A DNA stretch of 64,000 nucleotides from Thermoanaerobaculia bacterium. Lineage in GTDB: Bacteria; Acidobacteriota; Thermoanaerobaculia; Gp7-AA8. A program made the position numbers and the translations under genes. This document shows positions 1 through 64,000 of this stretch, piece after piece (within the stretch, counting starts at the first letter, position 1; every line of letters begins with the position of its first letter). Under the pieces are notes generated by a model that saw only the letters and a list, made by a program, of their open reading frames with translations, had not been told where the DNA came from and searched no databases. The stretch covers positions 25,658 to 89,657 of the forward strand of contig DASYMJ010000043.1 in assembly GCA_036009105.1 (NCBI GenBank), written 5' to 3'.

Positions 1-676
1 CCCGTCCCGGGCGGGCCACGAGCGGGGTGGTGTAGTGCCAGAAGGGGAGGCGGTAGACGGCGATGCCGCTGCGGGTCGCCACTTCGTGCGACTGCGACAG
101 GTAGCCGCGCTCCTCGTAGACGAGCCACTGCGATTGCACGGCGTCGTTCGAGAACATGATGTGCAGGTCGACGAAGCCGTTGCGGGCCACCTCGGACTCC
201 GGATGGTGATCGTTGTGCGGGCCGCTGTAGTCGCCCTGTTCGTAGCAGATGACCTGCCGCCCCCAATGTGCCGCGTTGAGCGGCGCCCCCACCACCGCCT
301 CGGCGAAGCGGAGGAAGCTCTGCGACTCCATCATCTGGCTCAGGCCGACCCGGCGTCCCGCATCGAGCGCGTAGGACTTGCGCGAGTTCAGCGTCGCCGT
401 CTTGACGCGCACCGTCTTGCGCAGCGAGTCGGTGTAGTTCTTCTTCATCTTCGTGATCGCTTCGCGCGGGATGGGCGTGTGCATCTTCCGCAGGAGCGGA
501 TAGAACGCCTCGTCCAGCGCGCCGATGCAGCGCGCCGCCGCCGCGTCGTCGATCAGGTCGGAGAGGACCACGATCGGCGTCGCGCCGCGCCGGCGGAAGA
601 CGTCGAAGCGCGGCGGCTCGTCGAGCAGCTTCCGCCCGCGCGCGTTGAGGAGATCCGCGAATTCGTGGGGGAACAT
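1..676 (-). CDS. Hypothetical protein, 5'-partial in window (C-terminal end lies beyond position 1). It may be a cupin/2OG-Fe oxygenase-like protein, with HNDHH...DLH residues.
   Basis: Manual reverse-complement translation from the ATG at 676 gives an uninterrupted, strongly GC3-biased frame: MFPHEFADLLNARGRKLLDEPPRFDVFRRRGATPIVVLSDLIDD...GPHNDHHPESEVARNGFVDLHIMFSNDAVQSQWLVYEERGY... The gene is absent from the ORF track only because its stop is outside the window. The plus-strand ORF 35..703 is its antisense artefact. Confidence 0.6.
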   Translation of the reverse strand, partial: MFPHEFADLLNARGRKLLDEPPRFDVFRRRGATPIVVLSDLIDDAAAARCIGALDEAFYPLLRKMHTPIPREAITKMKKNYTDSLRKTVRVKTATLNSRKSYALDAGRRVGLSQMMESQSFLRFAEAVVGAPLNAAHWGRQVICYEQGDYSGPHNDHHPESEVARNGFVDLHIMFSNDAVQSQWLVYEERGYLSQSHEVATRSGIAVYRLPFWHYTTPLVARPGR

Positions 677-688
677 GGGGGGGATTGT

Positions 689-722
689 AACGATGAACGA
701 TGAAGGATGAACGATGAACGGA
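689..722. repeat. Tandem decamer repeat (AACGATGAAC/GATGAAGGAT) array, member of the GAACGATGAA palindromic family
   Basis: aacgatgaacgatgaaggatgaacgatgaacgg read directly in the intergenic region. The same unit forms an inverted pair at 34235-34295. Confidence 0.6.
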
Positions 723-775
723 GCGAAACACTCTAATTAGTTGACGAATCAACCAATGTCGCGTAATCTAATTTC

Positions 776-1264
776 GTGGTCAGCATCCAGAAAGAGTTGA
801 AGCAGCAGCGGCCTTTCCCCTCCAAGACGCAGGAGGCGGTCGTGGCCCTCATCCGTACGGCCGACCTGGCCCGGCGCGTCATGAACGGGCTCGTCGAGCC
901 GCTCGGCATCACCGTGCAGCAGTACAACGTCCTGCGCATCCTGCGGGGGGCGGGGGTGGAGGGGCTGCCCACGCTGGACATCGCGGAGCGGATGATCGAG
1001 CAGACGCCCGGCATCACCCGCCTGATCGACCGGCTGGAAGCGAAGCAGCTGGTCAGCCGCGAGCGCTGCCCGACCGACCGGCGCCAGGTCTTCTGCCGCA
1101 TCACGCCCGAGGGTCTCGCCCTCCTGGGGCGCCTCGACGCGCCGTCCGCCACGGCCCAGAACGACGCCCTCTCCGCAATCACGAAAAAAGAGCTCGCCCA
1201 GCTGCTCGGGATCCTCGACCGGCTGCGCGATGGAATGCACACGTATCTCGATGGAGGCCAGTAA
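776..1264 (+). CDS. MarR family transcriptional regulator
   Basis: 162 aa with a winged-helix MarR-like core (ITVQQYNVLRILRGAG...LPTLDIAERMIEQTPGITRLIDRLEAKQLVSRERCPTDRRQVFCRITPEGL). GTG start, GC3-rich. Confidence 0.85.
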   Translation: MVSIQKELKQQRPFPSKTQEAVVALIRTADLARRVMNGLVEPLGITVQQYNVLRILRGAGVEGLPTLDIAERMIEQTPGITRLIDRLEAKQLVSRERCPTDRRQVFCRITPEGLALLGRLDAPSATAQNDALSAITKKELAQLLGILDRLRDGMHTYLDGGQ

Positions 1265-1269
1265 ATACC

Positions 1270-1857
1270 ATGCGTAAGTTCATCCTCACCGCCGCACTCG
1301 CAATCGCCGCCGCCCTGCCGCTCGCCGCCGAGCCGCAGACGTGGGTGGTCGACAAGTCGCACTCCGAGGTCACGTTCGACGTCAAGCACATGATGTCGAA
1401 GGTGCGCGGACGCTTCGACGACTTCTCCGGCACCGTCATCGCCGACCCGGCGAAGCCCGCCGCTTCGTCGGTGGAGTTCACCATCAAGTCGGCCAGCGTC
1501 AACACCAACACCGCCGACCGCGACAAGCACCTCCGCACCGGCGACTTCTTCGATTCCGAAAAGTACCCGGACATCACCTTCAAGAGCACGTCCATCAAGC
1601 CGACCAAGCAGAAGGACGTCTACGCCGCCACCGGCAACCTCACCATCCGCGGCGTGACGAAGCAGGTCACCCTCCCCGTCACGTACCTGGGCACGCAGAA
1701 AGACCCGTATGGCAACACGAAGGCGGGCTTCGAAGTGGCGACGAAGATCAATCGCAAGGACTACGGCCTGAACTGGAACAAGGCGCTGGACAACGGCGGC
1801 TGGCTGGTGGGGGATGATGTGAACATCGACATCAACATTGAGGCAGTGAAGAAATAA
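1270..1857 (+). CDS. yceI: YceI family periplasmic polyisoprenoid-binding protein
   Basis: 195 aa with a signal peptide. It has the YceI hallmark motifs (VDKSHSEVTFDVKHMMSKVRGRFDDFSGTV; LRTGDFFDSEKYPDITFKST; TIRGVTKQVTLPV). It lies 5 nt downstream of MarR, a common MarR-YceI pairing. Confidence 0.85.
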   Translation: MRKFILTAALAIAAALPLAAEPQTWVVDKSHSEVTFDVKHMMSKVRGRFDDFSGTVIADPAKPAASSVEFTIKSASVNTNTADRDKHLRTGDFFDSEKYPDITFKSTSIKPTKQKDVYAATGNLTIRGVTKQVTLPVTYLGTQKDPYGNTKAGFEVATKINRKDYGLNWNKALDNGGWLVGDDVNIDINIEAVKK

Positions 1858-1865
1858 GAATGAAT

Positions 1866-1931
1866 GTAGGGCCGGCTCTCAGCCGGCCCGTCATCAACCG
1901 ATAGTTGGGCCGGCTGGAGAGCCGGCCCTAC
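1866..1931. repeat. Inverted pair of GGGCCGGCTCTCAGCCGGCCC hairpin units (REP-like) between convergent genes
   Basis: The sequence is GTAGGGCCGGCTCTCAGCCGGCCC-17nt-GGGCCGGCTGGAGAGCCGGCCCTAC. Each unit is itself a palindrome and the two units are inverted. There is no T-tract. Confidence 0.7.
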
Positions 1932-1933
1932 GT

Positions 1934-3937
1934 TTACCGGTTCGCCAGCGCCCTCTCCGTCGCGGCCAGCAGCGCCTCCGGGCCCACCGGCGCGCCGGAC
2001 GCGTGGCGCATCCAGAGGTCCGGCGTCACGCTGCCGAATTTGGCCATCCGTTCGAACTCGCTGCCGATGTTGCCCGCCTTCTCCATCTGCTCCTCGATCT
2101 GGAAGGCGATCATGTGGCCGATGGGGTAGTCGGGCAGGTACATGTAGTAGTTGACCATGTGCGCGTAGACGCCGAGGAGCGTGACGTCTCGCTCGCCGAA
2201 GACGGGGGCGTAGTAGCGGTTCCAGACGTCCTTGGCGATGCGCACCGTCGCGTCGCGCAACTGGGCCGGCGTGGCGTCGGGATGGTCGTACATCCAGTGC
2301 CACATCTCCATCTCCACCAGCGCCACGCCGGAGATCTCGTACGTGCCCCAGAAGTCGTTCAGCGTCTGCAGCGACCGCGCCTCGGCTGACGGCCTGGCCA
2401 GCCCCAGCAGCTCCAGATCCTTGGCCTGGAACACGAACGCCAGCGCCTCGGTGAACGCGTTGTTCGGCACGCCGGAGAGCGTGTAGTAGTCGATGTCGTT
2501 CAGGGAGAAGACCTGCTCCACCGTGTGCCCCATCTCGTGCACGGCGATGTTGTAGCCCTTGTAGTCCATCCCCTCCCCGCCGACGCGGGTGCGCAGGCGC
2601 GGCTTGTCCTGGCGGTGCGATGAGGGCAGCGCGTGTCCGGAGCCGCGCGCCGGATCGACGGCGATCCGCGCGGCGAGAGACGCCGCGCGCTCCTTCGTGA
2701 AGCCGAGCTGCTCGAGCAGGCGCGGCATGTCCGCCGCGTATGCCGCGGCCGTCGGATAGCGCTTGCGCACCAGCTCATCGAGTTGCTCGCCGGTGTACTC
2801 CGCGCGCGGGCGGAAGCCGTTGTACCAGAGGTCGAACGGCTCGAGCTTGCGGCCCAGGCGCTGCTCGATGAGCTTCCCGACGCGCGGCACGAGCGGCGAG
2901 GCGACGATCTGCTCCAGCATCTTCTTCACCCGCCCCTCGGGCAGCTGGCGGTCCTCCTCGAACTTCCGCGCGATGTGCGTCGGCGCGGTGGGGGAGTACG
3001 GATCGGCGAGCCGCGCCGCGTGGAAGGTGGAGAGGATCATCGCGTAGCGCGGCGCCTCACCGGCATCGGGCGGCCGGCCCAGCGACGAGGCCTCGTAATC
3101 GACGATCGTGGACGGCTTGATCTCGTTCGTGAACGGGTTCCAATCGACGCGCGGGTTGTCGACCACGACCGAGGGAATGGTGCCGTCGACGATGCGCTCC
3201 ATCACCTTCTGGAGGATGCGCTGCTTGGCGATGCCGTGCTCCCGGTCGCTGTAGTCGGCCTTGATCTCGTCGCGCAGGTTCCAGTGCTCCAGCAGGCGCA
3301 TCTTCGCCGGGAAAAGGCGCTCGCCTTTCGGGCCGAGGACGTGGTGCATCCAGATGTTGTACGTGGCGGCGAACTGCGAGGCGACCGCGGTGGTGCGCCC
3401 GATCTCGACGTTGACCGAGGAGGGGACGCGGCGCGAGAAGCGCAATGCGAGCTTTGCTTCCGCCCACTGTCGGCGCGACCACTTCTCGCCTTCCTGCAAT
3501 CGCTGGTCGAGCGTGGTGAGCGGGAAATTGAGCAGGACCACGTGGGCCAGCCTGTTCCCGAAAAGGTCTTCATTCAGATGGGCGGACGGCTCATAGCCGG
3601 CCATCAATTCGTCGAACGGGAGGACGGGTCCGACGTCGAGATCGGACTGCCACTTCCAGTCGCGCGAGATCTCCGCCATGTGGCCGTCCACCGACTCGAG
3701 TGCGAACTGCAGGCGGTTGAAGAGGGCGTCGAGCGGCTCCCCTTCCGGCGCGAAGTTCGTGGTGGCGAAGTCCTCGAACGCGGCCGCGTCGCCATCCTCG
3801 GCGCGCCAGAACTCGGCGGCCTGGCGCACGCCGCGCTCGATGCGCGGCCGCTGCGCCTCGCCGTACTTCGCGACGAGCGTGGTCTGCACTTTGTCGATGG
3901 GGAGGGTGAGAGCGATGGCAAGAACGAGGGATTGCAT
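1934..3937 (-). CDS. Secreted gluzincin metallopeptidase, most like peptidase family M2 (ACE-like peptidyl-dipeptidase); an M3 assignment is not excluded
   Basis: 667 aa. HEMGH zinc motif (AVHEMGHTVEQ) is followed about 27 residues later by NNAFTEALAFV, which resembles the ACE GANPGFHEAIGD segment. The coding strand is strongly GC3-biased. Confidence 0.5.
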   Translation of the reverse strand: MQSLVLAIALTLPIDKVQTTLVAKYGEAQRPRIERGVRQAAEFWRAEDGDAAAFEDFATTNFAPEGEPLDALFNRLQFALESVDGHMAEISRDWKWQSDLDVGPVLPFDELMAGYEPSAHLNEDLFGNRLAHVVLLNFPLTTLDQRLQEGEKWSRRQWAEAKLALRFSRRVPSSVNVEIGRTTAVASQFAATYNIWMHHVLGPKGERLFPAKMRLLEHWNLRDEIKADYSDREHGIAKQRILQKVMERIVDGTIPSVVVDNPRVDWNPFTNEIKPSTIVDYEASSLGRPPDAGEAPRYAMILSTFHAARLADPYSPTAPTHIARKFEEDRQLPEGRVKKMLEQIVASPLVPRVGKLIEQRLGRKLEPFDLWYNGFRPRAEYTGEQLDELVRKRYPTAAAYAADMPRLLEQLGFTKERAASLAARIAVDPARGSGHALPSSHRQDKPRLRTRVGGEGMDYKGYNIAVHEMGHTVEQVFSLNDIDYYTLSGVPNNAFTEALAFVFQAKDLELLGLARPSAEARSLQTLNDFWGTYEISGVALVEMEMWHWMYDHPDATPAQLRDATVRIAKDVWNRYYAPVFGERDVTLLGVYAHMVNYYMYLPDYPIGHMIAFQIEEQMEKAGNIGSEFERMAKFGSVTPDLWMRHASGAPVGPEALLAATERALANR

Positions 3938-3946
3938 CGGCGGGCA

Positions 3947-6013
3947 TTATCGCCGCTTCGTGCGATGCGTCGCCTCCGCGGTCCAGGGGTCGTCCGGCCA
4001 GGGATGGCGTGGATAGCGGGCCCGCAACTCCTTGCGCACTTCGGGGTAGGTGTTGTTCCAGAAGCTGCGCAGGTCGCGCGTGACCTGCACCGGGCGGCCG
4101 TTCGGGGCGAGCAGTTGGAAGGTGATGGGCGTCTGGTTCGGGCCGAGGCGCGGCGTCTCGGCGAGGCCGAAGAGCTCCTGCAGTTTCGCGGAGGCGACGA
4201 CGCTGCCGTCTTCGCGGTAATCGAGGCTCGCGCCGCGGCCGCTGGGCAGCCTGATCGAGGTTGGCGCGAGTTGATCGAGGTACTTGTCGGGAGCGGTCAA
4301 TCCGGCGAACTTCAGGCGCGCCGCGAGGAGCGGATCGGGCTTCGCGTGCAAAGCGAGGAGGCGCCGCGCTTCCTCCGGATCGGCAGGCACCTGCTGCTCG
4401 CGCAACAGCATGCGGAGGTACCAGACGCGCTCGACGGCGCGGACGCGGTTGCCGTCGATGGAGTGCACCACATCGCGATGGGTCGGCGTCAGCCACTCGC
4501 GCTCGATCTTCACCACGCGGCGGATCAGGTCGCCGGTGACGTCCAACACCACCAGAAAGTCGCCGCCCGGATCGGCGACGCCGCGGGCGAGCGCGGCGCC
4601 GGTGCCGGTGGCGAGGGTGAAGCCGGTACCGCGGCGCATGGCCACGCGGTCGGGATAGCCGGCCAGCACGGCGCGGCGGAAGGTTTCGTCATCGATCTGC
4701 TCGCGATACGTGTCGCCGAGGAGGCGGCGGGCGATGGAGGAGAGCTCGCGGACCTCGGCCGGCGCGCCGCCGGAGAGCTCGACCGTGAGGGCGATGGCGT
4801 CTCTTGCGCCATGCGCGGCCAGCACGAGCCGGGCGAGGCGCGGGTGAAGCGGAAAGCGGCGGATCGCCGATCGCTGCTCGCCGATCGCCCCGAGCAAGGC
4901 GAGCAGCTCCAACGCGGCTTCGATCCGCGCGGGGTCGGGCTTCTCGAACCAGTCGAAGGTGAGCGGATCGCCGCCCCAGCTGAGGATGTCCAGCACGGTC
5001 GAGGTGAGATCGATGCGGCGCACCTCCGGTTCGCGGTGTTCGCGGAGGATGTCGCGCGGGTCCCACAGGCGCGTGGCGCGTCCCGGCTGCGTGCGTCCGG
5101 CCCGCCCGGCCCGCTGCGCGGCGGAGTCGAGCGAGATCTTCTCCAGCACGAGGTGATCGACCGCCGTTTCGGCGTCGAAGCGCAGCACCTTGTGCAGGCC
5201 GGCGTCGACCACGTCGGTTACCCCTTCCACGGTGAGCGACGTCTCGGCGACGTTGGTGGCCAGGATGACTTTGCGCCGAGCAGCGGGGGCGAGCGCGCGC
5301 TCCTGCGCGTCGACCTCCAGCGAGCCATGCAGCGGCAACACGAGCGCATCGACGCCGGCCAGCTCCGCCGCCGCGCGCTCGATCTCCCGCGCGCCGGGGA
5401 GGAAGGCCAGCACGTCGCCTTTCGCATCGCCAAGCGCCTCGCGAACGGCGGCACCGACGCTGACCGAGGGGCGGTAGCGCACCTCGACCGGGTACCGCGC
5501 GGCATCGATGTCGATGATCGGCGCGTCATTGAGAAAGCGGGAGACGGAGGCGGCATCCATGGTGGCCGACATCACCACGATGGCAAGGTCGTCCCGCGCC
5601 TCGGCCGCCTGCTTCACCAGCGCGAGCGCAATGTCGGCGTGGATGCTCCGCTCGTGGAACTCATCGAGGATCACCACCGCGAAGCCGCTCAGCAGCGGAT
5701 CGGATTGCAGCCTGGCGGTGAGGATGCCTTCCGTTGCTACGAGCAGGCGCGTGCGATCGGAGAAGCGGCGCTCGAAGCGGATCTGCCAGCCGATCTCCTC
5801 GCCGATCGTCCAGCGCTGCTCCGCCGCGATCCGCCGGGTGAGCGCCCGCGCTGCCACCCGCCGTGGCTGCAACAGGATCGTGCGCCCGAGGGGGACGAGG
5901 GCGGGGGGGATGCGCGTGGTCTTGCCGGAGCCGGGCGGCGCCACGATGACCGCCGAGCGACGCGCGCGGACCGTGGCAACGATTTCGGGGATGTGCCGAT
6001 CGACCGGTAGCAT
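3947..6013 (-). CDS. hrpB: ATP-dependent RNA helicase HrpB (DEAH-box), compact form
   Basis: Walker A is VAPPGSGKTT, with DEFHERS and SATMD motifs. The diagnostic HrpB C-terminus ITFQLLAPNGRPVQVTRDLRSFWNNTYPEVRKELRARYPRHPWPDDP is present. 688 aa, versus about 809 in E. coli HrpB. Confidence 0.9.
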   Translation of the reverse strand: MLPVDRHIPEIVATVRARRSAVIVAPPGSGKTTRIPPALVPLGRTILLQPRRVAARALTRRIAAEQRWTIGEEIGWQIRFERRFSDRTRLLVATEGILTARLQSDPLLSGFAVVILDEFHERSIHADIALALVKQAAEARDDLAIVVMSATMDAASVSRFLNDAPIIDIDAARYPVEVRYRPSVSVGAAVREALGDAKGDVLAFLPGAREIERAAAELAGVDALVLPLHGSLEVDAQERALAPAARRKVILATNVAETSLTVEGVTDVVDAGLHKVLRFDAETAVDHLVLEKISLDSAAQRAGRAGRTQPGRATRLWDPRDILREHREPEVRRIDLTSTVLDILSWGGDPLTFDWFEKPDPARIEAALELLALLGAIGEQRSAIRRFPLHPRLARLVLAAHGARDAIALTVELSGGAPAEVRELSSIARRLLGDTYREQIDDETFRRAVLAGYPDRVAMRRGTGFTLATGTGAALARGVADPGGDFLVVLDVTGDLIRRVVKIEREWLTPTHRDVVHSIDGNRVRAVERVWYLRMLLREQQVPADPEEARRLLALHAKPDPLLAARLKFAGLTAPDKYLDQLAPTSIRLPSGRGASLDYREDGSVVASAKLQELFGLAETPRLGPNQTPITFQLLAPNGRPVQVTRDLRSFWNNTYPEVRKELRARYPRHPWPDDPWTAEATHRTKRR

Positions 6014-6025
6014 GAGCGCCGCATT

Positions 6026-7984
6026 ATGAAACGTGCCCTCATCGCCCTATTGCTCGTTTGCGCCGCGTCCTGCGGCAAGCGCGAGACCGCGCGGGACCAG
6101 CCGCCGGTCATCCTCATCTCCATCGACACCCTGCGCGCCGACCACCTCCCGGCGTACGGCTACCGCGGCGTCGAGACGCCCGCCATCGACGCCCTGCGCG
6201 ATGACGCCATCCTCTTCCGCCACGCCTACTCCCACGTGCCGCTCACGCTGCCCTCGCACGTCGCGCTGCTGACCGGCCAGTTGCCGTACGAGAACGGCGT
6301 GCGCAACAACATCGGCTTCCACTACGACGCGGCGCAGCATCCCGCCATCTCCACCCGGCTGAAGGGGAAAGGCTACGCGACCGGCGCCGCCGTTTCCGCG
6401 TACGTGCTGCGCGGCAACACCGGCCTGGCCGCGGCGTTCGACGCCTACGACGACAAGATCGCCGCCGTCTCCGGCGTCGCGCAGGGCCGCCTCGCGCGGC
6501 CGGGTGGCGAGACCGAGCAGCTCGCCGAGCAGTGGATCGGCGCGCATGCCTCGCGGCCGTTCTTCTACTTCCTCCACCTCTTCGAGCCGCACGCGCCGTA
6601 CGACCCGCCCGAGCCGTTCCGTTCGAAATACAAGCCGTATGACGGCGAGATCGCCGCCGCCGACGCCATCCTGGGGCGCTTCCTCGACTCGCTGAAGCGC
6701 AGCGGCATCTATGACCGGGCGCTCATCATCCTCCTCTCCGATCACGGCGAAGGCCTGGGCGACCACGGTGAAGACGAGCACGGCATCTTCCTCTACATGG
6801 AAGACATCCATGTGCCGCTGCTGGTGAAGCTGCCGAAGGGGGAGCGCCGCGGCGAGACGATCGATTCAGCCGTGCAGCTCATCGATGTGGCGCCGACCAT
6901 CGCGAAGCTCGCCGGCATCGATTTGAAAGGCCAGTCGCTCCTCGAAGCGCCGAACGGCCGCCGCATCTACTCCGAGACCTTCTACCCCCGCATCCACCTC
7001 GGCTGGAGCGAGCTGCGGTCGCTCGTCGACGCGCGATTCCACTACGTCGACGCGCCGCGCGCGGAGCTCTACGCCCTCTCCGATCCGGCGGAGAAGGCGA
7101 ACGTGCTGGCCGAGAACCGCCGCGTGGCCGCTTCGATGCGCGCCGAGCTGGAGCCGATCAGCCGCACGCTCCCCGCGCCGGCGCCGATCGACCCGGAGGA
7201 GGCGAAGAAGCTCGCCGCGCTGGGCTACCTCAGCGCCTCGACCTCGCCTTCCGAAGGGCCGCTGCCCGATCCGAAGGACGGCGTGGCCGACATCGCGGTG
7301 CTCCGGCAGGGCGGGGATCTCGCCGCGCAGGGGAAGCTCGACGAGGCGATCGCCGTCTACCGCGCCGTGCTGGCGCGCAACCCGAAGTTCACCGATGCCT
7401 GGACGCTGCTGGCCAAGACTTTGGAGCAGGCCGGCCGATATGCGGAAGCGATCGAGGCGCGGCAGCGCGCGGTGCAGCTCGCGCCGTCGATGGCGGCCGA
7501 CGCGGCGCTGCTCATCGCCGCCGACTCGCTGCAGCTCGGCCGCGCCGACGAGGCGATCGCCCACGCCGATCTGGCCATGAAGGCGAATCCGAACGGCGCG
7601 CGGCTCATCCTCGCCCGCGCCGCCGCGCTCAAAGGCGACTTCGCCGGCGCGGACGCCATCCTGCGCACCCTCCCCCCCACCACCCCCAACATCGACTTCG
7701 CCCGCGGCGACCTCTACGCGCGCCGCGAGCAGGTGCCGCAGGCGATCGCCGCGTTCGAGGAGGAGATCCGCCGCTTCCCGGACGACCGCCAGGCCTATGC
7801 GAACCTGGCGGTCCTCCATCTGTTGACCGGCCACCGCGACGAGGCGCAACGGACGATGGAGCGCCTCGTCGCGGCGAACCCGCAGCCGTCGAGCTACGAG
7901 ATCGCGGTGAAGACGTTCACGGAGCTGGGGGAGAAGGGGTTGGCCGAAGCGTGGCGCCATAGGCACGCTTCGAGCTTACGTTAG
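6026..7984 (+). CDS. Sulfatase-like hydrolase/transferase (alkaline-phosphatase superfamily) lipoprotein with C-terminal TPR repeats
   Basis: The lipobox is LLVCAASCGK. The N-terminal domain has ILISIDTLRADHLPAYGY...PLTLPSHVALLTGQ and LLSDHGEGLGDHGEDEHGIFLYMEDIHVPLL, typical of the sulfatase/PEA-transferase family. There is no C-x-P-x-R formylglycine motif. The C-terminal ~250 aa are TPR-like. Confidence 0.75.
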   Translation: MKRALIALLLVCAASCGKRETARDQPPVILISIDTLRADHLPAYGYRGVETPAIDALRDDAILFRHAYSHVPLTLPSHVALLTGQLPYENGVRNNIGFHYDAAQHPAISTRLKGKGYATGAAVSAYVLRGNTGLAAAFDAYDDKIAAVSGVAQGRLARPGGETEQLAEQWIGAHASRPFFYFLHLFEPHAPYDPPEPFRSKYKPYDGEIAAADAILGRFLDSLKRSGIYDRALIILLSDHGEGLGDHGEDEHGIFLYMEDIHVPLLVKLPKGERRGETIDSAVQLIDVAPTIAKLAGIDLKGQSLLEAPNGRRIYSETFYPRIHLGWSELRSLVDARFHYVDAPRAELYALSDPAEKANVLAENRRVAASMRAELEPISRTLPAPAPIDPEEAKKLAALGYLSASTSPSEGPLPDPKDGVADIAVLRQGGDLAAQGKLDEAIAVYRAVLARNPKFTDAWTLLAKTLEQAGRYAEAIEARQRAVQLAPSMAADAALLIAADSLQLGRADEAIAHADLAMKANPNGARLILARAAALKGDFAGADAILRTLPPTTPNIDFARGDLYARREQVPQAIAAFEEEIRRFPDDRQAYANLAVLHLLTGHRDEAQRTMERLVAANPQPSSYEIAVKTFTELGEKGLAEAWRHRHASSLR

Positions 7985-7988
7985 AGCC

Positions 7989-8225
7989 ATGGCAAAGAAC
8001 GACGACATCGACTACGACGCGGAAGGCTCCACCCCTCCCCACGAGAAGAACGACCCGACCAACGCCGGCTACGACGAGGCGGCGCACAAAGGTCCCGGCG
8101 CGTACGGGGTGGCGGAAGGGCAGGGGGGCGTGTTCGGCACCACGGGCGGCGGCACGTTCAGCGGAGGGATGCACTCCGAGGAGCGGCCGGTGGTGGCCAA
8201 CCCGGACGAGGACGAGAAAACGTAG
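7989..8225 (+). CDS. Small Gly-rich hydrophilic protein (hypothetical)
   Basis: 78 aa, acidic and Gly-rich (GQGGVFGTTGGGTFSGG). GC3-rich codons support a real gene. Confidence 0.45.
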   Translation: MAKNDDIDYDAEGSTPPHEKNDPTNAGYDEAAHKGPGAYGVAEGQGGVFGTTGGGTFSGGMHSEERPVVANPDEDEKT

Positions 8226-8297
8226 CCCGTCCTCCCTTTTCCGCCACTCGCCCCAAACACGCGCGTTGCGGCGCGGCATGAACCGTACGCTGCGCGC

Positions 8298-9749
8298 ATG
8301 TTCATCGCCGCGCTGCTCTTCGCCGTCAACCTGTATGGCCCGCTCCAGCCCGGCCCGCACGCGGTCGGCTTCCAGGTCGTGGAGCGGTACGACTACTCGC
8401 GTCCCTACCTCTCCGCGGGCCGCAAAGGGGAGCGCGCCCGGCCGATGCAGATCAGCATCTGGTATCCGGCCGAGGCGAACAGCGGGACGCCGATGCGGTT
8501 CGGTGACTACGTGGCGCTCGTCGCCACCGCCACGAACTTCGGCAACCGGGACACGATGGCGGGCGACGATGCGGTCTTCAATCTGCCGGGCGTGAGCGGC
8601 GCCGCACAGCGCTCGGAATGGAAGGCGGCGAAGACGTGGGCGCGGCGCGATGCCAAGCCCGCCGCGGGCAAGTTCCCGCTCATCGTCTGGTCGCTGCACT
8701 GGCCGGCGCTCTCCCACGCCACGCCGGAGTACCTGGCCAGCCACGGCTACGTGGTCATCACCATGCCGCGGGTCGACTCCACGCCCGGCGCGGGCGACCG
8801 GGCGGCGACCGACCTCTGGACGAAGGCGCTCGACAACCAGTTCCTCATCAACGAGGCGGCCCGCTTGCCCGCGGCCGACGTCCACAACATCGGCCTCACC
8901 GGCTTCAGTGCCGGCGGCCACTGGGCCCTGGGCGAAGCGATGCGCAACCCGGACGTGCGCGCCGTGGTCTCCCTCGACTCGATCATGCTCTACCACGAGG
9001 CGGTGGGGCAGGCCTTCGCCGCGATGCCGTTCTACAGCCTCGACCGGGTGCGCGTCCCCGTGCTGCACATGATCCGCAGCGTCTGGGTGCCGAACGAGGA
9101 CGCCTCGCTCTGGACCGGCATGCGCTACGCGGACCGGACCTGCTACGAGTTCACCGACCCGACGCTCGATCACTTCGACTTTCAGTCCGTCGGCTACGAG
9201 GCCACGCTCCTCGGCGCCCGGCCGGAGGCCGCTGCCGCCTCGGCGAAGGCATTCTCGATCTTCAACCGGGCCACGCTCGCCTTCTTCGACGCGCATCTCA
9301 AAGGCGGCCCGCCATTCGATCCCTCCTCGCCCGATCCGCGATTCGTCAAGGCGACGCATCTCGCCGCCCTTCCCGCGAAGCCGACCACGACACAGTTCCT
9401 GGAGACGATGACGCTGGACGGCGTCGACGCCGCGTTGTCGTTCTACCGCCAGGTGGCGCCGCTGCCGGAGCTGACCCTGAACACGGCCGGCTACGTGATG
9501 CTCCTCGCCCAGCGCCGTCCCGCCGATGCGGCAAAGCTCTTCGCCCTCAACGTGGAGGCGTACCCGACGTCGGCCAACGCGCGCGACAGCTACGGCGACG
9601 CGCTGGAGGCGCTGGGCGACAAAGCGCGCGCCATCGTGGAGTCGCAGAAGGCGCTGGAGTTGCTGGACGCCGACGACACGCTGAGCGCGGACCGGAAGGC
9701 GGCGGTGAGGAAGAATGTGGAGGACAAAATGAATCGCCTGCGGCGATGA
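8298..9749 (+). CDS. Alpha/beta hydrolase (dienelactone-hydrolase/PAF-acetylhydrolase-like) with C-terminal TPR-like domain
   Basis: The GFSAGG nucleophile elbow (G-x-S-x-G) is present. An IWYPAE... region precedes it. The C-terminal ~130 aa are helical and TPR-like. Confidence 0.75.
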   Translation: MFIAALLFAVNLYGPLQPGPHAVGFQVVERYDYSRPYLSAGRKGERARPMQISIWYPAEANSGTPMRFGDYVALVATATNFGNRDTMAGDDAVFNLPGVSGAAQRSEWKAAKTWARRDAKPAAGKFPLIVWSLHWPALSHATPEYLASHGYVVITMPRVDSTPGAGDRAATDLWTKALDNQFLINEAARLPAADVHNIGLTGFSAGGHWALGEAMRNPDVRAVVSLDSIMLYHEAVGQAFAAMPFYSLDRVRVPVLHMIRSVWVPNEDASLWTGMRYADRTCYEFTDPTLDHFDFQSVGYEATLLGARPEAAAASAKAFSIFNRATLAFFDAHLKGGPPFDPSSPDPRFVKATHLAALPAKPTTTQFLETMTLDGVDAALSFYRQVAPLPELTLNTAGYVMLLAQRRPADAAKLFALNVEAYPTSANARDSYGDALEALGDKARAIVESQKALELLDADDTLSADRKAAVRKNVEDKMNRLRR

Positions 9750-9750
9750 G

Positions 9751-9825
9751 AGTTGTCGGTTGTCAGTTGTCAGTTATCGGTGGCGCTCGCCCACTGACAA
9801 CCGATAACGTGACCACCGACAACTG
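9751..9825. repeat. Imperfect palindrome built from GTTGTCA heptamer repeats between convergent genes
   Basis: The sequence is agttgtcggttgtcagttgtcagttatcggtgg-cgctcg-cccactgacaaccgataacgtgaccaccgacaactg. The two arms are reverse-complementary. Confidence 0.65.
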
Positions 9826-9828
9826 TCT

Positions 9829-10680
9829 CTACGGCACCCGCACCAAATCCCGCCCCACGACGATCCTCCCTCCGAACTTCTTCCCGGCGCGGGCGCGGAA
9901 CACCTCCTCGTCCTTGCCGGGGATGAGGTGGGTCAGGACGAGCGTCTTCACCCCCGCCGCGGCAGCGATCTCCCCAGCCTCCTCCGCGCTGGTGTGGTAG
10001 TGCTTCAGGCGCGCGGCGACCTCCGGCGTGTCGACCTTGTCGAACCACTCCGGCAGATACGCCTCCTGGACGAGGATGTCGGCGCCCTTCGCGTACTTTA
10101 GGAGGGTGGGGCAGGGCCGCGTGTCGCCGGAGACCACCACCACCTCGCCGCGCGATTCGAAGCGGTAGCCGAAGGCGGGGACCACCGGCGCGTGGTCGAC
10201 CGGGAACGCGATCACGCGGACGTTGCCGTCGTCGTACACCACGCCTTCCTTCACGACGTGCGTCTCGATGCGCGCGCCGGCGGCGGGGTGTTTCTCCAGC
10301 AGGTCGCGGCGGTAGTGGATGTCGTCGCGGAAGAACAGCAGCATCGCGTCGGCCAGGCGCTTTGTGCCGGGCGGGCCGTAGAGCTGGAGCGGCGTCGACT
10401 TGCGCCCGAACTGCCAGGAGGTGTCGAAGAGGTCGGGAAGGCCGGCGGTGTGATCGGAGTGAAAGTGGGTCACGAACACCGCGCCGAGGTTCTTGTAGTC
10501 GAGGTCCGTGGCGGCGATGCGCATGGTCGCGCCGCGGCCGGCGTCGACGACGAACCACTTGTTGCCGGCGATGATGGCCGTGGAGGGGCCGGCGCGTTCC
10601 GGATCGGGACGCGGATAGCCGGTGCCGATGAGGAGCACCTGCAGGGCGACGGCGGCGGCGCTAAGCAATGAGCCGGTCAT
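9829..10680 (-). CDS. MBL-fold metallo-hydrolase (RNase Z/beta-lactamase-like)
   Basis: The THFHSDHTAGL motif (HxHxDH) is present, along with downstream His/Asp ligands. Confidence 0.85.
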   Translation of the reverse strand: MTGSLLSAAAVALQVLLIGTGYPRPDPERAGPSTAIIAGNKWFVVDAGRGATMRIAATDLDYKNLGAVFVTHFHSDHTAGLPDLFDTSWQFGRKSTPLQLYGPPGTKRLADAMLLFFRDDIHYRRDLLEKHPAAGARIETHVVKEGVVYDDGNVRVIAFPVDHAPVVPAFGYRFESRGEVVVVSGDTRPCPTLLKYAKGADILVQEAYLPEWFDKVDTPEVAARLKHYHTSAEEAGEIAAAAGVKTLVLTHLIPGKDEEVFRARAGKKFGGRIVVGRDLVRVP

Positions 10681-11212
10681 AGACGATCTGCGACCAGGTC
10701 TCCATCGCCTCGCGCAACGGCGCTAGCGCTTCGCGCGCGGTCCAGGAGCCGGTCATCTTCTCCGTTTCGCGCACGGCGACGTTGCGCGAAGTCTCCAGCA
10801 GGTAGACCGCGCCGAGGTGGACCCGGCCGACTTCGGTGGAGTCGTCGTTGAGGATGCCGGCGAAGGTGAGCGCGTAAGGATCGCCGAGCGAGACCTCCTC
10901 CTCCAGCTCCTTGCGCAGGCCGGCGAGGAGATCATGGCCGGGGTTGATGTGCCCTCCGATGCCGAGGGAGAGCTTGTCGTGCAGGCGCTTCTCGGTCTGC
11001 TTCGGCGTGCGGCGGAGCAGGAAGTAGTCGCCGCCGCCGCGGATCACCACGTAGGGAATGATCTGCTTGAATTCAGGCGACTTCTCCGCGAGCGGGCGGG
11101 GGAGGAAAAGGTGCTTGCCCGCGATGACGGCGAGCAGCTCGCGCGTGCCCTCCACGATGAGGGCGGTGGGGTGGTGGTCGAGGATGGGGAGGTCGGCGCG
11201 GGGGACGGCCAT
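10661..11212 (-). CDS. Nudix hydrolase
   Basis: The Nudix box is GIGGHINPGHDLLAGLRKELEEEVSLG. Start is placed at the internal ATG (MAVPRADL). The upstream 32 codons of the track ORF are encoded by the (GAATTGA)n palindrome. The stop overlaps the MBL hydrolase start, suggesting an operon. Confidence 0.7.
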   Translation of the reverse strand: MAVPRADLPILDHHPTALIVEGTRELLAVIAGKHLFLPRPLAEKSPEFKQIIPYVVIRGGGDYFLLRRTPKQTEKRLHDKLSLGIGGHINPGHDLLAGLRKELEEEVSLGDPYALTFAGILNDDSTEVGRVHLGAVYLLETSRNVAVRETEKMTGSWTAREALAPLREAMETWSQIVYDRLIA

Positions 11213-11242
11213 GACCGCTTCGACGGCTTCGCCGTCTGCGCT

Positions 11243-11325
11243 GAATTGAGAATTGAGAATTGAGAATTGAAAAGAAGGCGAAGTCACCAGCCCATTTTCA
11301 ATTTTCAATTTTCAATTTTCAATTC
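11243..11325. repeat. Perfect palindrome of GAATTGA heptamer arrays at a divergent promoter
   Basis: The sequence is gaattgagaattgagaattgagaattgaaaag...ttttcaattttcaattttcaattttcaattc. Four heptamers on each arm are reverse-complementary. Confidence 0.75.
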
Positions 11326-11390
11326 GTGTATCCCCGCCCTGACGCCTATCCGCACGGCCATCCCGGGCGTCTGCAAGGAAAGACACTATT

Positions 11391-11427
11391 GCGTGTCTAC
11401 CTTTTTCCATCTAATATCCGCGACCCA
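11391..11427. promoter_or_regulatory. Candidate operator palindrome AGACAC-N6-GTGTCT, next to a TAATAT -10-like hexamer upstream of the NRPS operon
   Basis: The palindrome aAGACACtattgcGTGTCTac sits in a comparatively AT-rich 275-nt intergenic region. TAATAT lies about 14 nt downstream of it. Confidence 0.3.
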
Positions 11428-11487
11428 GGCCGAAACAGAAGGTTAACAGGACATTTCCCAGTAACTACTTGCAAAAAGGGACGAAGC

Positions 11488-12978
11488 GTGAACCGGACTC
11501 GCGATTCTCTTCCCGTTGCGGTAGGTGCTGTCCTGACGATTCCGGTCGTCGCGGCAGCGCTTTCCGCTTTCGGGCTTGTACCTTCCGCCGCGCTGCTCGT
11601 CGCGGCGTTGCTGGTGAGCGCCGCGTTCTTCGCGGCGCGCGAGCGCATCGCGCAGGCGCTGCAACTCCCGGAGGGAGGAAGCGCACCCGTCGTGTTCGCG
11701 CTGATCGGCGTGCTCGCGGCGGCCCGGCTGTGGGGCATGAGCTGGTTCATGATGGATTCCGCCCACGCGGAAGCCTCGGTCCTCTGGTTCGACCCCTTCT
11801 ACATGCGGCACAGCTGCTTCTCCTCTCTCTACCTCTCGGCCAGGCTGGCCATGGAGCACGCGCCGAACCCGTACCAGTCGGAGCTCTATGACACGGACCT
11901 CTACAAGTCCTTCCTCGGCCGCTTCACCATGGACGAGTTCCTCTATCCCTCCCCCTTCATGCTCCTGCCCCGCATCGGCCTCGCCTTCACGAAGTCGTTC
12001 ATGACGCTGCGCACCGCGTGGTTCGCCCTCGAGGCGGCCACGTTCGGCGCCGCGGTGGTGATCGTGGCGAAGTGGATCGGCGGCGAAGAGGGGAAGCGCG
12101 CGCTCTTCCTCGCGCCGGCGCTCTTCCTGGCCACGCCCGTCCTGCTCACCCTGCAGATCGGCAACTTCCAGCTGGCGGCCATCGCCATGACGATGCTCGC
12201 CCTCGTCGCCTTCGACTCGCAGCACAACGCCACCGGCGGCGCGCTCCTCGGCTTCGCCCTCTTCAAGATCTTCCCCGGCATCGTCCTCATCCCCCTGGCC
12301 ATCCAGCGCCGCTGGAAGGCCGTGGTCTGGACGGCCGGTTTCTCCGCGCTCTACACCGCGCTCTCCGTGGCCTGGCTGGGACAGACGCCGCTGCGCCGGT
12401 TCCTCGGCTACGGCCTGCCCCGGATCACGAAAGGGGAGGCTTGGTCCTTTCTCGAGCTGGACGTCCCGATCATCCACGAGGTGGTGGCCATCAACCAGGG
12501 CATCCCCGGCCTCGCCCTCAAGCTCCACGACCTCGGCGTAAACCTGGCCATGCACGACGCCGTGCAGAAGGTCTCGCTGGTCTACAGCGTGATCATGCTC
12601 GCGTTGGCGGTGGTGGTGGGTTTCCGCCTCGCGAAAACGGAAGACAAGCTCACCCGGGCCCAGCTCTGGATCGCCCTCATCGCCCTCGCCGCGCTGCGCA
12701 GCCCGTTCGTGCCGGACACCTACGCGCTGCCGCCCGTGCTCTGGCTGTGGAGCCTGGTGATGCCGCGCTTCTGGCACAAGCCGCTCGGTATCGCGTTGCT
12801 CTGGATTCCGCTCTCCACCGTCCTCCCCTTCGAAGGGCCGCTGGCACCGCTCGGCAACACGCGCCTCTTCCTCGGGTTCATCGTCCAGCTCTTCGCGCTC
12901 GCCTTCACCGGCGCGCTCTTCCTCCAGCGTGCCCCCCGGCCCGCCCCCGACCTGATTCAGGAGCCCGTCCAGTCATGA
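11488..12978 (+). CDS. Polytopic GT-C-like membrane protein (DUF2029/GT87 mannosyltransferase-like)
   Basis: At least 10 TM helices, with FALFKIFPGIVLIPL-type motifs seen in DUF2029/GT87 proteins. Start is placed at GTG 11488 behind an AAGGGA RBS. The track ORF start at 11260 reads through the (GAATTGA)n palindrome. The stop overlaps the next gene's ATG (ATGA). Confidence 0.5.
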   Translation: MNRTRDSLPVAVGAVLTIPVVAAALSAFGLVPSAALLVAALLVSAAFFAARERIAQALQLPEGGSAPVVFALIGVLAAARLWGMSWFMMDSAHAEASVLWFDPFYMRHSCFSSLYLSARLAMEHAPNPYQSELYDTDLYKSFLGRFTMDEFLYPSPFMLLPRIGLAFTKSFMTLRTAWFALEAATFGAAVVIVAKWIGGEEGKRALFLAPALFLATPVLLTLQIGNFQLAAIAMTMLALVAFDSQHNATGGALLGFALFKIFPGIVLIPLAIQRRWKAVVWTAGFSALYTALSVAWLGQTPLRRFLGYGLPRITKGEAWSFLELDVPIIHEVVAINQGIPGLALKLHDLGVNLAMHDAVQKVSLVYSVIMLALAVVVGFRLAKTEDKLTRAQLWIALIALAALRSPFVPDTYALPPVLWLWSLVMPRFWHKPLGIALLWIPLSTVLPFEGPLAPLGNTRLFLGFIVQLFALAFTGALFLQRAPRPAPDLIQEPVQS

Positions 12979-15233
12979 CCAGAAACCTGCGAGGCGCGCT
13001 CGGCGCGCTCCTGCTCCTTTCCGCCGCGAGCCTGCAGGCGGACGTGCCGCCGCCGCCCGACTCGAGCGCCGTCCTGCGCGTGCCGCGCCTGGCGGTGCAG
13101 CCGCACCTGCAGGACATCATCCCCTCCGGCGCCGCGGGCATGGCGCGGGTGACCGACCTGCGCCAGAACACCCCCAAGGACGGCGAGCCGGTCACCCTCG
13201 GCACCGCCGTCTACCTCGGCTACGACGACACGAACCTCTACGTCGCCTTCGTCTGCCAGGACGAGCCGGACAAGGTGCGGGCCCGCATCACGCGGCGGGA
13301 AGACATCTTCGGCGACGAAGGGGTGCAGATCTTCCTCGACACGTTCCACGACAAGCAGCGCGCGTACGTCTTCGCCGCGAATCCGTTCGGCGTGCAGCTG
13401 GACGGCATCACCACCGAGGGGCAGGGCTACGACTTCAACTTCGACACGCTCTGGTATTCGGAGGGGCGGATCACGAAGGACGGGTTCGCGGTCTTGATGA
13501 CCATCCCGTTCAAGAGCCTGCGCTTCGCGCCGGGGGCGACGCAGCGATGGGGCGTCTCGCTGAGCCGGATCATTCCGCGCAAGAACGAGTTCGTCTACTG
13601 GCCGTGGATCACCGACCGGGTGGAGGGCTTCGTCCCCCAGTTCGCCACCCTGGAGATCGACGAAGCGATCTCGCCCGGCCGCAACTACCAGTTCATCCCG
13701 TACTCGGTGCTGACGCATTCGCGCCTGCTGGAGCCGGGTGGGGCGGGGGCGCTGCGGCCGGCCGGCTACAACAACACCACGCCCGGGCGGGTGGGGCTCG
13801 ATGGCAAGTTCGTGTTGCGCGACTCGCTCGCCGCCGACCTGACCGTCAATCCCGATTTCTCCGAGGTGGAATCGGATGAGCCTCAGGTGATCGTCAACCA
13901 GCGCTTCGAGGTGCTCTTCCCGGAGAAGAGGCCGTTCTTCCTGGAGAACGCCGGCTTCTTCGGGACGCCGATGAACCTCTTCTTCTCCCGCCGTATCGCC
14001 GATCCGCGCATCGGCGCGCGGCTCACCGGACGGGTAGGCAGATGGGCGCTCGGCGGCCTGGCCATCGATGACCGGGAAGGTGGGCTGGGCCTGCCCACCG
14101 ACCATCCCCAGTTCGGGCAGCGGGCGAACATCGGCGTGGCGCGCATGCAGCGCGACTTCGGGCGTCAGTCGAACGCCGGCTTCCTCCTCACCAGCCGGGA
14201 CATCGGCGGCGTCTCCAACCGGGTGGCGGCGTTCGACAGCCGGGTCAAGATCAACGAGAACTGGACGGCGACGGGACAGCTCGGCAAGAGCTGGAACCGG
14301 GGCGGCTTCTTCGGCGACGTCAACGGCACGGCCGGCTACTTCGACGTCAACCGCTCCGGCCGCGTCTTCAACTACGACGGCCAGTACCGCGACATCAGCC
14401 GCGACTTCGTCAGCGACCTGGGGTTCATCCCCCGCACCGACATCCGCCAGACCGAGCATACGGCGAGCCTCAAGCGCTGGGCGGAAGGGACGAAGCTCTT
14501 CAGCTACGGCCCGAGCGTGACCGGCCTGGCCACGTGGGACCACGCGGGCGAGCTGCAGGACTGGCTCGGCTCCGGCTCCTTCAACTTCAACTGGGTGGGC
14601 GGCACGTCGCTCACCCTGACCAGCGACCAGGGGTACGAGCGCTTCGCCGGCCTCGATTTCCGCAAGCACCTGGAGACGGTGTCGGCGCGCACGGAGTGGT
14701 GGAAGTGGCTGACCGCTTCGCTGAGCTACTCGCAGGGGACGGCGGTGAACTACTTTCCCGCCCCCGGCGTCGACCCCTTCCTGGGCGACCGCAGGCAGGT
14801 GGTGGTCGGGTTCACGCTCAGCCCCTTCTCCCGCCTGCGCCTCGACGAGACGCTGATCTACGACGACCTCTACACGCGCAACGCGGTGGCCGGGGTCGAT
14901 GCGGGGAGCCTCGTCTTCCGCAACCCGATCTCGCGGACCAAGGTGAACATGCAGTTCAACCGCTACCTCGCATTGCGGTTGATCGTCGACACGCACGCCA
15001 TCACGCCGGACGAGTCGCTCGTCCTGCTGCCGCGGACGAAGCACGTCACGGGCGATGTGCTCTTCAGCTACGTCCTCAATCCGGGGACCGTGCTCTACCT
15101 CGGCTACTCCGACAACTACGACAACGTCGCGCTTCTGAACGGGCCGCCTTCCCAGGTGGTGGCCACCCATTCGGCGCTCAACCCGACGGCGCGGCAGTAC
15201 TTCATGAAGGTGAGCTACCTGCTCCGGTTCTGA
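12975..15233 (+). CDS. DUF5916/CBM9-like outer-membrane protein
   Basis: The signal peptide is MTRNLRGALGALLLLSAASLQA. The N-terminal CBM9/DOMON-like segment reads LYVAFVCQDEPDKVRARITRREDIFGDEGVQIFLDTFHD. The long beta-rich C-terminus ends in KVSYLLRF, with a terminal Phe typical of OM barrels. The track ORF 12018.. over-extends in frame; the ATG at 12975 overlaps the upstream stop. Confidence 0.6.
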   Translation: MTRNLRGALGALLLLSAASLQADVPPPPDSSAVLRVPRLAVQPHLQDIIPSGAAGMARVTDLRQNTPKDGEPVTLGTAVYLGYDDTNLYVAFVCQDEPDKVRARITRREDIFGDEGVQIFLDTFHDKQRAYVFAANPFGVQLDGITTEGQGYDFNFDTLWYSEGRITKDGFAVLMTIPFKSLRFAPGATQRWGVSLSRIIPRKNEFVYWPWITDRVEGFVPQFATLEIDEAISPGRNYQFIPYSVLTHSRLLEPGGAGALRPAGYNNTTPGRVGLDGKFVLRDSLAADLTVNPDFSEVESDEPQVIVNQRFEVLFPEKRPFFLENAGFFGTPMNLFFSRRIADPRIGARLTGRVGRWALGGLAIDDREGGLGLPTDHPQFGQRANIGVARMQRDFGRQSNAGFLLTSRDIGGVSNRVAAFDSRVKINENWTATGQLGKSWNRGGFFGDVNGTAGYFDVNRSGRVFNYDGQYRDISRDFVSDLGFIPRTDIRQTEHTASLKRWAEGTKLFSYGPSVTGLATWDHAGELQDWLGSGSFNFNWVGGTSLTLTSDQGYERFAGLDFRKHLETVSARTEWWKWLTASLSYSQGTAVNYFPAPGVDPFLGDRRQVVVGFTLSPFSRLRLDETLIYDDLYTRNAVAGVDAGSLVFRNPISRTKVNMQFNRYLALRLIVDTHAITPDESLVLLPRTKHVTGDVLFSYVLNPGTVLYLGYSDNYDNVALLNGPPSQVVATHSALNPTARQYFMKVSYLLRF

Positions 15234-15235
15234 CC

Positions 15236-18200
15236 ATGACCGACAACACCGAAAAGCTGGCCGGACTCTCCAGCGCCAAGCGGGCGCTGCTCGAAAAACT
15301 CGTGGCCGAGCGGCGCGCGGCGGCGGGAGAGGTGCGTCCCCGCCCGCGCCCGGAGCGGGTGCCGCTCTCGTTCGGACAGGAGCGCCTGTGGGTGGTGGAG
15401 CAGCTCGCGCCGGGCAGCGCCGCGTACAACGAGCCGGTCGTGTTGTGGCTCTCCGGCGCGCTCGATGTGGGCGCATTGGAGCGCGCGATCAACGAGGTGG
15501 TGCGGCGGCACGAGTCGTTGCGCACGGCGGCCCCTTCGGAAGGGGGGCGTCCGTTCCAGCGCATCGCTCCGTCTTTGACGGTGCCGTTGGTGCTCGCAGA
15601 GGCGACGTCGGATGAAGGAGCGCTGCAGATGGCCAGCAGTGTGATCGCCGCCTCCTTCGATCTCGCCCGCGGGCCGCTCGTGCGCGCGTTGCTGGTGCGG
15701 GTGGAGGCCGAACGGCACCTGCTCGCCATCGCCGTCCACCATCTCCTGATCGACGGCTGGTCGATCAACGTCGTCCTCGGCGAGCTGGCCCGCCTCTACA
15801 ACGGCGAGGCGCTGCCCGAGCCGCCGCTGCAGTACGCCGACTACGCGCTCTGGCAGCGCGAGTGGCTGGACGGCGAGCGCATGGACCGCCAGCTCGCGCA
15901 CTGGCGCGAGCACCTGGAGGGTTGCCCTTCCACCCTCGACCTCCCGGCCGACCGCCCCCGCCCGCCCGTGCAGAGCTTCAAGGGCTCCGTGGTACGGCAC
16001 CTCATCCCGCCCGACCTGTACGAGGCGATGGAGCAGTTCAGCCGGCGGGAGAACGTCACCCCGTTCATGACGCTCTTCGCCGCCTGGACCACGCTGCTGC
16101 ACCGCCTGACCGGGCAGGAGGATCTGCCGCTGGGCGTGGGCCTGGCCAACCGCCCGCGCGCCGAGCTGGAGTCGATCGTCGGCTTCTTCGTGAACACGCT
16201 CGTGCTGCGCACGCGCTTCGACGGCGCGCCGACGTTCCTCGACCTGCTGGCCCGCGTGCGCGAGACGACGCTCGGCGCGCAGGCCAACCAGGATGCGCCG
16301 CTCAGCCGCGTCCTGGAGTCGATGAAGCTCGACCGCGCGGCGAGCCACATGCCCTTCGTGCAGGTGATGCTCTTCTTCCAGAACTACGCGCAGACGGCGC
16401 TGGCCATGAACGGCCTGCGCGTCTCGCGCGTGCCGCTCGACCTCGTTCATCCCGGCTCCGCGCAGACGGACATCGCGCTCTTCGTCAACCAGGATGCGAC
16501 GGGCGAGCTGCTCTTCCAGTACAGCACCGACCTGTTCGACCGGGAGACCATCGAACGGCTCGCCGGGAACTTTGTGGTGCTGCTGCGCGCGGCCATTGCG
16601 GATGCGTCGCAACCGATCGCGCAGCTGCCGCTGCTCACCGAGGAAGAGCGCGTGCAGCTGGCAAAGTGGAATGACACGCGCGTGCCGTATCACCACGGGC
16701 CGCTCATTTCGCTCGTGCAGGCGGCGAGCGACAAACCGGCCGTCACGTTCCGCGGCCGCACCCTGACCTATGCCGAGTTGCGCGCCAGAGCCTCCGCGCT
16801 GGCGGACGAGCTGCGCGCGAGCGGTGTGAAAGCGGGCGACCTGGTGGGCCTCTTCGTGGAGCGCTCGCTGGAGATGGTGATCGGCATCGTGGCCATCCTG
16901 GAGGCGGGCGGCGCGTACGTGCCGCTCGATCCGTCGTACCCCGCCGAGCGGCTCGCCTTCATGCTCGGCGACGCCGGCGCGAAGGTGGTGGTGACCCAGC
17001 GCGAGCTGCGCGAGCAGGTGCCGGTGCAGGGTGTGGAAGTGGTGATCGCGGACGCGGAAAATGTGGGGGCCGGCTTCAGCCGGCCCGGGCGGGCTGAAGC
17101 CCGCCCCCACGTTGACGACCTCGCCTACGTCATCTTCACCTCCGGCTCCACCGGCCGGCCCAAAGGCGTGCAGATCACGCAGCGCTCCGCGGCGAACCTG
17201 CTGCAGTCCGTGGCGCGAGAACCGGGCATGAACGCGGGCGACACCATCTGCGCCGTCTCCACGCTCTCCTTCGACATCGCCCTGCTGGAGCTCGTGCTGC
17301 CGCTCACCGTCGGCGCGCACATCCTCCTGGCCGACCGCGACACCGTGCGCGACGGCAACGCGCTGGGCCGCCTCGTCGCGAACAACGACGTCACCATCAT
17401 GCAGGCCACCCCGGCCACCTGGCGCATGCTCCTCGACATCGGCTGGCGCGGGAAGCCGGGCCTGAAGATCATCTCCACCGGCGAGGCGCTGCCGCGCGAG
17501 CTGGCCGAGCGCCTCCTGCCCTGCGGCCGCGAGCTGTGGAACCTCTACGGCCCCACCGAGACCACGGTCTACTCCGCCCTCGGGCGCATCGAGTCCGGCA
17601 GCGGCCCCATTTCCATCGGCAGGCCGGTGGCGAACACGCAGATCCACATCGTCGACCGCAACCTGCAGCTCCTCCCGCCCGGCGTCCCCGGCGAGCTGCT
17701 CATCGGCGGCGACGGCCTGGCCCGCGGCTACCTCGGGCGTCCCGACCTCACCGCCGAAAAGTTCATCCCCGATCCGTTCTCCGATCAGCCTGAGGCGCGC
17801 CTCTATCGCGCCGGCGACCTCGCCACGTGGCGGCGCGACGGCACCCTGGAAGTCCTCGGCCGGATGGATCACCAGGTCAAGCTGCGCGGCTTCCGCATCG
17901 AGCTCGGCGAGATCGAAGCCGTGCTGGCCCAGCATGCAGATGTCGAGCAGGCGGTCGTGCACTGCCGTGAAGACCGGCCCGGCGACAAGCGCCTCGTGGC
18001 CTACACCACGGGCGGCGCAAGCACGGACGCGCTGCGCGAGCACCTCCGCAAGTCGCTCCCCGACTACATGATCCCCGCCGCCTTCGTGGCGCTGGAGCAG
18101 TTTCCCCTCACGCCGAACGGCAAGGTGAACCGCCATGCATTGCCGGCACCCGAGGCCTTTGCGGGGGCGGCTGTGGAACCTCCGCAGACGCGGGAGGAGC

Positions 18201-18502
18201 GGGAGATGGCCACGCTGTGGTCCGACCTCCTCGGCCGCCGCGACATCGGACGCAACGACAACTTCTTCGACCTCGGCGGCCACTCCCTCCTCGCCATGCA
18301 GATGCTGGCCCGGCTGGAGAAGGCGACCGGCGTCGAAGTTCCCCTGCGCGTCCTGTTCGACGTGCCCACCGTCGCCACGCTGGCCCGGCACGTGGCCGCC
18401 GTGCGCACGGCCAGCCTGGAGACGGAGAACCTCGACGAGCTGCTGGCCCAGCTGGAGGGGCTCTCCGACGACGAGGCGCTCACACGGAGCCAGCTGTCAT
18501 GA
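15236..18502 (+). CDS. Non-ribosomal peptide synthetase, module 1 (C-A-PCP)
   Basis: C domain motifs are [13 protein letters not shown] and [9 protein letters not shown]. A domain motifs are [87 protein letters not shown] and NGKV. The PCP motif is [13 protein letters not shown]. The real ATG is 3 nt after the DUF5916 stop, and the stop overlaps the NRPS2 start (ATGA). Confidence 0.9.
   Translation: [1088 protein letters not shown]
17063..17110. repeat. 48-nt GC-rich double-hairpin element inserted in frame in the NRPS1 A domain (codes [18 protein letters not shown])
   Basis: GTGGGGGCCGGCTTCAGCCGGCCCGGGCGGGCTGAAGCCCGCCCCCAC is a near-perfect palindrome. It is related to the GGGCCGGCT...AGCCGGCCC family. 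It sits just upstream of the A3 motif. Confidence 0.7.
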
Positions 18503-21500
18503 GTGATACCACGCAACGCATCGCCGACCTCTCGCCGCAGAAGCGCGCGCTCCTGCTCCAGCAGCTGGCGAAGGAGAAGGCCGCGCGCGGCCGCATCGTC
18601 CGCCGCGAGCGCCCCGACCCCCTCCCCCCCTCCTTCGCCCAGCAGCGCCTCTGGCTCCTCGACCAGCTCGAGCCGGGCTCGGCGAGCTACAACGTGCCGG
18701 CCGGCGCCTGGATGCGCGGCAAGCTCGATCTCGACATCCTGCGCCGCTGCCTGGAAGAGCTGGTGCGGCGTCACGAGGCGCTGCGCACCACCGTGCCTTC
18801 TTCGGACGGCCGGCCGCACCAGGTCATCGCCGCGCAGGGGCGCGTCGAGCTGCCGCTGTATCACGCCTCCTCGCGCGCCGAAGCGCGGGCCATCGGGCAG
18901 AAGGAGGCGACGCGGCCGTTCGATCTGGCCAAGGGGCCGCTCATGCGCACGCTGGTGGTGCGCCTGTCCGAGGAGGAGCATCTCCTCGTCTTCAACTTCC
19001 ATCACATCGCCGTGGACGGCTGGTCGTTCAGCGTCCTCTATCGCGAGCTCGGCGCGCTTTACGGGGCGTTCCTGCACGGCCGCCCGTCGCCGTTGCCGGA
19101 GCTGCCCATCCAGTACGCCGACTTTGCGCTCTGGCAGCGCGAGTGGCTGCAGGGCGACGTGCTGAAAGGCCAGCTCGACTACTGGACCGAGCGGCTGAGC
19201 GGCAACATCCCGGTGCTGGAGCTGCCCGGCGACCGCCCCCGGCCGGCGAAGCAGTCCTACCGCGGGGACGTGGTGCGCGTGGTCATCCCCGCGGAGCTGG
19301 TGGCCGCCGCCGCGCAGCGCAGCCGCGAGGAAGGCATCACCCTCTTCATGACCTTCCTCGCCGCGTTGAAGACGCTGCTCTTCCGTTACTCCGGACAGAC
19401 CGACGTCGTGGTCGGCTCCGGCATCGCCGGCCGCAACCGGGAAGAGCTGGAGCCGCTGGTCGGCTACTTCGTCAACACGCTCGCCTTGCGCACGGACCTC
19501 TCCGGCAATCCGACGTTCCGCGAGCTGCTGGCCCGCATCCGGGAGACGACCCTCGGCGCGTACGCGCATCAGGACCTGCCGGTGGAGCGGCTGATCGAGG
19601 AGCTCCACGTGGAGCGCTCCCTCGGCCACTCGCCGCTCTTCCAGGTGATGGTCTTCTTCCAGAACATGCCGCATCAGAAGCTGGAGCTGCCCGGCATCAC
19701 GCTCGAGCCGCTGCAGATGGACGAGGTCAACTCCGAGACTGCGCGCACCGATCTGGCGCTGTTCGTCGAGCGGCATGACGACGGCCTGGCCATCCTCTTC
19801 GAGTACAGCACCGACCTGTTCGACGAGGAGACCGTGCGCGCGTTCGGCGAGCACCTGGTGGTGCTGCTGCGCGCCGCGGTGGCGAATCCCGATACGAAGA
19901 TCGGCGAGCTGCCGCTGCTGACCGATGCCGAGCGGCACACGCTGCTCGTTTCCCGTACCGCGAACGCGGCGCCGGTTCCGTCCGCCACGCTCTCCTCGCT
20001 GTTCGAGCAGCAGGTGGCGCGCACGCTGGAGGCGACGGCGCTGATCTTCCCCGAGCGCCGGCTGACGTATCGCGAGCTGGACGAGCGGGCGAACGGCTTC
20101 GCCGCCGAGCTGCAGTCGCGAGGCGCGAAGCCGGGCGAGCTGGTCGGCATCTACACCGACCGCGGCCCGGAGATGGCGATCGCTCTGCTGGGCATCCTCA
20201 AGTCGGGCGCGGCCTACCTGCCGCTCGACCCCACCTATCCGCCCGACCGACTCGCCTTCATGCTCTCGGACACCGGCGCGCGGCTGGTCGCGACGCAGAA
20301 GCACCTGCGCGATGAGGTGCCGTCGAAGGATGTGGAGCTGGTCTTCGTGGACGCATGTCATCCTGAGGGCAGCGAAGGATCCCCCGGCTCAGGCGGCGCA
20401 CGTGCCGGGAGATCCTTCGCCGTCTCCGCGGCTCAGGATGACACCCCGCGCGCCACGCCCGACGACACCGCCTACGTCATCTTCACCTCCGGCTCCACCG
20501 GCAAGCCCAAGGGCGTGCAGATCCCTCATCGCGGCGCGGTGAACTTTCTCCTGGCCATGCTGGAGGCGCCGGGGCTCACGCCGGCGGACACCGTCTGCGC
20601 CATCACCACCCTCTCCTTCGACATCTCCGTCCTGGAGCTCCTCCTCCCGCTGATCATCGGCGCGAAGGCGGCGGTCAGCGACCGGGCCACGGCCACGGAC
20701 GGCAAGCGCCTCGCGCAGTTCATCAGGGACAGCGGCTCCACCGTCGTCCAGGCCACGCCCGCCTCCTGGCGCATGCTCCTCGACGCCGGCTGGGAAGGCG
20801 TGCCCGGGCTGAAGATCCTCTGCGGCGGCGAGCCGCTGCCGCGCGACCTGGCCGACCTCCTCCTGGCCCGGGTGGGGGAGCTGTGGAATGTCTACGGCCC
20901 TACCGAGACCACGGTCTGGTCGGTGCTCGACCGCGTGCTGCCGGACCAGCCGATCACCATCGGCAAGCCGATCCGCAACATGCGCATGTACGTCGCCGAC
21001 GCGAACATGCAGCTCGTCCCGGACGGCGTCCCCGGCGAGCTCCTCATCGGCGGCCTCGGCCTCGGCCACGGCTACGTCAACCGCCCCGAGCTCACCGCCG
21101 ACCGCTTCATCCCCGATCCGTTCAGCGGCATCGAAGGGGCGCGCCTTTACCGCAGCGGCGACATCGCCCGCTGGAGACGAGACGGCCGCCTGGAGATCCT
21201 CGGCCGCTCCGACGGCCAGGTGAAGCTGCGCGGCTTCCGCATCGAGCTGGGCGAGATCGAAGGCGCCCTGCGCGAGCACGCCGCGGTGCGCCAGGTGGTC
21301 GTCGTGCTGCGCGAGGACCGGCCGGGCGACAAGCGCCTCGTGGCCTACGTGGTTCCTCACCAGGCCGCGCCGGCCACGAACGAGCTCCGCGCGCATCTCC
21401 GCGCCATGCTCCCCGACTACATGATCCCCAGCGCGTTCGTCGTGCTGGAGAAGCTGCCCATCTCCCCCAACGGCAAGGTGGACCGCCGCGCGCTGCCTAT

Positions 21501-21834
21501 GCCCGAGCTCTCGGACATCAACGAAGTGGCCGCTCCCGTTGCGCCGCGCACGGCGGAAGAGGAGCAGCTGGCCGAGATCTGGGCCGACGTCCTCGGCCTC
21601 CCCGCGGTCGGCATCGACGACGACTTTTTCGTGCTCGGCGGCCACTCATTGCTGGCCACGCAGCTCATCGCCCGCGTCGGCCGCACGTTCGGCGTCGACC
21701 TGCCGCTGCGCCGGCTCTTCGAAGCGCCGACCGTCGCCTCGTTCGCCGCGGTGCTCGTGACCGAGATGATGTCGACCCTCAACGCGCTGAGCGAGGACGA
21801 GCTGCAGGCGCTCCTGGGAGGGCAGGCTCCTTGA
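18499..21834 (+). CDS. Non-ribosomal peptide synthetase, module 2 (C-A-PCP)
   Basis: C domain motifs are [13 protein letters not shown] and [10 protein letters not shown]. A domain motifs are [51 protein letters not shown] and NGKVDR. The PCP motif is [13 protein letters not shown]. Confidence 0.9.
   Translation: [1111 protein letters not shown]
20357..20442. repeat. MITE-like hairpin element (GTCATCCTGAG...CGAAGGATCC family) inserted in frame in the NRPS2 A domain
   Basis: The element is gtcatcctgagggcagcgaaggatcc-ccc-ggctcaggcggcgcacgtgccgggagatccttcgccgtctccgcggctcaggatgac, with terminal inverted repeats. It encodes [30 protein letters not shown] immediately upstream of the A3 motif. Confidence 0.75.
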
Positions 21835-21845
21835 CCGCCGAGTCG

Positions 21846-24800
21846 ATGGCCGCGCGCCTGGCGCGCCTCACCCCGCAGGAGCGCGCCCGGCTCCTGCGCA
21901 GCGCCGCCGCTCGCGCGACGGCCGTTCCCCGCCGCCCGGCCGGGCAGAACGAGCTGCCGCTCTCGCCCGCGCAGCAGCGGATGTGGTTCCTGGAACAGCT
22001 GCAGCCGGGCGCGTATCACTCCTACGACTTCACGCGCCTCATCGGTCCGGTCGATGTGGCGCGCCTCGACGCCGCCTTCCGGGAGATCGTCCGCCGCCAC
22101 GAGGCGCTGCGCACATCGTTCGTCAGCGTGGACGGCACGCCGCGGCAGCTCGTGCACGATGAGGTGCCGTTCTCCATCGCCTCCGTCACCGTGGAGGATC
22201 CCGAGGGTTTCGCGGACGCGGAGACCCTGCGCCCGTTCGATCTCACCCGGGCGCCTTTGCTGCGCGTGACGCTCGTGAACGGGCAACTGCTGCTGGTCAC
22301 GCTGCATCACATCATCTCGGACGGCTGGTCGCTCGGCGTCCTCGATCAGGAGCTGCGCGCGCTGTACGCCGGTGCGTCGCTGCCGGAGCTGCCGGTGCAG
22401 TTCGGCGACGTCGTGTTGTGGCAGCAGTCGCGGACCGGGGAAGGCGTGGACTGGTGGAAGCAGACGCTGAGCGGCGTTCCCGACGTGCTCGACCTGCCCG
22501 CCGACCACCCGCGGCCGGCCGTGCAATCCTTCCGCGGCGCGCGCGTCACGCACACGGTTTCGCCTTCGCTTCTCGCGGAGCTGAACGAGCTCGCCCAGCG
22601 CGAACACGTCACGCTGTTCATGCTCCTGGTCGCCGCCTTCGACGTGCTGCTCTACCGCCACACCGGCCAGAGCGAGTTCGCCGTCGGGACGCCGGTCGCG
22701 AACCGCACGCCGGAGACCGAGCCGCTGATCGGCCTCTTCATCAACACCATCGCCCTGCGGGCGAACCTGAGCGACGACCCATCGTTCCGCGAGCTGCTCG
22801 GGCGCGTGCGCGAGACGTCCCTCGAAGCGTTCGCCCATCAGGACGTGCCGTTCGACCGTGTGGTCGACGCCCTCGCATTACCGCGCAACGCCAATCGCAC
22901 GCCGCTCTACCAGACCATGATCGTCCTCGGCGCGGGGCAGGGGAGCTACGCGCCGCTGGGCGACATCGAGCGGGTGCCGTATCACCCCCACTCCGCCTCC
23001 GCGCGCTTCGACCTGACGCTGTCGATGGCCATCGACGAGACCGGCCTGGTCTGCCTCTTCGACTACGCGGCCGATCTGTTCGATCCGGCCACCGTCGAGG
23101 CCTTCGCGCGCCGCTACGAGATGCTGCTGCGCGGCGCGGCGGCTGATCCGAATACGGCGGTGTCTCGGCTGCCGCTGATGGATGCCGCCGAGCGCGGTGT
23201 CATCCTGAGCCGCGCGGCCGGCGAAGGATCCGTACCGCTCCTGCGCGATACGACGCTCCACGCACTTTTCCAGGAACAGGCCGCCCGCACGCCCGACACG
23301 CCCGCGGTGAACGACGTGACGTACGGGGAGCTCGACCGCTGGTCGGACGAGATCGCCGCCACCATCGACACCCACCTCGTCCCCTTCCTCGCCGACCGCA
23401 CGCCGGCCGCGATCGCGCAACTGCTCGGCATCCTCAAGGCGGGCGCCGCCTACCTCCCCATCGATCCCGCCACGCCGCGGGAGCGCCTCGACTGGCTCGT
23501 CGCGGACAGCAAGTCGGTGGCGCCGGGCGACAACGCATACGTGATCTACACCTCCGGTTCCACCGGCACGCCGAAAGGCGTCGTGGTCAGCCACCGCTCC
23601 GCGGTCAACCTGACCCTGGCTTTCGCGCAAAGCCATCAGTTTGCAGGTCACCGCCTGCTGATGATCCCGCCGCTGCACTTCGACGCCTCGGTGGGCGACG
23701 TCTTCCCCGCCCTCGCCACCGGCGCGACGCTCATCCTCCATCCGTCGCCCGCCGACCTCGACGCCCGCGCGCTGGCCCGCTTCTGCAACGAGCAGGGCGT
23801 CACCGCCATCGACGCGCCGGCCGCGCTCTGGCGCCGCTGGGCCGCGGAGTGGCAGCCCATCCCCGCGCTGCGCCTGATGATGGTGGGCGGTGAGTCGGTG
23901 CCGGTGGATGAAGTGCGCCGCTTCGCGCGCCTGACGAACAACCAGGTCCGCTTCGTCAACCACTACGGCCCGACCGAAGCGACGGTCTGCGCCACGACCT
24001 ATCACACCGTCGACGCGAGCGAGTGCACCACGACCGAGCTCCCCATCGGCAAGCCGATCGCGAACGTCTCCGCATACGTCCTCGACCAGCACCTCCAGCC
24101 GGTGCCGCGGGGCATCGCGGGCGAGCTGTACATCGGCGGCGCCGGCGTGGCGCGCTATCACGGCCGGGAAGAGTTCCTCCCCAACCCGTTCGGCGAGGGC
24201 CGCCTCTATCGCACCGGCGACCTGGCCCGCCGCCTCGCCTCGGGCGACCTCCTCTTCCTCGGCCGCGCCGACCGGCAGATCAAGCTGCGCGGCTTCCGCA
24301 TCGAGCCGGGGGAGATCGAGGCCGCCATCCTCGCCCACGCCGGCATCCGCGCTGCGATCGTGATCAAGCGCGAGGAGCGGCTCGTCGCCTATGTCGTCGG
24401 CGAGACGGAGCTGCAGTTGCACGACCGCCTGCCGGAGTACATGGTGCCGTCCGCGATCGTGCGCCTCGAGGCGCTCCCGCTGACGAGCAACGGCAAGGTG
24501 GACCTCAACGCGTTGCCCGCTCCCCCCCGCACGACCACCAGTTCCCGCGCGCCCCGCAACGAGACGGAGCGCGAGCTGCTGCGCATCTGGTGCGAGGTGT
24601 TGCAGGCAGACGGCCTCGGCATCGACGACTTCTTCGCGCACGGCGGCGACTCCCTCCGCACCATGCCCCTGGTGTTCAAGGTGCGGGAGCGCTTCGGCGC
24701 CGACCTCCCGCTCAGCTCCGTCTTCCGCGCCCCGACCGTGGCGCGCTTCGCCGCGCTCCTCACGCACGGAGCGCAGGCGGACGATCTGGAATCGAAAATC

Positions 24801-25886
24801 GGCACGTTCCGGGCGCCGGCCATCCGGCGCGCAAACATGCCGCCGAAGAACGTCCTCATCACCGGCGCCACCGGCTTCCTCGGCGCGTTCCTCCTCGACG
24901 AGCTGCAGCGCTCCACGAACGCCACCATCTACGCGCTCGTCCGCGCGGCGAACAAGGCAGACGCGATGCGTCGCATCCGGGAGAACCTCGCTTCTTACGG
25001 TCTGACGCCGGATGAGAAACGCATCGTTCCTCTGCTCGGAGACCTGGCCGAGCCGGGTCTCGGCATCACCGAGAACCTGGACGCCATCGACGTGATCTAT
25101 CACAACGGCGGCGCGGTGAACTTCATCGCGCCGTACGAGCGCCTCGCCGCGGCGAACGTGGACGGCACCCGCACGGTGCTGGCCATGGGCCGGCCGGTGC
25201 ACGTCGTCTCCACCCTGGGCGTCCATTTCACCAAGCCGCGCATCGGCCAAGTGGTGACCGAACAGGATCCCCTGCCGCCCGGCAAAGACATCCTGGGCGG
25301 CTACAACGAGACGAAGTGGGTCGCCGACCGCGTGGCCCAGCTGGCCCGCGAGGCCGGCGTGCCGGTCTCCATCCATCGCCCGGCGCGCATCACCGGCGAC
25401 AGCCGCACTGGCGCGCTCAACCCGGCCGATCTCTTTTACAGCTGGATCAAAGGCTGCGTGCAGCTGGGCAGCTTCCCGGACGACGCGCCGCTGCTGAACA
25501 TGGCGCCGGTCGACCACATCGCCCGCTCCATCGTCGCAATCTCCCTGCACATCGAGCAACCGGCCGACTACCACTACTTCAACAACCGCATGCTGCCGCT
25601 GGAGACGCTCGTCTCCACGCTCCGCCGCCGCGGCTTCGAAGCCTCCATCAAGCCGTACCGGCAGTGGATCGAACAGCTGCGCCACGCGCCGGAGAACCCG
25701 CTGGCGAAGTACCTGGCTCTGATGGAAGAGCCGGACCAGGGCGAGCCGGTGTTCGACTGCACGCGCACCGAAAACGCGCTGGCCCGGCTCGGCATCCTCT
25801 GTCCGGCGGCGGATGAAGCCCTGCTCGGCCTCTACCTCGACCAGCTCCTGCCCGAGCCGGCCATCGCCATGAAAGGACACCCATGA
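21846..25886 (+). CDS. Non-ribosomal peptide synthetase, module 3 with terminal thioester reductase (C-A-PCP-R)
   Basis: C domain motifs are [13 protein letters not shown] and [10 protein letters not shown]. A domain motifs are [81 protein letters not shown] and NGKVDL. The PCP motif is [12 protein letters not shown]. The R domain has [15 protein letters not shown] and GGYNETKW (Y...K). The start could instead be TTG 21831, overlapping the NRPS2 stop. The stop overlaps the MFS gene's ATG. Confidence 0.85.
   Translation: [1346 protein letters not shown]
23199..23250. repeat. Half-copy (left arm plus part of centre) of the MITE-like GTCATCCTGAG element in the NRPS3 C-A linker
   Basis: gtcatcctgagccgcgcggccggcgaaggatccgtaccgctcctgcgcg matches the left half of the full element at 29315-29410. 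It encodes [17 protein letters not shown]. Confidence 0.6.
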
Positions 25887-27196
25887 CCCGCCGCCGCGCA
25901 TTTCTCTGGATCTGGATCGGGCAGCTGATCTCCGTGATCGGCTCGCGCCTTTCCACGTTCGCCGTCGGCATCTGGGTCCTGCAGAAGACCGGCTCGACGA
26001 CGCAGTACGCCTTCATCTTCATCTGCATGGCCGTGCCGGCCCTGCTCCTCGCGCCGTTCGCCGGCGCGCTCGTCGACCGCTGGGACCGGCGCAAGGTGAT
26101 GATCGCCGCCGACGCGCTGGCCGCCTTCACCGTGCTCGGCCTCGGCATGCTGCTCTACCTCGACGCGCTCGAGCTGTGGCAGATCTACGTCGCCGCCGGC
26201 CTGCAGGCGGTCGCCACCGGCTTCCAGATCCCCGCCTACATGGCCAGCATCCCGCTGCTCGTGCCGAAGGAGCAGCTCGCCCGCGCGAACGGCATGGTGC
26301 AGACCGCGTTTGCCGCCGCGCAGATCGTCGGCCCCGCGCTGGCAGGCGTGCTGGTGAGCACCATCTCGCTCTACGGCGTCCTGTTCGTCGACTTCGTCAC
26401 GTTCGTGGCCGGCATCATCGCCCTCCTCGTGGTCGACGTCCCGCGCCCCGCGGCCGGCGAGCACGAAGAGAAGGCGCCAGCGCTGTGGCAGGAGGCGGCG
26501 GAAGGCTTCCGCTTCGTCCGCGAGCGGGGCGGCCTCCTCGGCCTGCTCACCCTCTTCGGTTTCACGAACTTCCTCTTCGGCATCGTCAGCATCCTCATCA
26601 CGCCGATGGTCCTCTCCTTCACGAACGCCGCGGGCCTCGGCATGCAGATGTCGATCGGCGGCTGCGGCCTGCTCCTGGGCGGCGTCCTGATGAGCGCCTG
26701 GGGCGGCCCGAAGCGGCGCATCCACGGCGTGCTCGCCTCCACCGTGTTCGCCGGCCTGATGCTGGCCATGCACGGCCTGCGCGCGGACATCTGGTTCGTC
26801 TCGGCGATGGGCTTCTTCTTCTTCATCTCCCTGCCGATCATGAACGCCTCCCAGGATTCGATCTGGCAGACCAAGGTGCCGGCCGCGCTGCAGGGGCGCT
26901 GCTTCGCCATCCAGCGCGTTTTGTCCGAGGCGGCGATGCCGATCGGTTTCTGCATCGCGGGCCCGCTGGCGGATCGCGTGTTCGAGCCGCTCCTGAGGCC
27001 GGGCGGTCCGCTGGCCGATTCCGTCGGCCGCGTGATCGGCGTCGGCCCCGGACGCGGCATCGCCCTGATCTTCATCGTCTCGGGCTTGACCATGGCGCTG
27101 GCCGGACTGGTCGGCTACGCCATGCGCGGGCTGCGCAACGTCGAGACCGATCTTGCCGACGCGCCGGTCGAGCCGGCGCCCGCTGTCGCTGCATGA
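25883..27196 (+). CDS. MFS transporter (EntS/macrolide-efflux-like), probable product exporter
   Basis: 437 aa with 12 predicted TM helices. The N-terminus MTRRRAFLWIWIGQLISVIGSRLSTFAVGIWVL is typical of the enterobactin-exporter EntS family. Its start overlaps the NRPS3 stop. Confidence 0.8.
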   Translation: MTRRRAFLWIWIGQLISVIGSRLSTFAVGIWVLQKTGSTTQYAFIFICMAVPALLLAPFAGALVDRWDRRKVMIAADALAAFTVLGLGMLLYLDALELWQIYVAAGLQAVATGFQIPAYMASIPLLVPKEQLARANGMVQTAFAAAQIVGPALAGVLVSTISLYGVLFVDFVTFVAGIIALLVVDVPRPAAGEHEEKAPALWQEAAEGFRFVRERGGLLGLLTLFGFTNFLFGIVSILITPMVLSFTNAAGLGMQMSIGGCGLLLGGVLMSAWGGPKRRIHGVLASTVFAGLMLAMHGLRADIWFVSAMGFFFFISLPIMNASQDSIWQTKVPAALQGRCFAIQRVLSEAAMPIGFCIAGPLADRVFEPLLRPGGPLADSVGRVIGVGPGRGIALIFIVSGLTMALAGLVGYAMRGLRNVETDLADAPVEPAPAVAA

Positions 27197-27210
27197 GTCC
27201 CGGAGAATCT

Positions 27211-27990
27211 ATGAGCGCAGACGACACTCACGAAAAAGCAATGGCCGCCGGTTGCCCCCACGCCACGCGCGCCGCGAGCCTTTCCATCCGTTCCGAGTCC
27301 CCCTCGGCGCCGGTCTCGCCCGAGCTTTTCACCATCAACCAGGTGGAGACGCTGATGGCGCCCGAGCATCCGCTGGCCGTCACCGCCAAATGGATGCGCC
27401 GTTTCCTGGCCCGGCCGCATCGCGAGCTCGGCCGCCCCGGCCCGGTCTGCCCCTTCGTCCCCGGCGCCATCGTGCAGGACACCATCTGGATGGCCGACTG
27501 CTCCCTCGGGCGCGGCGACCGGCAGGCCATCATCGAGATCATCGGCCTCTTCCGCGACCTCTTCCTCAACCTAGAGCCGAAGGGGGGCGATGCCGCGGCC
27601 TGGAAGGCGATGGTCATCGTCTTCCCGAACGTAGCCATCGAAGACGCGGATGTGATCGACCAGGTGCAGTCGGAGCTGAAAGCGCGCTTCGTCGACGCCG
27701 GCCTCATGATCGGCGAGTTCCACGAGCGGAACGAGAGCCCCGGCCTGCGCAACGACAACTTCCGCCCGCTGCGCAGCCCCATCCCGGCCCTGGCCATCCG
27801 CCACATGGTGGAGACCGACCTGCCGTTCCTCTACCGCACCCTCTATCCGCCGCCGTTGCGCGCGGAGTTCATCCGCTCCTATCTGCGCCGCCTGGGCGGC
27901 ACGATCAGCCGCAACAACTTCGACGCGGCGCTCGACGCGCTCGTGCTGGCGGAGATCGCCATCCGCACTCCGGAAGAGGTGACGACCTGA
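27211..27990 (+). CDS. Conserved hypothetical protein (259 aa) co-transcribed between the MFS exporter and KMO
   Basis: The ATG at 27211 lies behind a GGAG RBS. The track ORF 26176.. over-extends in frame. I recognise no known catalytic motif. Sequence landmarks are PGPVCPFVPGAIVQDTIWMADCSLGRGDRQAIIEIIGLF and FHERNESPGLRNDNFRPLRSPIPALAIRHMVETDLPF. Confidence 0.55.
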   Translation: MSADDTHEKAMAAGCPHATRAASLSIRSESPSAPVSPELFTINQVETLMAPEHPLAVTAKWMRRFLARPHRELGRPGPVCPFVPGAIVQDTIWMADCSLGRGDRQAIIEIIGLFRDLFLNLEPKGGDAAAWKAMVIVFPNVAIEDADVIDQVQSELKARFVDAGLMIGEFHERNESPGLRNDNFRPLRSPIPALAIRHMVETDLPFLYRTLYPPPLRAEFIRSYLRRLGGTISRNNFDAALDALVLAEIAIRTPEEVTT

Positions 27991-27992
27991 CC

Positions 27993-29306
27993 ATGGATCA
28001 CGTCGCGGTCATCGGCGGCGGGCTGGCCGGCTCGCTCTTCGCGCTGCGCCTGGCCCGGCAGGGGCATCGCGTCGACGTGTACGAGCGGCGTCCCGATCCG
28101 CGCCTGCGCCGCGGCGAAGGCGGCCGGTCGATCAACCTGGGCCTTTCCAAGCGCGGCATCGCCGCGCTGGGCGAGGTCGGCCTGCGCGAGGAGGTGCTCT
28201 CGCTCGCCGTGCCGATGGAGGGCCGCGTGATCCACACCCTGGACGGCGTGGAGCGCTTCCAGCCGTACGGCAAGAACCGCCAGGAAGTGCTGCACTCCAT
28301 CGACCGCAACGAGCTGAACGACCTGCTCCTCGATCGCGCCGAGGCTCATTCGCAGGTGCGTCTGCACTTCGAGCATCGCTGCGTCGGCGTCGATGCTGCC
28401 GCGCGCACCATCCTGGTCGCGGATGCTTCCGGCGCGGTCAGGCCGGTCAGCGCCGACTGGGCGGTCGGCGCGGATGGGGCGTTCTCCAAGATCCGGGAGG
28501 AGATGCAGCGCGGCCAGCGGGCGAACTTCAGCAAGGAGTTCCTGGAGTGGGGCTACAAGGAGCTGAACCTCCCCGCCCGCGCCGACGGCACTTCGCAGCT
28601 GCGCCTGAACGCCCTGCACGTGTGGCCGCGGGGCCACTGCCTCATCGTGTCCCACGCCAACCGCAACGGCTCGCACACCCTGACGCTGTTCCTGCCGTTT
28701 GAAGGCGCCGACAGCTTCGCCACCCTGCGCACGCCATCCGACATCAGCTCCTTCTTCGCCCGCTACTTCCCCGACCTCGTGCCGCTGTTGCCCGAGCTGC
28801 TGTCGCAGTGGGAGAGCCACCCGGTCGGCTCGCTCGTCACCACCCGCACCACGCCGTGGCACCTGGCGGATTGGATCGTCCTCGTCGGCGATGCCTGCCA
28901 CGCCGTCTATCCGTTCTACGGGCAGGGGATGAACTCCGCGTTCGAGGACTGCTCCGCCCTCGCCGCCGCCCTGGCCGCCCACCCGGCCCGCCTGGATGCC
29001 TTTCGCGCCTACGAGCGCTCCCGCCGCCCCCACACCGACACGCTGGCCGAGCTCTCCAAGGAGAACTTCGTCGAGCTCCGCCAGCGCGTGCAGTCGCCCC
29101 TTTTCGTCCTGCGCAAACGGATGGACGTCTGGCTCAACCGCCTCGCGCCGTCGACCTGGCTCCCCCTCTACACGATGATCGCCCACACCACGATGCCGTA
29201 CGGCGACGCCCTGGCCCGCGCGCGGCGGCAGGACCGGTTGCTGTTGTCGCTGGCCGGCGCCTGCGGGGTGGCAGTGCTGGGGGCGCTGGCGCTGCTATTG
29301 GGGTAA
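27993..29306 (+). CDS. kmo: Kynurenine 3-monooxygenase (FAD-dependent), with a hydrophobic C-terminal tail
   Basis: The FAD fold is VAVIGGGLAGSLFAL. KMO-specific segments are YERRPDPRLRRGEGGRSINLGL, NALHVWPRGHCLI and VLVGDACHAVYPFYGQGMNSAFEDC. These closely match the Pseudomonas KMO motifs FERRPDPR/RGRSINLAL, NALHIWP and [23 protein letters not shown]. The C-terminal 22 aa (LLLSLAGACGVAVLGALALLLG) are hydrophobic. The start is 3 nt after the upstream stop. Confidence 0.85.
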   Translation: MDHVAVIGGGLAGSLFALRLARQGHRVDVYERRPDPRLRRGEGGRSINLGLSKRGIAALGEVGLREEVLSLAVPMEGRVIHTLDGVERFQPYGKNRQEVLHSIDRNELNDLLLDRAEAHSQVRLHFEHRCVGVDAAARTILVADASGAVRPVSADWAVGADGAFSKIREEMQRGQRANFSKEFLEWGYKELNLPARADGTSQLRLNALHVWPRGHCLIVSHANRNGSHTLTLFLPFEGADSFATLRTPSDISSFFARYFPDLVPLLPELLSQWESHPVGSLVTTRTTPWHLADWIVLVGDACHAVYPFYGQGMNSAFEDCSALAAALAAHPARLDAFRAYERSRRPHTDTLAELSKENFVELRQRVQSPLFVLRKRMDVWLNRLAPSTWLPLYTMIAHTTMPYGDALARARRQDRLLLSLAGACGVAVLGALALLLG

Positions 29307-29314
29307 GGTACCGT

Positions 29315-29410
29315 GTCATCCTGAGCCGCGGAGACGGCGAAGGATCCGTACCGATCTTGCGCCGCGCCTGAAGGTTCGGATCCTTCGTCCTCTTCGGGAC
29401 TCAGGATGAC
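29315..29410. repeat. Full-length MITE-like hairpin element (GTCATCCTGAG...CGAAGGATCC family)
   Basis: The left end is gtcatcctgagccgcggagacggcgaaggatccgtaccgatcttgcgccgcgcctgaaggttcggatccttcgtcctcttcgggactcaggatgac, with a variable centre. The element is 96 nt, with 26-30 nt terminal inverted repeats. Confidence 0.8.
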
Positions 29411-29414
29411 ACCC

Positions 29415-29735
29415 ATGCCCGTCACCTTCGACACCGTCCGCGAAGTCGCCCTCGCCATGCCGAACGTGGTGGAGGGCACCTCGTACGGCACGCCGGCGCT
29501 GCGGGTGAAGACGAAGTTCCTGGCCCGGCTGCGGGAGGATGGGGACTCCGTCGCGTTCCGGGTCGGGTTCGATGAGCGGGACCTGTTGATGGCGGCGAAG
29601 CCCGACACCTTCTTCATCACCGATCACTACCGCGGCTATCCGGCCGTGTTGCTGCGGCTCTCCCGGGCCACGCGCGAGGATGTGGCGGAGATCGTCCGCC
29701 TGGCCTTCGCGGCGGTGACGGCGAAACGGCGATGA
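29415..29735 (+). CDS. MmcQ/YjbR family DNA-binding protein
   Basis: The motifs TSYGTPALRVKTKFLARL and DHYRGYPAVLLRL are typical of the MmcQ/YjbR family. The alternative ATG at 29406 lies inside the repeat element. Confidence 0.6.
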   Translation: MPVTFDTVREVALAMPNVVEGTSYGTPALRVKTKFLARLREDGDSVAFRVGFDERDLLMAAKPDTFFITDHYRGYPAVLLRLSRATREDVAEIVRLAFAAVTAKRR

Positions 29736-29749
29736 TCGCCGCATGCCGC

Positions 29750-32700
29750 TCAGCCGATGGCCGGCTCCATGTCGCCGACTTCCGCATCCGCCACCGGCTC
29801 GATCCGGCGGTGCGTCTTGGCCACCAGCACGTAGATCGACGGCACGACGAACAGTGTGAACGCCGTTCCGATGATCATGCCGGAGACGAGCATGATGCCG
29901 ATGCTGTTGCGGGCGCCGGCGCCGGGGCCGGCCGCGAAGACGAGCGGCAGGTGGCCCATCACCGTGGCGGCGGTGGTCATCAGAATGGGGCGGAGGCGCG
30001 TGCCGGCCGCCTCGAGCACGGCGGACAGCTTGTCGTGCCCCTCCTCCTGCAGATGGTTGGCGAACTGCACGATGAGGATGCCGTTGCGGGCGATGAGGCC
30101 GACCAGGGTGATGAGTCCGACCTGACTGTAGATGTTGATCGAGGTCAGGCCGAGGAACGAGAAGAGGAGCGAGCCGGAGAGGGCGAGCGGCACCGAGCCG
30201 GCCAGGATGATGAACGGATCGCGGAAGCTCTCGAACTGCGCGGCGAGGACGAGGTAGATGAGGATCGCGGAGAGCAGGAAGACGCCGAGGAAGCGCGCCC
30301 CTTCGGTGCGCAGCTGGCGCGACTCGCCGGCGTAGTCGACGGTGAAGCCGCGGGGGAGCGTCTTCGCCGCCTCGTCTTCCAGGAACTTCAGCGCGGAGTC
30401 GAGGGAGACGCCGGGCGGGATGGCCCCCTGGATGCGCACCGCGTTGAGCTGCTGGAAGCGCTTCAGCTCGCGCGGCTCGGTGGTGGTCTGCAGCGTGGCG
30501 AAGGTGGAGAGCGGCACGAGCTGGCCGTTGCCGCCGGTGATGTAAATCTCCGACAGCTGGTCGGCCGTCAAACGGTCGGCCCGCTTCACGAGCGGGATCA
30601 CCTTGTAGCTGCGTCCCTGGATGCTGAAGCGGTTCACGTAATTGCCGCCTAGCAGCGTGGAAAGATCGCGGCCGGCCTGGGCGAGGTCGACGCCCTGCGC
30701 GCGCAGCTTGTCGCGGTTGAACACCACCCGCGCCTGCGGCTGGTCGAACTTGAGGTCCGTATCGGCGAACATGAACTTGCCGCTCGTCATCGCCTTCTGC
30801 ACCAGGTTGTTGGCCAGCTCCGCCAGCTGGGCCGGCTCGGCGGTGGAGACGATGGCGAAGTCGACCGGGAAGCCCTGGCTGCCCGGCAGCGATGGCGGCA
30901 CGAGCTGGATCACCCGGATGCCCGGGATCTGGGCCGACTTCGCGGAGACGTCCATCAGGATCTGGTTGATGTCGCGGTCGCGCTGCGAATGCGGCTTGAC
31001 CACCATGCCGCCGAAGCCGCCGCCGGGAAAGATGACCTGGAACGAGCCCTCGTGCTCGGGCACGGAGCGGTAGGCGTCGCTCACCTGCCTGGCGAAGAGC
31101 TTGGTCTGGTCGATGGTGGAGTTCGCGGCCCCCTGGATGATCCCGAAAAGGAAGTTCTGGTCCTCGGTGGGGGCGAGCTCCTTCTGCGAGAAGAGGTAGA
31201 GGGGGAAGATGAGCAGCACCACGAACACCCACAGCGTGATGACCACCGGCCGGTAGTTGAGCGTGCGGGAGAGCAGGCGCGTGTAGAGGTGCTGCACGGA
31301 CTCGAAGCGGCGGTTGACCATGCCGGCGAAGCCCTTCTCCGTGTCGCCGGCGCGGAGGAGCTTGGAGCCCATCATCGGGGAGAGCGTCAGGGCGACGACG
31401 CCGGAGATGAACACCGCGCCGGCCAGGGTGAAGGCGAACTCGCGGAAGAGCGAGCCGGTCAGGCCGCCCTGCAGCGCCACCGGCGTGTAGACCGCGGCCA
31501 GGGTGATGGTCATGGCGATGATCGGCGCCACCAGCTCGCGCGCCGCGTCGATGGCCGCCTGGAACGGCGTCTTCCCCATGTGCAGATGCCGCTCGATGTT
31601 CTCCACCATGACGATGGCATCGTCCACCACGAGGCCGACGGAGAGCACGACCGCGAGCAGGGTGAGCAGGTTGATGGTGAAGCCGAAGACGAGCATCAGC
31701 AGCACGGCGCCGATCAGGGAGATGGGGATGGCGATGACCGGGATGATCACGCCGCGCACCGAGCCGAGGAAGAGGAAGATGATCAGGATGACGATGAGCA
31801 GCGTCTCGACGAGCGTCTTGAGCACTTCGTCGATGGCCGACTGGATGTAGGCGGAGGAGTCGTAAGGGACGCCGGTGGTCATGCCGGCGGGGAGCTGGGC
31901 CCGGATCTCCGGCATCGCCTCGCGCACCCGCTTCATCACGTCCAGCGTGTTCGCGGTGGGGAGGGTGAAGATGCCGATGAAGACGGCGGTCTGGCCGTTG
32001 AAGCTCACCTCGCCGTCATACGTCTCGGCGCCGAGGACGACGTCCGCGATGTCGCCCAGGCGGACCAGATCATTGCCCCGCTCCTTGACCACCAGCTGCT
32101 TGAACTCCTCGGCCGTCTCCAGGTTCGTGTTGGCCACGAGGTTGACCGAGGTCATGGAGCCCTTGGTGCGGCCGAGGGCGGAAAGGTAGTTGTTCGCGGC
32201 GAGCGCGTTGCGGACGTCGGTGGGGGAGATCTGGCGGGCAGCCATCCGCTGCGGATCGAGCCACACTCTCATCGCAAACGTCCGGTCGCCGAAGATCTCG
32301 GCGCGCTGCACGCCGGAGATGGCGCTCAGCTTCGGCTGCACCACCCGGGTCAGGTAGTCCGTGATCTGGTTCTGGTCGAGGTCCTTCGAGGCGAAGCCGA
32401 GGTAGGCGGCGGCGAACTGGCTATCCGTCGTCTGCAGATCGATGATCGGCGCCTCGGCCTCGGGCGGCAGCTGGTTGCGCACCTGCGCCACTTTCGACTG
32501 GATCTGCGTCAGCGCGGCGTTCGTGTCGTAGTTGAGCTTGAGGTGGACGGTGATCGTGCTCACGCCCTGGCCGCTGGAGGACTCGAGGAAGTCGATGCCG
32601 TCCGCGCCGGCGATGGCCCGCTCCAGCGGTGCGGTGATGAAGCCGCGCACCAGGTCCGCGTTCGCGCCGACATAGGCCGTGCTGACCACCACGTTGGCCA

Positions 32701-32824
32701 TGTCGCTGCGCGGGAACTGGCGCACCACGAGCGAGCGGATGGACTGCAGCCCGGCGATGAGGATCACCAGGTTGACCACCATCGCCAGGACAGGACGGCG
32801 GATGAAGAGATCTGTGAATTTCAT
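29750..32824 (-). CDS. RND multidrug efflux permease (HAE1/AcrB-MexB family)
   Basis: 1024 aa with 12 TM helices and two large periplasmic loops. The N-terminus MKFTDLFIRRPVLAMVVNLVILIAGL is typical of AcrB. Confidence 0.9.
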   Translation of the reverse strand: MKFTDLFIRRPVLAMVVNLVILIAGLQSIRSLVVRQFPRSDMANVVVSTAYVGANADLVRGFITAPLERAIAGADGIDFLESSSGQGVSTITVHLKLNYDTNAALTQIQSKVAQVRNQLPPEAEAPIIDLQTTDSQFAAAYLGFASKDLDQNQITDYLTRVVQPKLSAISGVQRAEIFGDRTFAMRVWLDPQRMAARQISPTDVRNALAANNYLSALGRTKGSMTSVNLVANTNLETAEEFKQLVVKERGNDLVRLGDIADVVLGAETYDGEVSFNGQTAVFIGIFTLPTANTLDVMKRVREAMPEIRAQLPAGMTTGVPYDSSAYIQSAIDEVLKTLVETLLIVILIIFLFLGSVRGVIIPVIAIPISLIGAVLLMLVFGFTINLLTLLAVVLSVGLVVDDAIVMVENIERHLHMGKTPFQAAIDAARELVAPIIAMTITLAAVYTPVALQGGLTGSLFREFAFTLAGAVFISGVVALTLSPMMGSKLLRAGDTEKGFAGMVNRRFESVQHLYTRLLSRTLNYRPVVITLWVFVVLLIFPLYLFSQKELAPTEDQNFLFGIIQGAANSTIDQTKLFARQVSDAYRSVPEHEGSFQVIFPGGGFGGMVVKPHSQRDRDINQILMDVSAKSAQIPGIRVIQLVPPSLPGSQGFPVDFAIVSTAEPAQLAELANNLVQKAMTSGKFMFADTDLKFDQPQARVVFNRDKLRAQGVDLAQAGRDLSTLLGGNYVNRFSIQGRSYKVIPLVKRADRLTADQLSEIYITGGNGQLVPLSTFATLQTTTEPRELKRFQQLNAVRIQGAIPPGVSLDSALKFLEDEAAKTLPRGFTVDYAGESRQLRTEGARFLGVFLLSAILIYLVLAAQFESFRDPFIILAGSVPLALSGSLLFSFLGLTSINIYSQVGLITLVGLIARNGILIVQFANHLQEEGHDKLSAVLEAAGTRLRPILMTTAATVMGHLPLVFAAGPGAGARNSIGIMLVSGMIIGTAFTLFVVPSIYVLVAKTHRRIEPVADAEVGDMEPAIG

Positions 32825-32836
32825 TGGCTTCTCCGT

Positions 32837-32920
32837 GTCATCCTCAAGTCGCGCAGACGACGAAGGATCTCCCGGCGCTTGCGAGGAGATCCTTCGGCCA
32901 TCTGAGCCGCTCAGGATGAC
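32837..32920. repeat. MITE-like hairpin element (variant GTCATCCTCAAG...) between the RND and MFP genes
   Basis: The element is gtcatcctcaagtcgcgcagacgacgaaggatctcccggcgcttgcgaggagatccttcggccatctgagccgctcaggatgac. The termini are conserved and the centre is divergent. Confidence 0.75.
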
Positions 32921-32921
32921 A

Positions 32922-34043
32922 CTAGCTGTTCTCCGGCTTGGGCGTTGCGCTGTTGGACGGTTGCACGGAGTTGTTGACGATGACGGCCGCGCCGGGGCGG
33001 AGCTTGAACGCGCCGGAGGTGACGACTTCCTCGCCCGGCTTGAGGCCGGTCAGGATGCCGATCTGGTCTCCGCGCGAGCCGCCCAGCTTCACGAACTGCT
33101 GGCGCACGCCGCGGTAGGTCGTCCCCTTCTTCGGGTCCTTCATCTGCTCCACGATGAAGACCGAGTCGCCGAACGGCGCATAGCTGATGGCGGAGGCGGG
33201 GACGACCACGACCGGCGAGGAGCCGCCGCTGGAGAGCTTGGCCTGCACGTACATGCCGGGGCGGAGCTTGCCGGAACGGTTCTCGAAGATGGCCTGCACC
33301 CGGACGTTGCGCGTGGCTTCGTCGATGGCGGACTCGAAGGCGGCGACGCGGCCGTGCTCCGGCGCGCCGAGAGCGTCGGAGACGACTTCGATCTCCGAGC
33401 CGGGGGCGAGCTTGCCGAGGTCGGCCTGGGGGACGGAGAAGTTGACGTAGGCGGGGCGGATGGCCTGCAGGGTGACGATCGGCGCGCCGCCGGCGAGGTA
33501 CTGGCCGAGGTTCACCTGGCGCAGGCCGAGGACGCCGGCGAAGGGGGCGCGGATGGTTTTGCGCTCGATCATCGCCCTGATCTCGCCGACACGCGCGTCG
33601 GCGGACTTGAATTCGGCGCTGGCTTGGTCGAGCGACGACTGGGCGACCACGCCCTGGCCGGCCATCCCCTGGTTGCGCTGCAGGGCGAGGCGGGCCAGCT
33701 CGCGCTGCGCTTCGGCGGCGGCCAGCTGGGCCCGCTCCTGCTTGGTGTCGAGGCGGACCAGGATGTCACCCTTGGAGACGGAGTGGCCGGAGTCGAACGA
33801 GATCTGCTCGATGATGCCGGGCAGGTCGGCGCTGACGGTGACGCCGTTCACCGCGGCGACGGTGCCGATCGCATTCGTCGCGCCGGTCCACGTCTCCTGC
33901 CGGACGATGGTCGTCGTGACGGCTTCCGGGGGCGGCTCCCAGCTCTGGGACATCGCCGTTTTGATCTGGGAGTACTTGAACCAGGCGAGGATGGCGATGA
34001 CGGCGAAGACGACGACGAGCATCAAAAACAAACGCTTTTTCAT
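32922..34043 (-). CDS. RND efflux periplasmic adaptor (membrane fusion protein, AcrA/HlyD family)
   Basis: There is an N-terminal TM helix, a coiled-coil hairpin (ERAQLAAAEAQRELARLALQRNQ) and lipoyl/beta-barrel segments. It lies directly upstream of the RND permease. Confidence 0.9.
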   Translation of the reverse strand: MKKRLFLMLVVVFAVIAILAWFKYSQIKTAMSQSWEPPPEAVTTTIVRQETWTGATNAIGTVAAVNGVTVSADLPGIIEQISFDSGHSVSKGDILVRLDTKQERAQLAAAEAQRELARLALQRNQGMAGQGVVAQSSLDQASAEFKSADARVGEIRAMIERKTIRAPFAGVLGLRQVNLGQYLAGGAPIVTLQAIRPAYVNFSVPQADLGKLAPGSEIEVVSDALGAPEHGRVAAFESAIDEATRNVRVQAIFENRSGKLRPGMYVQAKLSSGGSSPVVVVPASAISYAPFGDSVFIVEQMKDPKKGTTYRGVRQQFVKLGGSRGDQIGILTGLKPGEEVVTSGAFKLRPGAAVIVNNSVQPSNSATPKPENS

Positions 34044-34234
34044 GGCGAGTCAAAAACTCTACAACGTTGAAAGCCGCGGCGCGGTCAAATCCGTGTGAGC
34101 ACGGAGCAGCAGCGCGCGTTGGCGGTTGAAATTCCACGAGCCGTAGAGGCCCGTGATCAGCGGCCGGAACGGCCGCGACGATTCTGGACTGGCGGGTATT
34201 TTAACGCGGCAGGGCGTTACGGGGTGTCACAAAA

Positions 34235-34295
34235 GAACGATGAACGATGAACGAGTTAGGTGCCGGCGTTCGTTCATCCTTCATCGTTCATCGTT
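34235..34295. repeat. Palindrome of GAACGATGAA decamer repeats in the RND operon promoter region
   Basis: The sequence is gaacgatgaacgatgaacga-gttaggtgccggcgtt-cgttcatccttcatcgttcatcgtt. The arms are reverse-complementary. The same repeat word occurs at 689-722. Confidence 0.7.
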
Positions 34296-34703
34296 TCTCA
34301 CATACGGCTCCCCATGAATTTCATCCGAGGGATCCGGCATGTAGATGCGCCACAGGTAGTCCAGGGCGATGGCCAGGCCTTGGCGCTCGCGCATGGTGGC
34401 GATGAGGGGGACGAACAGGAGCAGGAAGAAGCCGGCGCCGAGGCCGAAGTTCGTGGAGCGGAAGCCGAAGTAGAGCAGGCCGATGCCGAGGGCGATGGGG
34501 AGGCGGTCGGTGATGATGATCCACATCCAGATGTCGCCGTAGTTGCGCTGGTACTGGAGGTTGCACACGGGGCAGCGCGCGTGGGCGTGGGTCCACCTGC
34601 GGAAGAGCGGGCCCTGGCCGCAACGCGGGCAGCGGCGGCGGAGGCCGCGCAGCAGGACGGTGGGGATGGGGACGCGCATCGCCGTCGGATTATGCGTCCC
34701 CAC
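34281..34703 (-). CDS. DUF983 family zinc-ribbon membrane protein
   Basis: The Zn-ribbon CPRCGQGPLFRRW...CPVCNL is followed by two TM helices. Confidence 0.6.
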   Translation of the reverse strand: MGTHNPTAMRVPIPTVLLRGLRRRCPRCGQGPLFRRWTHAHARCPVCNLQYQRNYGDIWMWIIITDRLPIALGIGLLYFGFRSTNFGLGAGFFLLLFVPLIATMRERQGLAIALDYLWRIYMPDPSDEIHGEPYVRNDER

Positions 34704-34709
34704 CCCGCG

Positions 34710-34952
34710 TCAATGCTTGTGGTTGCGCACCGCCTGCACGCCGAGGCCGACGGCGGCTCCGACCGCGGCGCCTTTGAGCGGCTGGTGGTGATCGATCAGC
34801 GCGCCGGCGGCGGCGCCGACGAGCGCGCCGCGGGTCTGGCTGTAGTGATGACGATGGCGCTTGTGATGCTTCGTCGCCGCGAAGGCGCCTCCGGTGGGGA
34901 GGAGCAGAGAGAGGGCGAGGATGCTTGCCTGGATGCTTTTCATGCTCTCCAC
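34710..34952 (-). CDS. Glycine-zipper (Gly-zipper_2TM/17-kDa-antigen-like) small secreted protein
   Basis: It has a signal peptide, a His-rich segment and a glycine zipper (GALVGAAAGALIDHH...GAAVGAAVGLGVQA). Confidence 0.55.
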   Translation of the reverse strand: MESMKSIQASILALSLLLPTGGAFAATKHHKRHRHHYSQTRGALVGAAAGALIDHHQPLKGAAVGAAVGLGVQAVRNHKH

Positions 34953-34983
34953 AATTGCGAAGCGCGTGCCGGATATAAACCCT

Positions 34984-35775
34984 TTATCTCAAGGCATTTA
35001 GCGCCGCTTCGTGGAGGGCTCCATTGGTCGAGACGGCGCTCCGTCCGTCGTACCGCGCGTTGCCGCCGAGGTCGGTGAAACGGCCGCCTGCCTCCTCCAC
35101 GATCAGCTGCACGGCGGCCACGTCCCACGGCGCGACTTCCGGCTCCACGGCGACGTCCATCGCCCCTTCCGCAACCAGCATGTGCGCCCAGAAATCGCCG
35201 AAGCCGCGGGTGCGGCCGCAGGCGCGGGCCAGGGCGAGGAAGCGGTCCGCCAGGCCGGCCTTGTCAAAGTCGGCGATGCCGTCGTAGGCCAGCTGCGCTT
35301 CGGCCAGCGTCTTGACCGAGGAGACGCGGAGGCGCGCGCCGTTGCAGAACGCGCCTTGCCCCCGCACGGCAAACCAGCGGCGGGCCAGCGCGGGCGCGGA
35401 GACGACGCCGACCTGCAGCGCATCATCAACCGCCAAGGCGATGAGCGTGGCGAAGACGGGGATGCCGCGGATGTAGTTCCTGGTGGCGTCGATGGGATCG
35501 ATGATCCATTTGCGGGCTCCCCTCACCCCGCCCTCCGGGCCACCCTCTCCCCGCCCGGGGGGAGAGGGTTCTTCGGACCCGAGCTCTTCGCCGATCACCG
35601 CGTCGCCCGCCGGCAGGCGCGAGCGCAGCAGGCGCTCCACCGCCTCATCCACCTCGGAGACCGGCGTCTGGTCCGCCTTCGTCCGCACCGCGAGCGACGG
35701 CGAGCGGAAATGCCTCAGCGTCAGCTCGTCCGCGGCGTCGGCCAGCGCCAGCGCCAGCTCCAGATCGGGCGTCAC
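34984..35775 (-). CDS. Inositol monophosphatase family protein (IMPase/SuhB/HisN-like)
   Basis: The motif WIIDPIDATRNYIRGIPVFATLIAL (WxIDPIDGT-like) is present, with DEAVERLL upstream and GGRFTDLGG at the C-terminus. Start is placed at GTG 35775, overlapping the M28 peptidase stop (GTGA). The track ORF over-extends upstream. Confidence 0.8.
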   Translation of the reverse strand: MTPDLELALALADAADELTLRHFRSPSLAVRTKADQTPVSEVDEAVERLLRSRLPAGDAVIGEELGSEEPSPPGRGEGGPEGGVRGARKWIIDPIDATRNYIRGIPVFATLIALAVDDALQVGVVSAPALARRWFAVRGQGAFCNGARLRVSSVKTLAEAQLAYDGIADFDKAGLADRFLALARACGRTRGFGDFWAHMLVAEGAMDVAVEPEVAPWDVAAVQLIVEEAGGRFTDLGGNARYDGRSAVSTNGALHEAALNALR

Positions 35776-37707
35776 GGCTGGACGAGCTTGAGATTGGCCA
35801 GCAGCTTGATGGCCCGGTTCACCCACCCCTCGTCGATCGGATCGCCCGTCTCGCCCGCCACCAGATCGGCGATCTCGCGCGGCGTGCGCCGGCCGTCCAT
35901 GAAGTTGACCGTCTCGTAGAGGGCCAGGTCGAAGTCGCCCAGGGCCGCCTTCTGCGCGTCGATCCACGTGCGGTCATCGCCGGTCTGCTCGCCGAACAGC
36001 TCGTCGAAGATGGGGAGCATGGTCAGGCGGCGCGGTCCCTTGCCCGCCGCGGCCGGAGCGGCGGCAGGTTTGGCGGTCCAGGAGAAGATGCCTTTGTTGG
36101 AGAGCGTCGCATTGGGCAGCGCCGCGGCGTTCGCCGCGAGCCGCTTCTGCACGTCCGCCGCGGCGCGCGTGTTGCCGGCCAGGCGCAGGCGCGCGAGCAG
36201 CTCGCCGTCCGCGCGGAGGCGCTCGGTGGCCACCAGCGGGGCGAGCCGCTGCCACTCGCCCTGGTCCGCGTTGGCCAGCCAGTAGATGACGTTCGCCGCG
36301 AGGGCGCCGACGCGCTTGAGCTCCGTCGCATCCGACTTGTCCGGACGGTCCTCGCTGGTGTGATGCGTCCAGTCCGGGTCGTGGCCGAACATGGTGGACG
36401 GCACGCCGATGCCGAGGAACATGTCGTGGTCGCTGCCCTGCGCGTAGGGCGTCACCGCGGAGTGCCAGTACTGATGCGTGCCGGTCGGCGCGTAGAGCTT
36501 CGCCTCGCGCGCCTGGTCCAGCGCGTCCGGCAGCAGCGCGTCGAGGAAGGAGGGGACGGAGAGCGGCGCGCGCGTCATGTAGAAGCGGCTGCCGGTCTTC
36601 TGCAGGTCTTCCCCGATCATGTCCAGGTTGACGTTCGCGATCACGCAGCGATCGGTGCCGGGAGGCGTGGGGCGGGGATCGTCGAAAGGCGCGCAGGCCC
36701 GCTCCTCCGGATGCCGGGTCAGGTAGGCCATGGTGCCGAAGTACTCCGGCACCCACATGAAGTGGATGGTGCGGCGCGGGTTGGGGATCGCGCCGGACTT
36801 GATGAGCGCGGTCAGCGTGCGCAGCACCTCCAGCATCGCGGCGGAGCCGCTGGCGTTGTCGTTCGCGCTCCACTGGGGATGGTCGAGGTGAGCCGTGACG
36901 ATGATCTCGTCCGGGCTCTCCGAGCCGCGGATGTAGCCGTGGGTCACGACCAGCCGGCCGTTGCCGAGGTCCGCGTCGATGTTGCCGCGCACGCGGACGG
37001 CTCCTTTGGCCATGCGCAGCTTCAGCATCTCGTACTGGCTCTGGGAGATCTGGAACGAGCCGCTGGTCTTCTCCACTTCATTGACCCGGGTCCAGAGGCC
37101 GTTGTAGCGGACCATGTCCGGATGCTCGTTGCGGTCGCCGGGCGGCGGGTAGATCACGGCGCCGACCGCGCCGTACTTTTGCACGCCCATGCGGACCACG
37201 TCGCGCGCGTAGCCATAGGCGAGGACCACTTTGCCTTTCAGGTCGCGGCCGGTGTAGTCGCCATCGCTGGTCCCTTTGCCGACGTCGACCAGCTCGCCGC
37301 TCCACTGGCCGCCTTTGGAGTAGGTGGAGACGCACATCGGCGTGTCGCTGAAGCGGCACAGCCGCACCGGCTCGTCCCCTTCCACCCACAGCTCGCCGGA
37401 ATTGATGTTCCAGCCCATGGGGCCGACCCAGGTCTGGTACTTGATGCGGCCGTCGGTGTTGAAGAACTCCATGTCGCCGTTCATGCCGGTGATGCGCACG
37501 CCGTCCAGGACGATCTTGAGGGCGACCTCGACCATGTCCGGCCCGGCCTGGATGCGGTGGAACTCGGAGATGCGCCGCTCCTGGGCCAGGGCGCGCTCGC
37601 CGGAGTACTCCGCGGCGATCTTGTCGAAGGTCTGCTGGTTGATGATGTGCGGGGCGGCGTTGGCGGTGACGGCAAAAAACATGAGGAGGGGGAGGAAACG
37701 CTTCATA
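35772..37707 (-). CDS. M28 family zinc aminopeptidase with PA domain, secreted
   Basis: The signal peptide is MKRFLPLLMFFAVTANA. M28 metal-ligand regions are HLDHPQWSANDNASGSAAMLEVL, EYFG and HTSEDRPD. The track ORF start at 37991 over-extends. Confidence 0.8.
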
Positions 37708-37795
37708 GAGGCGGAGCGTAGCACGTGTGTTGGCCGGCGGCGGGCCGCTGCTCCACGCCCGCTGCCCGCCGAAAAGTGCCCTATCATCCCCGACC

Positions 37796-39235
37796 GTGTT
37801 TGCATCACTTCTCCTCGCACTCCTGGTGAGCGCGCCACCGGATCTGAAATGGGGCGGTGACTCGGAGGGGGGCGCTCCGTTCGTGGAGGCCGACCCGAAC
37901 GATCCGGCCGTCGTGCGCGGCTTCGACGTGGAGGTGGCGGAGGAGATCGCGAAGGGCCTCGGCCGCAGGCCGCATTTCGTGCAGGTGGCATTCACGGCCA
38001 TCGATCAGTCGGTGGCGCGCGGCGATTTCGACATCGGGATGAGCGGCGTGGAGGACACCCCGCCCCGCCGCGCGGCCATGGCGGCGACCATTCCGTACTT
38101 CGAGTTCCACGAGGTGCTCACCACGCGCGCGGCCGACCGCGGCCGCTTCCGCACCCTGGACGACCTCCGCGGCCACCGCGTCGGCACCCTCGGCGGCACG
38201 ATCGCTTACGACCGCCTGCTCGAGGCGCAGAAGGACGGCGTGGTGCTCGTCTCGTATGACGATGACGTGCACCCCTACGAGGACCTGGCCCAGGGCCGCC
38301 TCGATGCCGTGCTCCTCGACAACATCATCGCCGCCCGCTCCATGCGCCGCGTGCCCGGCCTCTTCATGCAGCCCAAGCCGGTGATGACCGGCCACTACGT
38401 CGCCGTGCTGGCCAGGGAGAACGGCGCCTTGCGCGATCAGGTGGACGCCATCCTGCGCGCGCGGATGCGCGACGGGACGCTGGAGCGGATCTATCGCAAG
38501 TGGCAGATCTGGGATGAGTACCAGCCCCGCTTTTTCGCCTCTGTGCTCGCGCCGCCCAAAAACGTAGGGCCGGCTCTCCAGCCGGCCCCTCGCGTCGACA
38601 AGACGCAGCTCACGCTGGCCTACATCCCCGCCCTCCTCCGCGCGTCGGTCATCACCATCGTCCTCTCCTGCCTCGCCATGGCGCTGGCCATCCTGGTCGG
38701 CGTCCTCATCGCCAGCGGCCGGGTCTACGGCGGCACGCTGCTGCGCGGCGTGCTCGCCACCTACGTGGAAATCGTGCGCGGCACGCCGGTGCTGCTGCAG
38801 CTCTTCGTTTTGTATTACGGCCTCTCCGCCGTCATCCGCCTCCCCGCCTTCATCGCCGCCCTTCTCGGCCTCGGCCTGAACTACGCCGCGTACGAGAGCG
38901 AGATCTATCGCGGCGCGCTGGAGGCGGTCTCGCGCGGCCAGCTCGAGGCGGCGCGCACGCTCGGCCTCACCGAGTCGCAGGTCTTCCGCCTGGTGCGCGG
39001 GCCGCAGGCGTTCCGCCTCGCTCTCGCGCCGATGACGAACGACTTCGTGGCGCTGCTCAAGGACTCCTCGCTCGTGTCGGTGATCACCGTTGTCGAGCTG
39101 ACCAAGCAGACGCAGATCTTCGCCGCGAACATCGGCAGCTGGGTGGTGCCCGGCATCCTCTGCGCGGCGCTCTATCTGTTGATGTCGTTGCCGCTCTCGC
39201 GCGTTGCGCGGCGGCTGGAGGAGCGGTGGCGATGA
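37796..39235 (+). CDS. Amino-acid ABC transporter, fused periplasmic substrate-binding and permease protein (PAAT family)
   Basis: The N-terminal SBP domain has VAFTAIDQSVARGDFDIGMSGV. The C-terminal His/Gln-type permease has the EAA-like loop GLNYAAYESEIYRGALEAVSRGQLEAARTLGL. The junction NVGPALQPAP is encoded by a GGGCCGGCTCTCCAGCCGGCCC hairpin unit. Start is placed at GTG 37796 (signal-like VFASLLLALLVSA); the track start at 37727 lies 20 nt from the divergent M28 start. Confidence 0.75.
   Translation: MFASLLLALLVSAPPDLKWGGDSEGGAPFVEADPNDPAVVRGFDVEVAEEIAKGLGRRPHFVQVAFTAIDQSVARGDFDIGMSGVEDTPPRRAAMAATIPYFEFHEVLTTRAADRGRFRTLDDLRGHRVGTLGGTIAYDRLLEAQKDGVVLVSYDDDVHPYEDLAQGRLDAVLLDNIIAARSMRRVPGLFMQPKPVMTGHYVAVLARENGALRDQVDAILRARMRDGTLERIYRKWQIWDEYQPRFFASVLAPPKNVGPALQPAPRVDKTQLTLAYIPALLRASVITIVLSCLAMALAILVGVLIASGRVYGGTLLRGVLATYVEIVRGTPVLLQLFVLYYGLSAVIRLPAFIAALLGLGLNYAAYESEIYRGALEAVSRGQLEAARTLGLTESQVFRLVRGPQAFRLALAPMTNDFVALLKDSSLVSVITVVELTKQTQIFAANIGSWVVPGILCAALYLLMSLPLSRVARRLEERWR
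38564..38589. repeat. Single GGGCCGGCTCTCCAGCCGGCCC hairpin unit inside the ABC SBP-permease coding sequence
   Basis: The sequence gtagggccggctctccagccggcccc is read in frame as VGPALQPAP at the SBP/permease domain boundary. Confidence 0.65.
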
Positions 39236-39981
39236 GCGTCCTCGCCATCAACGGCCTGCGCCTGAACCGCGGCCCGGTCGAGGTGCTGCGCGGGGTGAAC
39301 CTGAGCGTCGAGCGGGGCGAGCTGGTCGCGCTGATGGGCCTCTCCGGCGGCGGCAAGACGACCATCCTGCGCACCATCGCCGCGCTGGAGCCGTTCGACG
39401 CCGGCACGGTGGAGGTCGACGGCGTGACGCTCCGCCCCGGGCCGCTGCCCGCGCGCGGCGTCCTGCGCGAGCTTCGCCGCCGCGTCGGCATGGTCTTCCA
39501 GCTGCACTACCTGTTCGAGCACCTCACCGCGCTGCAGAACGTGACCCTCGCGCCGCTGCACGTCGCTCGCGCCGCGCACGCCGAGGCCGGCCGCCGCGCG
39601 CTCACCCTCCTCGAATCCCTCGGCGTGGCCCATCGCCGGGATGCCTATCCCCGCGAGCTCTCCGGCGGCGAAGCGCAGCGCGTGGCCATCGCCCGGGCCA
39701 TGGCCATGGACCCGCCGCTGCTCCTGATGGACGAGCCGACCGCCTCGCTCGATCCGGCGCGGCGCGGAGAGCTGGGCCGTACGCTCCAGCAGCTCACCTC
39801 CGGCGACCGCACCCTCATCGTCACCACCCACGACGACGACTTTGCCCGCGACTTCGCCACCCGGGTGATCATCCTCGCCGAGGGCGAGGTGGTGGAGGAA
39901 GGGCTGCCCAACGAGGTGCTGGTCAACCCGCAGCATCCGGCCACGCGCCGCCTGCTCCAACACGAACAAGTGTCATCCTGA
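39232..39981 (+). CDS. Amino-acid ABC transporter ATP-binding protein (GlnQ/HisP-like)
   Basis: Walker A is GLSGGGKTT, the signature is LSGGEAQRVAIARA, and Walker B is LLLMDEPTASLD. The ATG overlaps the permease stop. The stop codon lies inside the next MITE-like element. Confidence 0.9.
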   Translation: MSVLAINGLRLNRGPVEVLRGVNLSVERGELVALMGLSGGGKTTILRTIAALEPFDAGTVEVDGVTLRPGPLPARGVLRELRRRVGMVFQLHYLFEHLTALQNVTLAPLHVARAAHAEAGRRALTLLESLGVAHRRDAYPRELSGGEAQRVAIARAMAMDPPLLLMDEPTASLDPARRGELGRTLQQLTSGDRTLIVTTHDDDFARDFATRVIILAEGEVVEEGLPNEVLVNPQHPATRRLLQHEQVSS

Positions 39982-40068
39982 GGAGCGCAGACGCCGAAGG
40001 ATCCGTAGCGATTTCGCGCCGCGCCTGAAGGTGCGGATCCTTCGCCTCTGCGGGGCTCAGGATGGCAC
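39972..40068. repeat. Full-length MITE-like hairpin element (GTCATCCTGAG...CGAAGGATCC family)
   Basis: The element is gtcatcctgaggagcgcagacgccgaaggatccgtagcgatttcgcgccgcgcctgaaggtgcggatccttcgcctctgcggggctcaggatggcac. The centre is nearly identical to the copy at 29315-29410. Confidence 0.8.
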
Positions 40069-40081
40069 TACACTGCGCGGA

Positions 40082-41941
40082 ATGCTTGCTCTCCTCCTCG
40101 CCGCCACCCTCACCGTCGATGACTACGTCACGATGCCCAATCCTTCCACGCCGCGCCTCGCGCCGGACGGCAAGCACGTCGCGTACGTCCTGACCCGCGC
40201 GGACATGACGCGCGGCGTGTACGACTCGGATGTCTGGCTCGTCGACGCGGACGGCGGGCACGACACGCAGCTCACCCGCAGCCCGGGGGCGGATAACACG
40301 CCGAAGTGGTCGCCGGACGGCTCCACGCTCGCCTTCCTCTCCGACCGCGACGGCCGCACCGCCATCTGGACCCTCGACCTGGGAGGCGGCGAGCCGCGCA
40401 AGCTCAGCGCCGACTCCACCGGCGTGCGCGACTTCGAGTGGTCGCCGGACGGCAAGCGCATCGCGTTCGTCATGCCCGATCCCGCGCCGCCGGAGGACAA
40501 GGACGCGCCGCACGTGGCGGGCGCACCGCCGCGGCAGTCGCACCTTTACGTCGCTGATGTGGCCACCCGCGCCACGCGAAAAGTGACCGGCGGCGCCTTC
40601 ACCGTCACGCACATGTCCTGGTCTCCGGACGGCGCGCGCATCGCCATCGACAAGCTGCCCGGCTTCGGCCTGGACGACTACTACCGGGCCGATCTGGCCA
40701 TCGTGAACCTGGAGGACGGCGCCATGACGCCGCTCGTCACCCGGCCCGGCCTCGACGCGACACCGCGCTGGTCGCCGGACGGCCGGTCCATCGTCTTCAT
40801 CAGCCAGGGCGGCATCTCCGACTGGCTGGTCGAGCAGCGCCTGTACGTGGTGCCCGCGGCGGGCGGCGAGCCGCGCATCGCGCCGGGCGAGTACGACCGC
40901 ACGCCGGACGACTACGGCTGGATGGGCGACCGCCTCTGGATCAACGGCCCCTGGAGGACGACGACGCAACTGTTCCCCATCTCGCATGTGGAGGGCTCCC
41001 TCACCGACGCCGACGTGCGCGGCAACACCGCGGCCTTCATCTACCAGACCGTCACCACGCCGCCCGAAGTCTTCGTCGCCGACGTGGAGCACTTCGCGCC
41101 GCGCCAGCTCACCCACCACAACGACGAGCTCCGCACCCGCACCCTCGGCGAGACGCGCCTCATCAAATGGAAAAATCCGAAGGACGGACTGGAGATCGAA
41201 GGGCTGCTGACGTTGCCGGTCGGCTACAAGGCGGGAACGAGAGTGCCGCTGCTCACCTTCGTCCATGGCGGCCCCTCCTCCCGCTTCGACCAGGGCTTCC
41301 TCGGCTACCTCGGCCACATCTACGCGCCGCAGGTGCTCGCCGCGAACGGCTTCGCCGTGCTCCGCCCCAACCCGCGCGGCACGGGCGGCTACGGCCCCGC
41401 CTTCCGCGCCGCGAACCGCAACGACTGGGGCGGCATGGACTGGCTGGACATCGACGCCGGCATCGACGAAGCGATCCGCCTCGGCATCGCCGACGCCGAT
41501 CGCCTGGGCCTGATGGGCTGGAGCTACGGCGGCTTCATCGCCTCTTCATCCATCAGCAAGACGGACCGCTTCAAGGCCATCAGCATCGGCGCGCCGGTGG
41601 TCGACCTGCTCTCGTTCCACGGCACCACCGACATCCGCGACTTCATCCCCAGCTACTTCCGCGATCTGCCGCCGGAGCTGCTGCTGGAGCGCAGCCCGCT
41701 GTGGCACCTGCGCAAGATCTCCGCGCCGGTGCTGATCCAGCACGGCGAGGCGGACGAGCGGGTGCCGACCTCGCAAGGGATCATGCTCTACCGCCGCCTG
41801 CAGGAACTGGGCGTCGAGGTGACGCTGGTGACGTATCCGCGCACGCCGCACGTGCCGCGCGAGCCGCGCCTGCGCCTCGACATCGCGAAGCGCAACGTCG
41901 CGTTTTTCTCGCGGCTGCTCGTGAATAAAACGCAAATGTGA
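40082..41941 (+). CDS. S9 family serine peptidase (prolyl oligopeptidase/acylaminoacyl-peptidase-like) with N-terminal beta-propeller
   Basis: WSPDG repeats mark a TolB-like propeller. The C-terminal alpha/beta hydrolase has GWSYGGF (GxSxG) and a downstream Asp/His. The track ORF start at 40031 lies inside the repeat. Confidence 0.85.
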   Translation: MLALLLAATLTVDDYVTMPNPSTPRLAPDGKHVAYVLTRADMTRGVYDSDVWLVDADGGHDTQLTRSPGADNTPKWSPDGSTLAFLSDRDGRTAIWTLDLGGGEPRKLSADSTGVRDFEWSPDGKRIAFVMPDPAPPEDKDAPHVAGAPPRQSHLYVADVATRATRKVTGGAFTVTHMSWSPDGARIAIDKLPGFGLDDYYRADLAIVNLEDGAMTPLVTRPGLDATPRWSPDGRSIVFISQGGISDWLVEQRLYVVPAAGGEPRIAPGEYDRTPDDYGWMGDRLWINGPWRTTTQLFPISHVEGSLTDADVRGNTAAFIYQTVTTPPEVFVADVEHFAPRQLTHHNDELRTRTLGETRLIKWKNPKDGLEIEGLLTLPVGYKAGTRVPLLTFVHGGPSSRFDQGFLGYLGHIYAPQVLAANGFAVLRPNPRGTGGYGPAFRAANRNDWGGMDWLDIDAGIDEAIRLGIADADRLGLMGWSYGGFIASSSISKTDRFKAISIGAPVVDLLSFHGTTDIRDFIPSYFRDLPPELLLERSPLWHLRKISAPVLIQHGEADERVPTSQGIMLYRRLQELGVEVTLVTYPRTPHVPREPRLRLDIAKRNVAFFSRLLVNKTQM

Positions 41942-41998
41942 CCTGCGTCACGATTCGGGGTGAAGCGCACCGCTGAGGCTGGCCGTCAGGTGACGTAA

Positions 41999-42286
41999 AT
42001 GCACCTCAGCCAGGAAGAGATCGAGCGGTATGCCTCCCGCCATGCGTCGGTGGACGAGCTGCTGGCCACGGCTGAGCATCTGGACGACTGCTTCGACTGC
42101 CGCGACCGCGCCGCCGCCCTGATCGATTCGGGCAAAGGCGAGCCGTCTCACACGCGCAAGGTCATCGCCCCCCCGCCTCCCGCCCGCCCCCGGCCGCGCA
42201 TCGGGCGGTGGCTGCTGCCGTGGCTCTTCGCGCTGGCCGCCATCGGGCTGGCCATCTGGCTGGCCACCTCGGCCATGCAGCGCTGA
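41999..42286 (+). CDS. zf-HC2-like membrane-anchored protein (putative anti-sigma factor)
   Basis: HLSQEEIERYASRHA...HLDDCFDCRDR matches the H-x3-C-x2-C pattern. There is a Pro-rich linker and a C-terminal TM helix. No sigma factor gene is adjacent. Confidence 0.4.
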   Translation: MHLSQEEIERYASRHASVDELLATAEHLDDCFDCRDRAAALIDSGKGEPSHTRKVIAPPPPARPRPRIGRWLLPWLFALAAIGLAIWLATSAMQR

Positions 42287-42287
42287 T

Positions 42288-43052
42288 CTATCGCTTCACG
42301 AAGAGCGCGACGGTCATCACCAGGCCGATCGTCACCACCGCCCAGCGCACGAACCCGCGGCCGAGCCTTCGCGCGATCCGGGCGCCGAGGTAGCCGCCCA
42401 GGATTGCGGCGACGGCCATGATCGCGGCGTCGCGCCAGAGCACCGCGCCGGAGATGGCGAAGCAGATCGCGGCCACGCCGTTGACGCACGTGGCCAGCAG
42501 GTTCTTCAGGCCGTTCATCTGGTGCATGTCGGTCAGGCCAATGAGGCCGAGGGCGGCCAGCATGAGGATGCCCTGGCCGGCGCCGAAGTAGCCGCCGTAG
42601 ATCGCCACGAGCAGCTGGAAGGTGAAGGCGAAGATCACCCAGCCGCGCGCCGGGCGTTCGTTCGCGGAGGCGAAGGAGCGGAACCAGCGCGAGATCACCT
42701 CCTGCGCGGCGAGGAGCAGCGTGGCGGCGAGGATCAGCCACGGCACGATGCGGGTGAAGAGCTTCTCCGGCGTGTGCAGCAGGAGCAGCGCGCCGATGAT
42801 GCCGCCGATCACGGCGGGGATGGTCAGGAGCAGCAGCCAGCGGGGCAGGCCGGCCAGCTCGCGGCGGAAGCCGATCGCGCCGGCCAGCGAGCCGGGCCAG
42901 AGCGCGACGGAGTTCGTCGCGTTCGCCGCGATCGGGTTGCGGCCGATCCAGAGCAGGGCCGGGAAGGAGAGCAGCGTCCCGCCGCCGGCGATGGAGTTGA
43001 TGATGCCCGCCACGAGGGTGGCGATGGAGATGATGGCGATTTCCCGTGTCAT
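42288..43052 (-). CDS. TauE/SafE family sulfite/anion exporter (DUF81)
   Basis: 254 aa with 7-8 TM helices and duplicated GGG-rich motifs (IAGGGTLLSFPALL; GGYFGAGQGILMLAAL). The ATG lies inside the terminal CTCAGGATGAC of the adjacent repeat element. Confidence 0.85.
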   Translation of the reverse strand: MTREIAIISIATLVAGIINSIAGGGTLLSFPALLWIGRNPIAANATNSVALWPGSLAGAIGFRRELAGLPRWLLLLTIPAVIGGIIGALLLLHTPEKLFTRIVPWLILAATLLLAAQEVISRWFRSFASANERPARGWVIFAFTFQLLVAIYGGYFGAGQGILMLAALGLIGLTDMHQMNGLKNLLATCVNGVAAICFAISGAVLWRDAAIMAVAAILGGYLGARIARRLGRGFVRWAVVTIGLVMTVALFVKR

Positions 43053-43144
43053 CCTGAGTCCCGCGGAGGACGAACGATCCGTACCTTCAGGCGCCGCGCG
43101 GGATCGGTACGGATCCTTCGCCGTCCGCGCGGCTCAGGACGACA
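43048..43144. repeat. Full-length MITE-like hairpin element, centre in opposite orientation to the copies at 29315 and 39972
   Basis: The element is gtcatcctgagtcccgcggaggacgaacgatccgtaccttcaggcgccgcgcgggatcggtacggatccttcgccgtccgcgcggctcaggacgac. Its centre is approximately the reverse complement of the 29315-copy centre. Confidence 0.8.
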
Positions 43145-43146
43145 GG

Positions 43147-45828
43147 TCACCGCAGCCCTTCCGCGACGTACAGGTCGTTGAGCACGCGCAGCGCGTTGTA
43201 CGCGTAGGCGCCCGCGTCGGGCGTGATCAGCACCGGCGCGATCTTGTACACGCCCGCCGGATCGGGCGGCGTGAACTGCTTCCACGGCTCGCGCGCGCCG
43301 GTGGCGGGCGTGATGCGCACGACCTGCGCGGGAAGGGCGGTGGGGCGGTAGACGAAGAGCGACTGCGCGTCCGGCGACCAGGCGATCGGCACCTCGCCCT
43401 TCTCGCTGCCGTGCACCGGCAACGGCTGCGCGCTGCCGTCGATGGAGTAGAGGGCGATCGTCTCCTGCGCGGTCATGCCCGCCACCGAGCGGCCATCCGG
43501 CGACACGGCGAAGGGCCGCATCGTCCCGCCCCAGATGCCTTCCGGCGTGACCGGCCTGAGCGTCTCATCGAGCGTGTCGACGAGCAGCAGGCGGTAGCCG
43601 CCGTTCGGCAGCGCGCCGGCGATCACCGCGCGCCGCGAGTCGGGCAGCCAGGCCGCGCCGTTGTCGAAGGCGCCGGCGACCTTCAGCTCGCGCGCCTCGC
43701 CCGGGCCGGTGGGGAGCAGCGTGAGCTTCGCGCCGGCATGGGCGAGCACCCATTTGCCGTCCGGCGAGAGCGCGTCGCCGAAGCCGTCGCCGAGGCGGAT
43801 GGGGGTCGCTTCGCCGGCCCGGCGGAGGAAGACCGCGTTGCGCGCGCCGCCTCCCTCGCGCGTCTCGTTGAAGAGGATGGTCCGGCCGTCCGGCGCGATG
43901 TCGGTCAGGATCGACCAGTCGAGCCACGACACGTCGCGCTCGGTCGCCTCGCCCGGCGGCTGATAGAGCAGCGCGGCGCGCGGCATGCCGTTGGAGAGCA
44001 GGGCCCGGCCGGCGGGGGAGAGGTCGTACAGCTTCATCGCGCCGGTGAGGCGGTTGACCAGTCGCGTGTCGCCGTCGAGCGTCACCGCGTATAGCGCGGG
44101 CGGGCCGCCGCTGTCGCTGCCGGTGACCCAGACTTCCCTGCTATCCGGCGACCAGGCCAGGCCGCTCGCGCCGCGGCTCCAGCCGCTGCCGATGGTGGAC
44201 GGCTGATGCCCGATTTCCAGCGTGCCGATGACGAACTGCCCGCGCAGCTGTTCGATGAACGCGATGCGCTTGCCGTCCGGCGAGAGGCGCAGGTCGTTGA
44301 TGTAGTGCGGCGTCTCGTACTGCACCCGGCCGATGGGGTACTCGATCCGGTTGCGCCCCTGCGTCTGGCGGATGATGGCCAGCGAGCCATCGGAGGCCCA
44401 ATCCGCCTGCAATACGTCGTTCGCCACTTCGCGCGGCGTGCCACCCGCCAGCGGCACGCGGGCGAGGGTGCCGAGGTTGCTGAAGCGGTCGCGGTGGAGC
44501 AGGACGGCCAGCTCCGTCGATTTGGAGATGGCCAGCACCTCGGCGTCCGGGATGCCCAGCGTGCGCGCCTCCGGCGAGTTGCGGTTCCCGACGAAGACCT
44601 CCGGCGGCTGCCCGTCCCACGCGGCGCTGTAGACGATGGTGTCGCCGTCCGGCGCGAAGCGCGCGCCGCGCAGAGTGCCGCGGCGGAAGGTGAGGCGATT
44701 GAAGGCCACGTCGCCCGCCTGCTCGCGGCCATGGTTCGCATACCACCAGCCGCCCCACGCCGCGCCGGCGATGGAGACGAGGAAGAGCAACGCCATGAGC
44801 AGCGGCGAGACGCCGCGGCGTCTCTTGACCGGCTGCAGCGCGGTGCGGGCGCGCGTCTGCATGGTTTGCGGCGTGGCGGAAGTGATGGCGGGCGATGAGC
44901 TGGTGGCGCCGGTCATGGCCGGGCGGCGTTGCGTTGCGGTGTGCGCCGCCGGCGCGATGCCGCTGGCGGTCATGCTGTTCGCCGAGGAGAGCGTCTCCAG
45001 GTTGAAGGCGAGGTCGCGCGCGTTCTGGAAGCGCTGCTCCCGGTCCTTCTCCAGGCAGCGGCGGGTCAGGCGCTCCAGCGCCGTCGGCACGGTCGGCATC
45101 ACCACCGCGATGTCTTCCGGCTCTTCCTTGAGGATGGCGCTGAGCGTCTCGATGGAGGAGTTGCGGCTGAATGCGCGCTTGCCGCACAGCATCTCGTAGA
45201 GGATGGCCCCGAAGGCGAAGATGTCGCTGCGGTAGTCCACCACCTCGCCGCGCACCTGCTCGGGCGACATGTAGCCCACCGTGCCCAGGACCATGCCCGG
45301 CTCGGTGGCGGCCATCTGGAAGGTGGGGCCGTCGCCGGCGCCGGCCCGCGCGCTCAGCTTGGCGATGCCGAAGTCGAGGATCTTCACCCGGCCGTCGCGG
45401 GTGAGGAAGATGTTCTCCGGCTTGAGGTCGCGGTGGACGACCCCTTTCTCGTGCGCGGCGGCCAGGCCGCTGGCTATCTGCAGCCCGAGCTCCACCGCTT
45501 TGCGGGCCGGCACCGGGCCGCGGTTGATCCGGTCGCGCAACGTCTCCCCTTCCAGCAGCTCGCTGACGATGAACGGCGTGCCGGAGGCGTTGCCGATGTC
45601 GTAGATGGTGAGCAGGTTGGGATGGTTGAGCATCCCGGTGGCGCGCGCTTCCTGCACGAAGCGGGTGAGGCGCTCGCGGTCGTCCATGGTGACCGCGGTC
45701 AAAATCTTGACCGCGACGTCGCGCCCCAGCCGGGTGTCTTTCGCGCGGTAGACGGCGCCCATTCCGCCTTCGCCGAGCAGCGTCGCGATCCGGTACGGAC
45801 CGAGAAGGGCACCTTCCGTCAAGGGCAT
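43147..45828 (-). CDS. Ser/Thr protein kinase with transmembrane segment and C-terminal TolB-like beta-propeller
   Basis: Hanks kinase motifs are GEGGMGAVYRA, VAVK, HRDLKPENIFL, DFGIA and GTVGYMSPE. The TM helix is PLLMALLFLVSIAGAAWGGWWY. The C-terminal ~500 aa carry propeller repeats (SPDG). Confidence 0.9.
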   Translation of the reverse strand: MPLTEGALLGPYRIATLLGEGGMGAVYRAKDTRLGRDVAVKILTAVTMDDRERLTRFVQEARATGMLNHPNLLTIYDIGNASGTPFIVSELLEGETLRDRINRGPVPARKAVELGLQIASGLAAAHEKGVVHRDLKPENIFLTRDGRVKILDFGIAKLSARAGAGDGPTFQMAATEPGMVLGTVGYMSPEQVRGEVVDYRSDIFAFGAILYEMLCGKRAFSRNSSIETLSAILKEEPEDIAVVMPTVPTALERLTRRCLEKDREQRFQNARDLAFNLETLSSANSMTASGIAPAAHTATQRRPAMTGATSSSPAITSATPQTMQTRARTALQPVKRRRGVSPLLMALLFLVSIAGAAWGGWWYANHGREQAGDVAFNRLTFRRGTLRGARFAPDGDTIVYSAAWDGQPPEVFVGNRNSPEARTLGIPDAEVLAISKSTELAVLLHRDRFSNLGTLARVPLAGGTPREVANDVLQADWASDGSLAIIRQTQGRNRIEYPIGRVQYETPHYINDLRLSPDGKRIAFIEQLRGQFVIGTLEIGHQPSTIGSGWSRGASGLAWSPDSREVWVTGSDSGGPPALYAVTLDGDTRLVNRLTGAMKLYDLSPAGRALLSNGMPRAALLYQPPGEATERDVSWLDWSILTDIAPDGRTILFNETREGGGARNAVFLRRAGEATPIRLGDGFGDALSPDGKWVLAHAGAKLTLLPTGPGEARELKVAGAFDNGAAWLPDSRRAVIAGALPNGGYRLLLVDTLDETLRPVTPEGIWGGTMRPFAVSPDGRSVAGMTAQETIALYSIDGSAQPLPVHGSEKGEVPIAWSPDAQSLFVYRPTALPAQVVRITPATGAREPWKQFTPPDPAGVYKIAPVLITPDAGAYAYNALRVLNDLYVAEGLR

Positions 45829-47129
45829 GAAGGGCTGATTGTAAGTCCTCTCTGAATGACCATCACGATGGAGCGCGTGTTTGCGATGTTCTCCAGCGGA
45901 TTCCTTTCCAGCAGGATGAGGTCCGCCCGCAGCCCTGCTTTCACCGCGCCAAACTCCTTCTCTTTCTTCAGCGCGTGCGCGGCGTTGCTGGTGGCGATGC
46001 GGATGACTTCCAGCGGTTTGATGCCGGCGTCGGTGAGCAGCTTCAGCTCGTCGTGCAGCGAGGCGCCGGGCACGATCCAGGGGGTGGGGGTGTCGGTGCC
46101 GGCGACGAGCAGCACGCCCTGGTCGTACATCCGCCTGGTCAGCTTCAGCAGGATCGGCCAGGCCTTCTGCGAGGCCGCGTACTGCTCGGCCGTCCAGCCG
46201 CTGGTGAAGCGTCCCGCCGGCCAGCCTTTGAGGATGCGCTCCGGCACCAGCTGGTTGTCCGGGTTCTTCGTGTAGCGCGGATCATCACCCCAGAACTTGG
46301 TGTGCATCGCCATGAGCGTCGGGTCGACCACGACCTGGTGCTTCGCCAGCTCGCCGATCATCTCGTCGATCTTCTTTTCATCGAGATGCTCGAGCCAGTA
46401 GACGCGCCCGAACATGCTCTCCGGCCAAGTCGCCTGATCCGCCTCTTTCACATACTCCACCGACCAGGGCGCCGGATGCTCCAGCCCATCGATCCCCAGC
46501 CGGGCCGCCTCCGTCCAGGTGGTCCGCTGCACGTGCCCGATGACGGGCAGCCCGTGCTTGTGCGCCTCGTCGATGGCCGCCCGGACCAGCTCCGGCGGCA
46601 TGGAGGAGTAGACCTTGATCGCATCCACCCCCGCCGCCGCCTGCCACCGCACCTCCTCCCGCACGGCCTCCTCGGTGCGCACGGTGACGAACGGCTCGGG
46701 GTTGAAGCTCGACGCATTCAGGATCCGCCCCGCGGTGAAGAGGCGGGGCCCCTCCAGCTTCCCTTCCTGCAACAGCCTCCTCACCATGATCGCGTCCCCG
46801 GTCTCCGAGCCCGGATCGCGGATGGTGGTGACGCCCAGCTGCACGAACGTCTTCAGCATCTGCCGCACGGACGGCCTGTCCCACCGCGCTTCCAGCTCCC
46901 CCTTCTCGTTCCACGGATGGGTGAGCAGATGCACGTGCATGTCGACCAGGCCGGGGATGACGTACTTGCCCCGCGCATCGATGACGCGCGCGCCCTTCGG
47001 CCGCGCGCACTTTGCGGCGACGCAGACGATGCGCTCGCCATCGATGACGACCTCCGCCTTGCGCGGCGGCGCGCCGGTGCCGTCGATCACGGTGGCGCCG
47101 GAGAGGACGAGGGCGGCGAGGAGGTGCAT
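45819..47129 (-). CDS. Amidohydrolase family protein (metal-dependent, imidazolonepropionase/Xaa-Pro-dipeptidase-like fold)
   Basis: PGLVDMHVHL (HxH metal site) is present, with a later His and an Asp (GTDTP). Start is placed at the internal ATG (MHLLAALVLSG, signal-like). The gene overlaps the kinase start by 10 nt. Confidence 0.75.
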   Translation of the reverse strand: MHLLAALVLSGATVIDGTGAPPRKAEVVIDGERIVCVAAKCARPKGARVIDARGKYVIPGLVDMHVHLLTHPWNEKGELEARWDRPSVRQMLKTFVQLGVTTIRDPGSETGDAIMVRRLLQEGKLEGPRLFTAGRILNASSFNPEPFVTVRTEEAVREEVRWQAAAGVDAIKVYSSMPPELVRAAIDEAHKHGLPVIGHVQRTTWTEAARLGIDGLEHPAPWSVEYVKEADQATWPESMFGRVYWLEHLDEKKIDEMIGELAKHQVVVDPTLMAMHTKFWGDDPRYTKNPDNQLVPERILKGWPAGRFTSGWTAEQYAASQKAWPILLKLTRRMYDQGVLLVAGTDTPTPWIVPGASLHDELKLLTDAGIKPLEVIRIATSNAAHALKKEKEFGAVKAGLRADLILLERNPLENIANTRSIVMVIQRGLTISPSCP

Positions 47130-47198
47130 GGGGGCGTATTGTCGCCCGTGGCGGGGCCGCTGCTCGACAATCGGGAGCGCGGAGTAAAATGACAATCG

Positions 47199-47426
47199 AT
47201 GGCGCGCGATCTCAAGGAACTGATCGGAGAGGCGGCGGAGTTGCCGGAGTCCGACCGAGCGACATTGGCGGGTGCCATGCTCGAAAGTCTCGATCCTGCG
47301 CCGAGCGCAGAGGTGAAGGCAGCGTGGTCGAGAGAGATCGAGCGGCGGGTCCGCGAAATTGATGACGGTACCGTCGAGCTGATCGACTGGGACGATGTCC
47401 GCGCGGAGCTGTTTGCCGACGAATGA
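47199..47426 (+). CDS. Putative addiction-module antitoxin (CHP02574/Unstable_antitox-like family)
   Basis: 75 aa. The LPESDRATLAGAMLESL...REIDDGTVELIDWDDVRAEL pattern matches the putative addiction module component family. The stop overlaps the toxin ATG. Confidence 0.65.
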   Translation: MARDLKELIGEAAELPESDRATLAGAMLESLDPAPSAEVKAAWSREIERRVREIDDGTVELIDWDDVRAELFADE

Positions 47427-47690
47427 GGGTGAAGTTTCACCCCGAGGCGCGGGTCGATCTCAAAGAAGGGAAGGCTTCTATCGCCATCGCAGTCCGCTCG
47501 CGGCGGTCGCTTTCGCGCACCAGATCGAAGCGGCGCTGTCCGATATCCGGCAGGTGAGTACGGGACCCGTGAGCACGTGCTTTCTTCACACTTCCCGTAC
47601 ACGATCGTCTATCGACTGCGCAATGACCTCATCGTAGTCGTTGCGGTTGCGCACCACAGCCGTGACCGCGGCTATTGGCATCATCGATAG
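47423..47690 (+). pseudogene. ParE/RelE-family toxin gene disrupted by two single-nucleotide deletions (frameshifts)
   Basis: The protein reads MRVKFHPEARVDLKEGKA in frame 1, FYRHRSPLAAVAFAHQIEAALSDIRQ...FLHT in frame 2 and FPYTIVYRLRNDLIVVVAVAHHSRDRGYWHHR in frame 3. Restoring one T at each CTTTC to CTTC site (ggcttctat; acacttcccg) gives a continuous 89-aa ParE-like protein. Confidence 0.65.
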
Positions 47691-47706
47691 CCGCACCGCG
47701 CGGCCC

Positions 47707-49464
47707 CTAAGCCGCCACCGCGTCGCTTCTTGCGCTCTGCTCGCGCCAGAGCGCCGCATACAACCCGCCCTCCCCCAGCAGCGAGGTGTGCGTGCCCGTC
47801 TCCACCACCCGCCCCTTGGCCAGCACGTAGATGTGTTGGGCGTGTTGGATGGTGGAGAGGCGGTGGGCCACGAGCACCGTCATGCGGCGGTGCTGGCCGG
47901 AGGTGAGGCCGCGGATCGTTTCGGTGATGGCGCGCTCGGTGATGGAGTCGAGGCTGGAGGTCGCCTCGTCGAAGATCATCAGCTCCGGCTGGCGGAGCAG
48001 GGCGCGGGCGATGGCCAGGCGCTGGCGCTCGCCGCCGGAGATCTTGATCCCCCCCTCGCCGATCTTGGTGTCGAGGCCTTTGCCGCCGCGCTCGATGATG
48101 GGGAGGGCGGAGGCCTGGCGCAGCACCTCGATGCACTCGGCGTCGCTGGCGCGGGGGTTCACGAAGAGGAGGTTGTCGCGGATGGTGCCGGCGAAGAGCT
48201 GCGTGTCCTGCGTGACCAGTCCGATGCGGGCGCGCAAGGCGTCGGGGTCGATGAGCGAGGCGTCGGTCTCATTGACGGCGAGCTGGCCGGAGGTCGGCTG
48301 ATAGAGGCCGACCAGCAGCTTGACCAGCGAGGTCTTCCCGGAGCCGGACGGGCCGACGAACGCCACCGTGTCTCCCGCCTCGATGTGCAGGTTCACCCCT
48401 TCCAGGGAGGGGGTCGAGGCGGACGGATAGGTGAAGGAGACGTCGAGGAAATCCACCGACGTCAGCGGGCCGAGGGGAACGGGCTGGGCCGGCTTCGGCG
48501 CGGGCTCGATCTCCAGCACCTCCTCCAGCTTCTCCATGCTCGCCTTCGCCTCCTGGTACTGCGCAATGATCGCCCCCAGCTCGGCCAGCGGCGAGAAGAC
48601 GGCGAACGAATAGAAGAAGAGCGAGAAGAACTGCCCCAGGGTGATGGCGTGGCTGTAATTGAGCCACAGCATGAGGAACAGCAGCCCGGCGCGCGTGGTG
48701 TTGATGGTCGTCCCCTGCAGGAACGAATAGAAGCGGAGGAAGCGCACCTTCTTCAGCTCCAGATCGAGGATCTGGGCATTGACGGAATTGAGGCGCGCGA
48801 TCTCCTGCCCTTCCAGCCCCAGCGACTTGACCAGCTCCACGTTGCGCAGCGTTTCCGTGGTGGCGCCGGCCAGCTCCGCGGTCTGGGTCACGATCACCCG
48901 CTGCTGCGTCTTGATGCGCCGGCTGATGTAGAACATGAGCGTCCCCAGCACCGGCGCCAGCAGCAGGTAAACGAGGCCGATCGACCAGTGCACCGTGAAG
49001 GCGTAGACGGTCACGAACAACAGCCCCACCAGCGAGACGAACACCATGTTGATGAAGTTGGTGATGAGCGACTGCGCGTCCGACCGCGCCTTCTGCATCT
49101 TCTGCAGGATCTCGCCCGAGCGCTGGTCTTCGAACACGGAGTAGGGCAACGAGAACGAGTGCGAGACGCTCCGCTCGTACAGCTGCGCGCCGACGCGCTG
49201 GGCGATCACGTTGACGGAGTAGTCCTGGAAGTTCTTGGCGATGCGGGAGACCAGCGCCACGCCGACGTACGCCAGCAGGAGGAGCAGCACGCCGTGCACG
49301 AACTCCTGGCGGGTGAGGTAGGCCACCTTCGTCGCGTAGCGGTCGACGATCAGCCGGAAGACCTGCGGGTCGAGCAGGGAGAAGACCTGGTTGATGGTGG
49401 CCAGGACCAGGGCGCCGGTGAGGAGGCGCTTTTGGCGGGAGAGGTAGTGGGCGAGCAACTGCAT
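47707..49464 (-). CDS. ABC exporter, fused permease/ATP-binding protein (MsbA-like type I exporter)
   Basis: Six TM helices precede the NBD. Walker A is GPSGSGKTS, the signature is ISGGERQRLAIARAL, and Walker B is LMIFDEATSSLD. Confidence 0.9.
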   Translation of the reverse strand: MQLLAHYLSRQKRLLTGALVLATINQVFSLLDPQVFRLIVDRYATKVAYLTRQEFVHGVLLLLLAYVGVALVSRIAKNFQDYSVNVIAQRVGAQLYERSVSHSFSLPYSVFEDQRSGEILQKMQKARSDAQSLITNFINMVFVSLVGLLFVTVYAFTVHWSIGLVYLLLAPVLGTLMFYISRRIKTQQRVIVTQTAELAGATTETLRNVELVKSLGLEGQEIARLNSVNAQILDLELKKVRFLRFYSFLQGTTINTTRAGLLFLMLWLNYSHAITLGQFFSLFFYSFAVFSPLAELGAIIAQYQEAKASMEKLEEVLEIEPAPKPAQPVPLGPLTSVDFLDVSFTYPSASTPSLEGVNLHIEAGDTVAFVGPSGSGKTSLVKLLVGLYQPTSGQLAVNETDASLIDPDALRARIGLVTQDTQLFAGTIRDNLLFVNPRASDAECIEVLRQASALPIIERGGKGLDTKIGEGGIKISGGERQRLAIARALLRQPELMIFDEATSSLDSITERAITETIRGLTSGQHRRMTVLVAHRLSTIQHAQHIYVLAKGRVVETGTHTSLLGEGGLYAALWREQSARSDAVAA

Positions 49465-49471
49465 CGCGCGA

Positions 49472-51106
49472 TTATCTCCCCCCGAAAACCACGCTGAAGA
49501 AATCGCCTTCCTTCCACTCCGGGCGGGTCGGCGCGTTGGCCACCTCCAGCCCGAGGCGGAAATTCGTCTCCGCGTAGCGCGCGCCGGAGGGGTAGTCGAT
49601 CTTCTGGGAGAGGTCGTCGTGCACGGTGTGGTAGACGGTGCGCAGCCACTCCCGCGAGACCTTCTCCCCGTCGATGGCCGGATCGCTGCTCTTCGGGCCG
49701 GCCTTGAGGTGGATGGCCGGGATGCCCTTCTTCACGAAGGAGTACTGGTCGCTGCGGATGAAGCGCACCTCTTCCGGCTGCGGATCGGGGCTGATGGTGA
49801 AGCCCGTCGCCTCCGCCGCGCGGCGCGCCGCGTCGCCGAGGGTGGTGTGCTCGCCGCCGAGGGCGACCAGGTCCGCGACCGGGTAATGCATCTGGAACAT
49901 GTCCATGTTGATGTCCGCCACGATGGAGGACGGCGGCACGGTGGGGTACTGGGCGAAGAACTCCGAGCCCTGCTCGCCTTTCTCCTCGCCCGTGACGGCG
50001 ACGAAGAGCACCGAGCGGGCGGGCGCCTTCGGCAGCGAGGCGAAGGCGCGGGCGATCTCCAGCAGCGCGGCGATGCCCGAGCCGTTGTCCAGCGCGCCGT
50101 TGTAGATGTGGTCCGCGCCGCTGCCGTGCGCGCCGAGGTGGTCGAGGTGGGCGGTGTAGAGGACGTATTCGTCGCGGCGCTGCTCGTCGCTGCCGCGCAG
50201 CACGCCCGCCACGTTCTTGCTGGTCACCACCTCGAAGCTGGTCTCCGTGTGCGCCGAGAGCGTGCCGTGCAGCGGGAAGGAATGGGCGGTGCCTTTCTCG
50301 GCGTCGTCGAGCACCTGGTCGAGCGTGAGCGGCGTCCCCACGAACAGCTTCGCCGCGGTCTCGCGGCTGAGCAGCGCCTCGACCTTCAGCCGCGGCTCGA
50401 CGTCCGCCGGGTTGTCGTCGTGATCGAGATAGCGCATGGAGGCGATGTTCGTCTGGCGCGAGGTCTTCTCGAACGGGAAGCGCCGCTCGTCGGTGATGCT
50501 TTTCACGCTGATCAGCCCCACCGCGCCGCGCTTCGCCGCCGCCGCTTCCTTCATCTCCGTCGCCGAATAAAGGGCGCGCTGGTCGACCGGGAAGGTCACC
50601 GGCGCGCCGGTGACGACGAGCACGATCTTCCCCTTCACGTCGAGCTTCGCATAGTCATCGTGCTCGAGCTCCGGCGCGGAAATGCCGAAGCCGGCGAAGA
50701 CCACCGGCGCCGAAACCTCCGAAGAAGCGTCGGCGAAGTAGGGGCGGATGAGGATGTCCTTGCGGTGCTCCAGCTTCGTGGTCGTGCCGCCGTCGCGGAG
50801 GGTGAAGGAGCACTTTTCGGGGACGAGCTGCGCGGAGCGGAAGCGGATGGGCTGGAACCAGCTGCCTTCGCTGCCGGCGGGCTCGAGGCCGAGGGCCATC
50901 AGCTTCGCGGCGACGTACGCGGCGGCGACGTCGTAGCCGCGCGAGCCGGTCTCGCGGCCTTCCAGGACGTCGTCCGCCAGGAAGCGGATGTGGGACTCGA
51001 TGGCGCGCGGCTCGATGGCCGGCAATTCCGCGCCGACGGCGGGCGCGGCGAGCAGGAAGATGAGGGGGAGTATGGACTTACGCACGGACGGGACAGTGTA
51101 GTGCAA
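49472..51106 (-). CDS. M28 family zinc peptidase with PA domain, secreted
   Basis: It has a signal peptide. M28 ligand regions are HLDHLGAHGSGADHIYNGALDNGSGIAALLEIA, VTGEEKG and HTVHDD. Confidence 0.85.
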   Translation of the reverse strand: MHYTVPSVRKSILPLIFLLAAPAVGAELPAIEPRAIESHIRFLADDVLEGRETGSRGYDVAAAYVAAKLMALGLEPAGSEGSWFQPIRFRSAQLVPEKCSFTLRDGGTTTKLEHRKDILIRPYFADASSEVSAPVVFAGFGISAPELEHDDYAKLDVKGKIVLVVTGAPVTFPVDQRALYSATEMKEAAAAKRGAVGLISVKSITDERRFPFEKTSRQTNIASMRYLDHDDNPADVEPRLKVEALLSRETAAKLFVGTPLTLDQVLDDAEKGTAHSFPLHGTLSAHTETSFEVVTSKNVAGVLRGSDEQRRDEYVLYTAHLDHLGAHGSGADHIYNGALDNGSGIAALLEIARAFASLPKAPARSVLFVAVTGEEKGEQGSEFFAQYPTVPPSSIVADINMDMFQMHYPVADLVALGGEHTTLGDAARRAAEATGFTISPDPQPEEVRFIRSDQYSFVKKGIPAIHLKAGPKSSDPAIDGEKVSREWLRTVYHTVHDDLSQKIDYPSGARYAETNFRLGLEVANAPTRPEWKEGDFFSVVFGGR

Positions 51107-51126
51107 GGCGGTACACTACGCCCGCC

Positions 51127-52731
51127 TTGCGATTCTTCCTCCCTCTCTGGACCCTTCTCGCCGCCGTTGCTCTGATCCTCGACCTGGGCGGCTATCCGCT
51201 CCTCGATGCAGACGAGGGCCGCAACGGCGAGGTGGCGCGGGAGATGGCGGCCACGAACGACTACGTGATGCCGCGCATCGACGGCATGCCGTACCTGGAC
51301 AAGCCGATCGTCTACTTTGCGGCCGAGGCGGCGGCGATGGAGGTGCTGGGGCCGACCGCGGCCGCGGCGCGGTTGCCGGCCTGGTTCTTCACCGTCGCCA
51401 CCGCGGCGCTGGTGGGATGGTTCGCGCGGCGGGTGTGGGGTGGGGACTCGGGTTGGATCGCGGCCATCGCCTTGCTGTCCATGCCGCTGACCCTGGCCTT
51501 CGCCCGCACGGTGATCTTCGACAGCGCGCTGACGTTCTTCATCGGGGCGGCCATCATCGCGTTCTGGTTTGCGGTGGAGGAGCCGGCGCTGCGCTGGCGC
51601 GTCCTCGCTTGGGCGGCCATGGCCCTCGGTGTCTTGACGAAAGGCCCCGTGGCAATCGCCATTCCTTTGTTCGTGGCGATTCCCTACGCGATCTGGCGGA
51701 AGCGGTTCACGAAGTTGTGGTCGCTCACCGGCCTGGCCGCCTTCGCGCTGCTCATCGCGCCGTGGGTGTGGGCCGTGTCGCAGGTGGTGCCCGATTTTCT
51801 AAAGTACGTGCTGGTGACGGAGACCGCCGAGCGGATGGCCACCAGGGCGCTCAAGCGCACCGGCCCGCCGTGGTACTTCATCCCCTACCTGATCGGCGGC
51901 GCCTTGCCGTGGGCGCTCGCCCTCTTCCGGGAGAAGAAGCGCGAGCGGGACAACATCACCGTCTTTCTCATTCTGTGGATCGCCATCCCCTTCGTGTTCT
52001 TTTCCATCTCCCAGTCGAAACGGCCGCAGTACATCCTGCCGCTGATGCCGGCCGTGGCGTTGCTGGTGGCGCGCATGTGGCGCGGCGAACGGCGTGAGCC
52101 GGGCGCAAGAACGGCGGGCATCGCGATGGCGGTCCTGGGCGCGGTGGTGCTCATCGCACCGTTCTTCTTCCACCGCACGAAGATGAAGCCGGAGGTCGCC
52201 TCCGTCGCCGACGAAACCGCCTACGCGCTGGGCGCGTGCCTGCTCATCGGCGGCGTCGTGGCCATCGCGTTCGCGAAGCGCCGCGAGCTCACCATCGCCG
52301 CCCTCTCTCTGCCCATTCTGGCCATCCCCCTGGCCACGAACCCGCTGATGGGCGGCCTCGCCTCGCGACGCTCCGCCGCCTCGCTGATCGCCAAGCTGCA
52401 CATCGCGCCGAGCACCGAGGTGGTCGGCGTGGAGGCCTACACCGGCTCCATGCAGTTCTACCTCGGGCGGCCGATCATCGTGGCCACCGACGACGCGAGC
52501 GAGTTCACCTCCAACTACATCCTCCGCCACTACGCGCAGTTCGCGGCCGACCCGGGCTCGCCGGTCCGCCCCACCGCCTGGCTGCGCGCCACGCTGGACA
52601 AACCCGACCGGCTCTACTTCGTGCGCAACGACGACCGCCCCAACCGCGCGCTGCTCGAGTCGCGCGGCATGCGCCTCCTCGCCGAAGGGGCGCACTTCGT
52701 GGCGTACGAGCCGCATAGAATGGCCCGCTGA
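51127..52731 (+). CDS. ArnT/PMT-family (GT83/GT39) undecaprenyl-phosphate-sugar glycosyltransferase
   Basis: The N-terminal loop DADEGRNGEVAREM (DE motif) follows TM1. There are at least 10 TM helices and a C-terminal periplasmic domain. Confidence 0.8.
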   Translation: MRFFLPLWTLLAAVALILDLGGYPLLDADEGRNGEVAREMAATNDYVMPRIDGMPYLDKPIVYFAAEAAAMEVLGPTAAAARLPAWFFTVATAALVGWFARRVWGGDSGWIAAIALLSMPLTLAFARTVIFDSALTFFIGAAIIAFWFAVEEPALRWRVLAWAAMALGVLTKGPVAIAIPLFVAIPYAIWRKRFTKLWSLTGLAAFALLIAPWVWAVSQVVPDFLKYVLVTETAERMATRALKRTGPPWYFIPYLIGGALPWALALFREKKRERDNITVFLILWIAIPFVFFSISQSKRPQYILPLMPAVALLVARMWRGERREPGARTAGIAMAVLGAVVLIAPFFFHRTKMKPEVASVADETAYALGACLLIGGVVAIAFAKRRELTIAALSLPILAIPLATNPLMGGLASRRSAASLIAKLHIAPSTEVVGVEAYTGSMQFYLGRPIIVATDDASEFTSNYILRHYAQFAADPGSPVRPTAWLRATLDKPDRLYFVRNDDRPNRALLESRGMRLLAEGAHFVAYEPHRMAR

Positions 52732-52732
52732 C

Positions 52733-54562
52733 ATGTGCGGCATCTACGGCATGGTCTCGGAGAGCGGCGTCGCTCTCGATCACCCGGAAGTTCTCGACTT
52801 CATGGGCGAGGCGCTGCGCCATCGCGGGCCGGACGGCCGCGCCGTGCTCACCCACCCGAACGCGGTGATCGGCACCGAGCGGCTGCGCATCATCGACCTG
52901 CACGAGCGCGCCGACCAGCCGTTCTCCGCCCCCGGTTCGCACGTCTGGCTGGAAGCGAACGGCGAGATCTACAACGCCCGCGAGCTCCGGGCCCGCTATC
53001 CCGACTACCCGTTCCGCTCGCAGTCGGACGTGGAGACGATCCTCCCGCTCTACCTCGAGCATGGCCCGAAGGCGGTGGCGATGCTGGACGGCATGTTCGG
53101 CCTGGCCATCTGGGACAACCGCACCAGCTCCCTGCTCCTCGCGCGCGACCGCGCCGGCGAGAAGCCGCTCTTCTACGCGCGCGCCGGCCACGAGCTGCTC
53201 TTCGCCTCCGAGCTGCAGTGCCTCCTGCGCCATCCCTCGATCGGCAAGCAGCTCGACGATGACGCCCTGGCCGACTACCTCCGCCTCGGCTACGTGACCG
53301 AGCCGCGCACCATGTTCCGGGCCATCCGCCGCATCGAGGCCGGCACGTACGTCCGCTTCACGGAGAACGGGCAGGAGGTGGTGCGCTATTGGGACCCGGC
53401 CGCGTTCGCGATCGAGAAGCGTTCGCCGGCCGAGGCGGTGGAGGAGACGCGGCGGCTGATCGAAAGGGCCGTGGAGAAGCAGGTGATGTCGGACGTGCCG
53501 GTCGGCGTCTTCATCAGCGGCGGCCTCGACTCCTCCATCCTCGCCACGCTGGCCTCGAAGACGATCGGCGTGGACAGGGTGCATACGTTCTCCGCGCAGT
53601 TCACCGAGGAGTCGTACGACGAGAGCGCCGATGCGGCGATCCTGGCCCAGCGGATGCGCACGCGCCACGTGCCGGTGCGCACGGACGAGAGAACGCTGCA
53701 CGAGGCGCTGCAGGCGGTGACGCGTGGCGTGGCCGAGCCGCTGGCCGATCCGGCCATCCTGCCCACGTTCCTGCTCGCCCGCACCGCGCGCGAGCACGTG
53801 AAGGTGATCCTGAGCGGCGAAGGCGCCGACGAGCTCTTCGGCGGCTACCCCACCTACCTCGGCCACAAGGTCGCGCCTCTGTACGACGCTTTGCCTTCCT
53901 TCGTACGCGCCGGTCTCCGCCGCGCCGTGCAAAGCGTGCCGGCCTCGGGGAAGAAGGTGACGCTGGAGTACCTGCTCAAGAAGTTCGTCTCCGATGCGGA
54001 GAAGCCGTGGCGCGAACGGCATCTGGCCTGGTTCGGCACCGGGCTGCCGGTCGACGTTTCGGCGCGACCGCTGTCGCAGCCCGCCCTGCAGACCGGCGGC
54101 GACGCGCTCACCGGCGCGATGCTCCTCGACTACCGCGGCTACCTGCGCGACAACCTCCTGGTGAAGGTCGACCGCGGAACCATGCTCTCCTCGGTCGAGG
54201 CCCGCGCGCCGTATCTCGATCGCGACGTCACCGCCTTCGCCCTCTCCCTCCCCCCCGACCTGCGCGTGCGGCGCCTGGAGACGAAGTGGGTGCTGAAGAA
54301 GGCGGCCGAGAAATGGCTGCCCCGCGACGTGATCTACCGCCGCAAGCGCGGCCTGAGCGTCCCCATCGCGACGTGGATCAACCACGGCCTTCGCGGGGAG
54401 GTCGATCGGCTGCTCGCCCCTGCCCGCATCGCGTCGCAGGGCCTGCTCGATCCGCGCGTCGTCAGCCGCCTGCTCGACGAGCACCGCGGCGGCCACGCCA
54501 ATCACGCCAAGCCTTTATGGGCGCTGGTGATGTTTCAGTACTGGCTGGAGCGCTGGGCCTGA
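52733..54562 (+). CDS. asnB: Asparagine synthase (glutamine-hydrolysing), AsnB family
   Basis: The N-terminal nucleophile is MCGIYG. The GATase II domain is followed by the PP-loop SGGLDSS. Confidence 0.9.
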   Translation: MCGIYGMVSESGVALDHPEVLDFMGEALRHRGPDGRAVLTHPNAVIGTERLRIIDLHERADQPFSAPGSHVWLEANGEIYNARELRARYPDYPFRSQSDVETILPLYLEHGPKAVAMLDGMFGLAIWDNRTSSLLLARDRAGEKPLFYARAGHELLFASELQCLLRHPSIGKQLDDDALADYLRLGYVTEPRTMFRAIRRIEAGTYVRFTENGQEVVRYWDPAAFAIEKRSPAEAVEETRRLIERAVEKQVMSDVPVGVFISGGLDSSILATLASKTIGVDRVHTFSAQFTEESYDESADAAILAQRMRTRHVPVRTDERTLHEALQAVTRGVAEPLADPAILPTFLLARTAREHVKVILSGEGADELFGGYPTYLGHKVAPLYDALPSFVRAGLRRAVQSVPASGKKVTLEYLLKKFVSDAEKPWRERHLAWFGTGLPVDVSARPLSQPALQTGGDALTGAMLLDYRGYLRDNLLVKVDRGTMLSSVEARAPYLDRDVTAFALSLPPDLRVRRLETKWVLKKAAEKWLPRDVIYRRKRGLSVPIATWINHGLRGEVDRLLAPARIASQGLLDPRVVSRLLDEHRGGHANHAKPLWALVMFQYWLERWA

Positions 54563-54569
54563 GGTGAAC

Positions 54570-54634
54570 GTGGGGCCGGCTCTCAGCCGGCCCAGCTATC
54601 CGTTGACGACGGGCCGGCTGAGAGCCGGCCCCAC
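54570..54634. repeat. Inverted pair of GGGCCGGCTCTCAGCCGGCCC hairpin units between convergent genes
   Basis: The sequence is GTGGGGCCGGCTCTCAGCCGGCCC-agctatccgttgacgac-GGGCCGGCTGAGAGCCGGCCCCAC. It has the same architecture as 1866-1931. Confidence 0.75.
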
Positions 54635-54637
54635 ATT

Positions 54638-55117
54638 TTAGTTCTCCGCCTGGGCATTGCCGCGATCCACCACCGGCACGTTCTGCTCGGCGAGGTCGCG
54701 GATCGTCTTGTCGGCGGGCGTATAGAGGCGCTGGGTCGCGTCGGCATCGAAACCGGTCACGCAGAGACGCACCAGGTTGCCCAGCTCGGCCACCTCGAAC
54801 GGCTTGCGCAGCACGCCGGCCACCATCATCGGATCGACCTGCTTGAATTTCTGGTCCGCGTAGGCCGTGATCACCAGCACCACCGGCTTGATGCGAGCGG
54901 GATGCTTCTTCATCCAGTCGATCACGCCGAAGCCGTCGATGCGCGGCATCATCAGATCGAGCATGACCACCGCGTATTCGTGCTCGCGCAGCTTCTCGAT
55001 CGCTTCCACGCCGTCAGAGACGCAGTCGATGTCGAGACGCTCGTGCCGTACGATCGTGCAGACCAGTTGGCGAATGGAGGGGTCGTCGTCCGCTACCAGT
55101 ACCCGTGTGCCGTTCAT
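54638..55117 (-). CDS. Stand-alone response-regulator receiver domain (CheY-like)
   Basis: The acidic pocket is VADDD. The phospho-acceptor is MLDLMMPRIDG, and the conserved T/K are ITAY...KP. Confidence 0.85.
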   Translation of the reverse strand: MNGTRVLVADDDPSIRQLVCTIVRHERLDIDCVSDGVEAIEKLREHEYAVVMLDLMMPRIDGFGVIDWMKKHPARIKPVVLVITAYADQKFKQVDPMMVAGVLRKPFEVAELGNLVRLCVTGFDADATQRLYTPADKTIRDLAEQNVPVVDRGNAQAEN

Positions 55118-55182
55118 GAGCGAAGGGTCAGTACGAAAAGTGTGCCAGTGAGGTGTAATGCAGGCGCCGGATCAACGTCTGC

Positions 55183-57297
<2,115 letters not shown>

Positions 57298-57305
57298 GGG
57301 GCCCC

Positions 57306-57473
57306 TTACGCCTCGTCGTCCTTGCGGCTCCGGGCCACCCGTTGCCGCAGCTCCTCGATCCGTTTGACGAGGCGGTCGGTCTCGCCGCTGGAGGTGTTCG
57401 TGCTCTCCAGCAGATCGTCAATGCTGCGTCGTTGACGTTTGACCTGTTCCAGAAATTCGTCGAGCTCGGCCAT
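57306..57473 (-). CDS. Small coiled-coil hypothetical protein
   Basis: About 55 aa (MAELDEFLEQVKRQRRSIDDLLESTNTSSGETDRLVKRIEELRQRVARSRKDDEA) with moderate GC3 bias. It sits between copA and the second receiver gene, and the start is uncertain. Confidence 0.3.
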   Translation of the reverse strand: MAELDEFLEQVKRQRRSIDDLLESTNTSSGETDRLVKRIEELRQRVARSRKDDEA

Positions 57474-57526
57474 CGCGTAAAAGTCCGAATTCTGGGGCAA
57501 AGCAAATCGTCTGCCTGATCCGTGAG

Positions 57527-57991
57527 GTGCGCGATTTGCAAGCAGCTCACGCAACTGTGACGGCTACCCCATCCATTCTGATCGTCGAGGACGATCCGGC
57601 CATCCGCTCCATGCTCCTGTCCGCCCTGCGCCGGGAGCCTCTGCACGTCGAGGCCGCCAGCGACGGCGTGGAGGTGCTGGAGAAAGCGCGGGAGGGCCAC
57701 TTCGCCGTCGTCATCGTCGACCTGATGATGCCGCGCATGGATGGCTTCACTTTCATCGAGGAGTTGCAGAAATTGCGCGGGGAGCCGCGCCCCATCGTCT
57801 TCGTCATGACCGCCTACGACGAGGCGATGCTGCGCCGCCTGGAGCCGGGCAGCGTCCACGCCTTCATCCGCAAGCCGTTCGACATCAGCATGTTCGTCGA
57901 CGTGATCCGCGACTGCGCGGACGCGGTGGCCGAGGTGGGCGAGCCGTATCTCCCGCCCCTCGGGATCGCCCGCGAAGACAACGTCTGCTAG
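57527..57991 (+). CDS. Stand-alone response-regulator receiver domain (CheY-like), paralogue of 54638-55117
   Basis: It has IVEDDPAIRSML, VVIVDLMMPRMDGF and TAY...RKPF. The receiver core is alignable with the upstream receiver gene across its whole length. Confidence 0.85.
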   Translation: MRDLQAAHATVTATPSILIVEDDPAIRSMLLSALRREPLHVEAASDGVEVLEKAREGHFAVVIVDLMMPRMDGFTFIEELQKLRGEPRPIVFVMTAYDEAMLRRLEPGSVHAFIRKPFDISMFVDVIRDCADAVAEVGEPYLPPLGIAREDNVC

Positions 57992-58308
57992 TCGGCGATC
58001 CGCGCCAGGTGCGCCACGTCCTCGCCCGCCACGAGCCAGAACTGGTTGCGCGCGCCGTCCACGCGCTGCTTGCGGAAGGGCGCGTACTCCGGGCTGTCGT
58101 AAAACGCGAACAGCGCCTCGCGCGACGGCCACTCGATGAGCAGAAAGATCTGCGGCCGCTGCCGCTCGCCCTCGATCACCTCCACGTGCGAGGTCCGGGC
58201 GAGGTACCGGCCGCCGGCGCGCTCGACCATCGCGGTCACGTTCTTGACGTACTCCGGCACCCAGCTCGGGTCGGTGATGTCCATTTCGGCTGCGCAGTAG
58301 TACTTCAT
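57988..58308 (-). CDS. DUF1330 domain protein
   Basis: 106 aa matching the DUF1330 pattern (MKYY...ITDP...YV...GGRYLAR...EVIEGE...IEWPS...AFYDSPEY). Confidence 0.7.
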   Translation of the reverse strand: MKYYCAAEMDITDPSWVPEYVKNVTAMVERAGGRYLARTSHVEVIEGERQRPQIFLLIEWPSREALFAFYDSPEYAPFRKQRVDGARNQFWLVAGEDVAHLARIAD

Positions 58309-58748
58309 GATTCGATCATCACCTCATTGATGCGGATCTCGTTCGTCAGCGTCTTGTACACCGGGCAGCGCCGCGCGATGTCGGTCAGCTTCGTCTTCTG
58401 CTCCGGCGTGAGGTTGCCGAGGAACTTCATCTTCACGTCGAAACGATGGATGTAGCCGCTGGTGGTGAGGCAGTCGGCGCAGTCCCTGGCGTACATCCGA
58501 TCGTTCAGGATGGTCACCTCGACGCCTTCCAGGGGGATGGAATCGCGTTTGGCGATGAAGTGCAGCGTCATCGCCGTGCAGGACCCGAGGGCGGCGGCGA
58601 GGAAGTCGTACGGGGTAGGGCCGCCCTCGCTGCCGCCCGCTGACGCCGGCTCGTCGGCGATCATCTTGAACGTTCCGGTGTCGATCTCCGTGCGGAAGCT
58701 GTTGCCGGCTCTGACGGTCACTGCGCCCATGGCGTCTTTTCCTTTCAT
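58305..58748 (-). CDS. OsmC/Ohr family peroxiredoxin-like protein
   Basis: OsmC fold motifs are GGSEGGPTPYDFLAAALGSCTAMTL and a second Cys segment (RRCPVYKTL). Confidence 0.8.
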   Translation of the reverse strand: MKGKDAMGAVTVRAGNSFRTEIDTGTFKMIADEPASAGGSEGGPTPYDFLAAALGSCTAMTLHFIAKRDSIPLEGVEVTILNDRMYARDCADCLTTSGYIHRFDVKMKFLGNLTPEQKTKLTDIARRCPVYKTLTNEIRINEVMIES

Positions 58749-58769
58749 CGATCATCATGGCACCCCTGC

Positions 58770-59429
58770 ATGACTGAAGAACAGGTCTTCTGGCTGGCCC
58801 TCGGCGGCTTCGCGCTGCTCTTCGCGCTCCTGATGATCTACGCCTCGAAGCGGTCGTCGAAGCGGCAGCAGATCTTCACCCGCATCGCGCAGGAGCTCGG
58901 GATCCAGGACGTCCGCCGCTCCTGGCTGGTCGGCGCCGGCGTGCGCGGCACCTGGAATGGCTACCCCGTCCGCCAGCAGCTCCTCGGCCGCTACAAAGGG
59001 GTCCCCGAGCGGCTGCTCACGACCGTCACCCTGCAGAGCCCGGGACGGATCATGATCACGCGCCGGGTCGGCAAGGTGCTGAGCAAGCCGATGACGCTCT
59101 TCGGCCCGAAGCTGGTGACGCCGATGACGCCCGCCGTCCAGGAGCGCTTCTGGGTGCGCAGCGATCAGCCCGCGTTCGTGGAGCGTTTCTTCGCCTCATC
59201 CGAGGCCGTGCCGCTGCTGGAGCAGAATCTGATCGAGCGCTTCGATCTGGTCGACCTCAACGCGCGGCGCCTCCTGGTCCGCCGCGCCACGGACGAGCGC
59301 CAGGTGCGCGCCAGGTACGGCATCGCCACCATCAACTTCAAGCGCGACATGCGCTACATCGAGACCATCGCCCGCGAGGAATGGGCGCTGGCCACGATGA
59401 TCATCCGCGAGCTGTCGCTGCGGCCGTGA
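58770..59429 (+). CDS. Hypothetical membrane-anchored protein
   Basis: There is an N-terminal TM helix (FWLALGGFALLFALLMIYA). The frame is GC3-rich. I recognise no known domain. Confidence 0.5.
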   Translation: MTEEQVFWLALGGFALLFALLMIYASKRSSKRQQIFTRIAQELGIQDVRRSWLVGAGVRGTWNGYPVRQQLLGRYKGVPERLLTTVTLQSPGRIMITRRVGKVLSKPMTLFGPKLVTPMTPAVQERFWVRSDQPAFVERFFASSEAVPLLEQNLIERFDLVDLNARRLLVRRATDERQVRARYGIATINFKRDMRYIETIAREEWALATMIIRELSLRP

Positions 59430-59480
59430 GCTTCGGCACCATCGGCGGCGGCTGGCGCGCCGGGCGGCGTTGATGCGCCC

Positions 59481-59993
59481 CTACCCCTCGTGTAGATCCA
59501 TCGGCAGCACGATGCCGATCAGCCACTTGCCCTTCCGCTGCGCCATCGGCACCCAGTACCACTGCGCGTCGCGGCCGGCCAGGGAGAGGCGGGCCAGCAC
59601 GCCCGCTTCCTGCGGCGCGAAGGGATTCACGAACGGCGCGGACAGCTGCAGCACCATCTCGTCGTGCGCGTCGGGATTCACGGCCGTGATGGGGCGCCAG
59701 CGGCATTGGTCGGTGACGCGCACCGGCAGCGGCTGTTGCAGCGCGCTCATCGACTGCGCCAGCGCGGAGGGGTTGCCGGCCCGGTTGTACATCGCGCCGA
59801 GGGCCTGCATGGAGCGGATGCTCACCAGCGGCTGCGTCGTCTGCACGATGGCGATCGTGGCGTCGCCGGAGATCGCCTCGCCGCGCAGGCGGCCGCACAT
59901 CGCATCGGTGACCACCGCCGGCACGTCGTCCCAGGTAGGCGGCTCGATGGGCGGCTTGGTCGCGCAGGCGGCGGCCAGCAGCAGGGAGATCAT
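59481..59993 (-). CDS. Hypothetical lipoprotein
   Basis: Start is placed at the internal ATG, giving the lipoprotein signal MISLLLAAACATKPP. I recognise no known domain. Confidence 0.5.
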   Translation of the reverse strand: MISLLLAAACATKPPIEPPTWDDVPAVVTDAMCGRLRGEAISGDATIAIVQTTQPLVSIRSMQALGAMYNRAGNPSALAQSMSALQQPLPVRVTDQCRWRPITAVNPDAHDEMVLQLSAPFVNPFAPQEAGVLARLSLAGRDAQWYWVPMAQRKGKWLIGIVLPMDLHEG

Positions 59994-60085
59994 CAACAAC
60001 ACGCCCCTCACCCCGGCCCTCTCCTCCCCGCCGCGCGGGAAGAGGGTGCTCGAAGAGCGGGCGAGGGGCATCATCAACACACGTT

Positions 60086-62524
60086 TCATACGAGCCTCAA
60101 TTGCGGCGTCGCCTTCGCTTCGAAGAACGCCTGGATCTCGCTGGCTGCCCTGCGCGAGACCAGCTCGCGCGGCGAATCCTCGTACCAGTCGGGGGGGAAG
60201 TATCGCGCATACATCTCCTGGGTGAAGCGCTTGCAGAAGAGCGCGATGATGCCGACGTCCGTCTCGCTGCGGATCACCCGGCCGGCCGACTGCACCACCC
60301 GCGTCATGCCCGGAATGAGGTAGGCGAACTCGAAGCCGGCCCCGTACTGCTCGTCGTAATACTGCTTGAGCAGCTCCTGCTCGAAGCTCACCTGCGGCAG
60401 CGCCGGCCCGATCACCATCACCCCGGACAGCATGTCTCCCTGGTAGTCGACCCCCTCCGCGTACATGCCGCCCGAGACGCCGAGGATCAGGTTGCCCCGC
60501 TCCGGCCGGTCGCGGAGGATGGTCAGGATGGCGTTGCGCTCGTAGTCCGTCATGTCGCTGCGCTGCGTCATCACGTTCTTGCGCAGCGGCGGCATGCGCT
60601 CCGCCACCTCGCGCAGGAACGCATAGCTGGGGAAGAGGGCCAGGAAGTTGCCGTCGTTCGCCTCCGCGATGTCCGCCACCGTGGTGGCGATGCGCTCGTA
60701 ATGACTCGCCCGATGCTTGTACGTCGTATCCACCTCGGAGACGATGACGATTTTCCGGTTCTCGCGGGGGAAGGGGGAGGGGAGGGAGAGCTCGGCGCAG
60801 CGGTCGTTGGGGATGCCGAGGGTCTTGCGGTAAAAGTCGAACGGCTCGAGCGTGGCGGAGAGGGCGATGGTGGCGTGCGCGGAGTCGAAGATCTTGCCCA
60901 GGAATCCCGAAGGGTCCTTGCAGAAGATCTTCAGCTTGTAGCCCTCATTCGTCTTCTCGATGAGGTGCGCCAGCGCCTCGGAGTCTTCGCCGAGGAGATT
61001 GGCGAACTTGACCAGCTTGAAGTAGAAGTCGATCAGCGGGTCGTCCTCTTCGGCGATCCGGTTGTCAATCTTCCACCCGATGTAGGCCAGGACGATGCGC
61101 TCCCACTCCACCCGCTGCTCCAGGAAGAGCTCCCGGCTCGGCTCGCACAGGGCCTGCTTCATGCCGTGCTCCTCGTCGAGGACTTGTCCCAGCTCGTGGA
61201 TGTGATCGCGGAGCAGCTCGAGCAGCTCTTCCCAGCCGTCGATCCAGCAGTTGCGGCCGTGCAGGTGGTTGCGGATCTGCTCGAACTGGGCCTCGGAAAT
61301 CTCCGGGGAGTAGTAGCCGCGTCCCCGCTCGACCAGGTTGTGCGCCTCGTCCACGACCAGTACACAATCGCCGTAGTCGTTCTCCTGCTGGTAGGCTTTG
61401 AGACCGACGTACGGATCGAAGATGTAGTTGTAGTCGCAGATGACGACGTCGGCCTGGTCGATCAGCTCCAGCGAGACCTCGAACGGGCAGACCTCCGTGG
61501 AGCGGGCCATCTCGAAGGTGATGTCGGGATCGAAGTAGCTCATCCCGGTGGCGATGCGGGAGAGCAACCCGCTCTTTTCCATCTTCTCGGAGTAGCGCGC
61601 CGCGAAGGGGCAGAAGTCCTCGTGGCAGATCATCTCCGTGTGGGCGCACATCTTCTGCTTGGCCCGGATGCGCAGCACGCGGAAGGAGCCGTCGTTGAGC
61701 ATGTTCAGCGCCTGGACGGCCGCTTCCTGCTGGAGCGTTTTTGAGGTGAGGACGAACAGCTTCTTGCCCAGCTTCAGCGACTGCTTCACCGCCGGATAGA
61801 GCACGGCGATGGTCTTGCCGATGCCGGTCGGCGCGGAGAGAAGCAGCGCCTCCTGCTGGTACACGGCCCGGGCCACGGCGCTGACGATGTCTTCCTGGTA
61901 CGGCCGCATCCGGTCGTACGGGAACTGCAGCTGATCGGCGAAGGCCCGCTTCGCCACGGCCAGCGCCTCGGCCGTCTCGATGCTGTCCACGAGCTTGGCC
62001 AGGCTGGCGTGCAGCGTGTCCAGGACCTTGTTGCGATCGAAGTCGGTGTCGATCAGCTTGGCCTCGCCGGAGACGAGGTCGATCAGGACCAGCTGGGGGA
62101 GGAACTCGAAACCGGCAAAGTCGGGCTGGTCGGAGAGGAAGAAGGCGTAGAGCAGCAGTTGATACAGATGCCGCTGCAATTTCTCCGACCTGTAGAGTGC
62201 CTCCAGCTCCAGGTCAAAATGGATGGATTTAACCTCTTCGATGGAAACGAGTTTCTTCTCCCGGTCGACGGAGAGCCCGTCGATGCGCCCGGTGACGGTG
62301 ATGGACCATCTGCCGAGCTGGGTCCGATGCACCACGTGCACCTCGGCCTTGTAGTGCGGATCCTCGGCCGCCCGCTCCTCGGCGCGCCTGGTGTGGATGT
62401 CCTGCCCGATCCACATCCGCCGGAACCCATCCCCCCGCTCCACCCCGATGCGGCGATACGTCGACTCATGAACGAGGTCGCCCACCGAGCAGACGATCTC
62501 CCGTTTCTGATGATCGACGCGCAT
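60086..62524 (-). CDS. XPD/DinG-family Fe-S DNA helicase with N-terminal PD-(D/E)xK nuclease-like domain
   Basis: The helicase core has SAPTGIGKT (Walker A), DEAH (VVDEAHNL), four Cys (CAHTEMICHEDFCPF...EVCPF) and the C-terminal motifs GVSGGMYAEGVDYQGD and QSAGRVIR. The N-terminal ~190 aa carry D...E-x-K (GRIDGLSVD...SIEEVKS). Confidence 0.8.
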   Translation of the reverse strand: MRVDHQKREIVCSVGDLVHESTYRRIGVERGDGFRRMWIGQDIHTRRAEERAAEDPHYKAEVHVVHRTQLGRWSITVTGRIDGLSVDREKKLVSIEEVKSIHFDLELEALYRSEKLQRHLYQLLLYAFFLSDQPDFAGFEFLPQLVLIDLVSGEAKLIDTDFDRNKVLDTLHASLAKLVDSIETAEALAVAKRAFADQLQFPYDRMRPYQEDIVSAVARAVYQQEALLLSAPTGIGKTIAVLYPAVKQSLKLGKKLFVLTSKTLQQEAAVQALNMLNDGSFRVLRIRAKQKMCAHTEMICHEDFCPFAARYSEKMEKSGLLSRIATGMSYFDPDITFEMARSTEVCPFEVSLELIDQADVVICDYNYIFDPYVGLKAYQQENDYGDCVLVVDEAHNLVERGRGYYSPEISEAQFEQIRNHLHGRNCWIDGWEELLELLRDHIHELGQVLDEEHGMKQALCEPSRELFLEQRVEWERIVLAYIGWKIDNRIAEEDDPLIDFYFKLVKFANLLGEDSEALAHLIEKTNEGYKLKIFCKDPSGFLGKIFDSAHATIALSATLEPFDFYRKTLGIPNDRCAELSLPSPFPRENRKIVIVSEVDTTYKHRASHYERIATTVADIAEANDGNFLALFPSYAFLREVAERMPPLRKNVMTQRSDMTDYERNAILTILRDRPERGNLILGVSGGMYAEGVDYQGDMLSGVMVIGPALPQVSFEQELLKQYYDEQYGAGFEFAYLIPGMTRVVQSAGRVIRSETDVGIIALFCKRFTQEMYARYFPPDWYEDSPRELVSRRAASEIQAFFEAKATPQLRLV

Positions 62525-62630
62525 GGGGGTTATTGTAACCGGGGGGCAGCGGGCGGCGCGCAGCGAGCAGGAGGATCACTGAGCGGCGAGCAGGCCGTCC
62601 TCCTGCTCGCCGCGCGCGGTACGCCGCTCG

Positions 62631-64000
62631 CTAGTCCTGGCAGACCTTCACCACGAAGCACCCCTTGGTCTGGTACTGGTGGCACACCTCGAAGCAGACG
62701 CCTTCGAAGGACAGCCGGTAGTCCTTCCCCACCGCGCCGCGCGTGTAGAGCACGAGCTCGCGGGAGACGCAGCTCGCCCGGCGGGTGCAGGGGGGGATGT
62801 CGCCGAAGCAGAGGGGGCCGGAGGGGATGACCTGCACGGACGGCGTGCCGTCGGGGAGGGTGGGCACGGGGTTGCCGTCGGCATCCGTGATGTGGATCTG
62901 CCCGATGGTGAGGTCGCGGAACGTCACGTTCGAATAGCAGTTGCAGACCGTGACGCAGAGCACCTCGACGTCATCGGACTCCAGGCAGTCGCACTTGCTG
63001 TCGCCCCATGACACGGAGATGCACGGCTCGATGCGCGGGAAGTCGGCGGCCACGCAGTCGCAGCGGCAGTCGCCCTTCTCCGGCTCTCGGTCCGGGCAGT
63101 CGCAGTGCAGGCGCGGCAGCAGGTTCACCTTCGCCGCGCACTTTTTGGCGAGGACCGCGTTCTGTTCCCGCTCGATGTCCGCGCAGGTGCGGCAGGCGAT
63201 CTGGTAGTCATTCGGGCCGGTCTTGATCGTGCCGAGCGGCGTCGTGCCGATGGCGAGCGCGCCGGACGCGGCGAAGTCGAAGCTGCCCAGGGAGAGGTTG
63301 ATGCCGGGGATGCTGGCGGGCGTGATGTTGAAGCAGAACGAATTGCCGCTCGTCAAAACGGGGCTGGTCAGTTGCGTCAGCAACGCGCCGCTCTGATAGA
63401 TGTCGAGGGTGATGGTCAGCGTGCCGGTGTTGCCGCCGATTGTCGGGAGCGAGTAGTTGAAGCAGATGCGGCCCGGCCCGCAGTGGGAGCTGCCGTCGCA
63501 GTCGTACGTGAAATTGCCGGTCGGCGAGCCCTTGCAGTTGCCGCAGAAATTGTCGACGTACGCATAGCCCCAATGGGCGCCGCGGCCGCAGTCGGCCGTC
63601 ACGAATTCGATGGTGACCTGCTGGCCGATCATCGTGGAGAGATCAATCTGCGCGCAGCTCCAGTCTTTGTAGACGATCGGCTCCTCGCCCGGCTTGAGGA
63701 GAGTCTGGAAGAAGGGATTGTTCACATCGGCGGAGAGCGTGTCCGAGCCGTTCCCGAAGTCGAACGCAGCCGGAACGACCGTGCGGGCGGCGTTCGTGAC
63801 CCGCACCTGGAAGTAGGGCTGCAGGTTCGTCGGATGACCGGCCGGATTCTGCAGCACGACCGCATACCAGAAGGTGATCGTGCGCTGCGCCGGCGTGACG
63901 ATGAACGTCTTCGACAGCAGCTCGCAACCGAAGTTCGCGACGGTGTTCCCGATGCGCACCGCGCCGGTCGAGCCCTGCGCCGTGGTGGGGATGCCGACGA
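62631..64000 (-). CDS. Cys-rich hypothetical protein (probably secreted), 5'-partial, continuing beyond window end
   Basis: The frame stays open from 62631 past 64000. The C-terminal third has about 30 Cys in CxC/CDC patterns (HCDCPDREPEKGDCRCDCVAADF...CDCLESDDVEVLCVTVCNCY). The track start at 63959 is only the first GTG. Confidence 0.6.
   Translation of the reverse strand, partial: VGIPTTAQGSTGAVRIGNTVANFGCELLSKTFIVTPAQRTITFWYAVVLQNPAGHPTNLQPYFQVRVTNAARTVVPAAFDFGNGSDTLSADVNNPFFQTLLKPGEEPIVYKDWSCAQIDLSTMIGQQVTIEFVTADCGRGAHWGYAYVDNFCGNCKGSPTGNFTYDCDGSSHCGPGRICFNYSLPTIGGNTGTLTITLDIYQSGALLTQLTSPVLTSGNSFCFNITPASIPGINLSLGSFDFAASGALAIGTTPLGTIKTGPNDYQIACRTCADIEREQNAVLAKKCAAKVNLLPRLHCDCPDREPEKGDCRCDCVAADFPRIEPCISVSWGDSKCDCLESDDVEVLCVTVCNCYSNVTFRDLTIGQIHITDADGNPVPTLPDGTPSVQVIPSGPLCFGDIPPCTRRASCVSRELVLYTRGAVGKDYRLSFEGVCFEVCHQYQTKGCFVVKVCQD

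Follow-up and report, generated by a model that had tools for sequence, protein, structure and literature searches.

The window, that is, the whole 64-kb stretch of DNA analysed here (Q in comparisons with other genomes), contains an NRPS cluster with the gene order GT87-DUF5916-NRPS1-NRPS2-NRPS3-MFS-DUF6875-FAD, which is shared by all orthologous loci. The orthologues compared below include L001 (the P0004 allele), L003 (the P0002 allele) and the outgroup sequences L124 and L125. NRPS3 encodes a protein of 1346 aa that is 100% identical to a Thermoanaerobaculia MAG protein. Its Pfam Condensation domain ends at residue 451 and the A domain starts (LHALFQEQAARTPD) from residue 471. Between them, the gene carries a half-copy of a repeat at 23197–23247, read in frame as VILSRAAGEGSVPLLRD (residues 452–468, V452–D468) and comprising the left terminus, the left arm and the start of the centre. 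Full-length, ~100-nt palindromic copies of the matching repeat are located at 29313, 39970 and 43046. In an alignment with LgrA, the half-copy stretch corresponds to the C-A linker of module 2.

The half-copy is most similar to the reverse complement of 43095–43144 (46 of 50 positions identical, 92%), and the region is 69% identical to 29313–29387 over 75 nt. When the full copies were aligned locally with the 4-kb NRPS3 gene, the best place was always 23197–23247, with scores of 37.5–40 against 11 ± 1 (maximum 15.5) for 200 dinucleotide-preserving shuffles (z ~25). An nhmmer profile of the three full-length copies alone, with the half-copy left out, recovered the same interval as profile positions 1–51 of 100 (E = 8.3e-10, 35 bits). 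The original prediction, whose quoted sequence lies at 23199–23247, had placed in the C-A linker of NRPS3 a half-copy of this repeat family, limited to the left terminal repeat and part of the centre and translated with the frame preserved. All of this is borne out, including the similarity when judged against shuffled controls; the element's terminal GT (23197–23198) is part of the match too.

The left terminus GTGTCATCCTGAG and the left arm through GAAGGATCCGTACC (profile positions 1–42) are present, followed by only ~10 nt of the centre. The remaining centre and the right arm (…GGATCCTTCG…CTCAGGATGACAC), from which the long hairpin arises, are missing, and no right arm is present downstream. 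Given that similarity ends at profile position 51 and that the RNA fold of the region is no better than that of shuffles (z = -0.07), the half-copy is a truncated and not a whole member of the family. The 3' limit of its element-derived part lies somewhere from 23238 to 23247. The stretch up to 23238 is translated as (G)VILSRAAGEGSVP (residues 451–464), and its equal, with an identical left junction, is found in L001 at 11610–11651. The nine nucleotides that follow are ambiguous (Table 1). Together with G23248, the tenth base after 23238, they match the centre of copy 43046 at 8 of 10 positions; they are also collinear with CTG CCC AAT/ATC CCC GAC (L/I-P-N/D) of L001 and L003, and L003 has these collinear codons though it lacks the element copy. 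Overall, the codons at 23239–23250 are collinear with apparently native codons of the orthologues.

Table 1. Coordinates of NRPS3, its repeat-derived linker and the related repeat copies in the window
Feature	Position	Strand	Basis or remark
NRPS3 (C-A-T-R, terminal thioester reductase), host of the half-copy	21846..25886	+	ORF and start; Pfam Condensation, AMP-binding, PP-binding, NAD_binding_4
C-A interdomain linker of NRPS3 (VSRLPLMDAAER-GVILSRAAGEGSVPLLRD-TTLHALF)	23160..23270	+	Pfam limits; LgrA C-A linker alignment
Left terminus (GTGTCATCCTGAG) and complete left arm (through GAAGGATCCGTACCG)	23197..23238	+	nhmmer positions 1–42; 46/50 identity to the reverse complement of 43095–43144
Ambiguous 9 nt (CTCCTGCGC)	23239..23247	+	Start of the repeat centre or native linker codons
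Short-centre whole copy, read in frame within NRPS2	20356..20446		RNA fold z = -5.2
Full-length long-variant copy, intergenic	29313..29412		RNA fold z = -9.4
Whole, more diverged copy of the same family, intergenic	32836..32924		nhmmer
Full-length long-variant copy	39970..40069		Provides the TGA stop (39979–39981) of the upstream ORF
Full-length long-variant copy	43046..43145		Copy most similar to the half-copy, as its reverse complement; RNA fold z = -7.2

Whole copies fold with z from -5.2 to -9.4 relative to shuffles. The copy in NRPS2 falls between the A-domain motifs A2 and A3 (CHPEGSEGS...SFAVSAAQDD), and its orthologue occupies the same site in L001 (8486–8578). The insert in NRPS1 (17050–17106), a GGCTTCAGCC double hairpin, represents a separate repeat family. 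The proposal that all three synthetase genes contain repeat-derived coding sequence therefore stands, with the qualification that the NRPS1 insert is of another family. The A2-A3 loops of neighbouring NRPS genes hold different repeat families at one site in different relatives, which marks such places as recurrent landing sites or permissive sites.

The termini of the repeat family (GTCATCCTGAG arms) recur in many phyla, with arms paired inversely around a variable centre in units of 60–150 nt. A single arm consists of GTC, the stem ATCCT, the inner stem GCCG, a loop, CGGC, AGGAT and C. The predicted arm hairpin, (((((..((((......))))..))))), shows compensatory stems (ATCCT/AGGAT, ATGCT/AGCAT, ATTCT/AGAAT and ACTGC/GCAGT), and its folding energy is no better than that of shuffles. 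The element had been labelled a MITE, a designation that is not established because no target-site duplication was seen at the five whole copies in the window or at copies in other phyla, and no transposase recurred beside the copies when ORFs within 2 kb of the motif were clustered at 120 loci. At several copies, the palindrome itself extends outwards into the flanks. Strict MITEs, as non-autonomous IS derivatives, are likewise small, non-coding and present in many copies with terminal inverted repeats, but the conserved part of the window repeat is a structured arm and not a transposase-binding end. Two arms 600 nt apart in L034, considered as a possible autonomous element, turned out to be two separate small copies around an unrelated small ORF.

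The only element-linked ORF family at the 120 loci is a small GIY-YIG nuclease. Arms are located on both sides of such genes in Omnitrophica L097, Cyclobacteriaceae L011, Hymenobacter L081, L158, L159, L160 and Thermodesulfovibrio L156, and the repeat-flanked genes encode proteins of ~95 aa (Pfam PF01541; PDB match 1zg2, UPF0213). These flanking termini in other phyla point to Ssn-type hairpin repeats. SRM/NTS repeats are 20–50-nt hairpins that follow a conserved GTCAT and are recognised by Ssn-family GIY-YIG single-strand nucleases, and Ssn genes encode a single-domain nuclease of ~95 aa (cd10448) with the repeats on its flanks (PMC11893778). Similarly, the arms described here start with (N)GTCAT, have a predicted stem beginning at that AT, are dispersed in many phyla and, in other taxa, bracket ~95-aa GIY-YIG genes as arms of the same architecture with compensatory stems. 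The NTS sequence, CGTC-ATTCCCGCG-MAV-CGCGGGAAT-C, compares with TGTC-ATCCT-GAGCCG...CGGCGA-AGGAT-C in the window. There are also differences. The published degenerate SRM search pattern, HGTCWYN(0-2)YYVSBRHN(0-5)WNVSBRGN(0-2)RNCYNB (PMC11893778), matched an NTS instance but no arm and no other place in the window, and the arms here form inverted pairs around a variable centre. The 64-kb window lacks an Ssn gene, with no GIY-YIG gene detected in it by tblastn, and no Thermoanaerobaculia member of the GIY-YIG family was present among the 120 best of >7,900 matches. REP/BIME repeats with RAYT also have inversely paired hairpin units and flank the gene of a small single-strand-specific enzyme; however, the gene linked to our repeat in other taxa encodes a GIY-YIG nuclease and not a Y1 (HUH) transposase, and the repeat has no GTAG-type 5' tetranucleotide. 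Rfam returned no family for the whole window at gathering thresholds, and a permissive search with one whole copy gave only generic miRNA-hairpin models far below threshold; a literature search with the terminal sequence returned unrelated primers only.

The linker of NRPS3, measured from VSR to LHxLF, is 37 aa long in Q, compared with 37 aa in L124 and 35 aa in L125, both of native sequence; the L003 linker, which is non-native, has 28 aa. As the Q linker is as long as those of the outgroups, the repeat replaces ~13–17 native residues with no net insertion, contrary to the earlier view of the half-copy as an added insert. The native ER-x-x-LL-x-AS-x-G-P core of the outgroup linkers is gone from Q. 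The host is a soil bacterium, and ~40–50 bases of a hairpin repeat scattered through its genome now encode part of this linker. In the AF2 model, residues 447–457 and 471–481 are helical and 458–470 form a loop, with pLDDT values of 89, 83, 69 and 91 for blocks of 10 residues that begin at 441, 451, 461 and 471. Residues 452–457 are thus predicted to be the end of a confident helix and 458–470 a loop, as in canonical C-A linkers. The ORF is unbroken, and 16 orthologues share all core motifs and vary in the columns of the half-copy. With a dN/dS of 0.23 between Q and L001 (dS 0.61), NRPS3 remained under purifying selection.

The orthologous cluster of P0004 has the same truncated copy with both junctions identical, plus 219 nt of further repeats. 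The left junction coincides exactly with the element terminus (GAG CGC G/GT GTC ATC C in Q and GAA CGC A/GT GTC ATC C in L001, the slash marking the junction), and the right junction common to both is GGATCCGTACC-K-YYC CTG CSC RAT ACG ACN CTC CAC. The L001-type sequence was found in three independent assemblies (NCBI, ENA and JGI), and is therefore no assembly artefact. P0002, a closer relative of Q than P0004, lacks the half-copy and has a shorter, non-native linker. Relative to Q, the linker is 73 residues longer in P0004 and 9 residues shorter in P0002 and P0003, and since both outcomes are tolerated, the length of the C-A linker is not strictly constrained. Each of five genes supported the topology ((Q,L003),L001),L124, as did 300 of 300 bootstraps of 4557 concatenated codons. 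Considering this phylogeny and the copy in P0004, the event is placed before the split of these lineages (dS ~0.6), and ancestral presence of the half-copy requires its loss in the lineage of P0002 (and P0003). The original prediction of an old insertion that had partly decayed is therefore correct regarding age, the copy being shared with identical junctions by an orthologue of ~80% identity, but not regarding decay: the surviving part still agrees with a present-day copy at 92% of positions, so the missing part was lost by clean truncation.

Excess conservation of the half-copy would have been a sign of DNA-level function or recent transfer. Between Q and L001, the half-copy is identical at 35 of 39 positions, against ~80% nucleotide identity for the whole gene; no excess nucleotide or synonymous conservation was found, as 17–20% of 13-codon windows are equally conserved. 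No significant element remnant was detected in the short L003 linker; its best match, to the central part of a variant L001 element, had p ~0.013, uncorrected over 14 tests. A protein search for fragmentary close orthologues with a 255-aa fragment around the linker returned only distant fragments (<=39% identity), a metagenome scan with P0003 yielded, apart from distant relatives, no more than a further copy of the P0004 allele (L128), and no genome carrying a whole element copy at the NRPS3 linker site was found.

The half-copy is probably a truncated, immobile copy of the dispersed ~100-nt hairpin repeat that an ancestor of this Thermoanaerobaculia lineage acquired in the C-A linker of its NRPS3. 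A whole element would have inserted right after the conserved AER codons, and a deletion of ~100 nt would then have taken the centre, the right arm and the adjoining ~40–45 nt of native linker, restoring the original linker length. The deletion would also have removed an in-frame TGA if the inserted copy resembled those in the source genome today, which have a TGA in the frame of the half-copy two codons beyond the end of similarity; the three long-variant copies in the window read ...VPI(L/P)R(R/G)A followed by a stop in that orientation and frame. This stop-codon argument rests on today's copies in the source genome, and the long-variant copy in NRPS2 of L001 has CGA in place of TGA and would read through. 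A random deletion that restores exactly the native length also needs selection or luck. With one arm lost, the long hairpin cannot form and the remnant is no longer excisable or mobile; it would since have evolved as ordinary coding sequence for the last part of the linker helix and the loop after it.

Alternatively, template switching or microhomology-mediated repair may have overwritten the native patch in one step, with a repeat copy at another place in the genome as donor and with no insertion of a whole element. We consider this rather unlikely. It would account for a linker length equal to that of the outgroups, and the native outgroup sequence has in-register microhomologies to the arm and centre (CTG, GGC GAA and CCG CGC); some of this similarity is visible in the native linkers themselves (L at the same place; GGC GAA, G-E, in L125) and leaves room for a patch replacement. 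However, the similarity in Q and L001 starts exactly at the terminal GTGTCATCC, as expected of an insertion and not of a patch with arbitrary ends, and P0004 has gained further whole and partial elements at the same site, so real insertions occur there. Gene conversion from a repeat was ruled out as the main explanation by this exact start at the element terminus, and the similarity of native linker to arm (~58% over 24 nt) is too low for homologous conversion.

If Q and P0004 had gained the copy independently and site-specifically, or if recombination had carried the allele from one lineage to the other, the copy would not be ancestral; we regard this as improbable. The phylogeny does group Q with the copy-free L003 rather than with L001, the half-copy is more similar between Q and L001 than the gene as a whole, and the A2-A3 loops show that different elements can reach one site. 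Against this, both junctions and the truncation point are alike in the two lineages, the share of equally conserved windows leaves no excess similarity suggestive of recent exchange, the native linker core is missing from L003 and P0003, which fits descent from a disrupted ancestor, and the NRPS2 copy has the same distribution in Q and L001.

It is very unlikely that the arm is retained for a role at the DNA level, in which it would act as a complete Ssn-type hairpin unit recognised by a GIY-YIG nuclease and affect recombination or uptake of the NRPS cluster. A single arm is a self-contained unit with the architecture of the Neisseria NTS (PMC11893778), and arms with compensatory stems flank small GIY-YIG genes in other phyla, but the arm shows no excess synonymous conservation between Q and L001, its hairpin is not more stable than shuffles, and the window has neither a GIY-YIG gene nor a match to the published SRM motif. 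Q and L001 show two non-synonymous differences (GCG GCC versus GAA GAC), both within the loop predicted for the arm hairpin, a position that fits DNA-level and coding readings alike. Chance resemblance or an assembly artefact can practically be dismissed: high-GC coding DNA yields many weak matches and the source is a metagenome-assembled contig, but the E value (8e-10) and z score, the collinear and in-frame orthologues on both sides and the same junctions in three independent assemblies of a relative all speak against it.

Since the Rickettsia RPEs, it has been clear that proteins can take up small palindromic repeats in frame, and given this precedent, the NRPS3 event itself is unsurprising. 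Intragenic small repeats such as RPEs, ERIC and the Coxiella QMITE1 have been reviewed (PMC10969869). Like RPEs, the family described here is a dispersed palindromic repeat of ~100–150 nt present in frame in a gene, where it adds or replaces a peptide in a tolerant region and leaves the host gene functional. The half-copy is RPE-like in that it is translated in frame in an intact conserved gene, within a permissive linker region. It differs in sequence family and host phylum, in that a single arm survives and substitutes native residues at unchanged length, and in that the host is a modular NRPS whose affected sites (C-A linker and A2-A3 loop) turn over between orthologues. A literature search for MITEs in NRPS genes returned nothing relevant. 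The absorption of selfish repeat DNA into NRPS3 is real, old and fairly ordinary.

A wider reading can be offered only tentatively. The repeat may be no classical MITE but consist of paired Ssn-type hairpin motifs, targets of small GIY-YIG single-strand nucleases, spread over many phyla, and in Thermoanaerobaculia these motifs and other hairpin repeats may recurrently colonise a few permissive NRPS sites (the C-A linker and the A2-A3 loop), at which close relatives would differ by exchange or loss of repeats. On this view, the half-copy in NRPS3 would represent a natural, constant-length linker swap of 13–17 residues kept through dS ~0.6, and the sister lineage would have the same arm with 73 extra repeat-encoded residues in an intact gene.

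The locus provides a dated, orthologue-backed case in which a repeat arm took the place of some residues in the interdomain linker of an NRPS and did not lengthen that linker. The alternative outcomes at the same linker in relatives (+73 and -9 residues) are natural data on the tolerance of C-A linkers, which matters for NRPS engineering. The shared termini of the family and the GIY-YIG genes that they bracket link it to the recently described Ssn/NTS system, and this suggests that the repeats of that system are broader than the published motif captures.

The half-copy of the palindromic repeat reported by the original prediction is real. The quoted sequence lies at 23199–23247, and the element terminus GTGTCATCC also takes in the preceding GT (23197–23198). 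Against the reverse complement of 43095–43144, within a whole copy, the half-copy is identical at 46/50 positions. Every whole copy, when aligned locally to the 4-kb NRPS3 gene, matched 23197–23247, with scores of up to 40 compared with 11 ± 1 for dinucleotide-preserving shuffles, and a profile of the three whole long-variant copies, with the half-copy left out, found it at positions 1–51 of 100 (E = 8.3e-10). Given the significance of both the shuffle-controlled alignment and the profile match, the observation stands.

Coordinates of the synthetase genes, repeat copies and compared loci (window positions unless a locus is named)
Feature	Location	Remark
NRPS1	15236–18502	C-A-T
NRPS2	18499–21834	C-A-T
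NRPS3	21846–25886	C-A-T-reductase
Window NRPS3 linker		37 aa, contains half-copy
L124 (P0005) linker		37 aa, native
L125 (P0013) linker		35 aa, native
Whole ~100-nt palindrome	29313–29412	long variant
Whole ~100-nt palindrome	39970–40069	long variant
Whole ~100-nt palindrome	43046–43145	long variant
Shorter-centred or more diverged palindrome copies	20356–20446, 32836–32924	
Loci with repeat arms, several flanking a GIY-YIG gene	L097 3700–4500, L011 3300–3800, L081 4000–4600, L079 1–400, L156–L165	

The window, part of a MAG from Thermoanaerobaculia (Acidobacteriota; P0001, 100% identical), carries three single-module NRPS genes in succession. The half-copy is translated as residues V452–D468 of NRPS3, between the end of the Pfam Condensation domain (residue 451) and the start of the A domain (about 471), and this stretch aligned with the C-A linker of LgrA module 2, in agreement with the position originally proposed. 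An AlphaFold model built with 16 orthologues as input (mean pLDDT 71; 89, 83, 69 and 91 for blocks around the linker) places a helix at 447–457, a loop at 458–470 and the first A-domain helix at 471–481, so that the predicted linker looks canonical.

The half-copy had been read as added sequence, and linker length speaks against this. Motif spacing among the paralogues reveals no added length in NRPS3 at this point, and the linker, measured from VSR to LHxLF, has 37 aa, against 37 and 35 aa in two orthologues with native sequence; all orthologues compared come from clusters with the order GT87-DUF5916-NRPS1-2-3-MFS-DUF6875-FAD. The native outgroup core, ER-x-x-(L/I/V)L-x-(A/Q)(S/A)-x-G-(P/E)…(W/R)P…TLH, is kept in P0005 to P0016 and is missing from the window NRPS3. 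With length unchanged and the core missing, the repeat arm therefore stands in for about 13–17 native residues.

The half-copy is also old, as first suggested. The same truncated copy is present in the orthologue P0004, seen in three independent assemblies (L001 from NCBI, L002 from ENA and L128 from JGI), at L001 11610–11651 (profile positions 1–42, E = 2e-9). The window and L001 share both the left junction (…GAR CGC RGT/GTCATCC, the slash marking the junction) and the right one (GGATCCGTACC K YYC CTG CSC RAT ACG ACN CTC CAC). In P0004, an extra 219 nt separate the first GTCATCCTGAG from the shared half-copy. The P0004 linker is a nest of repeats (L001 11390–11609, equivalent to L002 5049–5268 and L128 6787–7008): the shared half-copy is preceded by a palindrome of variant sequence but unchanged termini, by a double hairpin of the GGCTTCAGCC type, by a left-arm-only fragment of 26 nt and by a small hairpin. 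This nest is entirely in frame, adds 73 residues and is identical across the three assemblies.

No copy of the family was found over 20 kb around P0002 (L003), whose linker is non-native and 9 residues shorter; P0003 is similar. The tree ((window, L003), L001), with L124 as outgroup, is backed by each of five cluster genes, by 300/300 bootstraps (4557 concatenated codons) and by a protein NJ tree. The simplest history has the truncated copy already in place in the ancestor shared by the window lineage, P0002, P0003 and P0004, and the P0002/P0003 line losing it later with further deletion. The absence of the native core from P0002 and P0003 fits descent from a linker already disrupted. The whole copy in NRPS2 has the same distribution, at an orthologous site in the window and L001, where L003 carries a different repeat family. 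The L003 linker (11326–11395, …RAVEPIDVVAIPD…) weakly resembles, in frame, the centre of the variant palindrome in the P0004 linker at L001 11434–11473 (…QAFTRIHVVASLG…; 28/40 nt, p ~0.013 uncorrected for 14 tests). Should this resemblance hold, the ancestor would have had the complex, P0004-like state, from which deletion between direct GTCATCCTGAG repeats would have produced the simple state of the window.

Between the window and L001, NRPS3 has a dS of 0.61 and a dN/dS of 0.23; the gene was therefore kept by selection while bearing the half-copy. The half-copy itself is identical at 35/39 positions between these lineages. This is not unusual for NRPS3, in which 17–20% of 13-codon segments are conserved to the same degree, whether all sites or synonymous sites are counted. 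This comparison gave no sign of DNA-level constraint or recent transfer.

How the present state arose we infer from sequence. The match starts exactly at the element terminus, which argues for a true insertion over a patch whose ends could fall anywhere. Translated in the same orientation and frame as the half-copy, all three long-variant copies of the window give …VPI(L/P)R(R/G)A-TGA, with the TGA two codons past the end of similarity; a whole copy of this kind would have cut NRPS3 short. One deletion of about 100 nt, reaching from the centre of the element into the native linker next to it, would account for the present state by removing the stop and the right arm and restoring linker length; short identities that the native 3' linker shares with the centre of the element (CCG CGC in L125) may have served as end-points of this deletion. 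This comes with two caveats: in NRPS2 of L001, the long-variant copy has CGA where the window copies have TGA, and linkers of both greater and smaller length are tolerated in relatives. With one arm gone, the long hairpin is lost (z = −0.07 versus −5.2 to −9.4 for whole copies), which plausibly explains why the half-copy persists while whole copies turn over.

Repeats also occupy the A2-A3 loops of NRPS1 and NRPS2. In NRPS2, a whole copy (20356–20446) lies in frame between A2 and A3 (…VDACHPEGSEGS…SFAVSAAQDDTPR…AYVIFTSGSTG); at the same site, L001 (8486–8578) has a copy with identical arms and another centre, and L003 (8463–8657) has a GGCTTCAGCC double hairpin. The NRPS1 loop contains an in-frame double-hairpin repeat (GGGCCGGCTTCAGCCGGCCC GGGCGGGCTGAAGCCCGCCC, 17050–17106, translated VGAGFSRPGRAEARP), with the same family in L001 (5068–5280) and yet another repeat, PSPRLWGEGAAERRVRG, in L003 (5179–5382). 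Assorted repeat-like peptides are found in the A2-A3 loops of distant NRPS3 orthologues (P0005, P0007–P0012). A 54-nt inverted pair (1863–1916 and 54584–54637, 93% complementary), akin in style to the NRPS1 insert, is made of GGGCCGGCTCTCAGCCGGCCC hairpins, a second abundant hairpin-repeat family of the source genome. At 39970–39981, the TGA of the repeat terminus GTG TCA TCC TGA is the stop of the upstream ORF 39226–39981, whose C-terminus (…RRLLQHEQVSS*) resembles an ABC ATPase; the final three residues and stop of this ORF are therefore repeat-derived.

An Rfam search returned no family for the palindrome. The pattern GTCATCCTGAG-N(4-13)-CGAAGGATC, scanned in one genome per species, gave at least 120 loci (L004–L123) in Acidobacteriota, Chloroflexota, Bacteroidota, Bacillota, Planctomycetota, Omnitrophota, Patescibacteria, Proteobacteria and others, many with two arms inverted about a variable centre of 10–100 nt. 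No target-site duplications were visible at the repeat copies and no recurrent transposase occurred near the listed loci, so the label of MITE is not established. At four of these loci, from different phyla, a gene for a GIY-YIG nuclease of ~95 aa (PF01541; nearest PDB entry 1zg2, UPF0213) lies between left and right arms or adjoins a whole copy. A search for such proteins gave more than 7,900, and five sampled loci again had arms on both sides. The arm stems covary with compensatory changes (ATCCT/AGGAT, ATGCT/AGCAT, ATTCT/AGAAT, ACTGC/GCAGT).

This arrangement agrees with the published account of the Ssn nucleases, which act site-specifically on single strands, and of their NTS/SRM hairpin repeats (PMC11893778); the Neisseria NTS is CGTC-ATTCCCGCG-MAV-CGCGGGAAT-CYRG. 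The arms share the GTC and stem plan of the NTS and bracket small GIY-YIG genes in several other taxa, whereas the degenerate SRM pattern, as published, fails to match them. Because of this mismatch, an arm hairpin no more stable than shuffles and the lack of a GIY-YIG gene within the 64-kb window, we take the link as a well-founded lead rather than established membership.

Overall, the original prediction was largely right, as to the repeat family, the linker and the age; the half-copy adds no length, and the MITE label is not established. Closest in behaviour to the half-copy are the Rickettsia palindromic elements and other small repeats within genes, which become fused in frame to the host gene (PMC10969869). 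The half-copy differs in its single surviving arm, in the substitution of native residues at constant length and in its site in an NRPS interdomain linker. As such in-frame fusion is already known, the significance of the half-copy is modest. Among close relatives, repeats have recurrently been gained and lost at the NRPS3 linker and at the A2-A3 loops of its neighbours. Of more interest are the naturally occurring variants of the linker and the connection, across phyla, of the repeat with genes for GIY-YIG nucleases.

What the first reader, a model, noticed from the sequence alone, without database searches (positions are those of the whole stretch)
27211..27990. Unrecognised 259-aa protein wedged between the exporter and KMO: candidate new tailoring or precursor enzyme
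The gene sits 15 nt after the MFS stop behind a GGAG RBS and ends 3 nt before kmo, so it is expressed with KMO. It has none of the motifs of the usual kynurenine-pathway partners. There is no TDO heme-helical pattern, no kynurenine formamidase HxGTHxDxPxH, no kynureninase PLP lysine motif, and none of thioesterase GxSxG, PPTase or MbtH. Conserved-looking segments are GPVCPFVPGAIVQDTIWMADCSLGRGDRQAIIEIIGLF and RNDNFRPLRSPIPALAIRHMVETDLPFLYRT. If KMO supplies a hydroxylated aromatic unit, this protein is the prime candidate for the missing step, for example making or modifying the KMO substrate.
Basis: inference. Interest (0 to 1): 0.55.

Follow-up and report, generated by a model that had tools for sequence, protein, structure and literature searches.

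The report
Heme tryptophan N-hydroxylase in NRPS operon
The "unrecognised" 259-aa protein is a member of the recently described cytochrome P422 (DUF6875) family of cysteine-ligated heme enzymes, most likely hydroxylating tryptophan at the indole nitrogen to feed an orphan peptide-synthetase operon found in many soil bacteria.

Summary

KMO follows the gene in 57 of 75 testable loci across at least three phyla, and NRPS genes are present in 73 of 80. The third NRPS module carries an invariant code, DAGDMGHVC.

The idea that this protein makes the KMO substrate is untested and less likely, because KMO-less variants keep that code.

Verdict: new member of a known kind. The cassette's product, the KMO role and the P422-YqcI/YcgG fold link are undescribed in the literature searched.

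The parts
27211..27990 (+). Cytochrome P422 (DUF6875) gene, 259 aa plus stop; predicted L-Trp N1-hydroxylase
   Evidence: ORF and translation. Pfam PF21780 E 5.3e-57, 193 bits against a cut-off of 24.5. 514 homologues, all PF21780 among the 120 listed. AF2 model pLDDT 87.3, pTM 0.81.
27202..27205 (+). GGAG ribosome-binding site, 5 nt upstream of the ATG
   Evidence: Read directly from the sequence.
27253..27258 (+). Cys15-Pro16 in the disordered N-terminal tail (GCPHA), resembling a heme-regulatory motif; function unknown
   Evidence: 66 of 121 homologues carry CP in this otherwise variable tail, against about 11 expected from shuffling. Residues 1-32 have pLDDT below 50.
27433..27453 (+). Heme-binding region R75-P-G-P-V-C80-P81 (family motif RxGxVCP); Cys80 is the predicted axial thiolate ligand
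   Evidence: Motif defined in the preprint. R75, V79, C80 and P81 are invariant, and G77 at least 90% conserved, in 121 sequences.
27658..27681 (+). SBR2 D150-QV-Q153-SEL-K157 (Dx2(Q/H)x3K), the carboxylate anchor for Trp; Gln is the hydroxylase-type residue
   Evidence: Lies in predicted helix 147-162.
27706..27720 (+). SBR3 M166-I-G-E-F170 (MxGxF), the hydrophobic side of the indole clamp
   Evidence: Lies in predicted strand 165-170.
27799..27828 (+). SBR1 R197-H-M-V-E-T-D203-L-P-F206 (Rx(M/L)x3Dx2F), the pi-cation Arg and gating Phe; identical to the SBR1 of tested enzyme Lc584
   Evidence: Spans strand 193-198 and helix 201-207.
27993..29306 (+). KMO-family FAD monooxygenase, 437 aa, translationally coupled to the P422 gene
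   Evidence: PDB phmmer best hit is P. fluorescens KMO, E 4.7e-88, residues 3-418. Pfam FAD_binding_3. Pocket residues compared.
25883..27196 (+). MFS exporter, 437 aa
   Evidence: Pfam MFS_1 E 1e-34; NCBIfam H+ antiporter and Mef-like models. Lies immediately upstream of P422 in 60 of 80 loci.
21831..25886 (+). NRPS module 3, C-A-T-R with a terminal reductase; A-domain code DAGDMGHVC
   Evidence: Pfam domains, start candidates, code.
18499..21834 (+). NRPS module 2, C-A-T; A-domain code DILQLGVVW (Gly-like)
15236..18502 (+). NRPS module 1, C-A-T, starting with a C domain; A-domain code DILQITLVY (small pocket)
12975..15233 (+). DUF5916-domain protein, translationally coupled to the GT87 gene and NRPS1; recurs with the cassette in other phyla
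   Evidence: Pfam hit, GC3 frame profile, start candidates, tblastn in L038-L066.
11260..12978 (+). GT87-family membrane glycosyltransferase-like protein; first gene of the tightly packed 8-gene operon
   Evidence: Pfam GT87 E 8e-18. Homologues lie downstream of KMO in seven Oxalobacteraceae loci.

Best explanation
The gene encodes a cytochrome P422 (DUF6875) enzyme, a small alpha/beta sandwich protein that binds b-type heme through the thiolate of Cys80. [quoted passage not shown] It would then activate O2 to a Compound I-like oxidant and hydroxylate free L-tryptophan. The substrate would be held by Q153 and K157 at its carboxylate and clamped at the indole by R197, M166 and F170. The predicted position of attack is the indole nitrogen, giving 1-hydroxy-L-tryptophan. 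That amino acid, or an O-methylated or further oxidised form of it, is the probable substrate of the third NRPS module, whose specificity code DAGDMGHVC is invariant. The three-module, reductase-terminated NRPS would then release a short peptide aldehyde or alcohol, and the adjacent MFS pump would export it.

Shown here: family membership, motif conservation, the predicted fold, operon structure and cassette conservation. Taken from the literature: heme binding and Trp N1-hydroxylation by tested relatives. Inferred: the regiochemistry of this particular protein, that module 3 loads its product, and the role of the KMO.
For: Pfam DUF6875 at E 5e-57. All four published motifs are present and invariant or nearly so in 121 homologues. 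They map onto the secondary-structure elements described for Mc170: SBR2 in a helix, SBR3 in a strand, and the SBR1 Arg on a strand followed by a helix.

The preprint's Table S5 lists Lc584 (L. capsici AZ78, 271 aa), Ls910 (Lysobacter Root604, 285 aa), Rr391 (Rugamonas rubra, 256 aa) and Os274 (cyanobacterium M33_DOE_097, 242 aa) as 1-OH enzymes. The matching sequences in my data are P0122 (the AZ78 protein, 271 aa), L052 (an in-frame ATG gives 256 aa) and L067 (242 aa). P0135 (285 aa, unclassified Lysobacter) is the likely counterpart of Ls910 but is matched by length and genus only.

L052 and the Lysobacter loci carry the same NRPS-R / MFS / P422 / KMO cassette. In an NJ tree the window protein's clade is sister to the clade holding Lc584, the Ls910-like protein and Rr391, and Os274 lies outside both. 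SBR1 (RHMVETDLPF) is identical to that of Lc584. SBR2 has Gln rather than His, the hydroxylase type according to the preprint.

Against: No experiment has been done on this protein. It is only 46-55% identical to the tested enzymes. The preprint reports clades with mixed regiochemistry, so N1, C6 and C7 cannot be called from sequence with certainty. I could not place reference 6-OH or 7-OH enzymes in the tree. Identification of the tested enzymes rests on strain name and length, not on accession matching. No ferredoxin or ferredoxin reductase is encoded in the 64-kb window. The substrate of the DAGDMGHVC A domain is unknown, and no literature match was found. The tight, conserved coupling to a KMO homologue is not explained by a simple Trp to 1-OH-Trp to NRPS scheme. 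The preprint's data are in vitro with surrogate redox partners and have not been peer reviewed.
Confidence: 0.7

Rival explanations
1. P422 and the KMO homologue act in tandem on one Trp-derived unit. This is a version of the first reader's idea. The KMO-like flavoenzyme might hydroxylate 1-hydroxy-Trp, for example at C7, which is ortho to the nitrogen as in kynurenine. Alternatively, P422 might N-hydroxylate kynurenine or 3-hydroxykynurenine. Either way the NRPS would load a doubly oxidised amino acid.
For: The two genes are 2 nt apart, and KMO follows P422 in 57 of 75 testable loci across phyla. Only one of the three A domains has a large pocket (G239, G301), so there is probably only one aromatic position in the peptide. 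No TDO or formamidase is present in the window to supply kynurenine locally. All 58 cassette KMOs keep the amino-acid anchoring residues R84, Y98, N369 and Y404. They differ consistently from P. fluorescens KMO in the aromatic pocket: L226H in 58 of 58, H320Y/F, M373L and I224V.
Against: Tested relatives need only L-Trp and give 1-OH-Trp. KMO-less variants (L055, L065) keep the identical module-3 code, so the loaded unit does not obviously depend on KMO. Kynurenine could come from housekeeping TDO elsewhere in the genome. The pocket substitutions may simply reflect lineage divergence. The roles assigned to the PfKMO residues come from my memory of the literature.
Confidence: 0.2
2. The protein has the same family and mechanism but different regiochemistry. 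It would be a Trp C7- or C6-hydroxylase, like AcmE, MymH and ZigI or like Ss890.
For: The family contains all three activities with the same motifs, and mixed clades exist. O-methyltransferases next to P422 in some variants resemble the ZigI/ZigH pair of C7-hydroxylase and methyltransferase.
Against: All four characterised enzymes that I could place are 1-OH, and they bracket the window protein in the tree. SBR1 is identical to that of Lc584. C7-hydroxylation followed by TDO would yield 3-hydroxykynurenine and make the conserved KMO redundant (preprint logic).
Confidence: 0.08
3. The enzyme acts late, on a carrier-bound or released peptide rather than on free L-Trp, as an on-line or post-assembly tailoring hydroxylase.
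For: The gene lies after the NRPS and exporter genes. In the related-fold family, AglA prefers a peptide-like substrate (AMPn-Arg) over free arginine.
Against: The carboxylate-anchoring residues Q153 and K157 are invariant, which argues for a free alpha-carboxylate. Tested relatives turn over free L-Trp. The invariant unusual module-3 code suggests selection of a pre-modified amino acid.
Confidence: 0.07

Closest known systems
Cytochrome P422 Trp N1-hydroxylases Lc584 (Lysobacter capsici AZ78), Ls910 (Lysobacter sp. Root604) and Rr391 (Rugamonas rubra); bioRxiv 10.64898/2025.12.11.692455
   Same: Same Pfam family and the same four motifs. SBR1 is identical to that of Lc584. Where the loci were fetched (R. 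rubra L052 and several Lysobacter loci), the gene neighbourhood is the same: NRPS with terminal reductase, MFS, P422, KMO. The module-3 A-domain code is also the same.
   Different: Only 46-55% identical. The window protein comes from an Acidobacteriota or Thermoanaerobaculia-like genome. It carries an N-terminal GCPHA tail that the Lysobacter proteins lack and that was cut from the Rr391 construct. It has not been tested.
Mc170 (Mucilaginibacter corticis), the crystallised P422 Trp N1-hydroxylase (PDB 9X39 according to the preprint)
   Same: Cys-ligated heme and the same HBR and SBR1-3 motifs. The four-stranded sheet with flanking helices matches the AF2 model's four strands and helices.
   Different: Mc170 is 213 aa and has no N-terminal extension. 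Its structure was not in the PDB copies available here, so no direct superposition was possible.
P422 C7-hydroxylases AcmE, MymH, Sd870 (the Tsk8 homologue) and ZigI (actinomycin, mycemycin, tasikamide, zigralone pathways)
   Same: Same family and the same proposed Compound I chemistry on the indole of Trp or a Trp derivative.
   Different: These attack C7, and their product lets the pathway bypass KMO. Here a KMO homologue is conserved next door, and the nearest tested relatives are N1-hydroxylases.
[quoted passage not shown]
   Different: Only 7% identity, with no sequence or profile hit. It acts on arginine guanidine groups, not on indole. It belongs to a different Pfam family, and neither paper cites the other family.
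Cytochrome P450 monooxygenases
   Same: The mechanism is similar: a thiolate-ligated heme, O2 activation, and electrons from ferredoxin and ferredoxin reductase.
   Different: No P450 Pfam hit and an unrelated, much smaller fold. The CO complex absorbs at 422 nm rather than 450 nm according to the preprint.

Membership tests
Cytochrome P422 / DUF6875 (PF21780) | Match to the Pfam family model above its gathering score | tested here: met
   193.2 bits against a cut-off of 24.5, E 5.3e-57, covering profile positions 4-172 of 178.
Cytochrome P422 / DUF6875 (PF21780) | Heme-binding region RxGxVCP with the axial Cys | tested here: met
   R75-P-G-P-V-C80-P81. R75, V79, C80 and P81 are invariant in 121 homologues.
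Cytochrome P422 / DUF6875 (PF21780) | Substrate-binding regions SBR1 Rx(M/L)x3Dx2F, SBR2 Dx2(Q/H)x3K and SBR3 MxGxF | tested here: met
   RHMVETDLPF (197-206), DQVQSELK (150-157) and MIGEF (166-170). The key residues are invariant.
Cytochrome P422 / DUF6875 (PF21780) | Alpha/beta sandwich fold: a central four-stranded sheet enclosed by helices | tested here: met
   The AF2 model (pLDDT 87.3) has four strands (92-96, 133-137, 165-170, 193-198) flanked by helices. A direct comparison with Mc170 was not possible because the structure is not in the libraries.
Cytochrome P422 / DUF6875 (PF21780) | Binds b-type heme; the reduced CO complex absorbs at 422 nm | not testable with these tools
   Needs purified protein. 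Reported for 84 family members in the preprint.
P422 subgroup: L-Trp N1-hydroxylases | Forms 1-hydroxy-L-tryptophan from L-Trp | not testable with these tools
   Supported only indirectly. Three tested 1-OH enzymes fall in the sister clade, one of them (Rr391) in a fetched locus with the same cassette, and a 1-OH outgroup brackets the window protein.
Kynurenine-pathway partners (TDO, kynurenine formamidase, kynureninase) | Match to the corresponding Pfam or NCBIfam models | tested here: not met
   The only Pfam hit at E up to 1 is DUF6875, and there is no NCBIfam hit.
YqcI/YcgG heme N-hydroxylases (AglA-like) | Sequence membership, by Pfam model or profile similarity | tested here: not met
   No YqcI/YcgG Pfam hit at E up to 1. 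The profile of 121 homologues does not find AglA in the PDB sequences. Only the fold is shared.
Cytochrome P450 | P450 Pfam domain and fold | tested here: not met
   No Pfam hit and no P450 among the structural neighbours.
Kynurenine 3-monooxygenase (the neighbouring gene 27993-29306) | Full-length similarity to solved KMOs and conservation of the residues that bind the amino-acid part of L-kynurenine (R84, Y98, N369, Y404 in P. fluorescens numbering, recalled from the literature) | tested here: met
   E 4.7e-88 over residues 3-418. All four residues are conserved in 58 of 58 cassette KMOs. The pocket positions L226H, H320Y and M373L differ, and the actual substrate was not tested.

The most novel reading that the evidence does not exclude
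The eight-gene operon GT87 - DUF5916 - three NRPS genes - MFS - P422 - KMO may be an undescribed biosynthetic system shared by horizontal transfer. It is found in Acidobacteriota, Lysobacterales, Oxalobacteraceae and Anaerolineae. In this reading the P422 heme enzyme and a specialised KMO-like flavoenzyme (invariant His at the position of PfKMO L226) act in tandem on tryptophan. Together they would make a doubly oxidised amino acid not known from any natural product. The invariant DAGDMGHVC adenylation domain would load it, and it would be released as a reactive N-hydroxyindole peptide aldehyde. A second, separate reading is that P422 and the YqcI/YcgG enzymes form one previously unlinked superfamily of non-P450 thiolate-heme N-oxygenases.
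Probability: 0.25. Interest if true: 0.65.

Novelty: new member of a known kind. Interest (0 to 1): 0.4.

Why it matters
For the gene itself, the annotation changes from "hypothetical protein" to a specific, testable enzyme: a thiolate-heme tryptophan N1-hydroxylase. It also extends the P422 family into Acidobacteriota.

The context is more interesting than the gene. The enzyme sits in an orphan cluster conserved across at least three phyla of soil bacteria. Its third module has an invariant and so far unassigned A-domain code, and a KMO-like partner is conserved beside it. The P422 preprint does not mention that partner.

The preprint predicts that peptides containing N1-hydroxy-Trp are widespread but undiscovered. 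This cassette occurs in cultivable Lysobacter, Janthinobacterium and Rugamonas strains, which makes it a practical place to find one. The fold match to AglA also suggests that two enzyme families, each published as a unique fold, are related.

Tried and rejected
- **FANCF hit:** a single-sequence PDB search gave Fanconi anemia protein F at E 1e-3. A profile of 121 homologues did not reproduce it, and no FANCF appeared among the structural neighbours listed. I rejected it as chance.
- **Mc170 structure:** I looked for PDB 9X39 by sequence and by fold. It is not in the available copies, so no direct superposition was possible.
- **Exact-sequence look-up:** the window protein is not on record.
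- **Reference 6-OH and 7-OH enzymes:** a second homologue search seeded with the cyanobacterial Os274 sequence was meant to recover these for a tree. None could be identified among the 120 listed hits.
- **Literature on the cluster:** I searched for the A-domain codes, for 1-hydroxytryptophan natural products, and for a Lysobacter NRPS/kynurenine cluster. Nothing relevant turned up.
- **afdb50 fold search:** the library was not available.
- **Genes downstream of KMO:** in Lysobacteraceae these are housekeeping genes such as thrS, infC and an aminotransferase, so they are not part of the cassette. The YjbR-like ORF 29406-29735 has no counterpart in the other loci.
- **First regex extraction of A-domain codes:** it misplaced positions 278, 299 and 301. 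I replaced it with a MAFFT-based extraction.
- **Saframycin resemblance:** the NRPS layout recalls the saframycin type (module, Gly module, aromatic module plus reductase). This rests on memory only and was not tested.
- **KMO as redox partner for P422:** I considered this and found no supporting evidence.

Full report
**1. Observation**

It runs from ATG 27211 to TGA 27988-27990 and encodes 259 aa. The MFS gene stops at 27194-27196, so the gap is 14 nt. A GGAG sits 5 nt before the ATG. The next gene's ATG is at 27993, 2 nt after the stop. Third-position GC is 0.91. Homologues 83-91% identical align from residue 1. The gene and its start codon are therefore sound.

**2. Identity of the protein**

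The protein is not unrecognised. It matches Pfam PF21780 (DUF6875) at E 5e-57. It has no NCBIfam hit. The only PDB sequence hit is a weak one to FANCF, which a 121-sequence profile did not reproduce, so I treat it as chance.

A full-text search for DUF6875 found two papers.
- The bioRxiv preprint 10.64898/2025.12.11.692455 (December 2025) renames the family "cytochrome P422". The members bind b-type heme through a cysteine thiolate and give a 422-nm CO complex. With ferredoxin, ferredoxin reductase and NADPH they hydroxylate L-Trp at N1, C6 or C7, or they form a C-S bond in thienodolin biosynthesis.
- A 2026 JACS paper (PMC13307353) reports that deleting zigI, which encodes a DUF6875 protein, leads to accumulation of a demethoxylated product. 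The authors propose that ZigI is a C7-hydroxylase.

The preprint defines four motifs: RxGxVCP, Rx(M/L)x3Dx2F, Dx2(Q/H)x3K and MxGxF. The window protein has all four:
- RPGPVC80P
- R197HMVETDLPF
- D150QVQSELK
- M166IGEF

Their key residues are invariant in 121 homologues.

**3. Structure**

An AlphaFold2 model built on 121 sequences has pLDDT 87.3 and pTM 0.81. Residues 1-32 are disordered. The core has four strands flanked by helices. The motifs fall on the element types the preprint describes: SBR2 in a helix, SBR3 in a strand, and the SBR1 Arg on a strand followed by a helix.

AglA belongs to the YqcI/YcgG family. It is a Cys44-ligated heme enzyme with a "sandwich" fold that N-hydroxylates arginine. 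This is independent support for a thiolate-heme N-oxygenase. It also suggests a relationship between the two families that neither paper mentions.

**4. Genomic context in the window**

The gene is the seventh of eight tightly packed genes on the + strand. All junctions overlap or are separated by 2-14 nt.

| Gene | Coordinates | Notes |
|---|---|---|
| GT87-like | 11260-12978 | first gene of the operon |
| DUF5916 | 12975-15233 | |
| NRPS1 (C-A-T) | 15236-18502 | starts with a C domain |
| NRPS2 (C-A-T) | 18499-21834 | |
| NRPS3 (C-A-T-R) | 21831-25886 | terminal reductase |
| MFS | 25883-27196 | exporter |
| P422 | 27211-27990 | this finding |
| KMO homologue | 27993-29306 | |

The KMO homologue is a real family member, matching P. 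fluorescens KMO at E 4.7e-88 over its full length. In the ORFs with coding-like GC3 that I scanned across the 64-kb window there is no TDO, formamidase, kynureninase, ferredoxin or ferredoxin reductase.

**5. Conservation of the cassette**

A scan of one genome per species returned 554 relatives, and I examined the 80 closest loci. This sample is biased toward close relatives of the query.
- NRPS sequence is present in 73 of 80 loci.
- An MFS gene lies immediately upstream in 60.
- Of the 75 loci with at least 1.5 kb downstream, 57 have the KMO homologue. It is adjacent in 55, and an O-methyltransferase lies between in L066 and L072.

Carriers include Acidobacteriota and Thermoanaerobaculia, many Lysobacterales, Janthinobacterium, Rugamonas and Duganella, Ahniellaceae and an Anaerolineae MAG. 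L001 and L002 are 84-85% identical in P422 and 88-92% in KMO, so the window probably comes from this group.

Of the 19 loci without KMO, 17 are cyanobacterial or uncultured. Where an A domain lies within reach in these (16 loci), its code is DPWxxGxID. The other two are variants of the cassette: L055, where an MBOAT gene follows, and L065, where an O-methyltransferase follows.

GT87 and DUF5916 homologues recur downstream of KMO in seven Oxalobacteraceae loci. DUF5916 also recurs in four Acidobacteriota-type loci. These two genes therefore belong to the conserved cluster.

**6. NRPS specificity**

I aligned the A domains to a GrsA fragment that I recalled from memory. The fragment is self-consistent with the published residue numbering. 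The resulting codes are:
- Module 1: DILQITLVY, a small pocket.
- Module 2: DILQLGVVW, close to the Gly code as I remember it.
- Module 3: DAGDMGHVC, a roomy and polar pocket.

The module-3 code is identical in every cassette locus where module 3 lies within the fetched flank, including the two without KMO. I found no literature match for it. The peptide probably has a single aromatic position. Its building block tracks P422, which is always present, more closely than KMO.

**7. Regiochemistry**

The preprint's Table S5 lists four relevant enzymes as 1-OH: Lc584 (L. capsici AZ78, 271 aa), Ls910 (Lysobacter sp. Root604, 285 aa), Rr391 (Rugamonas rubra, 256 aa) and Os274 (cyanobacterium M33_DOE_097, 242 aa). 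I matched them to my data by strain and length, not by accession:
- The AZ78 protein of 271 aa is P0122.
- The R. rubra ATCC 43154 locus L052 has an in-frame ATG that gives exactly 256 aa.
- The M33_DOE_097 locus L067 encodes 242 aa.
- P0135 (285 aa, unclassified Lysobacter) is a likely but unconfirmed counterpart of Ls910.

L052 and the Lysobacter loci carry the same cassette. In an NJ tree the window's Acidobacteriota clade is sister to the clade containing Lc584, the Ls910-like protein and Rr391. The Os274 clade lies outside both. SBR1 is identical to that of Lc584, and SBR2 has Gln, the hydroxylase type.

N1-hydroxylation of free L-Trp is thus the best-supported activity, but it remains an inference. 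I could not add 6-OH or 7-OH reference enzymes to the tree. The preprint also notes mixed clades.

**8. The KMO question**

All 58 cassette KMOs keep R84, Y98, N369 and Y404, and also L213, F238, P318 and F319 of P. fluorescens KMO. I recall the first four from the literature as the residues that bind the amino-acid part of kynurenine. The same 58 enzymes consistently carry L226H, H320Y/F, M373L, I224V and M222L/F.

This fits a free aromatic amino acid as substrate. It leaves open whether that substrate is kynurenine or a P422 product. The preprint points out that C7-hydroxylating P422s bypass KMO. A conserved KMO next to an N1-type P422 is a different and undescribed pairing. The preprint's neighbourhood analysis lists TDO, kynureninase, tryptophanase, PRAI, IGPS and NRPS, but not KMO.

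I rate the tandem model at about 0.2. The simple model, in which P422 supplies 1-OH-Trp to module 3, I rate at about 0.7 for the enzyme's own function.

**9. Verdict**

The claim of novelty for the protein is outdated, and the proposed link to the KMO substrate is unproven. The gene is a new member of a known kind.

Four points remain undescribed in the literature I could search:
- the product of this widespread orphan operon;
- the P422-KMO pairing;
- the conserved N-terminal Cys-Pro motif (66 of 121 homologues against about 11 expected);
- the fold link to YqcI/YcgG enzymes.

Interest: 0.4.

Noticed in passing
[not shown]
   Followed up: partly
window 27253-27258 (Cys15-Pro16); alignment A2: A Cys-Pro dipeptide, mostly in the form GCPH(A/S), is conserved in the otherwise variable and predicted-disordered N-terminal tail of 66 of 121 homologues. 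Shuffling predicts about 11. It resembles a heme-regulatory motif. The active Rr391 construct lacks this tail, and the Lysobacter proteins lack the motif.
   Followed up: partly
window 11260-15233; L038, L042, L044, L047, L052, L058, L061 (about 12.3-16.2 kb); L059, L064, L065, L066: A GT87-like membrane glycosyltransferase gene and a DUF5916 gene (with a CBM9 domain in L065 and L066) are translationally coupled upstream of NRPS1 in the window. At 41-53% identity they recur downstream of KMO in Oxalobacteraceae, and DUF5916 recurs in other Acidobacteriota loci. They appear to belong to the same conserved cluster. Their role is unknown.
   Followed up: partly
L066 10814-11929, L072 10993-12075, L065 10820-11875; L055 11224-12681 and L019, L032, L051, L054: Variant cassettes exist. 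A COMT-type O-methyltransferase is inserted between P422 and KMO in L066 and L072. In L065 it follows P422 and there is no KMO. An MBOAT acyltransferase follows P422 directly in KMO-less L055 and lies downstream of KMO in L019, L032, L051 and L054. The methyltransferase suggests that the P422-installed hydroxyl is methylated in some lineages.
   Followed up: partly
window 23958 region (NRPS3 A domain) and every cassette locus where module 3 is within the fetched flank: The module-3 specificity code DAGDMGHVC is identical across Acidobacteriota, Gamma- and Betaproteobacteria and an Anaerolineae MAG, including the loci without KMO. No match was found in the searchable literature, so its substrate is unassigned. 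Cyanobacterial P422 genes sit next to a different code, DPWxxGxID.
   Followed up: partly
window 27993-29306 and 57 loci: All 58 cassette KMO homologues differ from P. fluorescens KMO at the same pocket positions: L226H (58 of 58), H320Y/F, M373L, I224V and M222L/F. They keep the residues that anchor the amino-acid part of the substrate. This may be a specialised subfamily with an altered substrate.
   Followed up: partly
window 15236-25886: The NRPS is split into three single-module genes with overlapping stop and start codons: C-A-T, C-A(Gly-like)-T and C-A-T-R. It begins with a C domain, so a lipo-initiation step or an upstream donor is possible. From memory, the layout recalls the saframycin-type SfmA/B/C system. 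This was not tested.
   Followed up: no
window 29406-29735 (+) and 29750-34043 (-): A YjbR-like ORF follows KMO after a gap of about 100 nt, but it has no counterpart in any related locus. An AcrB-type RND pump and a HlyD-family adaptor lie convergently downstream. Both are probably outside the cluster.
   Followed up: partly
L031, L034, L039, L041, L048: In these Lysobacteraceae loci, modules 1 and 2 lie directly upstream of MFS-P422-KMO. No module 3 or R domain falls within the 10-kb flank. The gene order is rearranged, or module 3 is encoded elsewhere.
   Followed up: no

Follow-up and report, generated by a model that had tools for sequence, protein, structure and literature searches.

Short inverted repeats recur through the window (the whole 64-kb stretch of DNA analysed here), several of them at the very edges of genes, and the question they raise is what kind of element they are and which enzyme they might serve. 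The first-pass annotation had taken them for miniature inverted-repeat transposable elements (MITEs), with ~26-nt terminal inverted repeats enclosing a 25-35-nt centre. We consider it probable that they are instead inverted (head-head, HH, tags outward) dimers of a REP-like unit from the superfamily of CGTC/TGTC-tagged palindromes, of the SRM/NTS kind. The kind of element is known; this sequence variant is undescribed and very widespread.

Repeat copies and their gene neighbours

The six copies previously reported were all found in place, as four full hairpin elements, a copy in frame within an NRPS gene and a truncated one, making 11 arms in the 64-kb window:

29313-29412, no strand assigned: full element 1, HH dimer; left arm 29314-29346 (+), spacer 29347-29378, right arm 29379-29411 (-)
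32835-32922, no strand assigned: full element 2, HH dimer; degenerate left arm 32836-32869 (+), 18-nt spacer, right arm 32888-32921 (-)
39970-40068, no strand assigned: full element 3, HH dimer; left arm 39971-40003 (+), spacer 40004-40035, right arm 40036-40067 (-, tag GCC)
43046-43146, no strand assigned: full element 4, HH dimer; left arm 43047-43079 (+), spacer 43080-43111, right arm 43112-43144 (-)
20356-20443, no strand assigned: in-frame dimer in NRPS module 2; short-form left arm 20356-20381, spacer, right arm 20411-20443
23197-23247, plus strand: truncated copy in NRPS module 3; single arm 23198-23230 plus 17 nt of spacer

Their anatomy differs from that first proposed, as the arms measure 33-34 nt and the spacers 18-32 nt. 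The palindrome begins at GTGTC, 1-2 bases further out than the ends first given, and the half copy assigned to 23199-23250 exists with the corrected extent given above. The left arm of element 2 is degenerate (CCTCAAG). Copies 1 and 3 have spacers that agree at 89%, and copy 4 carries the reverse complement, in line with the related centres already described. The family is dispersed, of insertion type and found in either orientation.

Within the window GTCATCCTGAG with at most one mismatch gave 12 matches, against 1.24 ± 1.21 in shuffles, none of 100 of which reached 12. A search of the whole window with an arm profile returned exactly 11 arms (E 2e-6 to 3e-12) and no other credible match; a weak match at 53807 was rejected as an arm, being an AsnB-like coding motif, VILSGEGADELFGGY. 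The window also carries a separate, GTAG/GTGG-tagged repeat family.

The four full copies do lie at gene boundaries, in very short gaps between co-directional genes whose identities were confirmed with Pfam. Element 1 separates the stop of an FAD monooxygenase gene (29306) from the start of YjbR at 29415, where the JGI gene call begins, or at 29406, where the ATG is the alternative start noted before. Element 2 sits between the stop of an RND membrane-fusion gene and the start of an RND pump gene (32824), both on the minus strand, and the membrane-fusion-protein stop TAG takes its G (32922) from the repeat. The two codons said to lie within elements are indeed there: the ABC ATPase stop is a TGA at 39979-81 inside the left arm of copy 3, with the ATG of an S9 peptidase following the element at 40082, and the TauE start is an ATG at 43052-43050 (minus strand) in the GGATGAC end, the arm head, of copy 4, beside which a Ser/Thr kinase gene stops at 43147-49.

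Two copies lie in NRPS modules. The module 2 dimer, read in frame as CHPEGSEGSPGSGGARAGRSFAVSAAQDD, sits in the A2-A3 loop of the adenylation domain, as an insert missing from most homologues, and its right arm shares 34 nt at 100% identity with the left arm of element 1. In module 3 the truncated copy has taken the place of the native C-A linker (ERGVILSRAAGEGSVPLL), the net difference from homologues being a single residue (+1), and it matches a related element sequence at 92% over 50 nt.

The comparison with relatives that had been proposed revealed presence/absence polymorphism at an orthologous site. In 80 relatives the orthologous operon junctions were empty or filled by other hairpin families; the junction between the membrane-fusion-protein and RND genes was empty in many, reading simply TAGATG or TGATG, and a relative at 86% identity carried an element of the same family at a different site. 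The dimers are insertions.

The single arm as the conserved unit

Each "terminal inverted repeat" is a hairpin of its own, built in the order YGTC tag, A-T/T-A pairs, 3 bp, tandem G·A, variable distal stem-loop and C (5'-Y-GTC / AT-NNN / GA / distal stem-loop / GA / N'N'N'-AT / C-3'). Two G·A mismatches of the sheared type mark this strand-specific hairpin; its loop is mostly a GNA triloop, and is 6 nt long in the window copies. An uninterrupted 8-9-bp stem with a 4-5-nt loop is absent, the stem consisting of 5 bp, tandem G·A and a distal stem of 2-7 bp. The stem opens AT...AT in 10 of the 11 window arms; in the cross-phylum arm sets this opening is partly imposed by the search patterns.

Among 66 distinct short arms 96.8% of cells were paired, and 54 double-change cells were counted against 12.0 ± 2.8 in shuffles (0 of 500), with covariation in five of the seven pairs. 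The basal triplets (CCT/AGG, TCT/AGA, CCC/GGG, TCC/GGA, GCT/AGC, TTC/GAA and GTT/AAC) were all compensated within the arm, and the distal stems, variable in length, likewise covaried. Between arms, 62 of 114 HH dimers join a CCT arm with a TCT arm, which leaves a mismatch in the long hairpin. The conserved unit is the single-arm hairpin and not the long hairpin, the compensatory changes falling inside arms and not between them. Covariation-supported structure had been named beforehand as a finding that would speak for a structured RNA and against mobile DNA; the covariation was indeed found, internal to the arm, but a hairpin of single-stranded DNA is the better reading of the structure than a structured RNA gene. 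By standard nearest-neighbour folding single arms are unremarkable (z -0.4 to -1.6); GNA loops and tandem G·A are known for their special stability.

In a set of 139 arms that were defined by the internal palindrome only and never formed part of any search pattern, GTC lay directly 5' of the palindrome in 132 and C directly 3' of it in 132, the tag being TGTC in 105 and CGTC in 18. Counted over arms, the base preceding GTC was T in 195, C in 56, G in 10 and A in 4; in the window TGTC was found in nine of 11, the exceptions being the right arms of elements 3 (GCC) and 4 (GTCG). Dimers were of HH type in 114 cases, TT in 23 and HT in 14. Many arms were also found singly, and at lower-GC loci these tended to lie on the strand of the local genes (71 vs 25, by a crude ORF-based call).

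GIY-YIG nuclease genes and competing readings

More than 240 unrelated public contigs contain the arm motif, and it was found in at least 15 bacterial phyla and in viral contigs; it is near-identical across phyla and abounds in Bacillota, Patescibacteria, Chloroflexota, Acidobacteriota and viral contigs. In five of 120 motif-selected loci the arms bracket small GIY-YIG nuclease genes: PF01541 genes adjoin the arms in L087, L105, L106 and L084, and in L009 they adjoin a degraded gene copy that has no Pfam match and was matched by tblastn and the A3 profile. When homologues were chosen by protein homology alone, arms flanked 17 of 17 (5/5 genomic contexts and 12/12 viral contigs), and among these loci L342 carries the canonical Neisseria NTS. 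The associated protein, encoded in other genomes in the order arm-gene-arm, is a ~95-aa single-domain GIY-YIG nuclease (PF01541 at 4e-7 to 5e-18; 93-97 aa, against 94) with the catalytic layout Y6, Y17-19, E64-66. A profile of these nucleases matches the canonical-NTS-flanked protein at 3e-28; the nearest solved structures, weakly matched, are UPF0213 proteins. By these features the protein may belong to CDD cd10448 (GIY-YIG_unchar_3), the family of the Ssn nucleases. Because the arms bracket GIY-YIG nuclease genes, one of them with a canonical NTS, the family belongs with the CGTC-tagged REPs and the Ssn-related motifs.

The latter, with the Neisseria Transformation Sequence (NTS) and the SsnA GIY-YIG ssDNA nucleases, were described by Chenal et al. 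(Nat Commun 2025; PMC11893778). Neisseria SsnA binds its hairpin solely in single-stranded form and solely on the tagged strand; binding depends on the C that follows the palindrome, and cleavage on the three bases that precede it. It cuts a few bases upstream, thereby limiting integration of incoming ssDNA, does not bind RNA and has no activity on dsDNA (PMC11893778). In the tagged ssDNA strand, TGTCATCCTGAGCGAAGCGAAGGATCT would be the expected substrate of a neighbouring GIY-YIG protein (L330 or L105 type). Homologues of GIY-YIG/Ssn proteins were found neither in the 64-kb window nor in 1.1 Mb of motif-bearing viral contigs. Because no Ssn gene lies within the window, we can only infer cleavage there, and the host, probably a soil-dwelling acidobacterium, would encode its cognate Ssn-like nuclease elsewhere in the genome.

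A classical MITE would have arisen by deletion from a DDE-type insertion sequence, and its terminal inverted repeats would serve cut-and-paste movement that leaves target-site duplications. Part of that description fits, namely a length of 85-100 bp, inverted ends, dispersal in either orientation, insertion polymorphism and a gene-carrying partner with the same ends in other genomes. However, the search for target-site duplications that had been suggested found no direct repeat beside any of the four full copies, each supposed terminal repeat folds on itself with internal covariation and also occurs alone, and the autonomous partner that had been anticipated proves to be the ~95-aa GIY-YIG nuclease and no DDE enzyme or transposase of another known kind. 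Near the 120 genomic loci no transposase recurs, and that nuclease is the sole recurrent arm-bracketed gene; the MITE reading is scarcely credible. In REPIN/RAYT systems a domesticated IS200-like Y1 (HUH) transposase mobilises REP doublets in trans by way of their ssDNA hairpins. That reading shares the logic of a REP hairpin with an unpaired 5' tag in intergenic inverted doublets with a spacer, and the GTAG/GTGG-tagged family in the window would suit it. Yet the tag here is YGTC and not GTAG, Di Nocera et al. saw no transposase linked to CGTC repeats (PMC3733652), and the motif is near-identical across phyla where REPIN populations are lineage-specific. Across roughly 2.7 Mb of loci, tblastn with IS200 and YafM queries gave no credible Y1 gene, the weak matches being other proteins, and we regard this reading as very unlikely.

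It was also reasonable to consider that selection acts primarily on the transcript, the hairpins being intercistronic mRNA stabilisers, attenuators or processing sites. The four full copies, between co-directional genes, must be transcribed; as RNA they fold into very stable hairpins of 88-101 nt (z -6 to -9.4; copy 1, the one copy also folded as DNA, gave about -8); single arms at lower-GC loci share the strand of local genes; and many REPs have been argued to act as RNA (PMC3733652). Against this, the Rfam 15 covariance models gave no match at gathering scores and no family even at E<=5 apart from chance-level miRNA-like matches at E 0.45-4, and the units are found within genes and in phage-like contigs as well. 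An ssDNA signal on the lagging-strand template would predict the strand bias equally, and the conserved arm with unpaired GTC and C presents exactly the ssDNA requirements of SsnA, which does not bind RNA (PMC11893778). On this evidence a primary RNA role is unlikely; some RNA role may be present alongside, as a side effect. Chance similarity or an assembly artefact, for which only the high G+C content of the window speaks, has a probability close to nil given the excess of matches over shuffles, arm E values down to 3e-12, 100% identity of the region in an independent JGI contig and the recurrence in unrelated contigs.

For the preferred reading, dimers of a tagged, Ssn-type hairpin, an origin can be put forward tentatively, as a possibility rather than an expectation: a mobile arm-ssn-arm unit whose ~95-aa GIY-YIG nuclease, in place of any known class of transposase, drives the copying of the hairpins it recognises. 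Such a unit would parallel RAYT/REPIN with a GIY-YIG enzyme, the gene-less dimers being its non-autonomous progeny and this variant having travelled through at least 15 phyla and phages with its 25-nt core almost unchanged. The preferred reading itself takes the gene-less dimers of the window as probable internal-deletion derivatives of arm-ssn-arm units that spread into very short operon junctions and permissive protein loops. The stop and start codons they donate, and the strong hairpins they put into polycistronic transcripts, would be by-products. Gene-carrying and gene-less dimers are matched, with the same CCT/TCT arms, which makes the multiplication of CGTC-type repeats directly testable.

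Relation to known repeat systems

A common repeat is hereby assigned to a system with a known enzyme. It is presumably the same repeat that yields spurious ORFs of the 'VILSEAKDL / LRMT' type in annotation. The published SRM census overlooks the whole subfamily, which extends Ssn-type motifs to Bacillota, Patescibacteria, Chloroflexota, Acidobacteriota and phage-like contigs. The design with tandem G·A and a variable distal stem suggests that an Ssn-like enzyme reads the stem base, GTC and C, a hint of relevance if such nucleases are used as programmable ssDNA cutters. Operon junctions and the NRPS loop, moreover, emerge as recurrent landing sites for several unrelated hairpin families.

With SRM/NTS-Ssn the family shares an oriented hairpin with head HGTCWY and a C straight after the palindrome, the positional features (three upstream bases, C after the palindrome) that the 139 arms bear out; hundreds of dispersed copies; and, in other genomes, the arm-gene-arm arrangement around a ~94-97-aa single-domain GIY-YIG protein of the same catalytic layout. 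It differs in a stem broken by tandem G·A and in a variable distal stem with GNA loops. The published SRM pattern, HGTCWYN(0-2)YYVSBRHN(0-5)WNVSBRGN(0-2)RNCYNB, which is an operational search pattern and not a mechanistic criterion, matches the NTS but no short or long arm, and nothing in the window.

The CGTC-tagged REP superfamily of Di Nocera et al. (BMC Genomics 2013; PMC3733652) includes Neisseria dRS3 and Rickettsia RPE-4/RPE-6 and was reported from five phyla, with uninterrupted 8-9-bp stems and 4-5-nt loops. The present repeats resemble it in the CGTC or TGTC tag, the A-T and T-A stem opening, the short unpaired tail starting with C, frequent heterodimers and spacers of 20-100 bp; HH dimers predominate, TT are rare and HT negligible, copies lie in frame within genes, repeat ends supply stop codons and no transposase is linked. 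The stem here, by contrast, is interrupted and its distal part variable. The repeat sequence was absent from the supplementary files of that study (PMC3733652), and a search by sequence of 8 million full texts did not find it.

In-frame palindromic insertion into permissive surface segments, with the protein otherwise intact, is a likeness to the Rickettsia palindromic elements. Those elements were reportedly found by Ogata et al. in 2000 inserted in frame in protein-coding genes; the hosts here are an NRPS adenylation-domain loop and C-A linker, and one copy substitutes for native sequence instead of adding to it. The REPIN-RAYT systems, said to have been described by Bertels and Rainey in 2011, are alike in having inverted REP doublets as the copied unit, a repeat-flanked single-copy enzyme gene and an ssDNA hairpin with a 5' tag, but there the tag is GTAG instead of YGTC, the enzyme is HUH/Y1 instead of GIY-YIG, and REPINs are lineage-specific whereas the present motif is cross-phylum.

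Hairpin copies in the window

All six MITE-like hairpin copies described by the first-pass annotation were found in the window sequence; the family is real and its description accurate. Each full element is an inverted pair of arms, an arm being a single REP-like hairpin unit of the GAGCCGCGRAGACGGCGAAGG type. The motif GTCATCCTGAG, at up to one mismatch, occurs 12 times in the window against 1.24 ± 1.21 in dinucleotide shuffles (0 of 100 shuffles reached 12), and a profile built from the window arms recovered exactly 11 arms (E 2e-6 to 3e-12) and no other credible match. A marginal profile match at 53807 was rejected as coding: GTGATCCTGAGCGGCGAAGG (53804-53829) encodes an asparagine-synthase-type motif, VILSGEGADELFGGY, resembles the arm start by chance, and is a possible false-positive seed in pattern searches.

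Full elements in the window and the genes that they separate
29313-29412, element 1: upstream FAD monooxygenase, downstream YjbR; co-directional
32835-32922, element 2: upstream RND membrane-fusion protein (MFP), downstream RND pump; co-directional
39970-40068, element 3: upstream ABC ATPase, downstream S9 peptidase; co-directional
43046-43146, element 4: upstream Ser/Thr kinase, downstream TauE; co-directional

The four full copies form hairpins of 88-101 nt with z-scores of -6 to -9.4 when folded as RNA, and about -8 for copy 1 folded as DNA. The spacers of elements 1 and 3 are 89% identical, and the same spacer is inverted in element 4, bearing out the proposal that the elements occur in both orientations. 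Given that a JGI soil-metagenome contig, Ga0372944_0000130 (metagenome 3300035668), matches window positions 26750-35824 at 100% identity, the repeats are not an assembly artefact. Full copies had been placed exactly at gene boundaries, and each indeed fills the entire gap between two co-directional genes; codon donation was likewise read directly from the sequence: elements contain the stop codon of the ABC ATPase, the start codon of TauE and also the G of the MFP stop codon.

The two remaining copies lie in the NRPS region (14534-25886), which reads as three successive single-module ORFs in three frames (14534-18502, 18217-21834 and 20883-25886). The dimer in module 2 (20356-20443) is in frame in the A2-A3 loop, where it adds ~20-29 residues absent from most homologues. 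Between the right arm of this dimer and the left arm of element 1, identity is 100% over 34 nt. In module 3, a truncated copy (23197-23247) stands in place of the native C-A linker at nearly the same length, the net difference being one added residue; this module has unusually short A2-A3 spacing, and the WNxT linker motif is missing at the truncated repeat. A second, unrelated family, GTAG/GTGG-tagged REPs (GGGCCGGCT-NNN-AGCCGGCCC), forms tags-outward dimers at 1865-1923, 54569-54636 and 17063-17112, and such a dimer is in frame in NRPS module 1 (ENVGAGFSRPGRAEARPHVDD), in the A2-A3 loop like the TGTC-type dimer of module 2. An unrelated homologue, the Longimicrobiaceae NRPS fragment P0013, carries a repeat-like insert, PHPPAPSPTRGEGEHDDAADEGALSHSRTFALSHS, in the same loop (columns ~370-400 of alignment A1). 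The A2-A3 loop appears to be generally tolerant of insertions.

The arm is the conserved unit

The conserved unit is the arm and not the long hairpin. Copies from different phyla and from viral contigs gave the unit as Y-GTC / AT-NNN / GA / G...C distal stem-loop / GA / N'N'N'-AT / C, with a covarying distal stem of no fixed length (for example GC-GNA-GC, GCCCC-GAA-GGGGC and GCAC-GCA-GTGC); the window version, GCCG-CGRAGA-CGGC, is common to the Thermoanaerobaculia MAG loci L013, L036, L057, L107 and L110, which hints weakly at where the window comes from. The basal triplets (CCT/AGG, TCT/AGA, CCC/GGG, TCC/GGA, GCT/AGC, TTC/GAA, GTT/AAC) compensate within the arm every time. Across 66 distinct short arms 96.8% of cells were paired, falling to 17-49% in slid controls; five of seven pairs covaried, and both sides had changed in 54 cells against 12.0 ± 2.8 in shuffles, a number that 0 of 500 shuffles matched. 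The hairpin comes with fixed GTC and C: among arms unconstrained by any search pattern, GTC lies upstream of the palindrome in 132/139 and C downstream in 132/139. Thermodynamic support for single arms was not significant with standard nearest-neighbour parameters (z -0.4 to -1.6). Both d(GCGNAGC) mini-hairpins and Py-GA-Pu tandem mismatches are extra stable.

It is the inverted dimer that is copied. Tags-outward (HH) dimers predominate (114, against 23 TT and 14 HT), the median spacer is 23 nt, and in 62 of the 114 HH dimers one arm is of the CCT type and the other of the TCT type, their distal stems often being unrelated; the resulting mismatches affect the long hairpin and leave the arm hairpins intact.

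Insertion behaviour and distribution

The elements show insertion polymorphism. The presence/absence comparison that had been proposed covered 80 metagenomic relatives of the RND pump, at 74-86% identity. Many of them have a bare TAGATG or TGATG at the MFP|RND junction; in L122, L125, L126, L129, L132, L134 and L136 quite different palindromes occupy it. Insertions have thus landed at this junction repeatedly, element 2 is lineage-specific, and the site appears to be a hot spot for hairpins. These other palindromes belong to at least four families (e.g. GCGGATGGCGG..., GTTGCTGAGTTGCTGGG..., GGAAGGATGAAGGATGAAGG..., GAGTGCGGTGGCCATGCCACCGC...) and lie ~100-200 nt upstream of the pump start. Separately, upstream of the MFP gene, the minus strand has a third hairpin at 34228-34295, made of heptamer-like repeats (GATGAAC/GATGAAGG); it resembles the L129 junction element and has a chance-level Rfam match to mir-241 (E 0.45). 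In the closest relative, L122, an element of the same family as element 2 directly follows the pump gene instead; its downstream region is not common to the other relatives and gave no precise empty site. On the YjbR/FAD-monooxygenase side, around copy 1, synteny is absent in the relatives.

A scan of 185,579 species genomes with GTCATCCTGAG-N(4-16)-CGAAGGATC returned at least 120 loci. The matches listed include Acidobacteriota, Chloroflexota, Bacillota, Bacteroidota, Patescibacteria, Omnitrophota, Planctomycetota, Verrucomicrobiota, Pseudomonadota, Bdellovibrionota, Gemmatimonadota, Nitrospirota, Cyanobacteriota, Fibrobacterota and others. IMG/VR viral contigs are also rich in the motif (at least 120 loci), while blastn found no match to it in GenBank phages or PLSDB plasmids. 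Rfam, at gathering scores and at E<=5, held no genuine match for the repeat, and its sequence was absent from the searchable literature, where GTCATCCTGAG returned only unrelated primers and 14-17-mers and peptide strings returned nothing or one unrelated item.

Ssn-like nucleases and published hairpin repeats

A search for recurrent neighbours (ORFs of at least 100 aa) yielded housekeeping families and one four-locus cluster, a GIY-YIG gene. Small GIY-YIG-motif ORFs adjoin arms in 5 of the 120 motif-selected loci listed, and four of the five match PF01541 (E 4e-7 to 5e-18).

GIY-YIG ORFs adjoining arms
L087, Hymenobacter glaciei: ORF adjoining arms
L105, gammaproteobacterial MAG: gene in the spacer of an HH pair
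L106, Omnitrophota: gene in the spacer of an HH pair
L084, alphaproteobacterial MAG: ORF adjoining arms
L009: degraded copy adjoining arms; no Pfam match

We then picked further homologues on protein similarity alone and fetched their contigs; arms of the same design flank every one, including that of Thermodesulfovibrio hydrogeniphilus. Arm-gene-arm units with an Ssn-like nuclease thus exist in other genomes. In L328/L329 (GCA_017880035.1, 1040631-1046690) two identical genes stand in tandem 2.8 kb apart, and GTCATTGCGAG...CGAAGCAATC arms, whole or in fragments, are densely arrayed around each. In L324-L327 (JGI and Logan contigs with P0204) the unit has a D5-type primase/helicase gene on one side and a large serine recombinase on the other, which puts it inside an element of phage-like or integrative character that 19 contigs contain. 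The Omnitrophota locus L330 has the order CCT-arm, gene, TCT-arm, the heterodimer type of the widespread gene-less dimers. A profile of the arm-associated proteins (A3) found 12 homologues on viral contigs, all 12 flanked by YGTCAT-type arms, and in one of them, L342, the flanking repeat is the canonical Neisseria Transformation Sequence (NTS); the same profile had no match in the window, the 80 relatives or the 120 listed motif-bearing viral loci.

As a variant with tandem G·A, the repeat belongs to the CGTC/SRM (Ssn-related motif) hairpin repeats that accompany Ssn-type GIY-YIG nucleases. Calling it a MITE fits only in part: insertion polymorphism and both orientations favour it, while no direct repeat flanks any of the four full copies, where target-site duplications had been suggested as a check. 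A Y1 transposase partner was rejected, the weak tblastn matches to IS200 and YafM queries being AAA ATPase, MFS and PIN proteins. Likenesses to hammerhead, k-turn, C/D-box, attC, RP4 nic-site (ATCCTG) and CsrA sites failed, either through covariation at the bases that match or for lack of further elements that such sites need. An RNA-level side effect is plausible. The elements place a strong hairpin between formerly coupled cistrons, with SD-like AGGA and ATG in the arm ends. In lower-GC loci, single arms lie more often on the strand that codes locally (71 versus 25). Either an effect on transcripts or an ssDNA signal on the lagging-strand template would fit this bias, and the crude ORF measure cannot separate the two.

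For the variant of Ssn-associated repeats, a cognate nuclease would be encoded elsewhere in the genome of the window organism, and gene-less dimers would have arisen from arm-ssn-arm units by gene loss. By analogy with the Neisseria biochemistry, the nuclease would bind ssDNA strand-specifically and cleave a few bases 5' of the tag, and the system may restrict or pattern incoming or replicative ssDNA.

CGTC-tagged REPs, among them Neisseria dRS3 and Rickettsia RPE-4/6, frequently carry TGTC as their tag; stems open with A-T and T-A, the tail is short, dimers are chiefly HH, copies can be intragenic, repeat ends supply stop codons, and no transposase was seen linked to them (Di Nocera et al. 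2013, PMC3733652). The arms of the window family likewise have a YGTC tag, an AT/AT stem opening, HH predominance and in-frame intragenic copies. The Neisseria version is the NTS, CGTCATTCCCGCGMAVGCGGGAATCYRG, which SsnA, a GIY-YIG nuclease of one domain and 94 aa whose catalytic residues are Y6, Y17 and E64, binds and cuts solely as ssDNA and on a single strand; three bases 5' of the palindrome direct cleavage and the C 3' of it binding, NTS copies lie on both sides of ssnA, SsnA reduces how much transforming DNA carrying the NTS is integrated, and of genomes with more than 200 SRMs, 81% had the nuclease (Chenal et al. 2025, PMC11893778). The arm-flanked proteins are of similar length, 93-97 aa, with Y6, Y17-19 and E64-66 and the gene between arms. 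The published SRM degenerate pattern matches the NTS and none of these arms, so that the tandem-G·A subfamily would be missing from the count in that study (PMC11893778). The class of element is known; its tandem-G·A form is new and strikingly widespread.

Follow-up and report, generated by a model that had tools for sequence, protein, structure and literature searches.

A probable case of toxin-first decay in a ParE-type toxin–antitoxin operon of an uncultured member of the Thermoanaerobaculia

The 64,000-nt stretch of DNA analyzed here (hereafter the window) belongs to a MAG of an uncultured soil member of the Thermoanaerobaculia (Acidobacteriota) and carries a toxin–antitoxin (TA) operon flanked by an amidohydrolase gene on one side and a convergent ABC transporter gene on the other (Table 1). 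The neighborhood is chromosomal in character: positions 44199 to 50426 hold genes for an 893-aa Ser/Thr kinase that carries Tricorn/PD40-like repeats and for the amidohydrolase, then the TA pair and genes for an ABC-B transporter of 585 aa and an M28 peptidase, and no integrase or transposase adjoins the TA pair within this interval. An antisense ORF of 171 aa that runs across the locus (47087–47602) is attributed to the high G+C content of the stretch, which is full of similarly long ORFs in all six frames that have no counterpart among the called genes.

Table 1. Features of the TA locus in the window and toxin lesions at related loci; locations with an L number refer to the respective locus.
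Feature	Location	Strand	Basis or remark
TAAAAT, -10-like hexamer, probable promoter element	47185..47190	+	conservation only; 8 nt upstream of antitoxin ATG
Antitoxin gene, 75 aa, PF09720 Unstab_antitox / TIGR02574	47199..47426	+	ORF, HMM matches, orthologues
Toxin remnant segment 1, codons 1-18 (MRVKFHPEARVDLKEGKA), original frame	47423..47476	+	94% identity to P0001 residues 1-18
Lesion 1, one base lost: CTTC vs CTTTC in L003 (GCT TTC to GCT TC)	47475..47478	+	DNA alignment, codon table
Toxin remnant segment 2, codons 19-39 (FYRHRSPLAAVAFAHQIEAAL), shifted -1	47477..47538	+	DNA alignment, homologues
Lesion 2 junction, 22-nt deletion, leftover TC	47539..47540	+	22-column alignment gap; codons 36-50 of 13 loci
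Toxin remnant segment 3, codons 48-96 + TAG (RYPAGEYGTREHVLSSHFPYTIVYRLRNDLIVVVAVAHHSRDRGYWHHR*), shifted -2 in total	47541..47690	+	tblastn, homologue alignment
L007/L008/L011: 5-nt deletion in toxin after FPYTV	L007:full, L008:7042-7330, L011:1-1400		antitoxin complete, 75 aa (L008)
L013: toxin frameshift, codons 75-77	L013:436-768		antitoxin complete, 75 aa
L014: toxin frameshift, codons 70/71	L014:86-372		antitoxin runs off contig
L015: toxin truncated after codon 64	L015:1501-1782		antitoxin N-terminus also altered
L016: toxin double frameshift + stop, codons 44-65	L016:1501-1788		antitoxin complete, 75 aa

The antitoxin matches PF09720 (Unstab_antitox) with 52.8 bits (E = 4e-14; cut-off 23.3) and TIGR02574 ("putative addiction module component") with 35.1 bits (cut-off 31.9), and an exact look-up found it deposited as HEV7919696.1, "addiction module protein". 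It is colinear with the antitoxins of five related loci over their full length and without gaps at 77–88% identity, and its dN/dS ratios against orthologues are low (0.03–0.07, including 0.07 against the syntenic locus L003 described below). Searches of PDB sequences with the antitoxin returned chance matches alone and no solved relative by sequence. Its TGA stop (47424–47426) overlaps the toxin ATG (47423–47425) in an ATGA at 47423–47426, and the antitoxin gene also lies directly 5' of the toxin gene at L003, L004, L006, L008, L009, L012, L013 and L016; related loci pair it with intact PF05016 partners, and in the window it is followed by a toxin remnant. Codon 10 of the window antitoxin (47226–47228) encodes Gly, in contrast to Arg in each of the eight other antitoxins examined (ELIREA to ELIGEA), and T36S and P37A are specific to this lineage as well. 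R10G may mean that the antitoxin is beginning to drift, with small numbers behind the comparison.

Just upstream of the antitoxin ATG, a hexamer of the form TA(A/G)AAT is found at a distance of 6–9 nt in eight of nine related loci (the window, L003, L004, L006, L008, L012, L013 and L016), and the sequence farther upstream is unrelated. No Shine-Dalgarno sequence is seen at the usual distance from the antitoxin start, a scan for consensus promoters and terminators across 46900–47900 flagged nothing, TAAAAT included, and nothing remarkable emerged among the short repeats and palindromes of the locus. The conservation of the hexamer suggests that it could be a -10 element and that the antitoxins of this family may be made from leaderless or near-leaderless transcripts.

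In the 268 nt after the antitoxin (47423–47690), ParE-like sequence runs through three frames one after another (phases 47423, 47425 and 47424), and the closest intact homologue, P0001, finds the window by tblastn with E = 5e-27. We mapped the lesions by DNA alignment with two intact loci, L003 and L004, which revealed exactly two gaps. At the first, the window reads GCT-TC-TAT (47474–47481) where 13 out of 13 related loci have GCN TTY TAY. At the second, flanked by CTG (47536–47538) and CGA (47541–47543), a leftover TC stands in place of eight codons of the relatives (x-R-I-A-E-A-P-L), so that seven codons and one base are gone, including R41, I42 and P46, each conserved to at least 90% in the family. 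The junction reads GCGCTG-TC-CGATATCC (GCGCTG-TC-CGATAT), and the letters of the window within 47400–47700 include GGCTTCTAT. Across this junction, tblastn gives a single segment in one frame (47529–47687) with 79% identity to P0001, followed by the TAG stop of the remnant at 47688–47690. Read from its ATG, the toxin yields no in-frame product longer than a peptide of 44 aa, which ends at a stop at 47557. An uninterrupted toxin ORF of ~90–100 aa is thus absent in the window, which differs from the intact homologues of 95–102 aa by the 1-nt and the 22-nt deletion. Repaired conceptually under the guidance of homologues, the toxin matches PF05016 (ParE_toxin) with 45.1 bits (cut-off 23), and it does so only after this repair.

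Much of what an earlier note on this DNA had described is borne out by these results, namely the intact 75-aa antitoxin (an ORF with HMM matches above their cut-offs), the overlap of its stop with the toxin ATG, the ParE-like toxin broken over three frames and the loss of one base at ggcttctat. The second frameshift was misplaced: the note had put it at acacttcccg (47591), where the DNA alignment is free of gaps and the one tblastn segment continues unbroken, and what it took for another lost T is really the 22-nt deletion at 47538/47541, ~50 nt upstream. Adding one T each at 47476 and 47591, as the note had proposed, does produce a conceptual ORF of 89 aa that scores 40.1 bits in Pfam, but this is not the ancestral protein of 96–97 aa. 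We rejected this repair because its score stays behind the 45.1 bits of the homologue-guided version and because both alignment and tblastn contradict it; it leaves the stretch QVSTGPVSTCFLHT out of frame, while the true frame reads RYPAGEYGTREHVLSSHFPY and is identical to P0001 at 18 of 20 positions. Both frames are open across 47541–47595, so a reader without homologues could not have placed the shift. We note that placing frameshifts from open frames alone is unsafe, as the repair with two T's yields a plausible but wrong protein.

A search with the conceptually repaired toxin returned 116 homologues, mostly of 96–97 aa, of which P0001 is the best with 82% identity and around 100 are uninterrupted proteins of 95–102 aa with PF05016. 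P0001 is encoded at L003 (Logan SRR27941614), where the order of amidohydrolase, antitoxin, intact 96-aa toxin and ABC transporter genes is syntenic with the window and the flanking DNA matches that of the window at 89% and 85% identity. A scan of genome contigs for the 28-mer at the TA junction found one other MAG, a Thermoanaerobaculia SMAG, in which the toxin is intact. Between amidohydrolase and antitoxin, L003 has an extra insert of ~690 bp (L003:1741–2432) that encodes a 204-aa protein, for which Pfam records no family and whose hydrophobic N-terminal stretch looks by eye like a signal peptide. Opposite to it, the window has only 69 bp (47146–47213), and homology resumes ~15 nt before the antitoxin ATG, which places an indel directly beside the TA cassette. 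An ORF of 204 aa lies beside the TA pair in both L003 and L004, and we considered these ORFs as a conserved third component; they are unrelated to each other, and this idea was dropped.

Compared with the toxin of L003, the remnant in the window has a dN/dS of 0.09 at a dS of ~0.85, and intact pairs range from 0.06 to 0.13. Outside of the deletion, it deviates at only three columns that are conserved to at least 90% (P62S, R64H and E90D); intact homologues show a median of one deviation at the same columns, with three or more in 24 of 102. The low ratio and the few deviations indicate that purifying selection acted on the toxin through almost the whole period after the lineages of the window and L003 had parted, and the inactivation therefore looks recent.

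The assignment of the toxin family to ParE rather than RelE rests on the ranking of a family profile against solved structures, in which ParE proteins come first (8c26 ParE2 with E = 1e-7, then 5cw7/5czf, 6x0a and 3kxe) and RelE/StbE reach only E = 0.54. This ranking suggests that the ParE label is reasonable but remote.

Taken together, the locus is very probably a chromosomal type II TA operon of the ParE / TIGR02574 type in which the toxin has been destroyed by two real deletions and the antitoxin left intact. Of the two readings that the earlier note had offered, TA decay by inactivation of the toxin beside an antitoxin that stays intact is the one supported by the comparison of the lesions with the syntenic, intact L003. 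Before its toxin was lost, the operon would have worked as a ParE-type addiction module with a labile antitoxin translated first and a toxin gene overlapping its end by 4 nt; toxicity of the intact family and its neutralization by an antitoxin such as that of the window are putative. Translation from the toxin ATG would now give 18 native residues and 26 out-of-frame residues, i.e., the 44-aa peptide; the beta-sheet core and the C-terminal region, which all intact homologues possess, would never be made in frame, so that no active toxin is expected. Antitoxin ORF and conserved -10-like element are untouched, and antitoxin expression presumably continues. Loss of the toxin would be harmless and loss of the antitoxin first would be lethal, hence it would be the toxin that goes first, and the antitoxin that lingers could either be neutral or still neutralize a related toxin elsewhere. 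The region 47423–47690 should be labeled as a ParE-family pseudogene and the antitoxin as an orphan.

The window is not the only place where a toxin of this family has been lost. Using a scan of public contigs for the 28-mer that spans antitoxin stop and toxin start and a look-up of truncated homologues, we found five further toxin lesions of independent origin (Table 1), which brings the disrupted lineages to at least six, including the window, among ~116 cluster representatives; six of these loci were inspected as DNA. The protein P0110, known as protein only, may represent a seventh. In four of the six disrupted lineages (the window, L008, L013 and L016), the 75-aa antitoxin is complete. 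One lineage is represented by three JGI metagenome contigs, L007, L008 and L011 (Ga0075418, Ga0075428 and Ga0114129), and the 98.8% identity of L008 and L011 implies that the state with a dead toxin has persisted through strain divergence of 1.2%.

Among the alternatives to a passive relic, selection on the orphan antitoxin survives best, though we regard it as unlikely. According to this explanation, the antitoxin is kept for anti-addiction or for cross-neutralization of a related ParE encoded in the genome, on a plasmid or by a phage, a concept that is established for ccd (PMC2654758). It would fit the intact antitoxin ORF and -10-like motif in the window as well as the sister lineage in which three metagenome contigs, from strains 1.2% apart, combine a dead toxin with an intact antitoxin. 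However, a plausible target is missing from the places searched: the 64-kb window contains no second ParE homologue, with only chance-level matches to either toxin or antitoxin, and close homologues of the toxin are missing from the plasmid and phage collections (best plasmid match 41.7% identity; none in phages). One "antitoxin-like" match at 59189–59338 (30% identity, E = 8e-4) was discarded because its translation, when inspected, did not resemble an antitoxin. R10G at an otherwise invariant position also counts against selection, and, given that the loss of the toxin looks recent, an intact antitoxin would be expected by default, which makes a neutral relic the default reading of the window antitoxin. 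Still more doubtful, in our view, is the broader proposition that orphan antitoxins of this family are selectively maintained rather than transient relics, e.g., as immunity against ParE toxins of uncharacterized soil mobile elements. It is based on the independent death of the toxin in six lineages (~116 representatives) and on the persistence of the antitoxin across strain divergence in one of four.

Far less probable is that the frameshifts are artefacts of sequencing or assembly and that the toxin is really intact, and we see little room for the suggestion of the earlier note that both lesions are homopolymer sequencing errors. Lesion 1 does lie in a short run of T (TTT to TT compared with L003) and, taken alone, could still be an error, yet this is immaterial because the 22-nt deletion suffices on its own, and a loss of 22 nt is no homopolymer miscall. 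The window is furthermore 100% identical to a 55.8-kb JGI contig (3300035668) without any indel over the 6,228 nt compared and to a Logan contig (SRR11678612) over 1,031 nt, so that three assemblies agree base for base; they are separate assemblies but perhaps derive from the same sample or read set and may not represent separate samples. On the JGI contig, four neighboring genes (436 and 585 aa complete; 893 and 537 aa running off the fetched stretch) are undisrupted internally and bear the expected Pfam domains. No intact toxin closer to the window than the 82% of P0001 was found among 5.8 billion proteins, which again speaks against a near-identical intact version. In the annotation deposited for the 102,831-bp contig of this TPA Thermoanaerobaculia MAG, the amidohydrolase (HEV7919695.1), the addiction module protein and the ABC transporter (HEV7919697.1) are numbered consecutively across the gap, meaning that no toxin protein was called there either. 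The match to two other assemblies and the nature of the 22-nt deletion led us to reject sequencing error as an explanation and argue strongly that the lesions are real in the organism. Production of the toxin by programmed ribosomal frameshifting or as a functional split protein can practically be set aside, since all three frames are indeed open across the junctions but two shifts would be required, seven codons including nearly invariant residues are gone from the window, the frameshift is not shared at a slippery site by homologues, ~100 of which are single unbroken ORFs of 95–102 aa, and the breaks in the disrupted relatives fall at different points.

Destruction of the toxin gene by two deletions, with the antitoxin left as an orphan, makes the locus a clean and syntenically anchored example of toxin-first TA decay in an uncultured member of the Acidobacteriota, with parallel cases in the same family. 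The phenomenon as such is well known, and this new instance has little import beyond correct annotation. In comparison to ParE toxins (PF05016; e.g., 8c26 ParE2, 5cw7/5czf E. coli O157 ParE2 and 3kxe Caulobacter ParE1), the family shares the PF05016 match, a length of ~96 aa and a gene that directly follows and overlaps the antitoxin gene. Unlike in these systems, the toxin gene of the window is a pseudogene and is paired with an antitoxin of the PF09720/TIGR02574 type instead of ParD or PaaA2; similarity to characterized ParE proteins is remote (single-sequence E = 0.14–0.41), and gyrase poisoning by the intact family is putative. With anti-addiction modules and orphan antitoxins, the locus has in common that an intact antitoxin lacks a working cognate toxin, but no target toxin was found in the window, plasmids or phages, and the case is known from sequence alone.

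There are close parallels with TA decay in Enterobacterales. In Photorhabdus, pseudogenization affects the toxin only (N = 185) far more often than the antitoxin only (N = 8), and a two-step model has been put forward in which decaying TA systems lose the toxin before the antitoxin (PMC13617665). In E. coli, ccdO157 decays in the same manner according to the passage of PMC2654758 that cites Mine et al. 2009. As far as these accounts go, our findings agree with the two-step model that they describe for Enterobacterales (PMC13617665, PMC2654758): small deletions or a truncation put the toxin out of action and the antitoxin ORF stays, the locus lies on the chromosome in synteny with intact copies of its relatives, and inactivation recurs independently within one family. 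Measured against the same passages, the case presented here comes from another phylum (Acidobacteriota, Thermoanaerobaculia) and another TA subfamily, and it is seen in metagenome sequence only.
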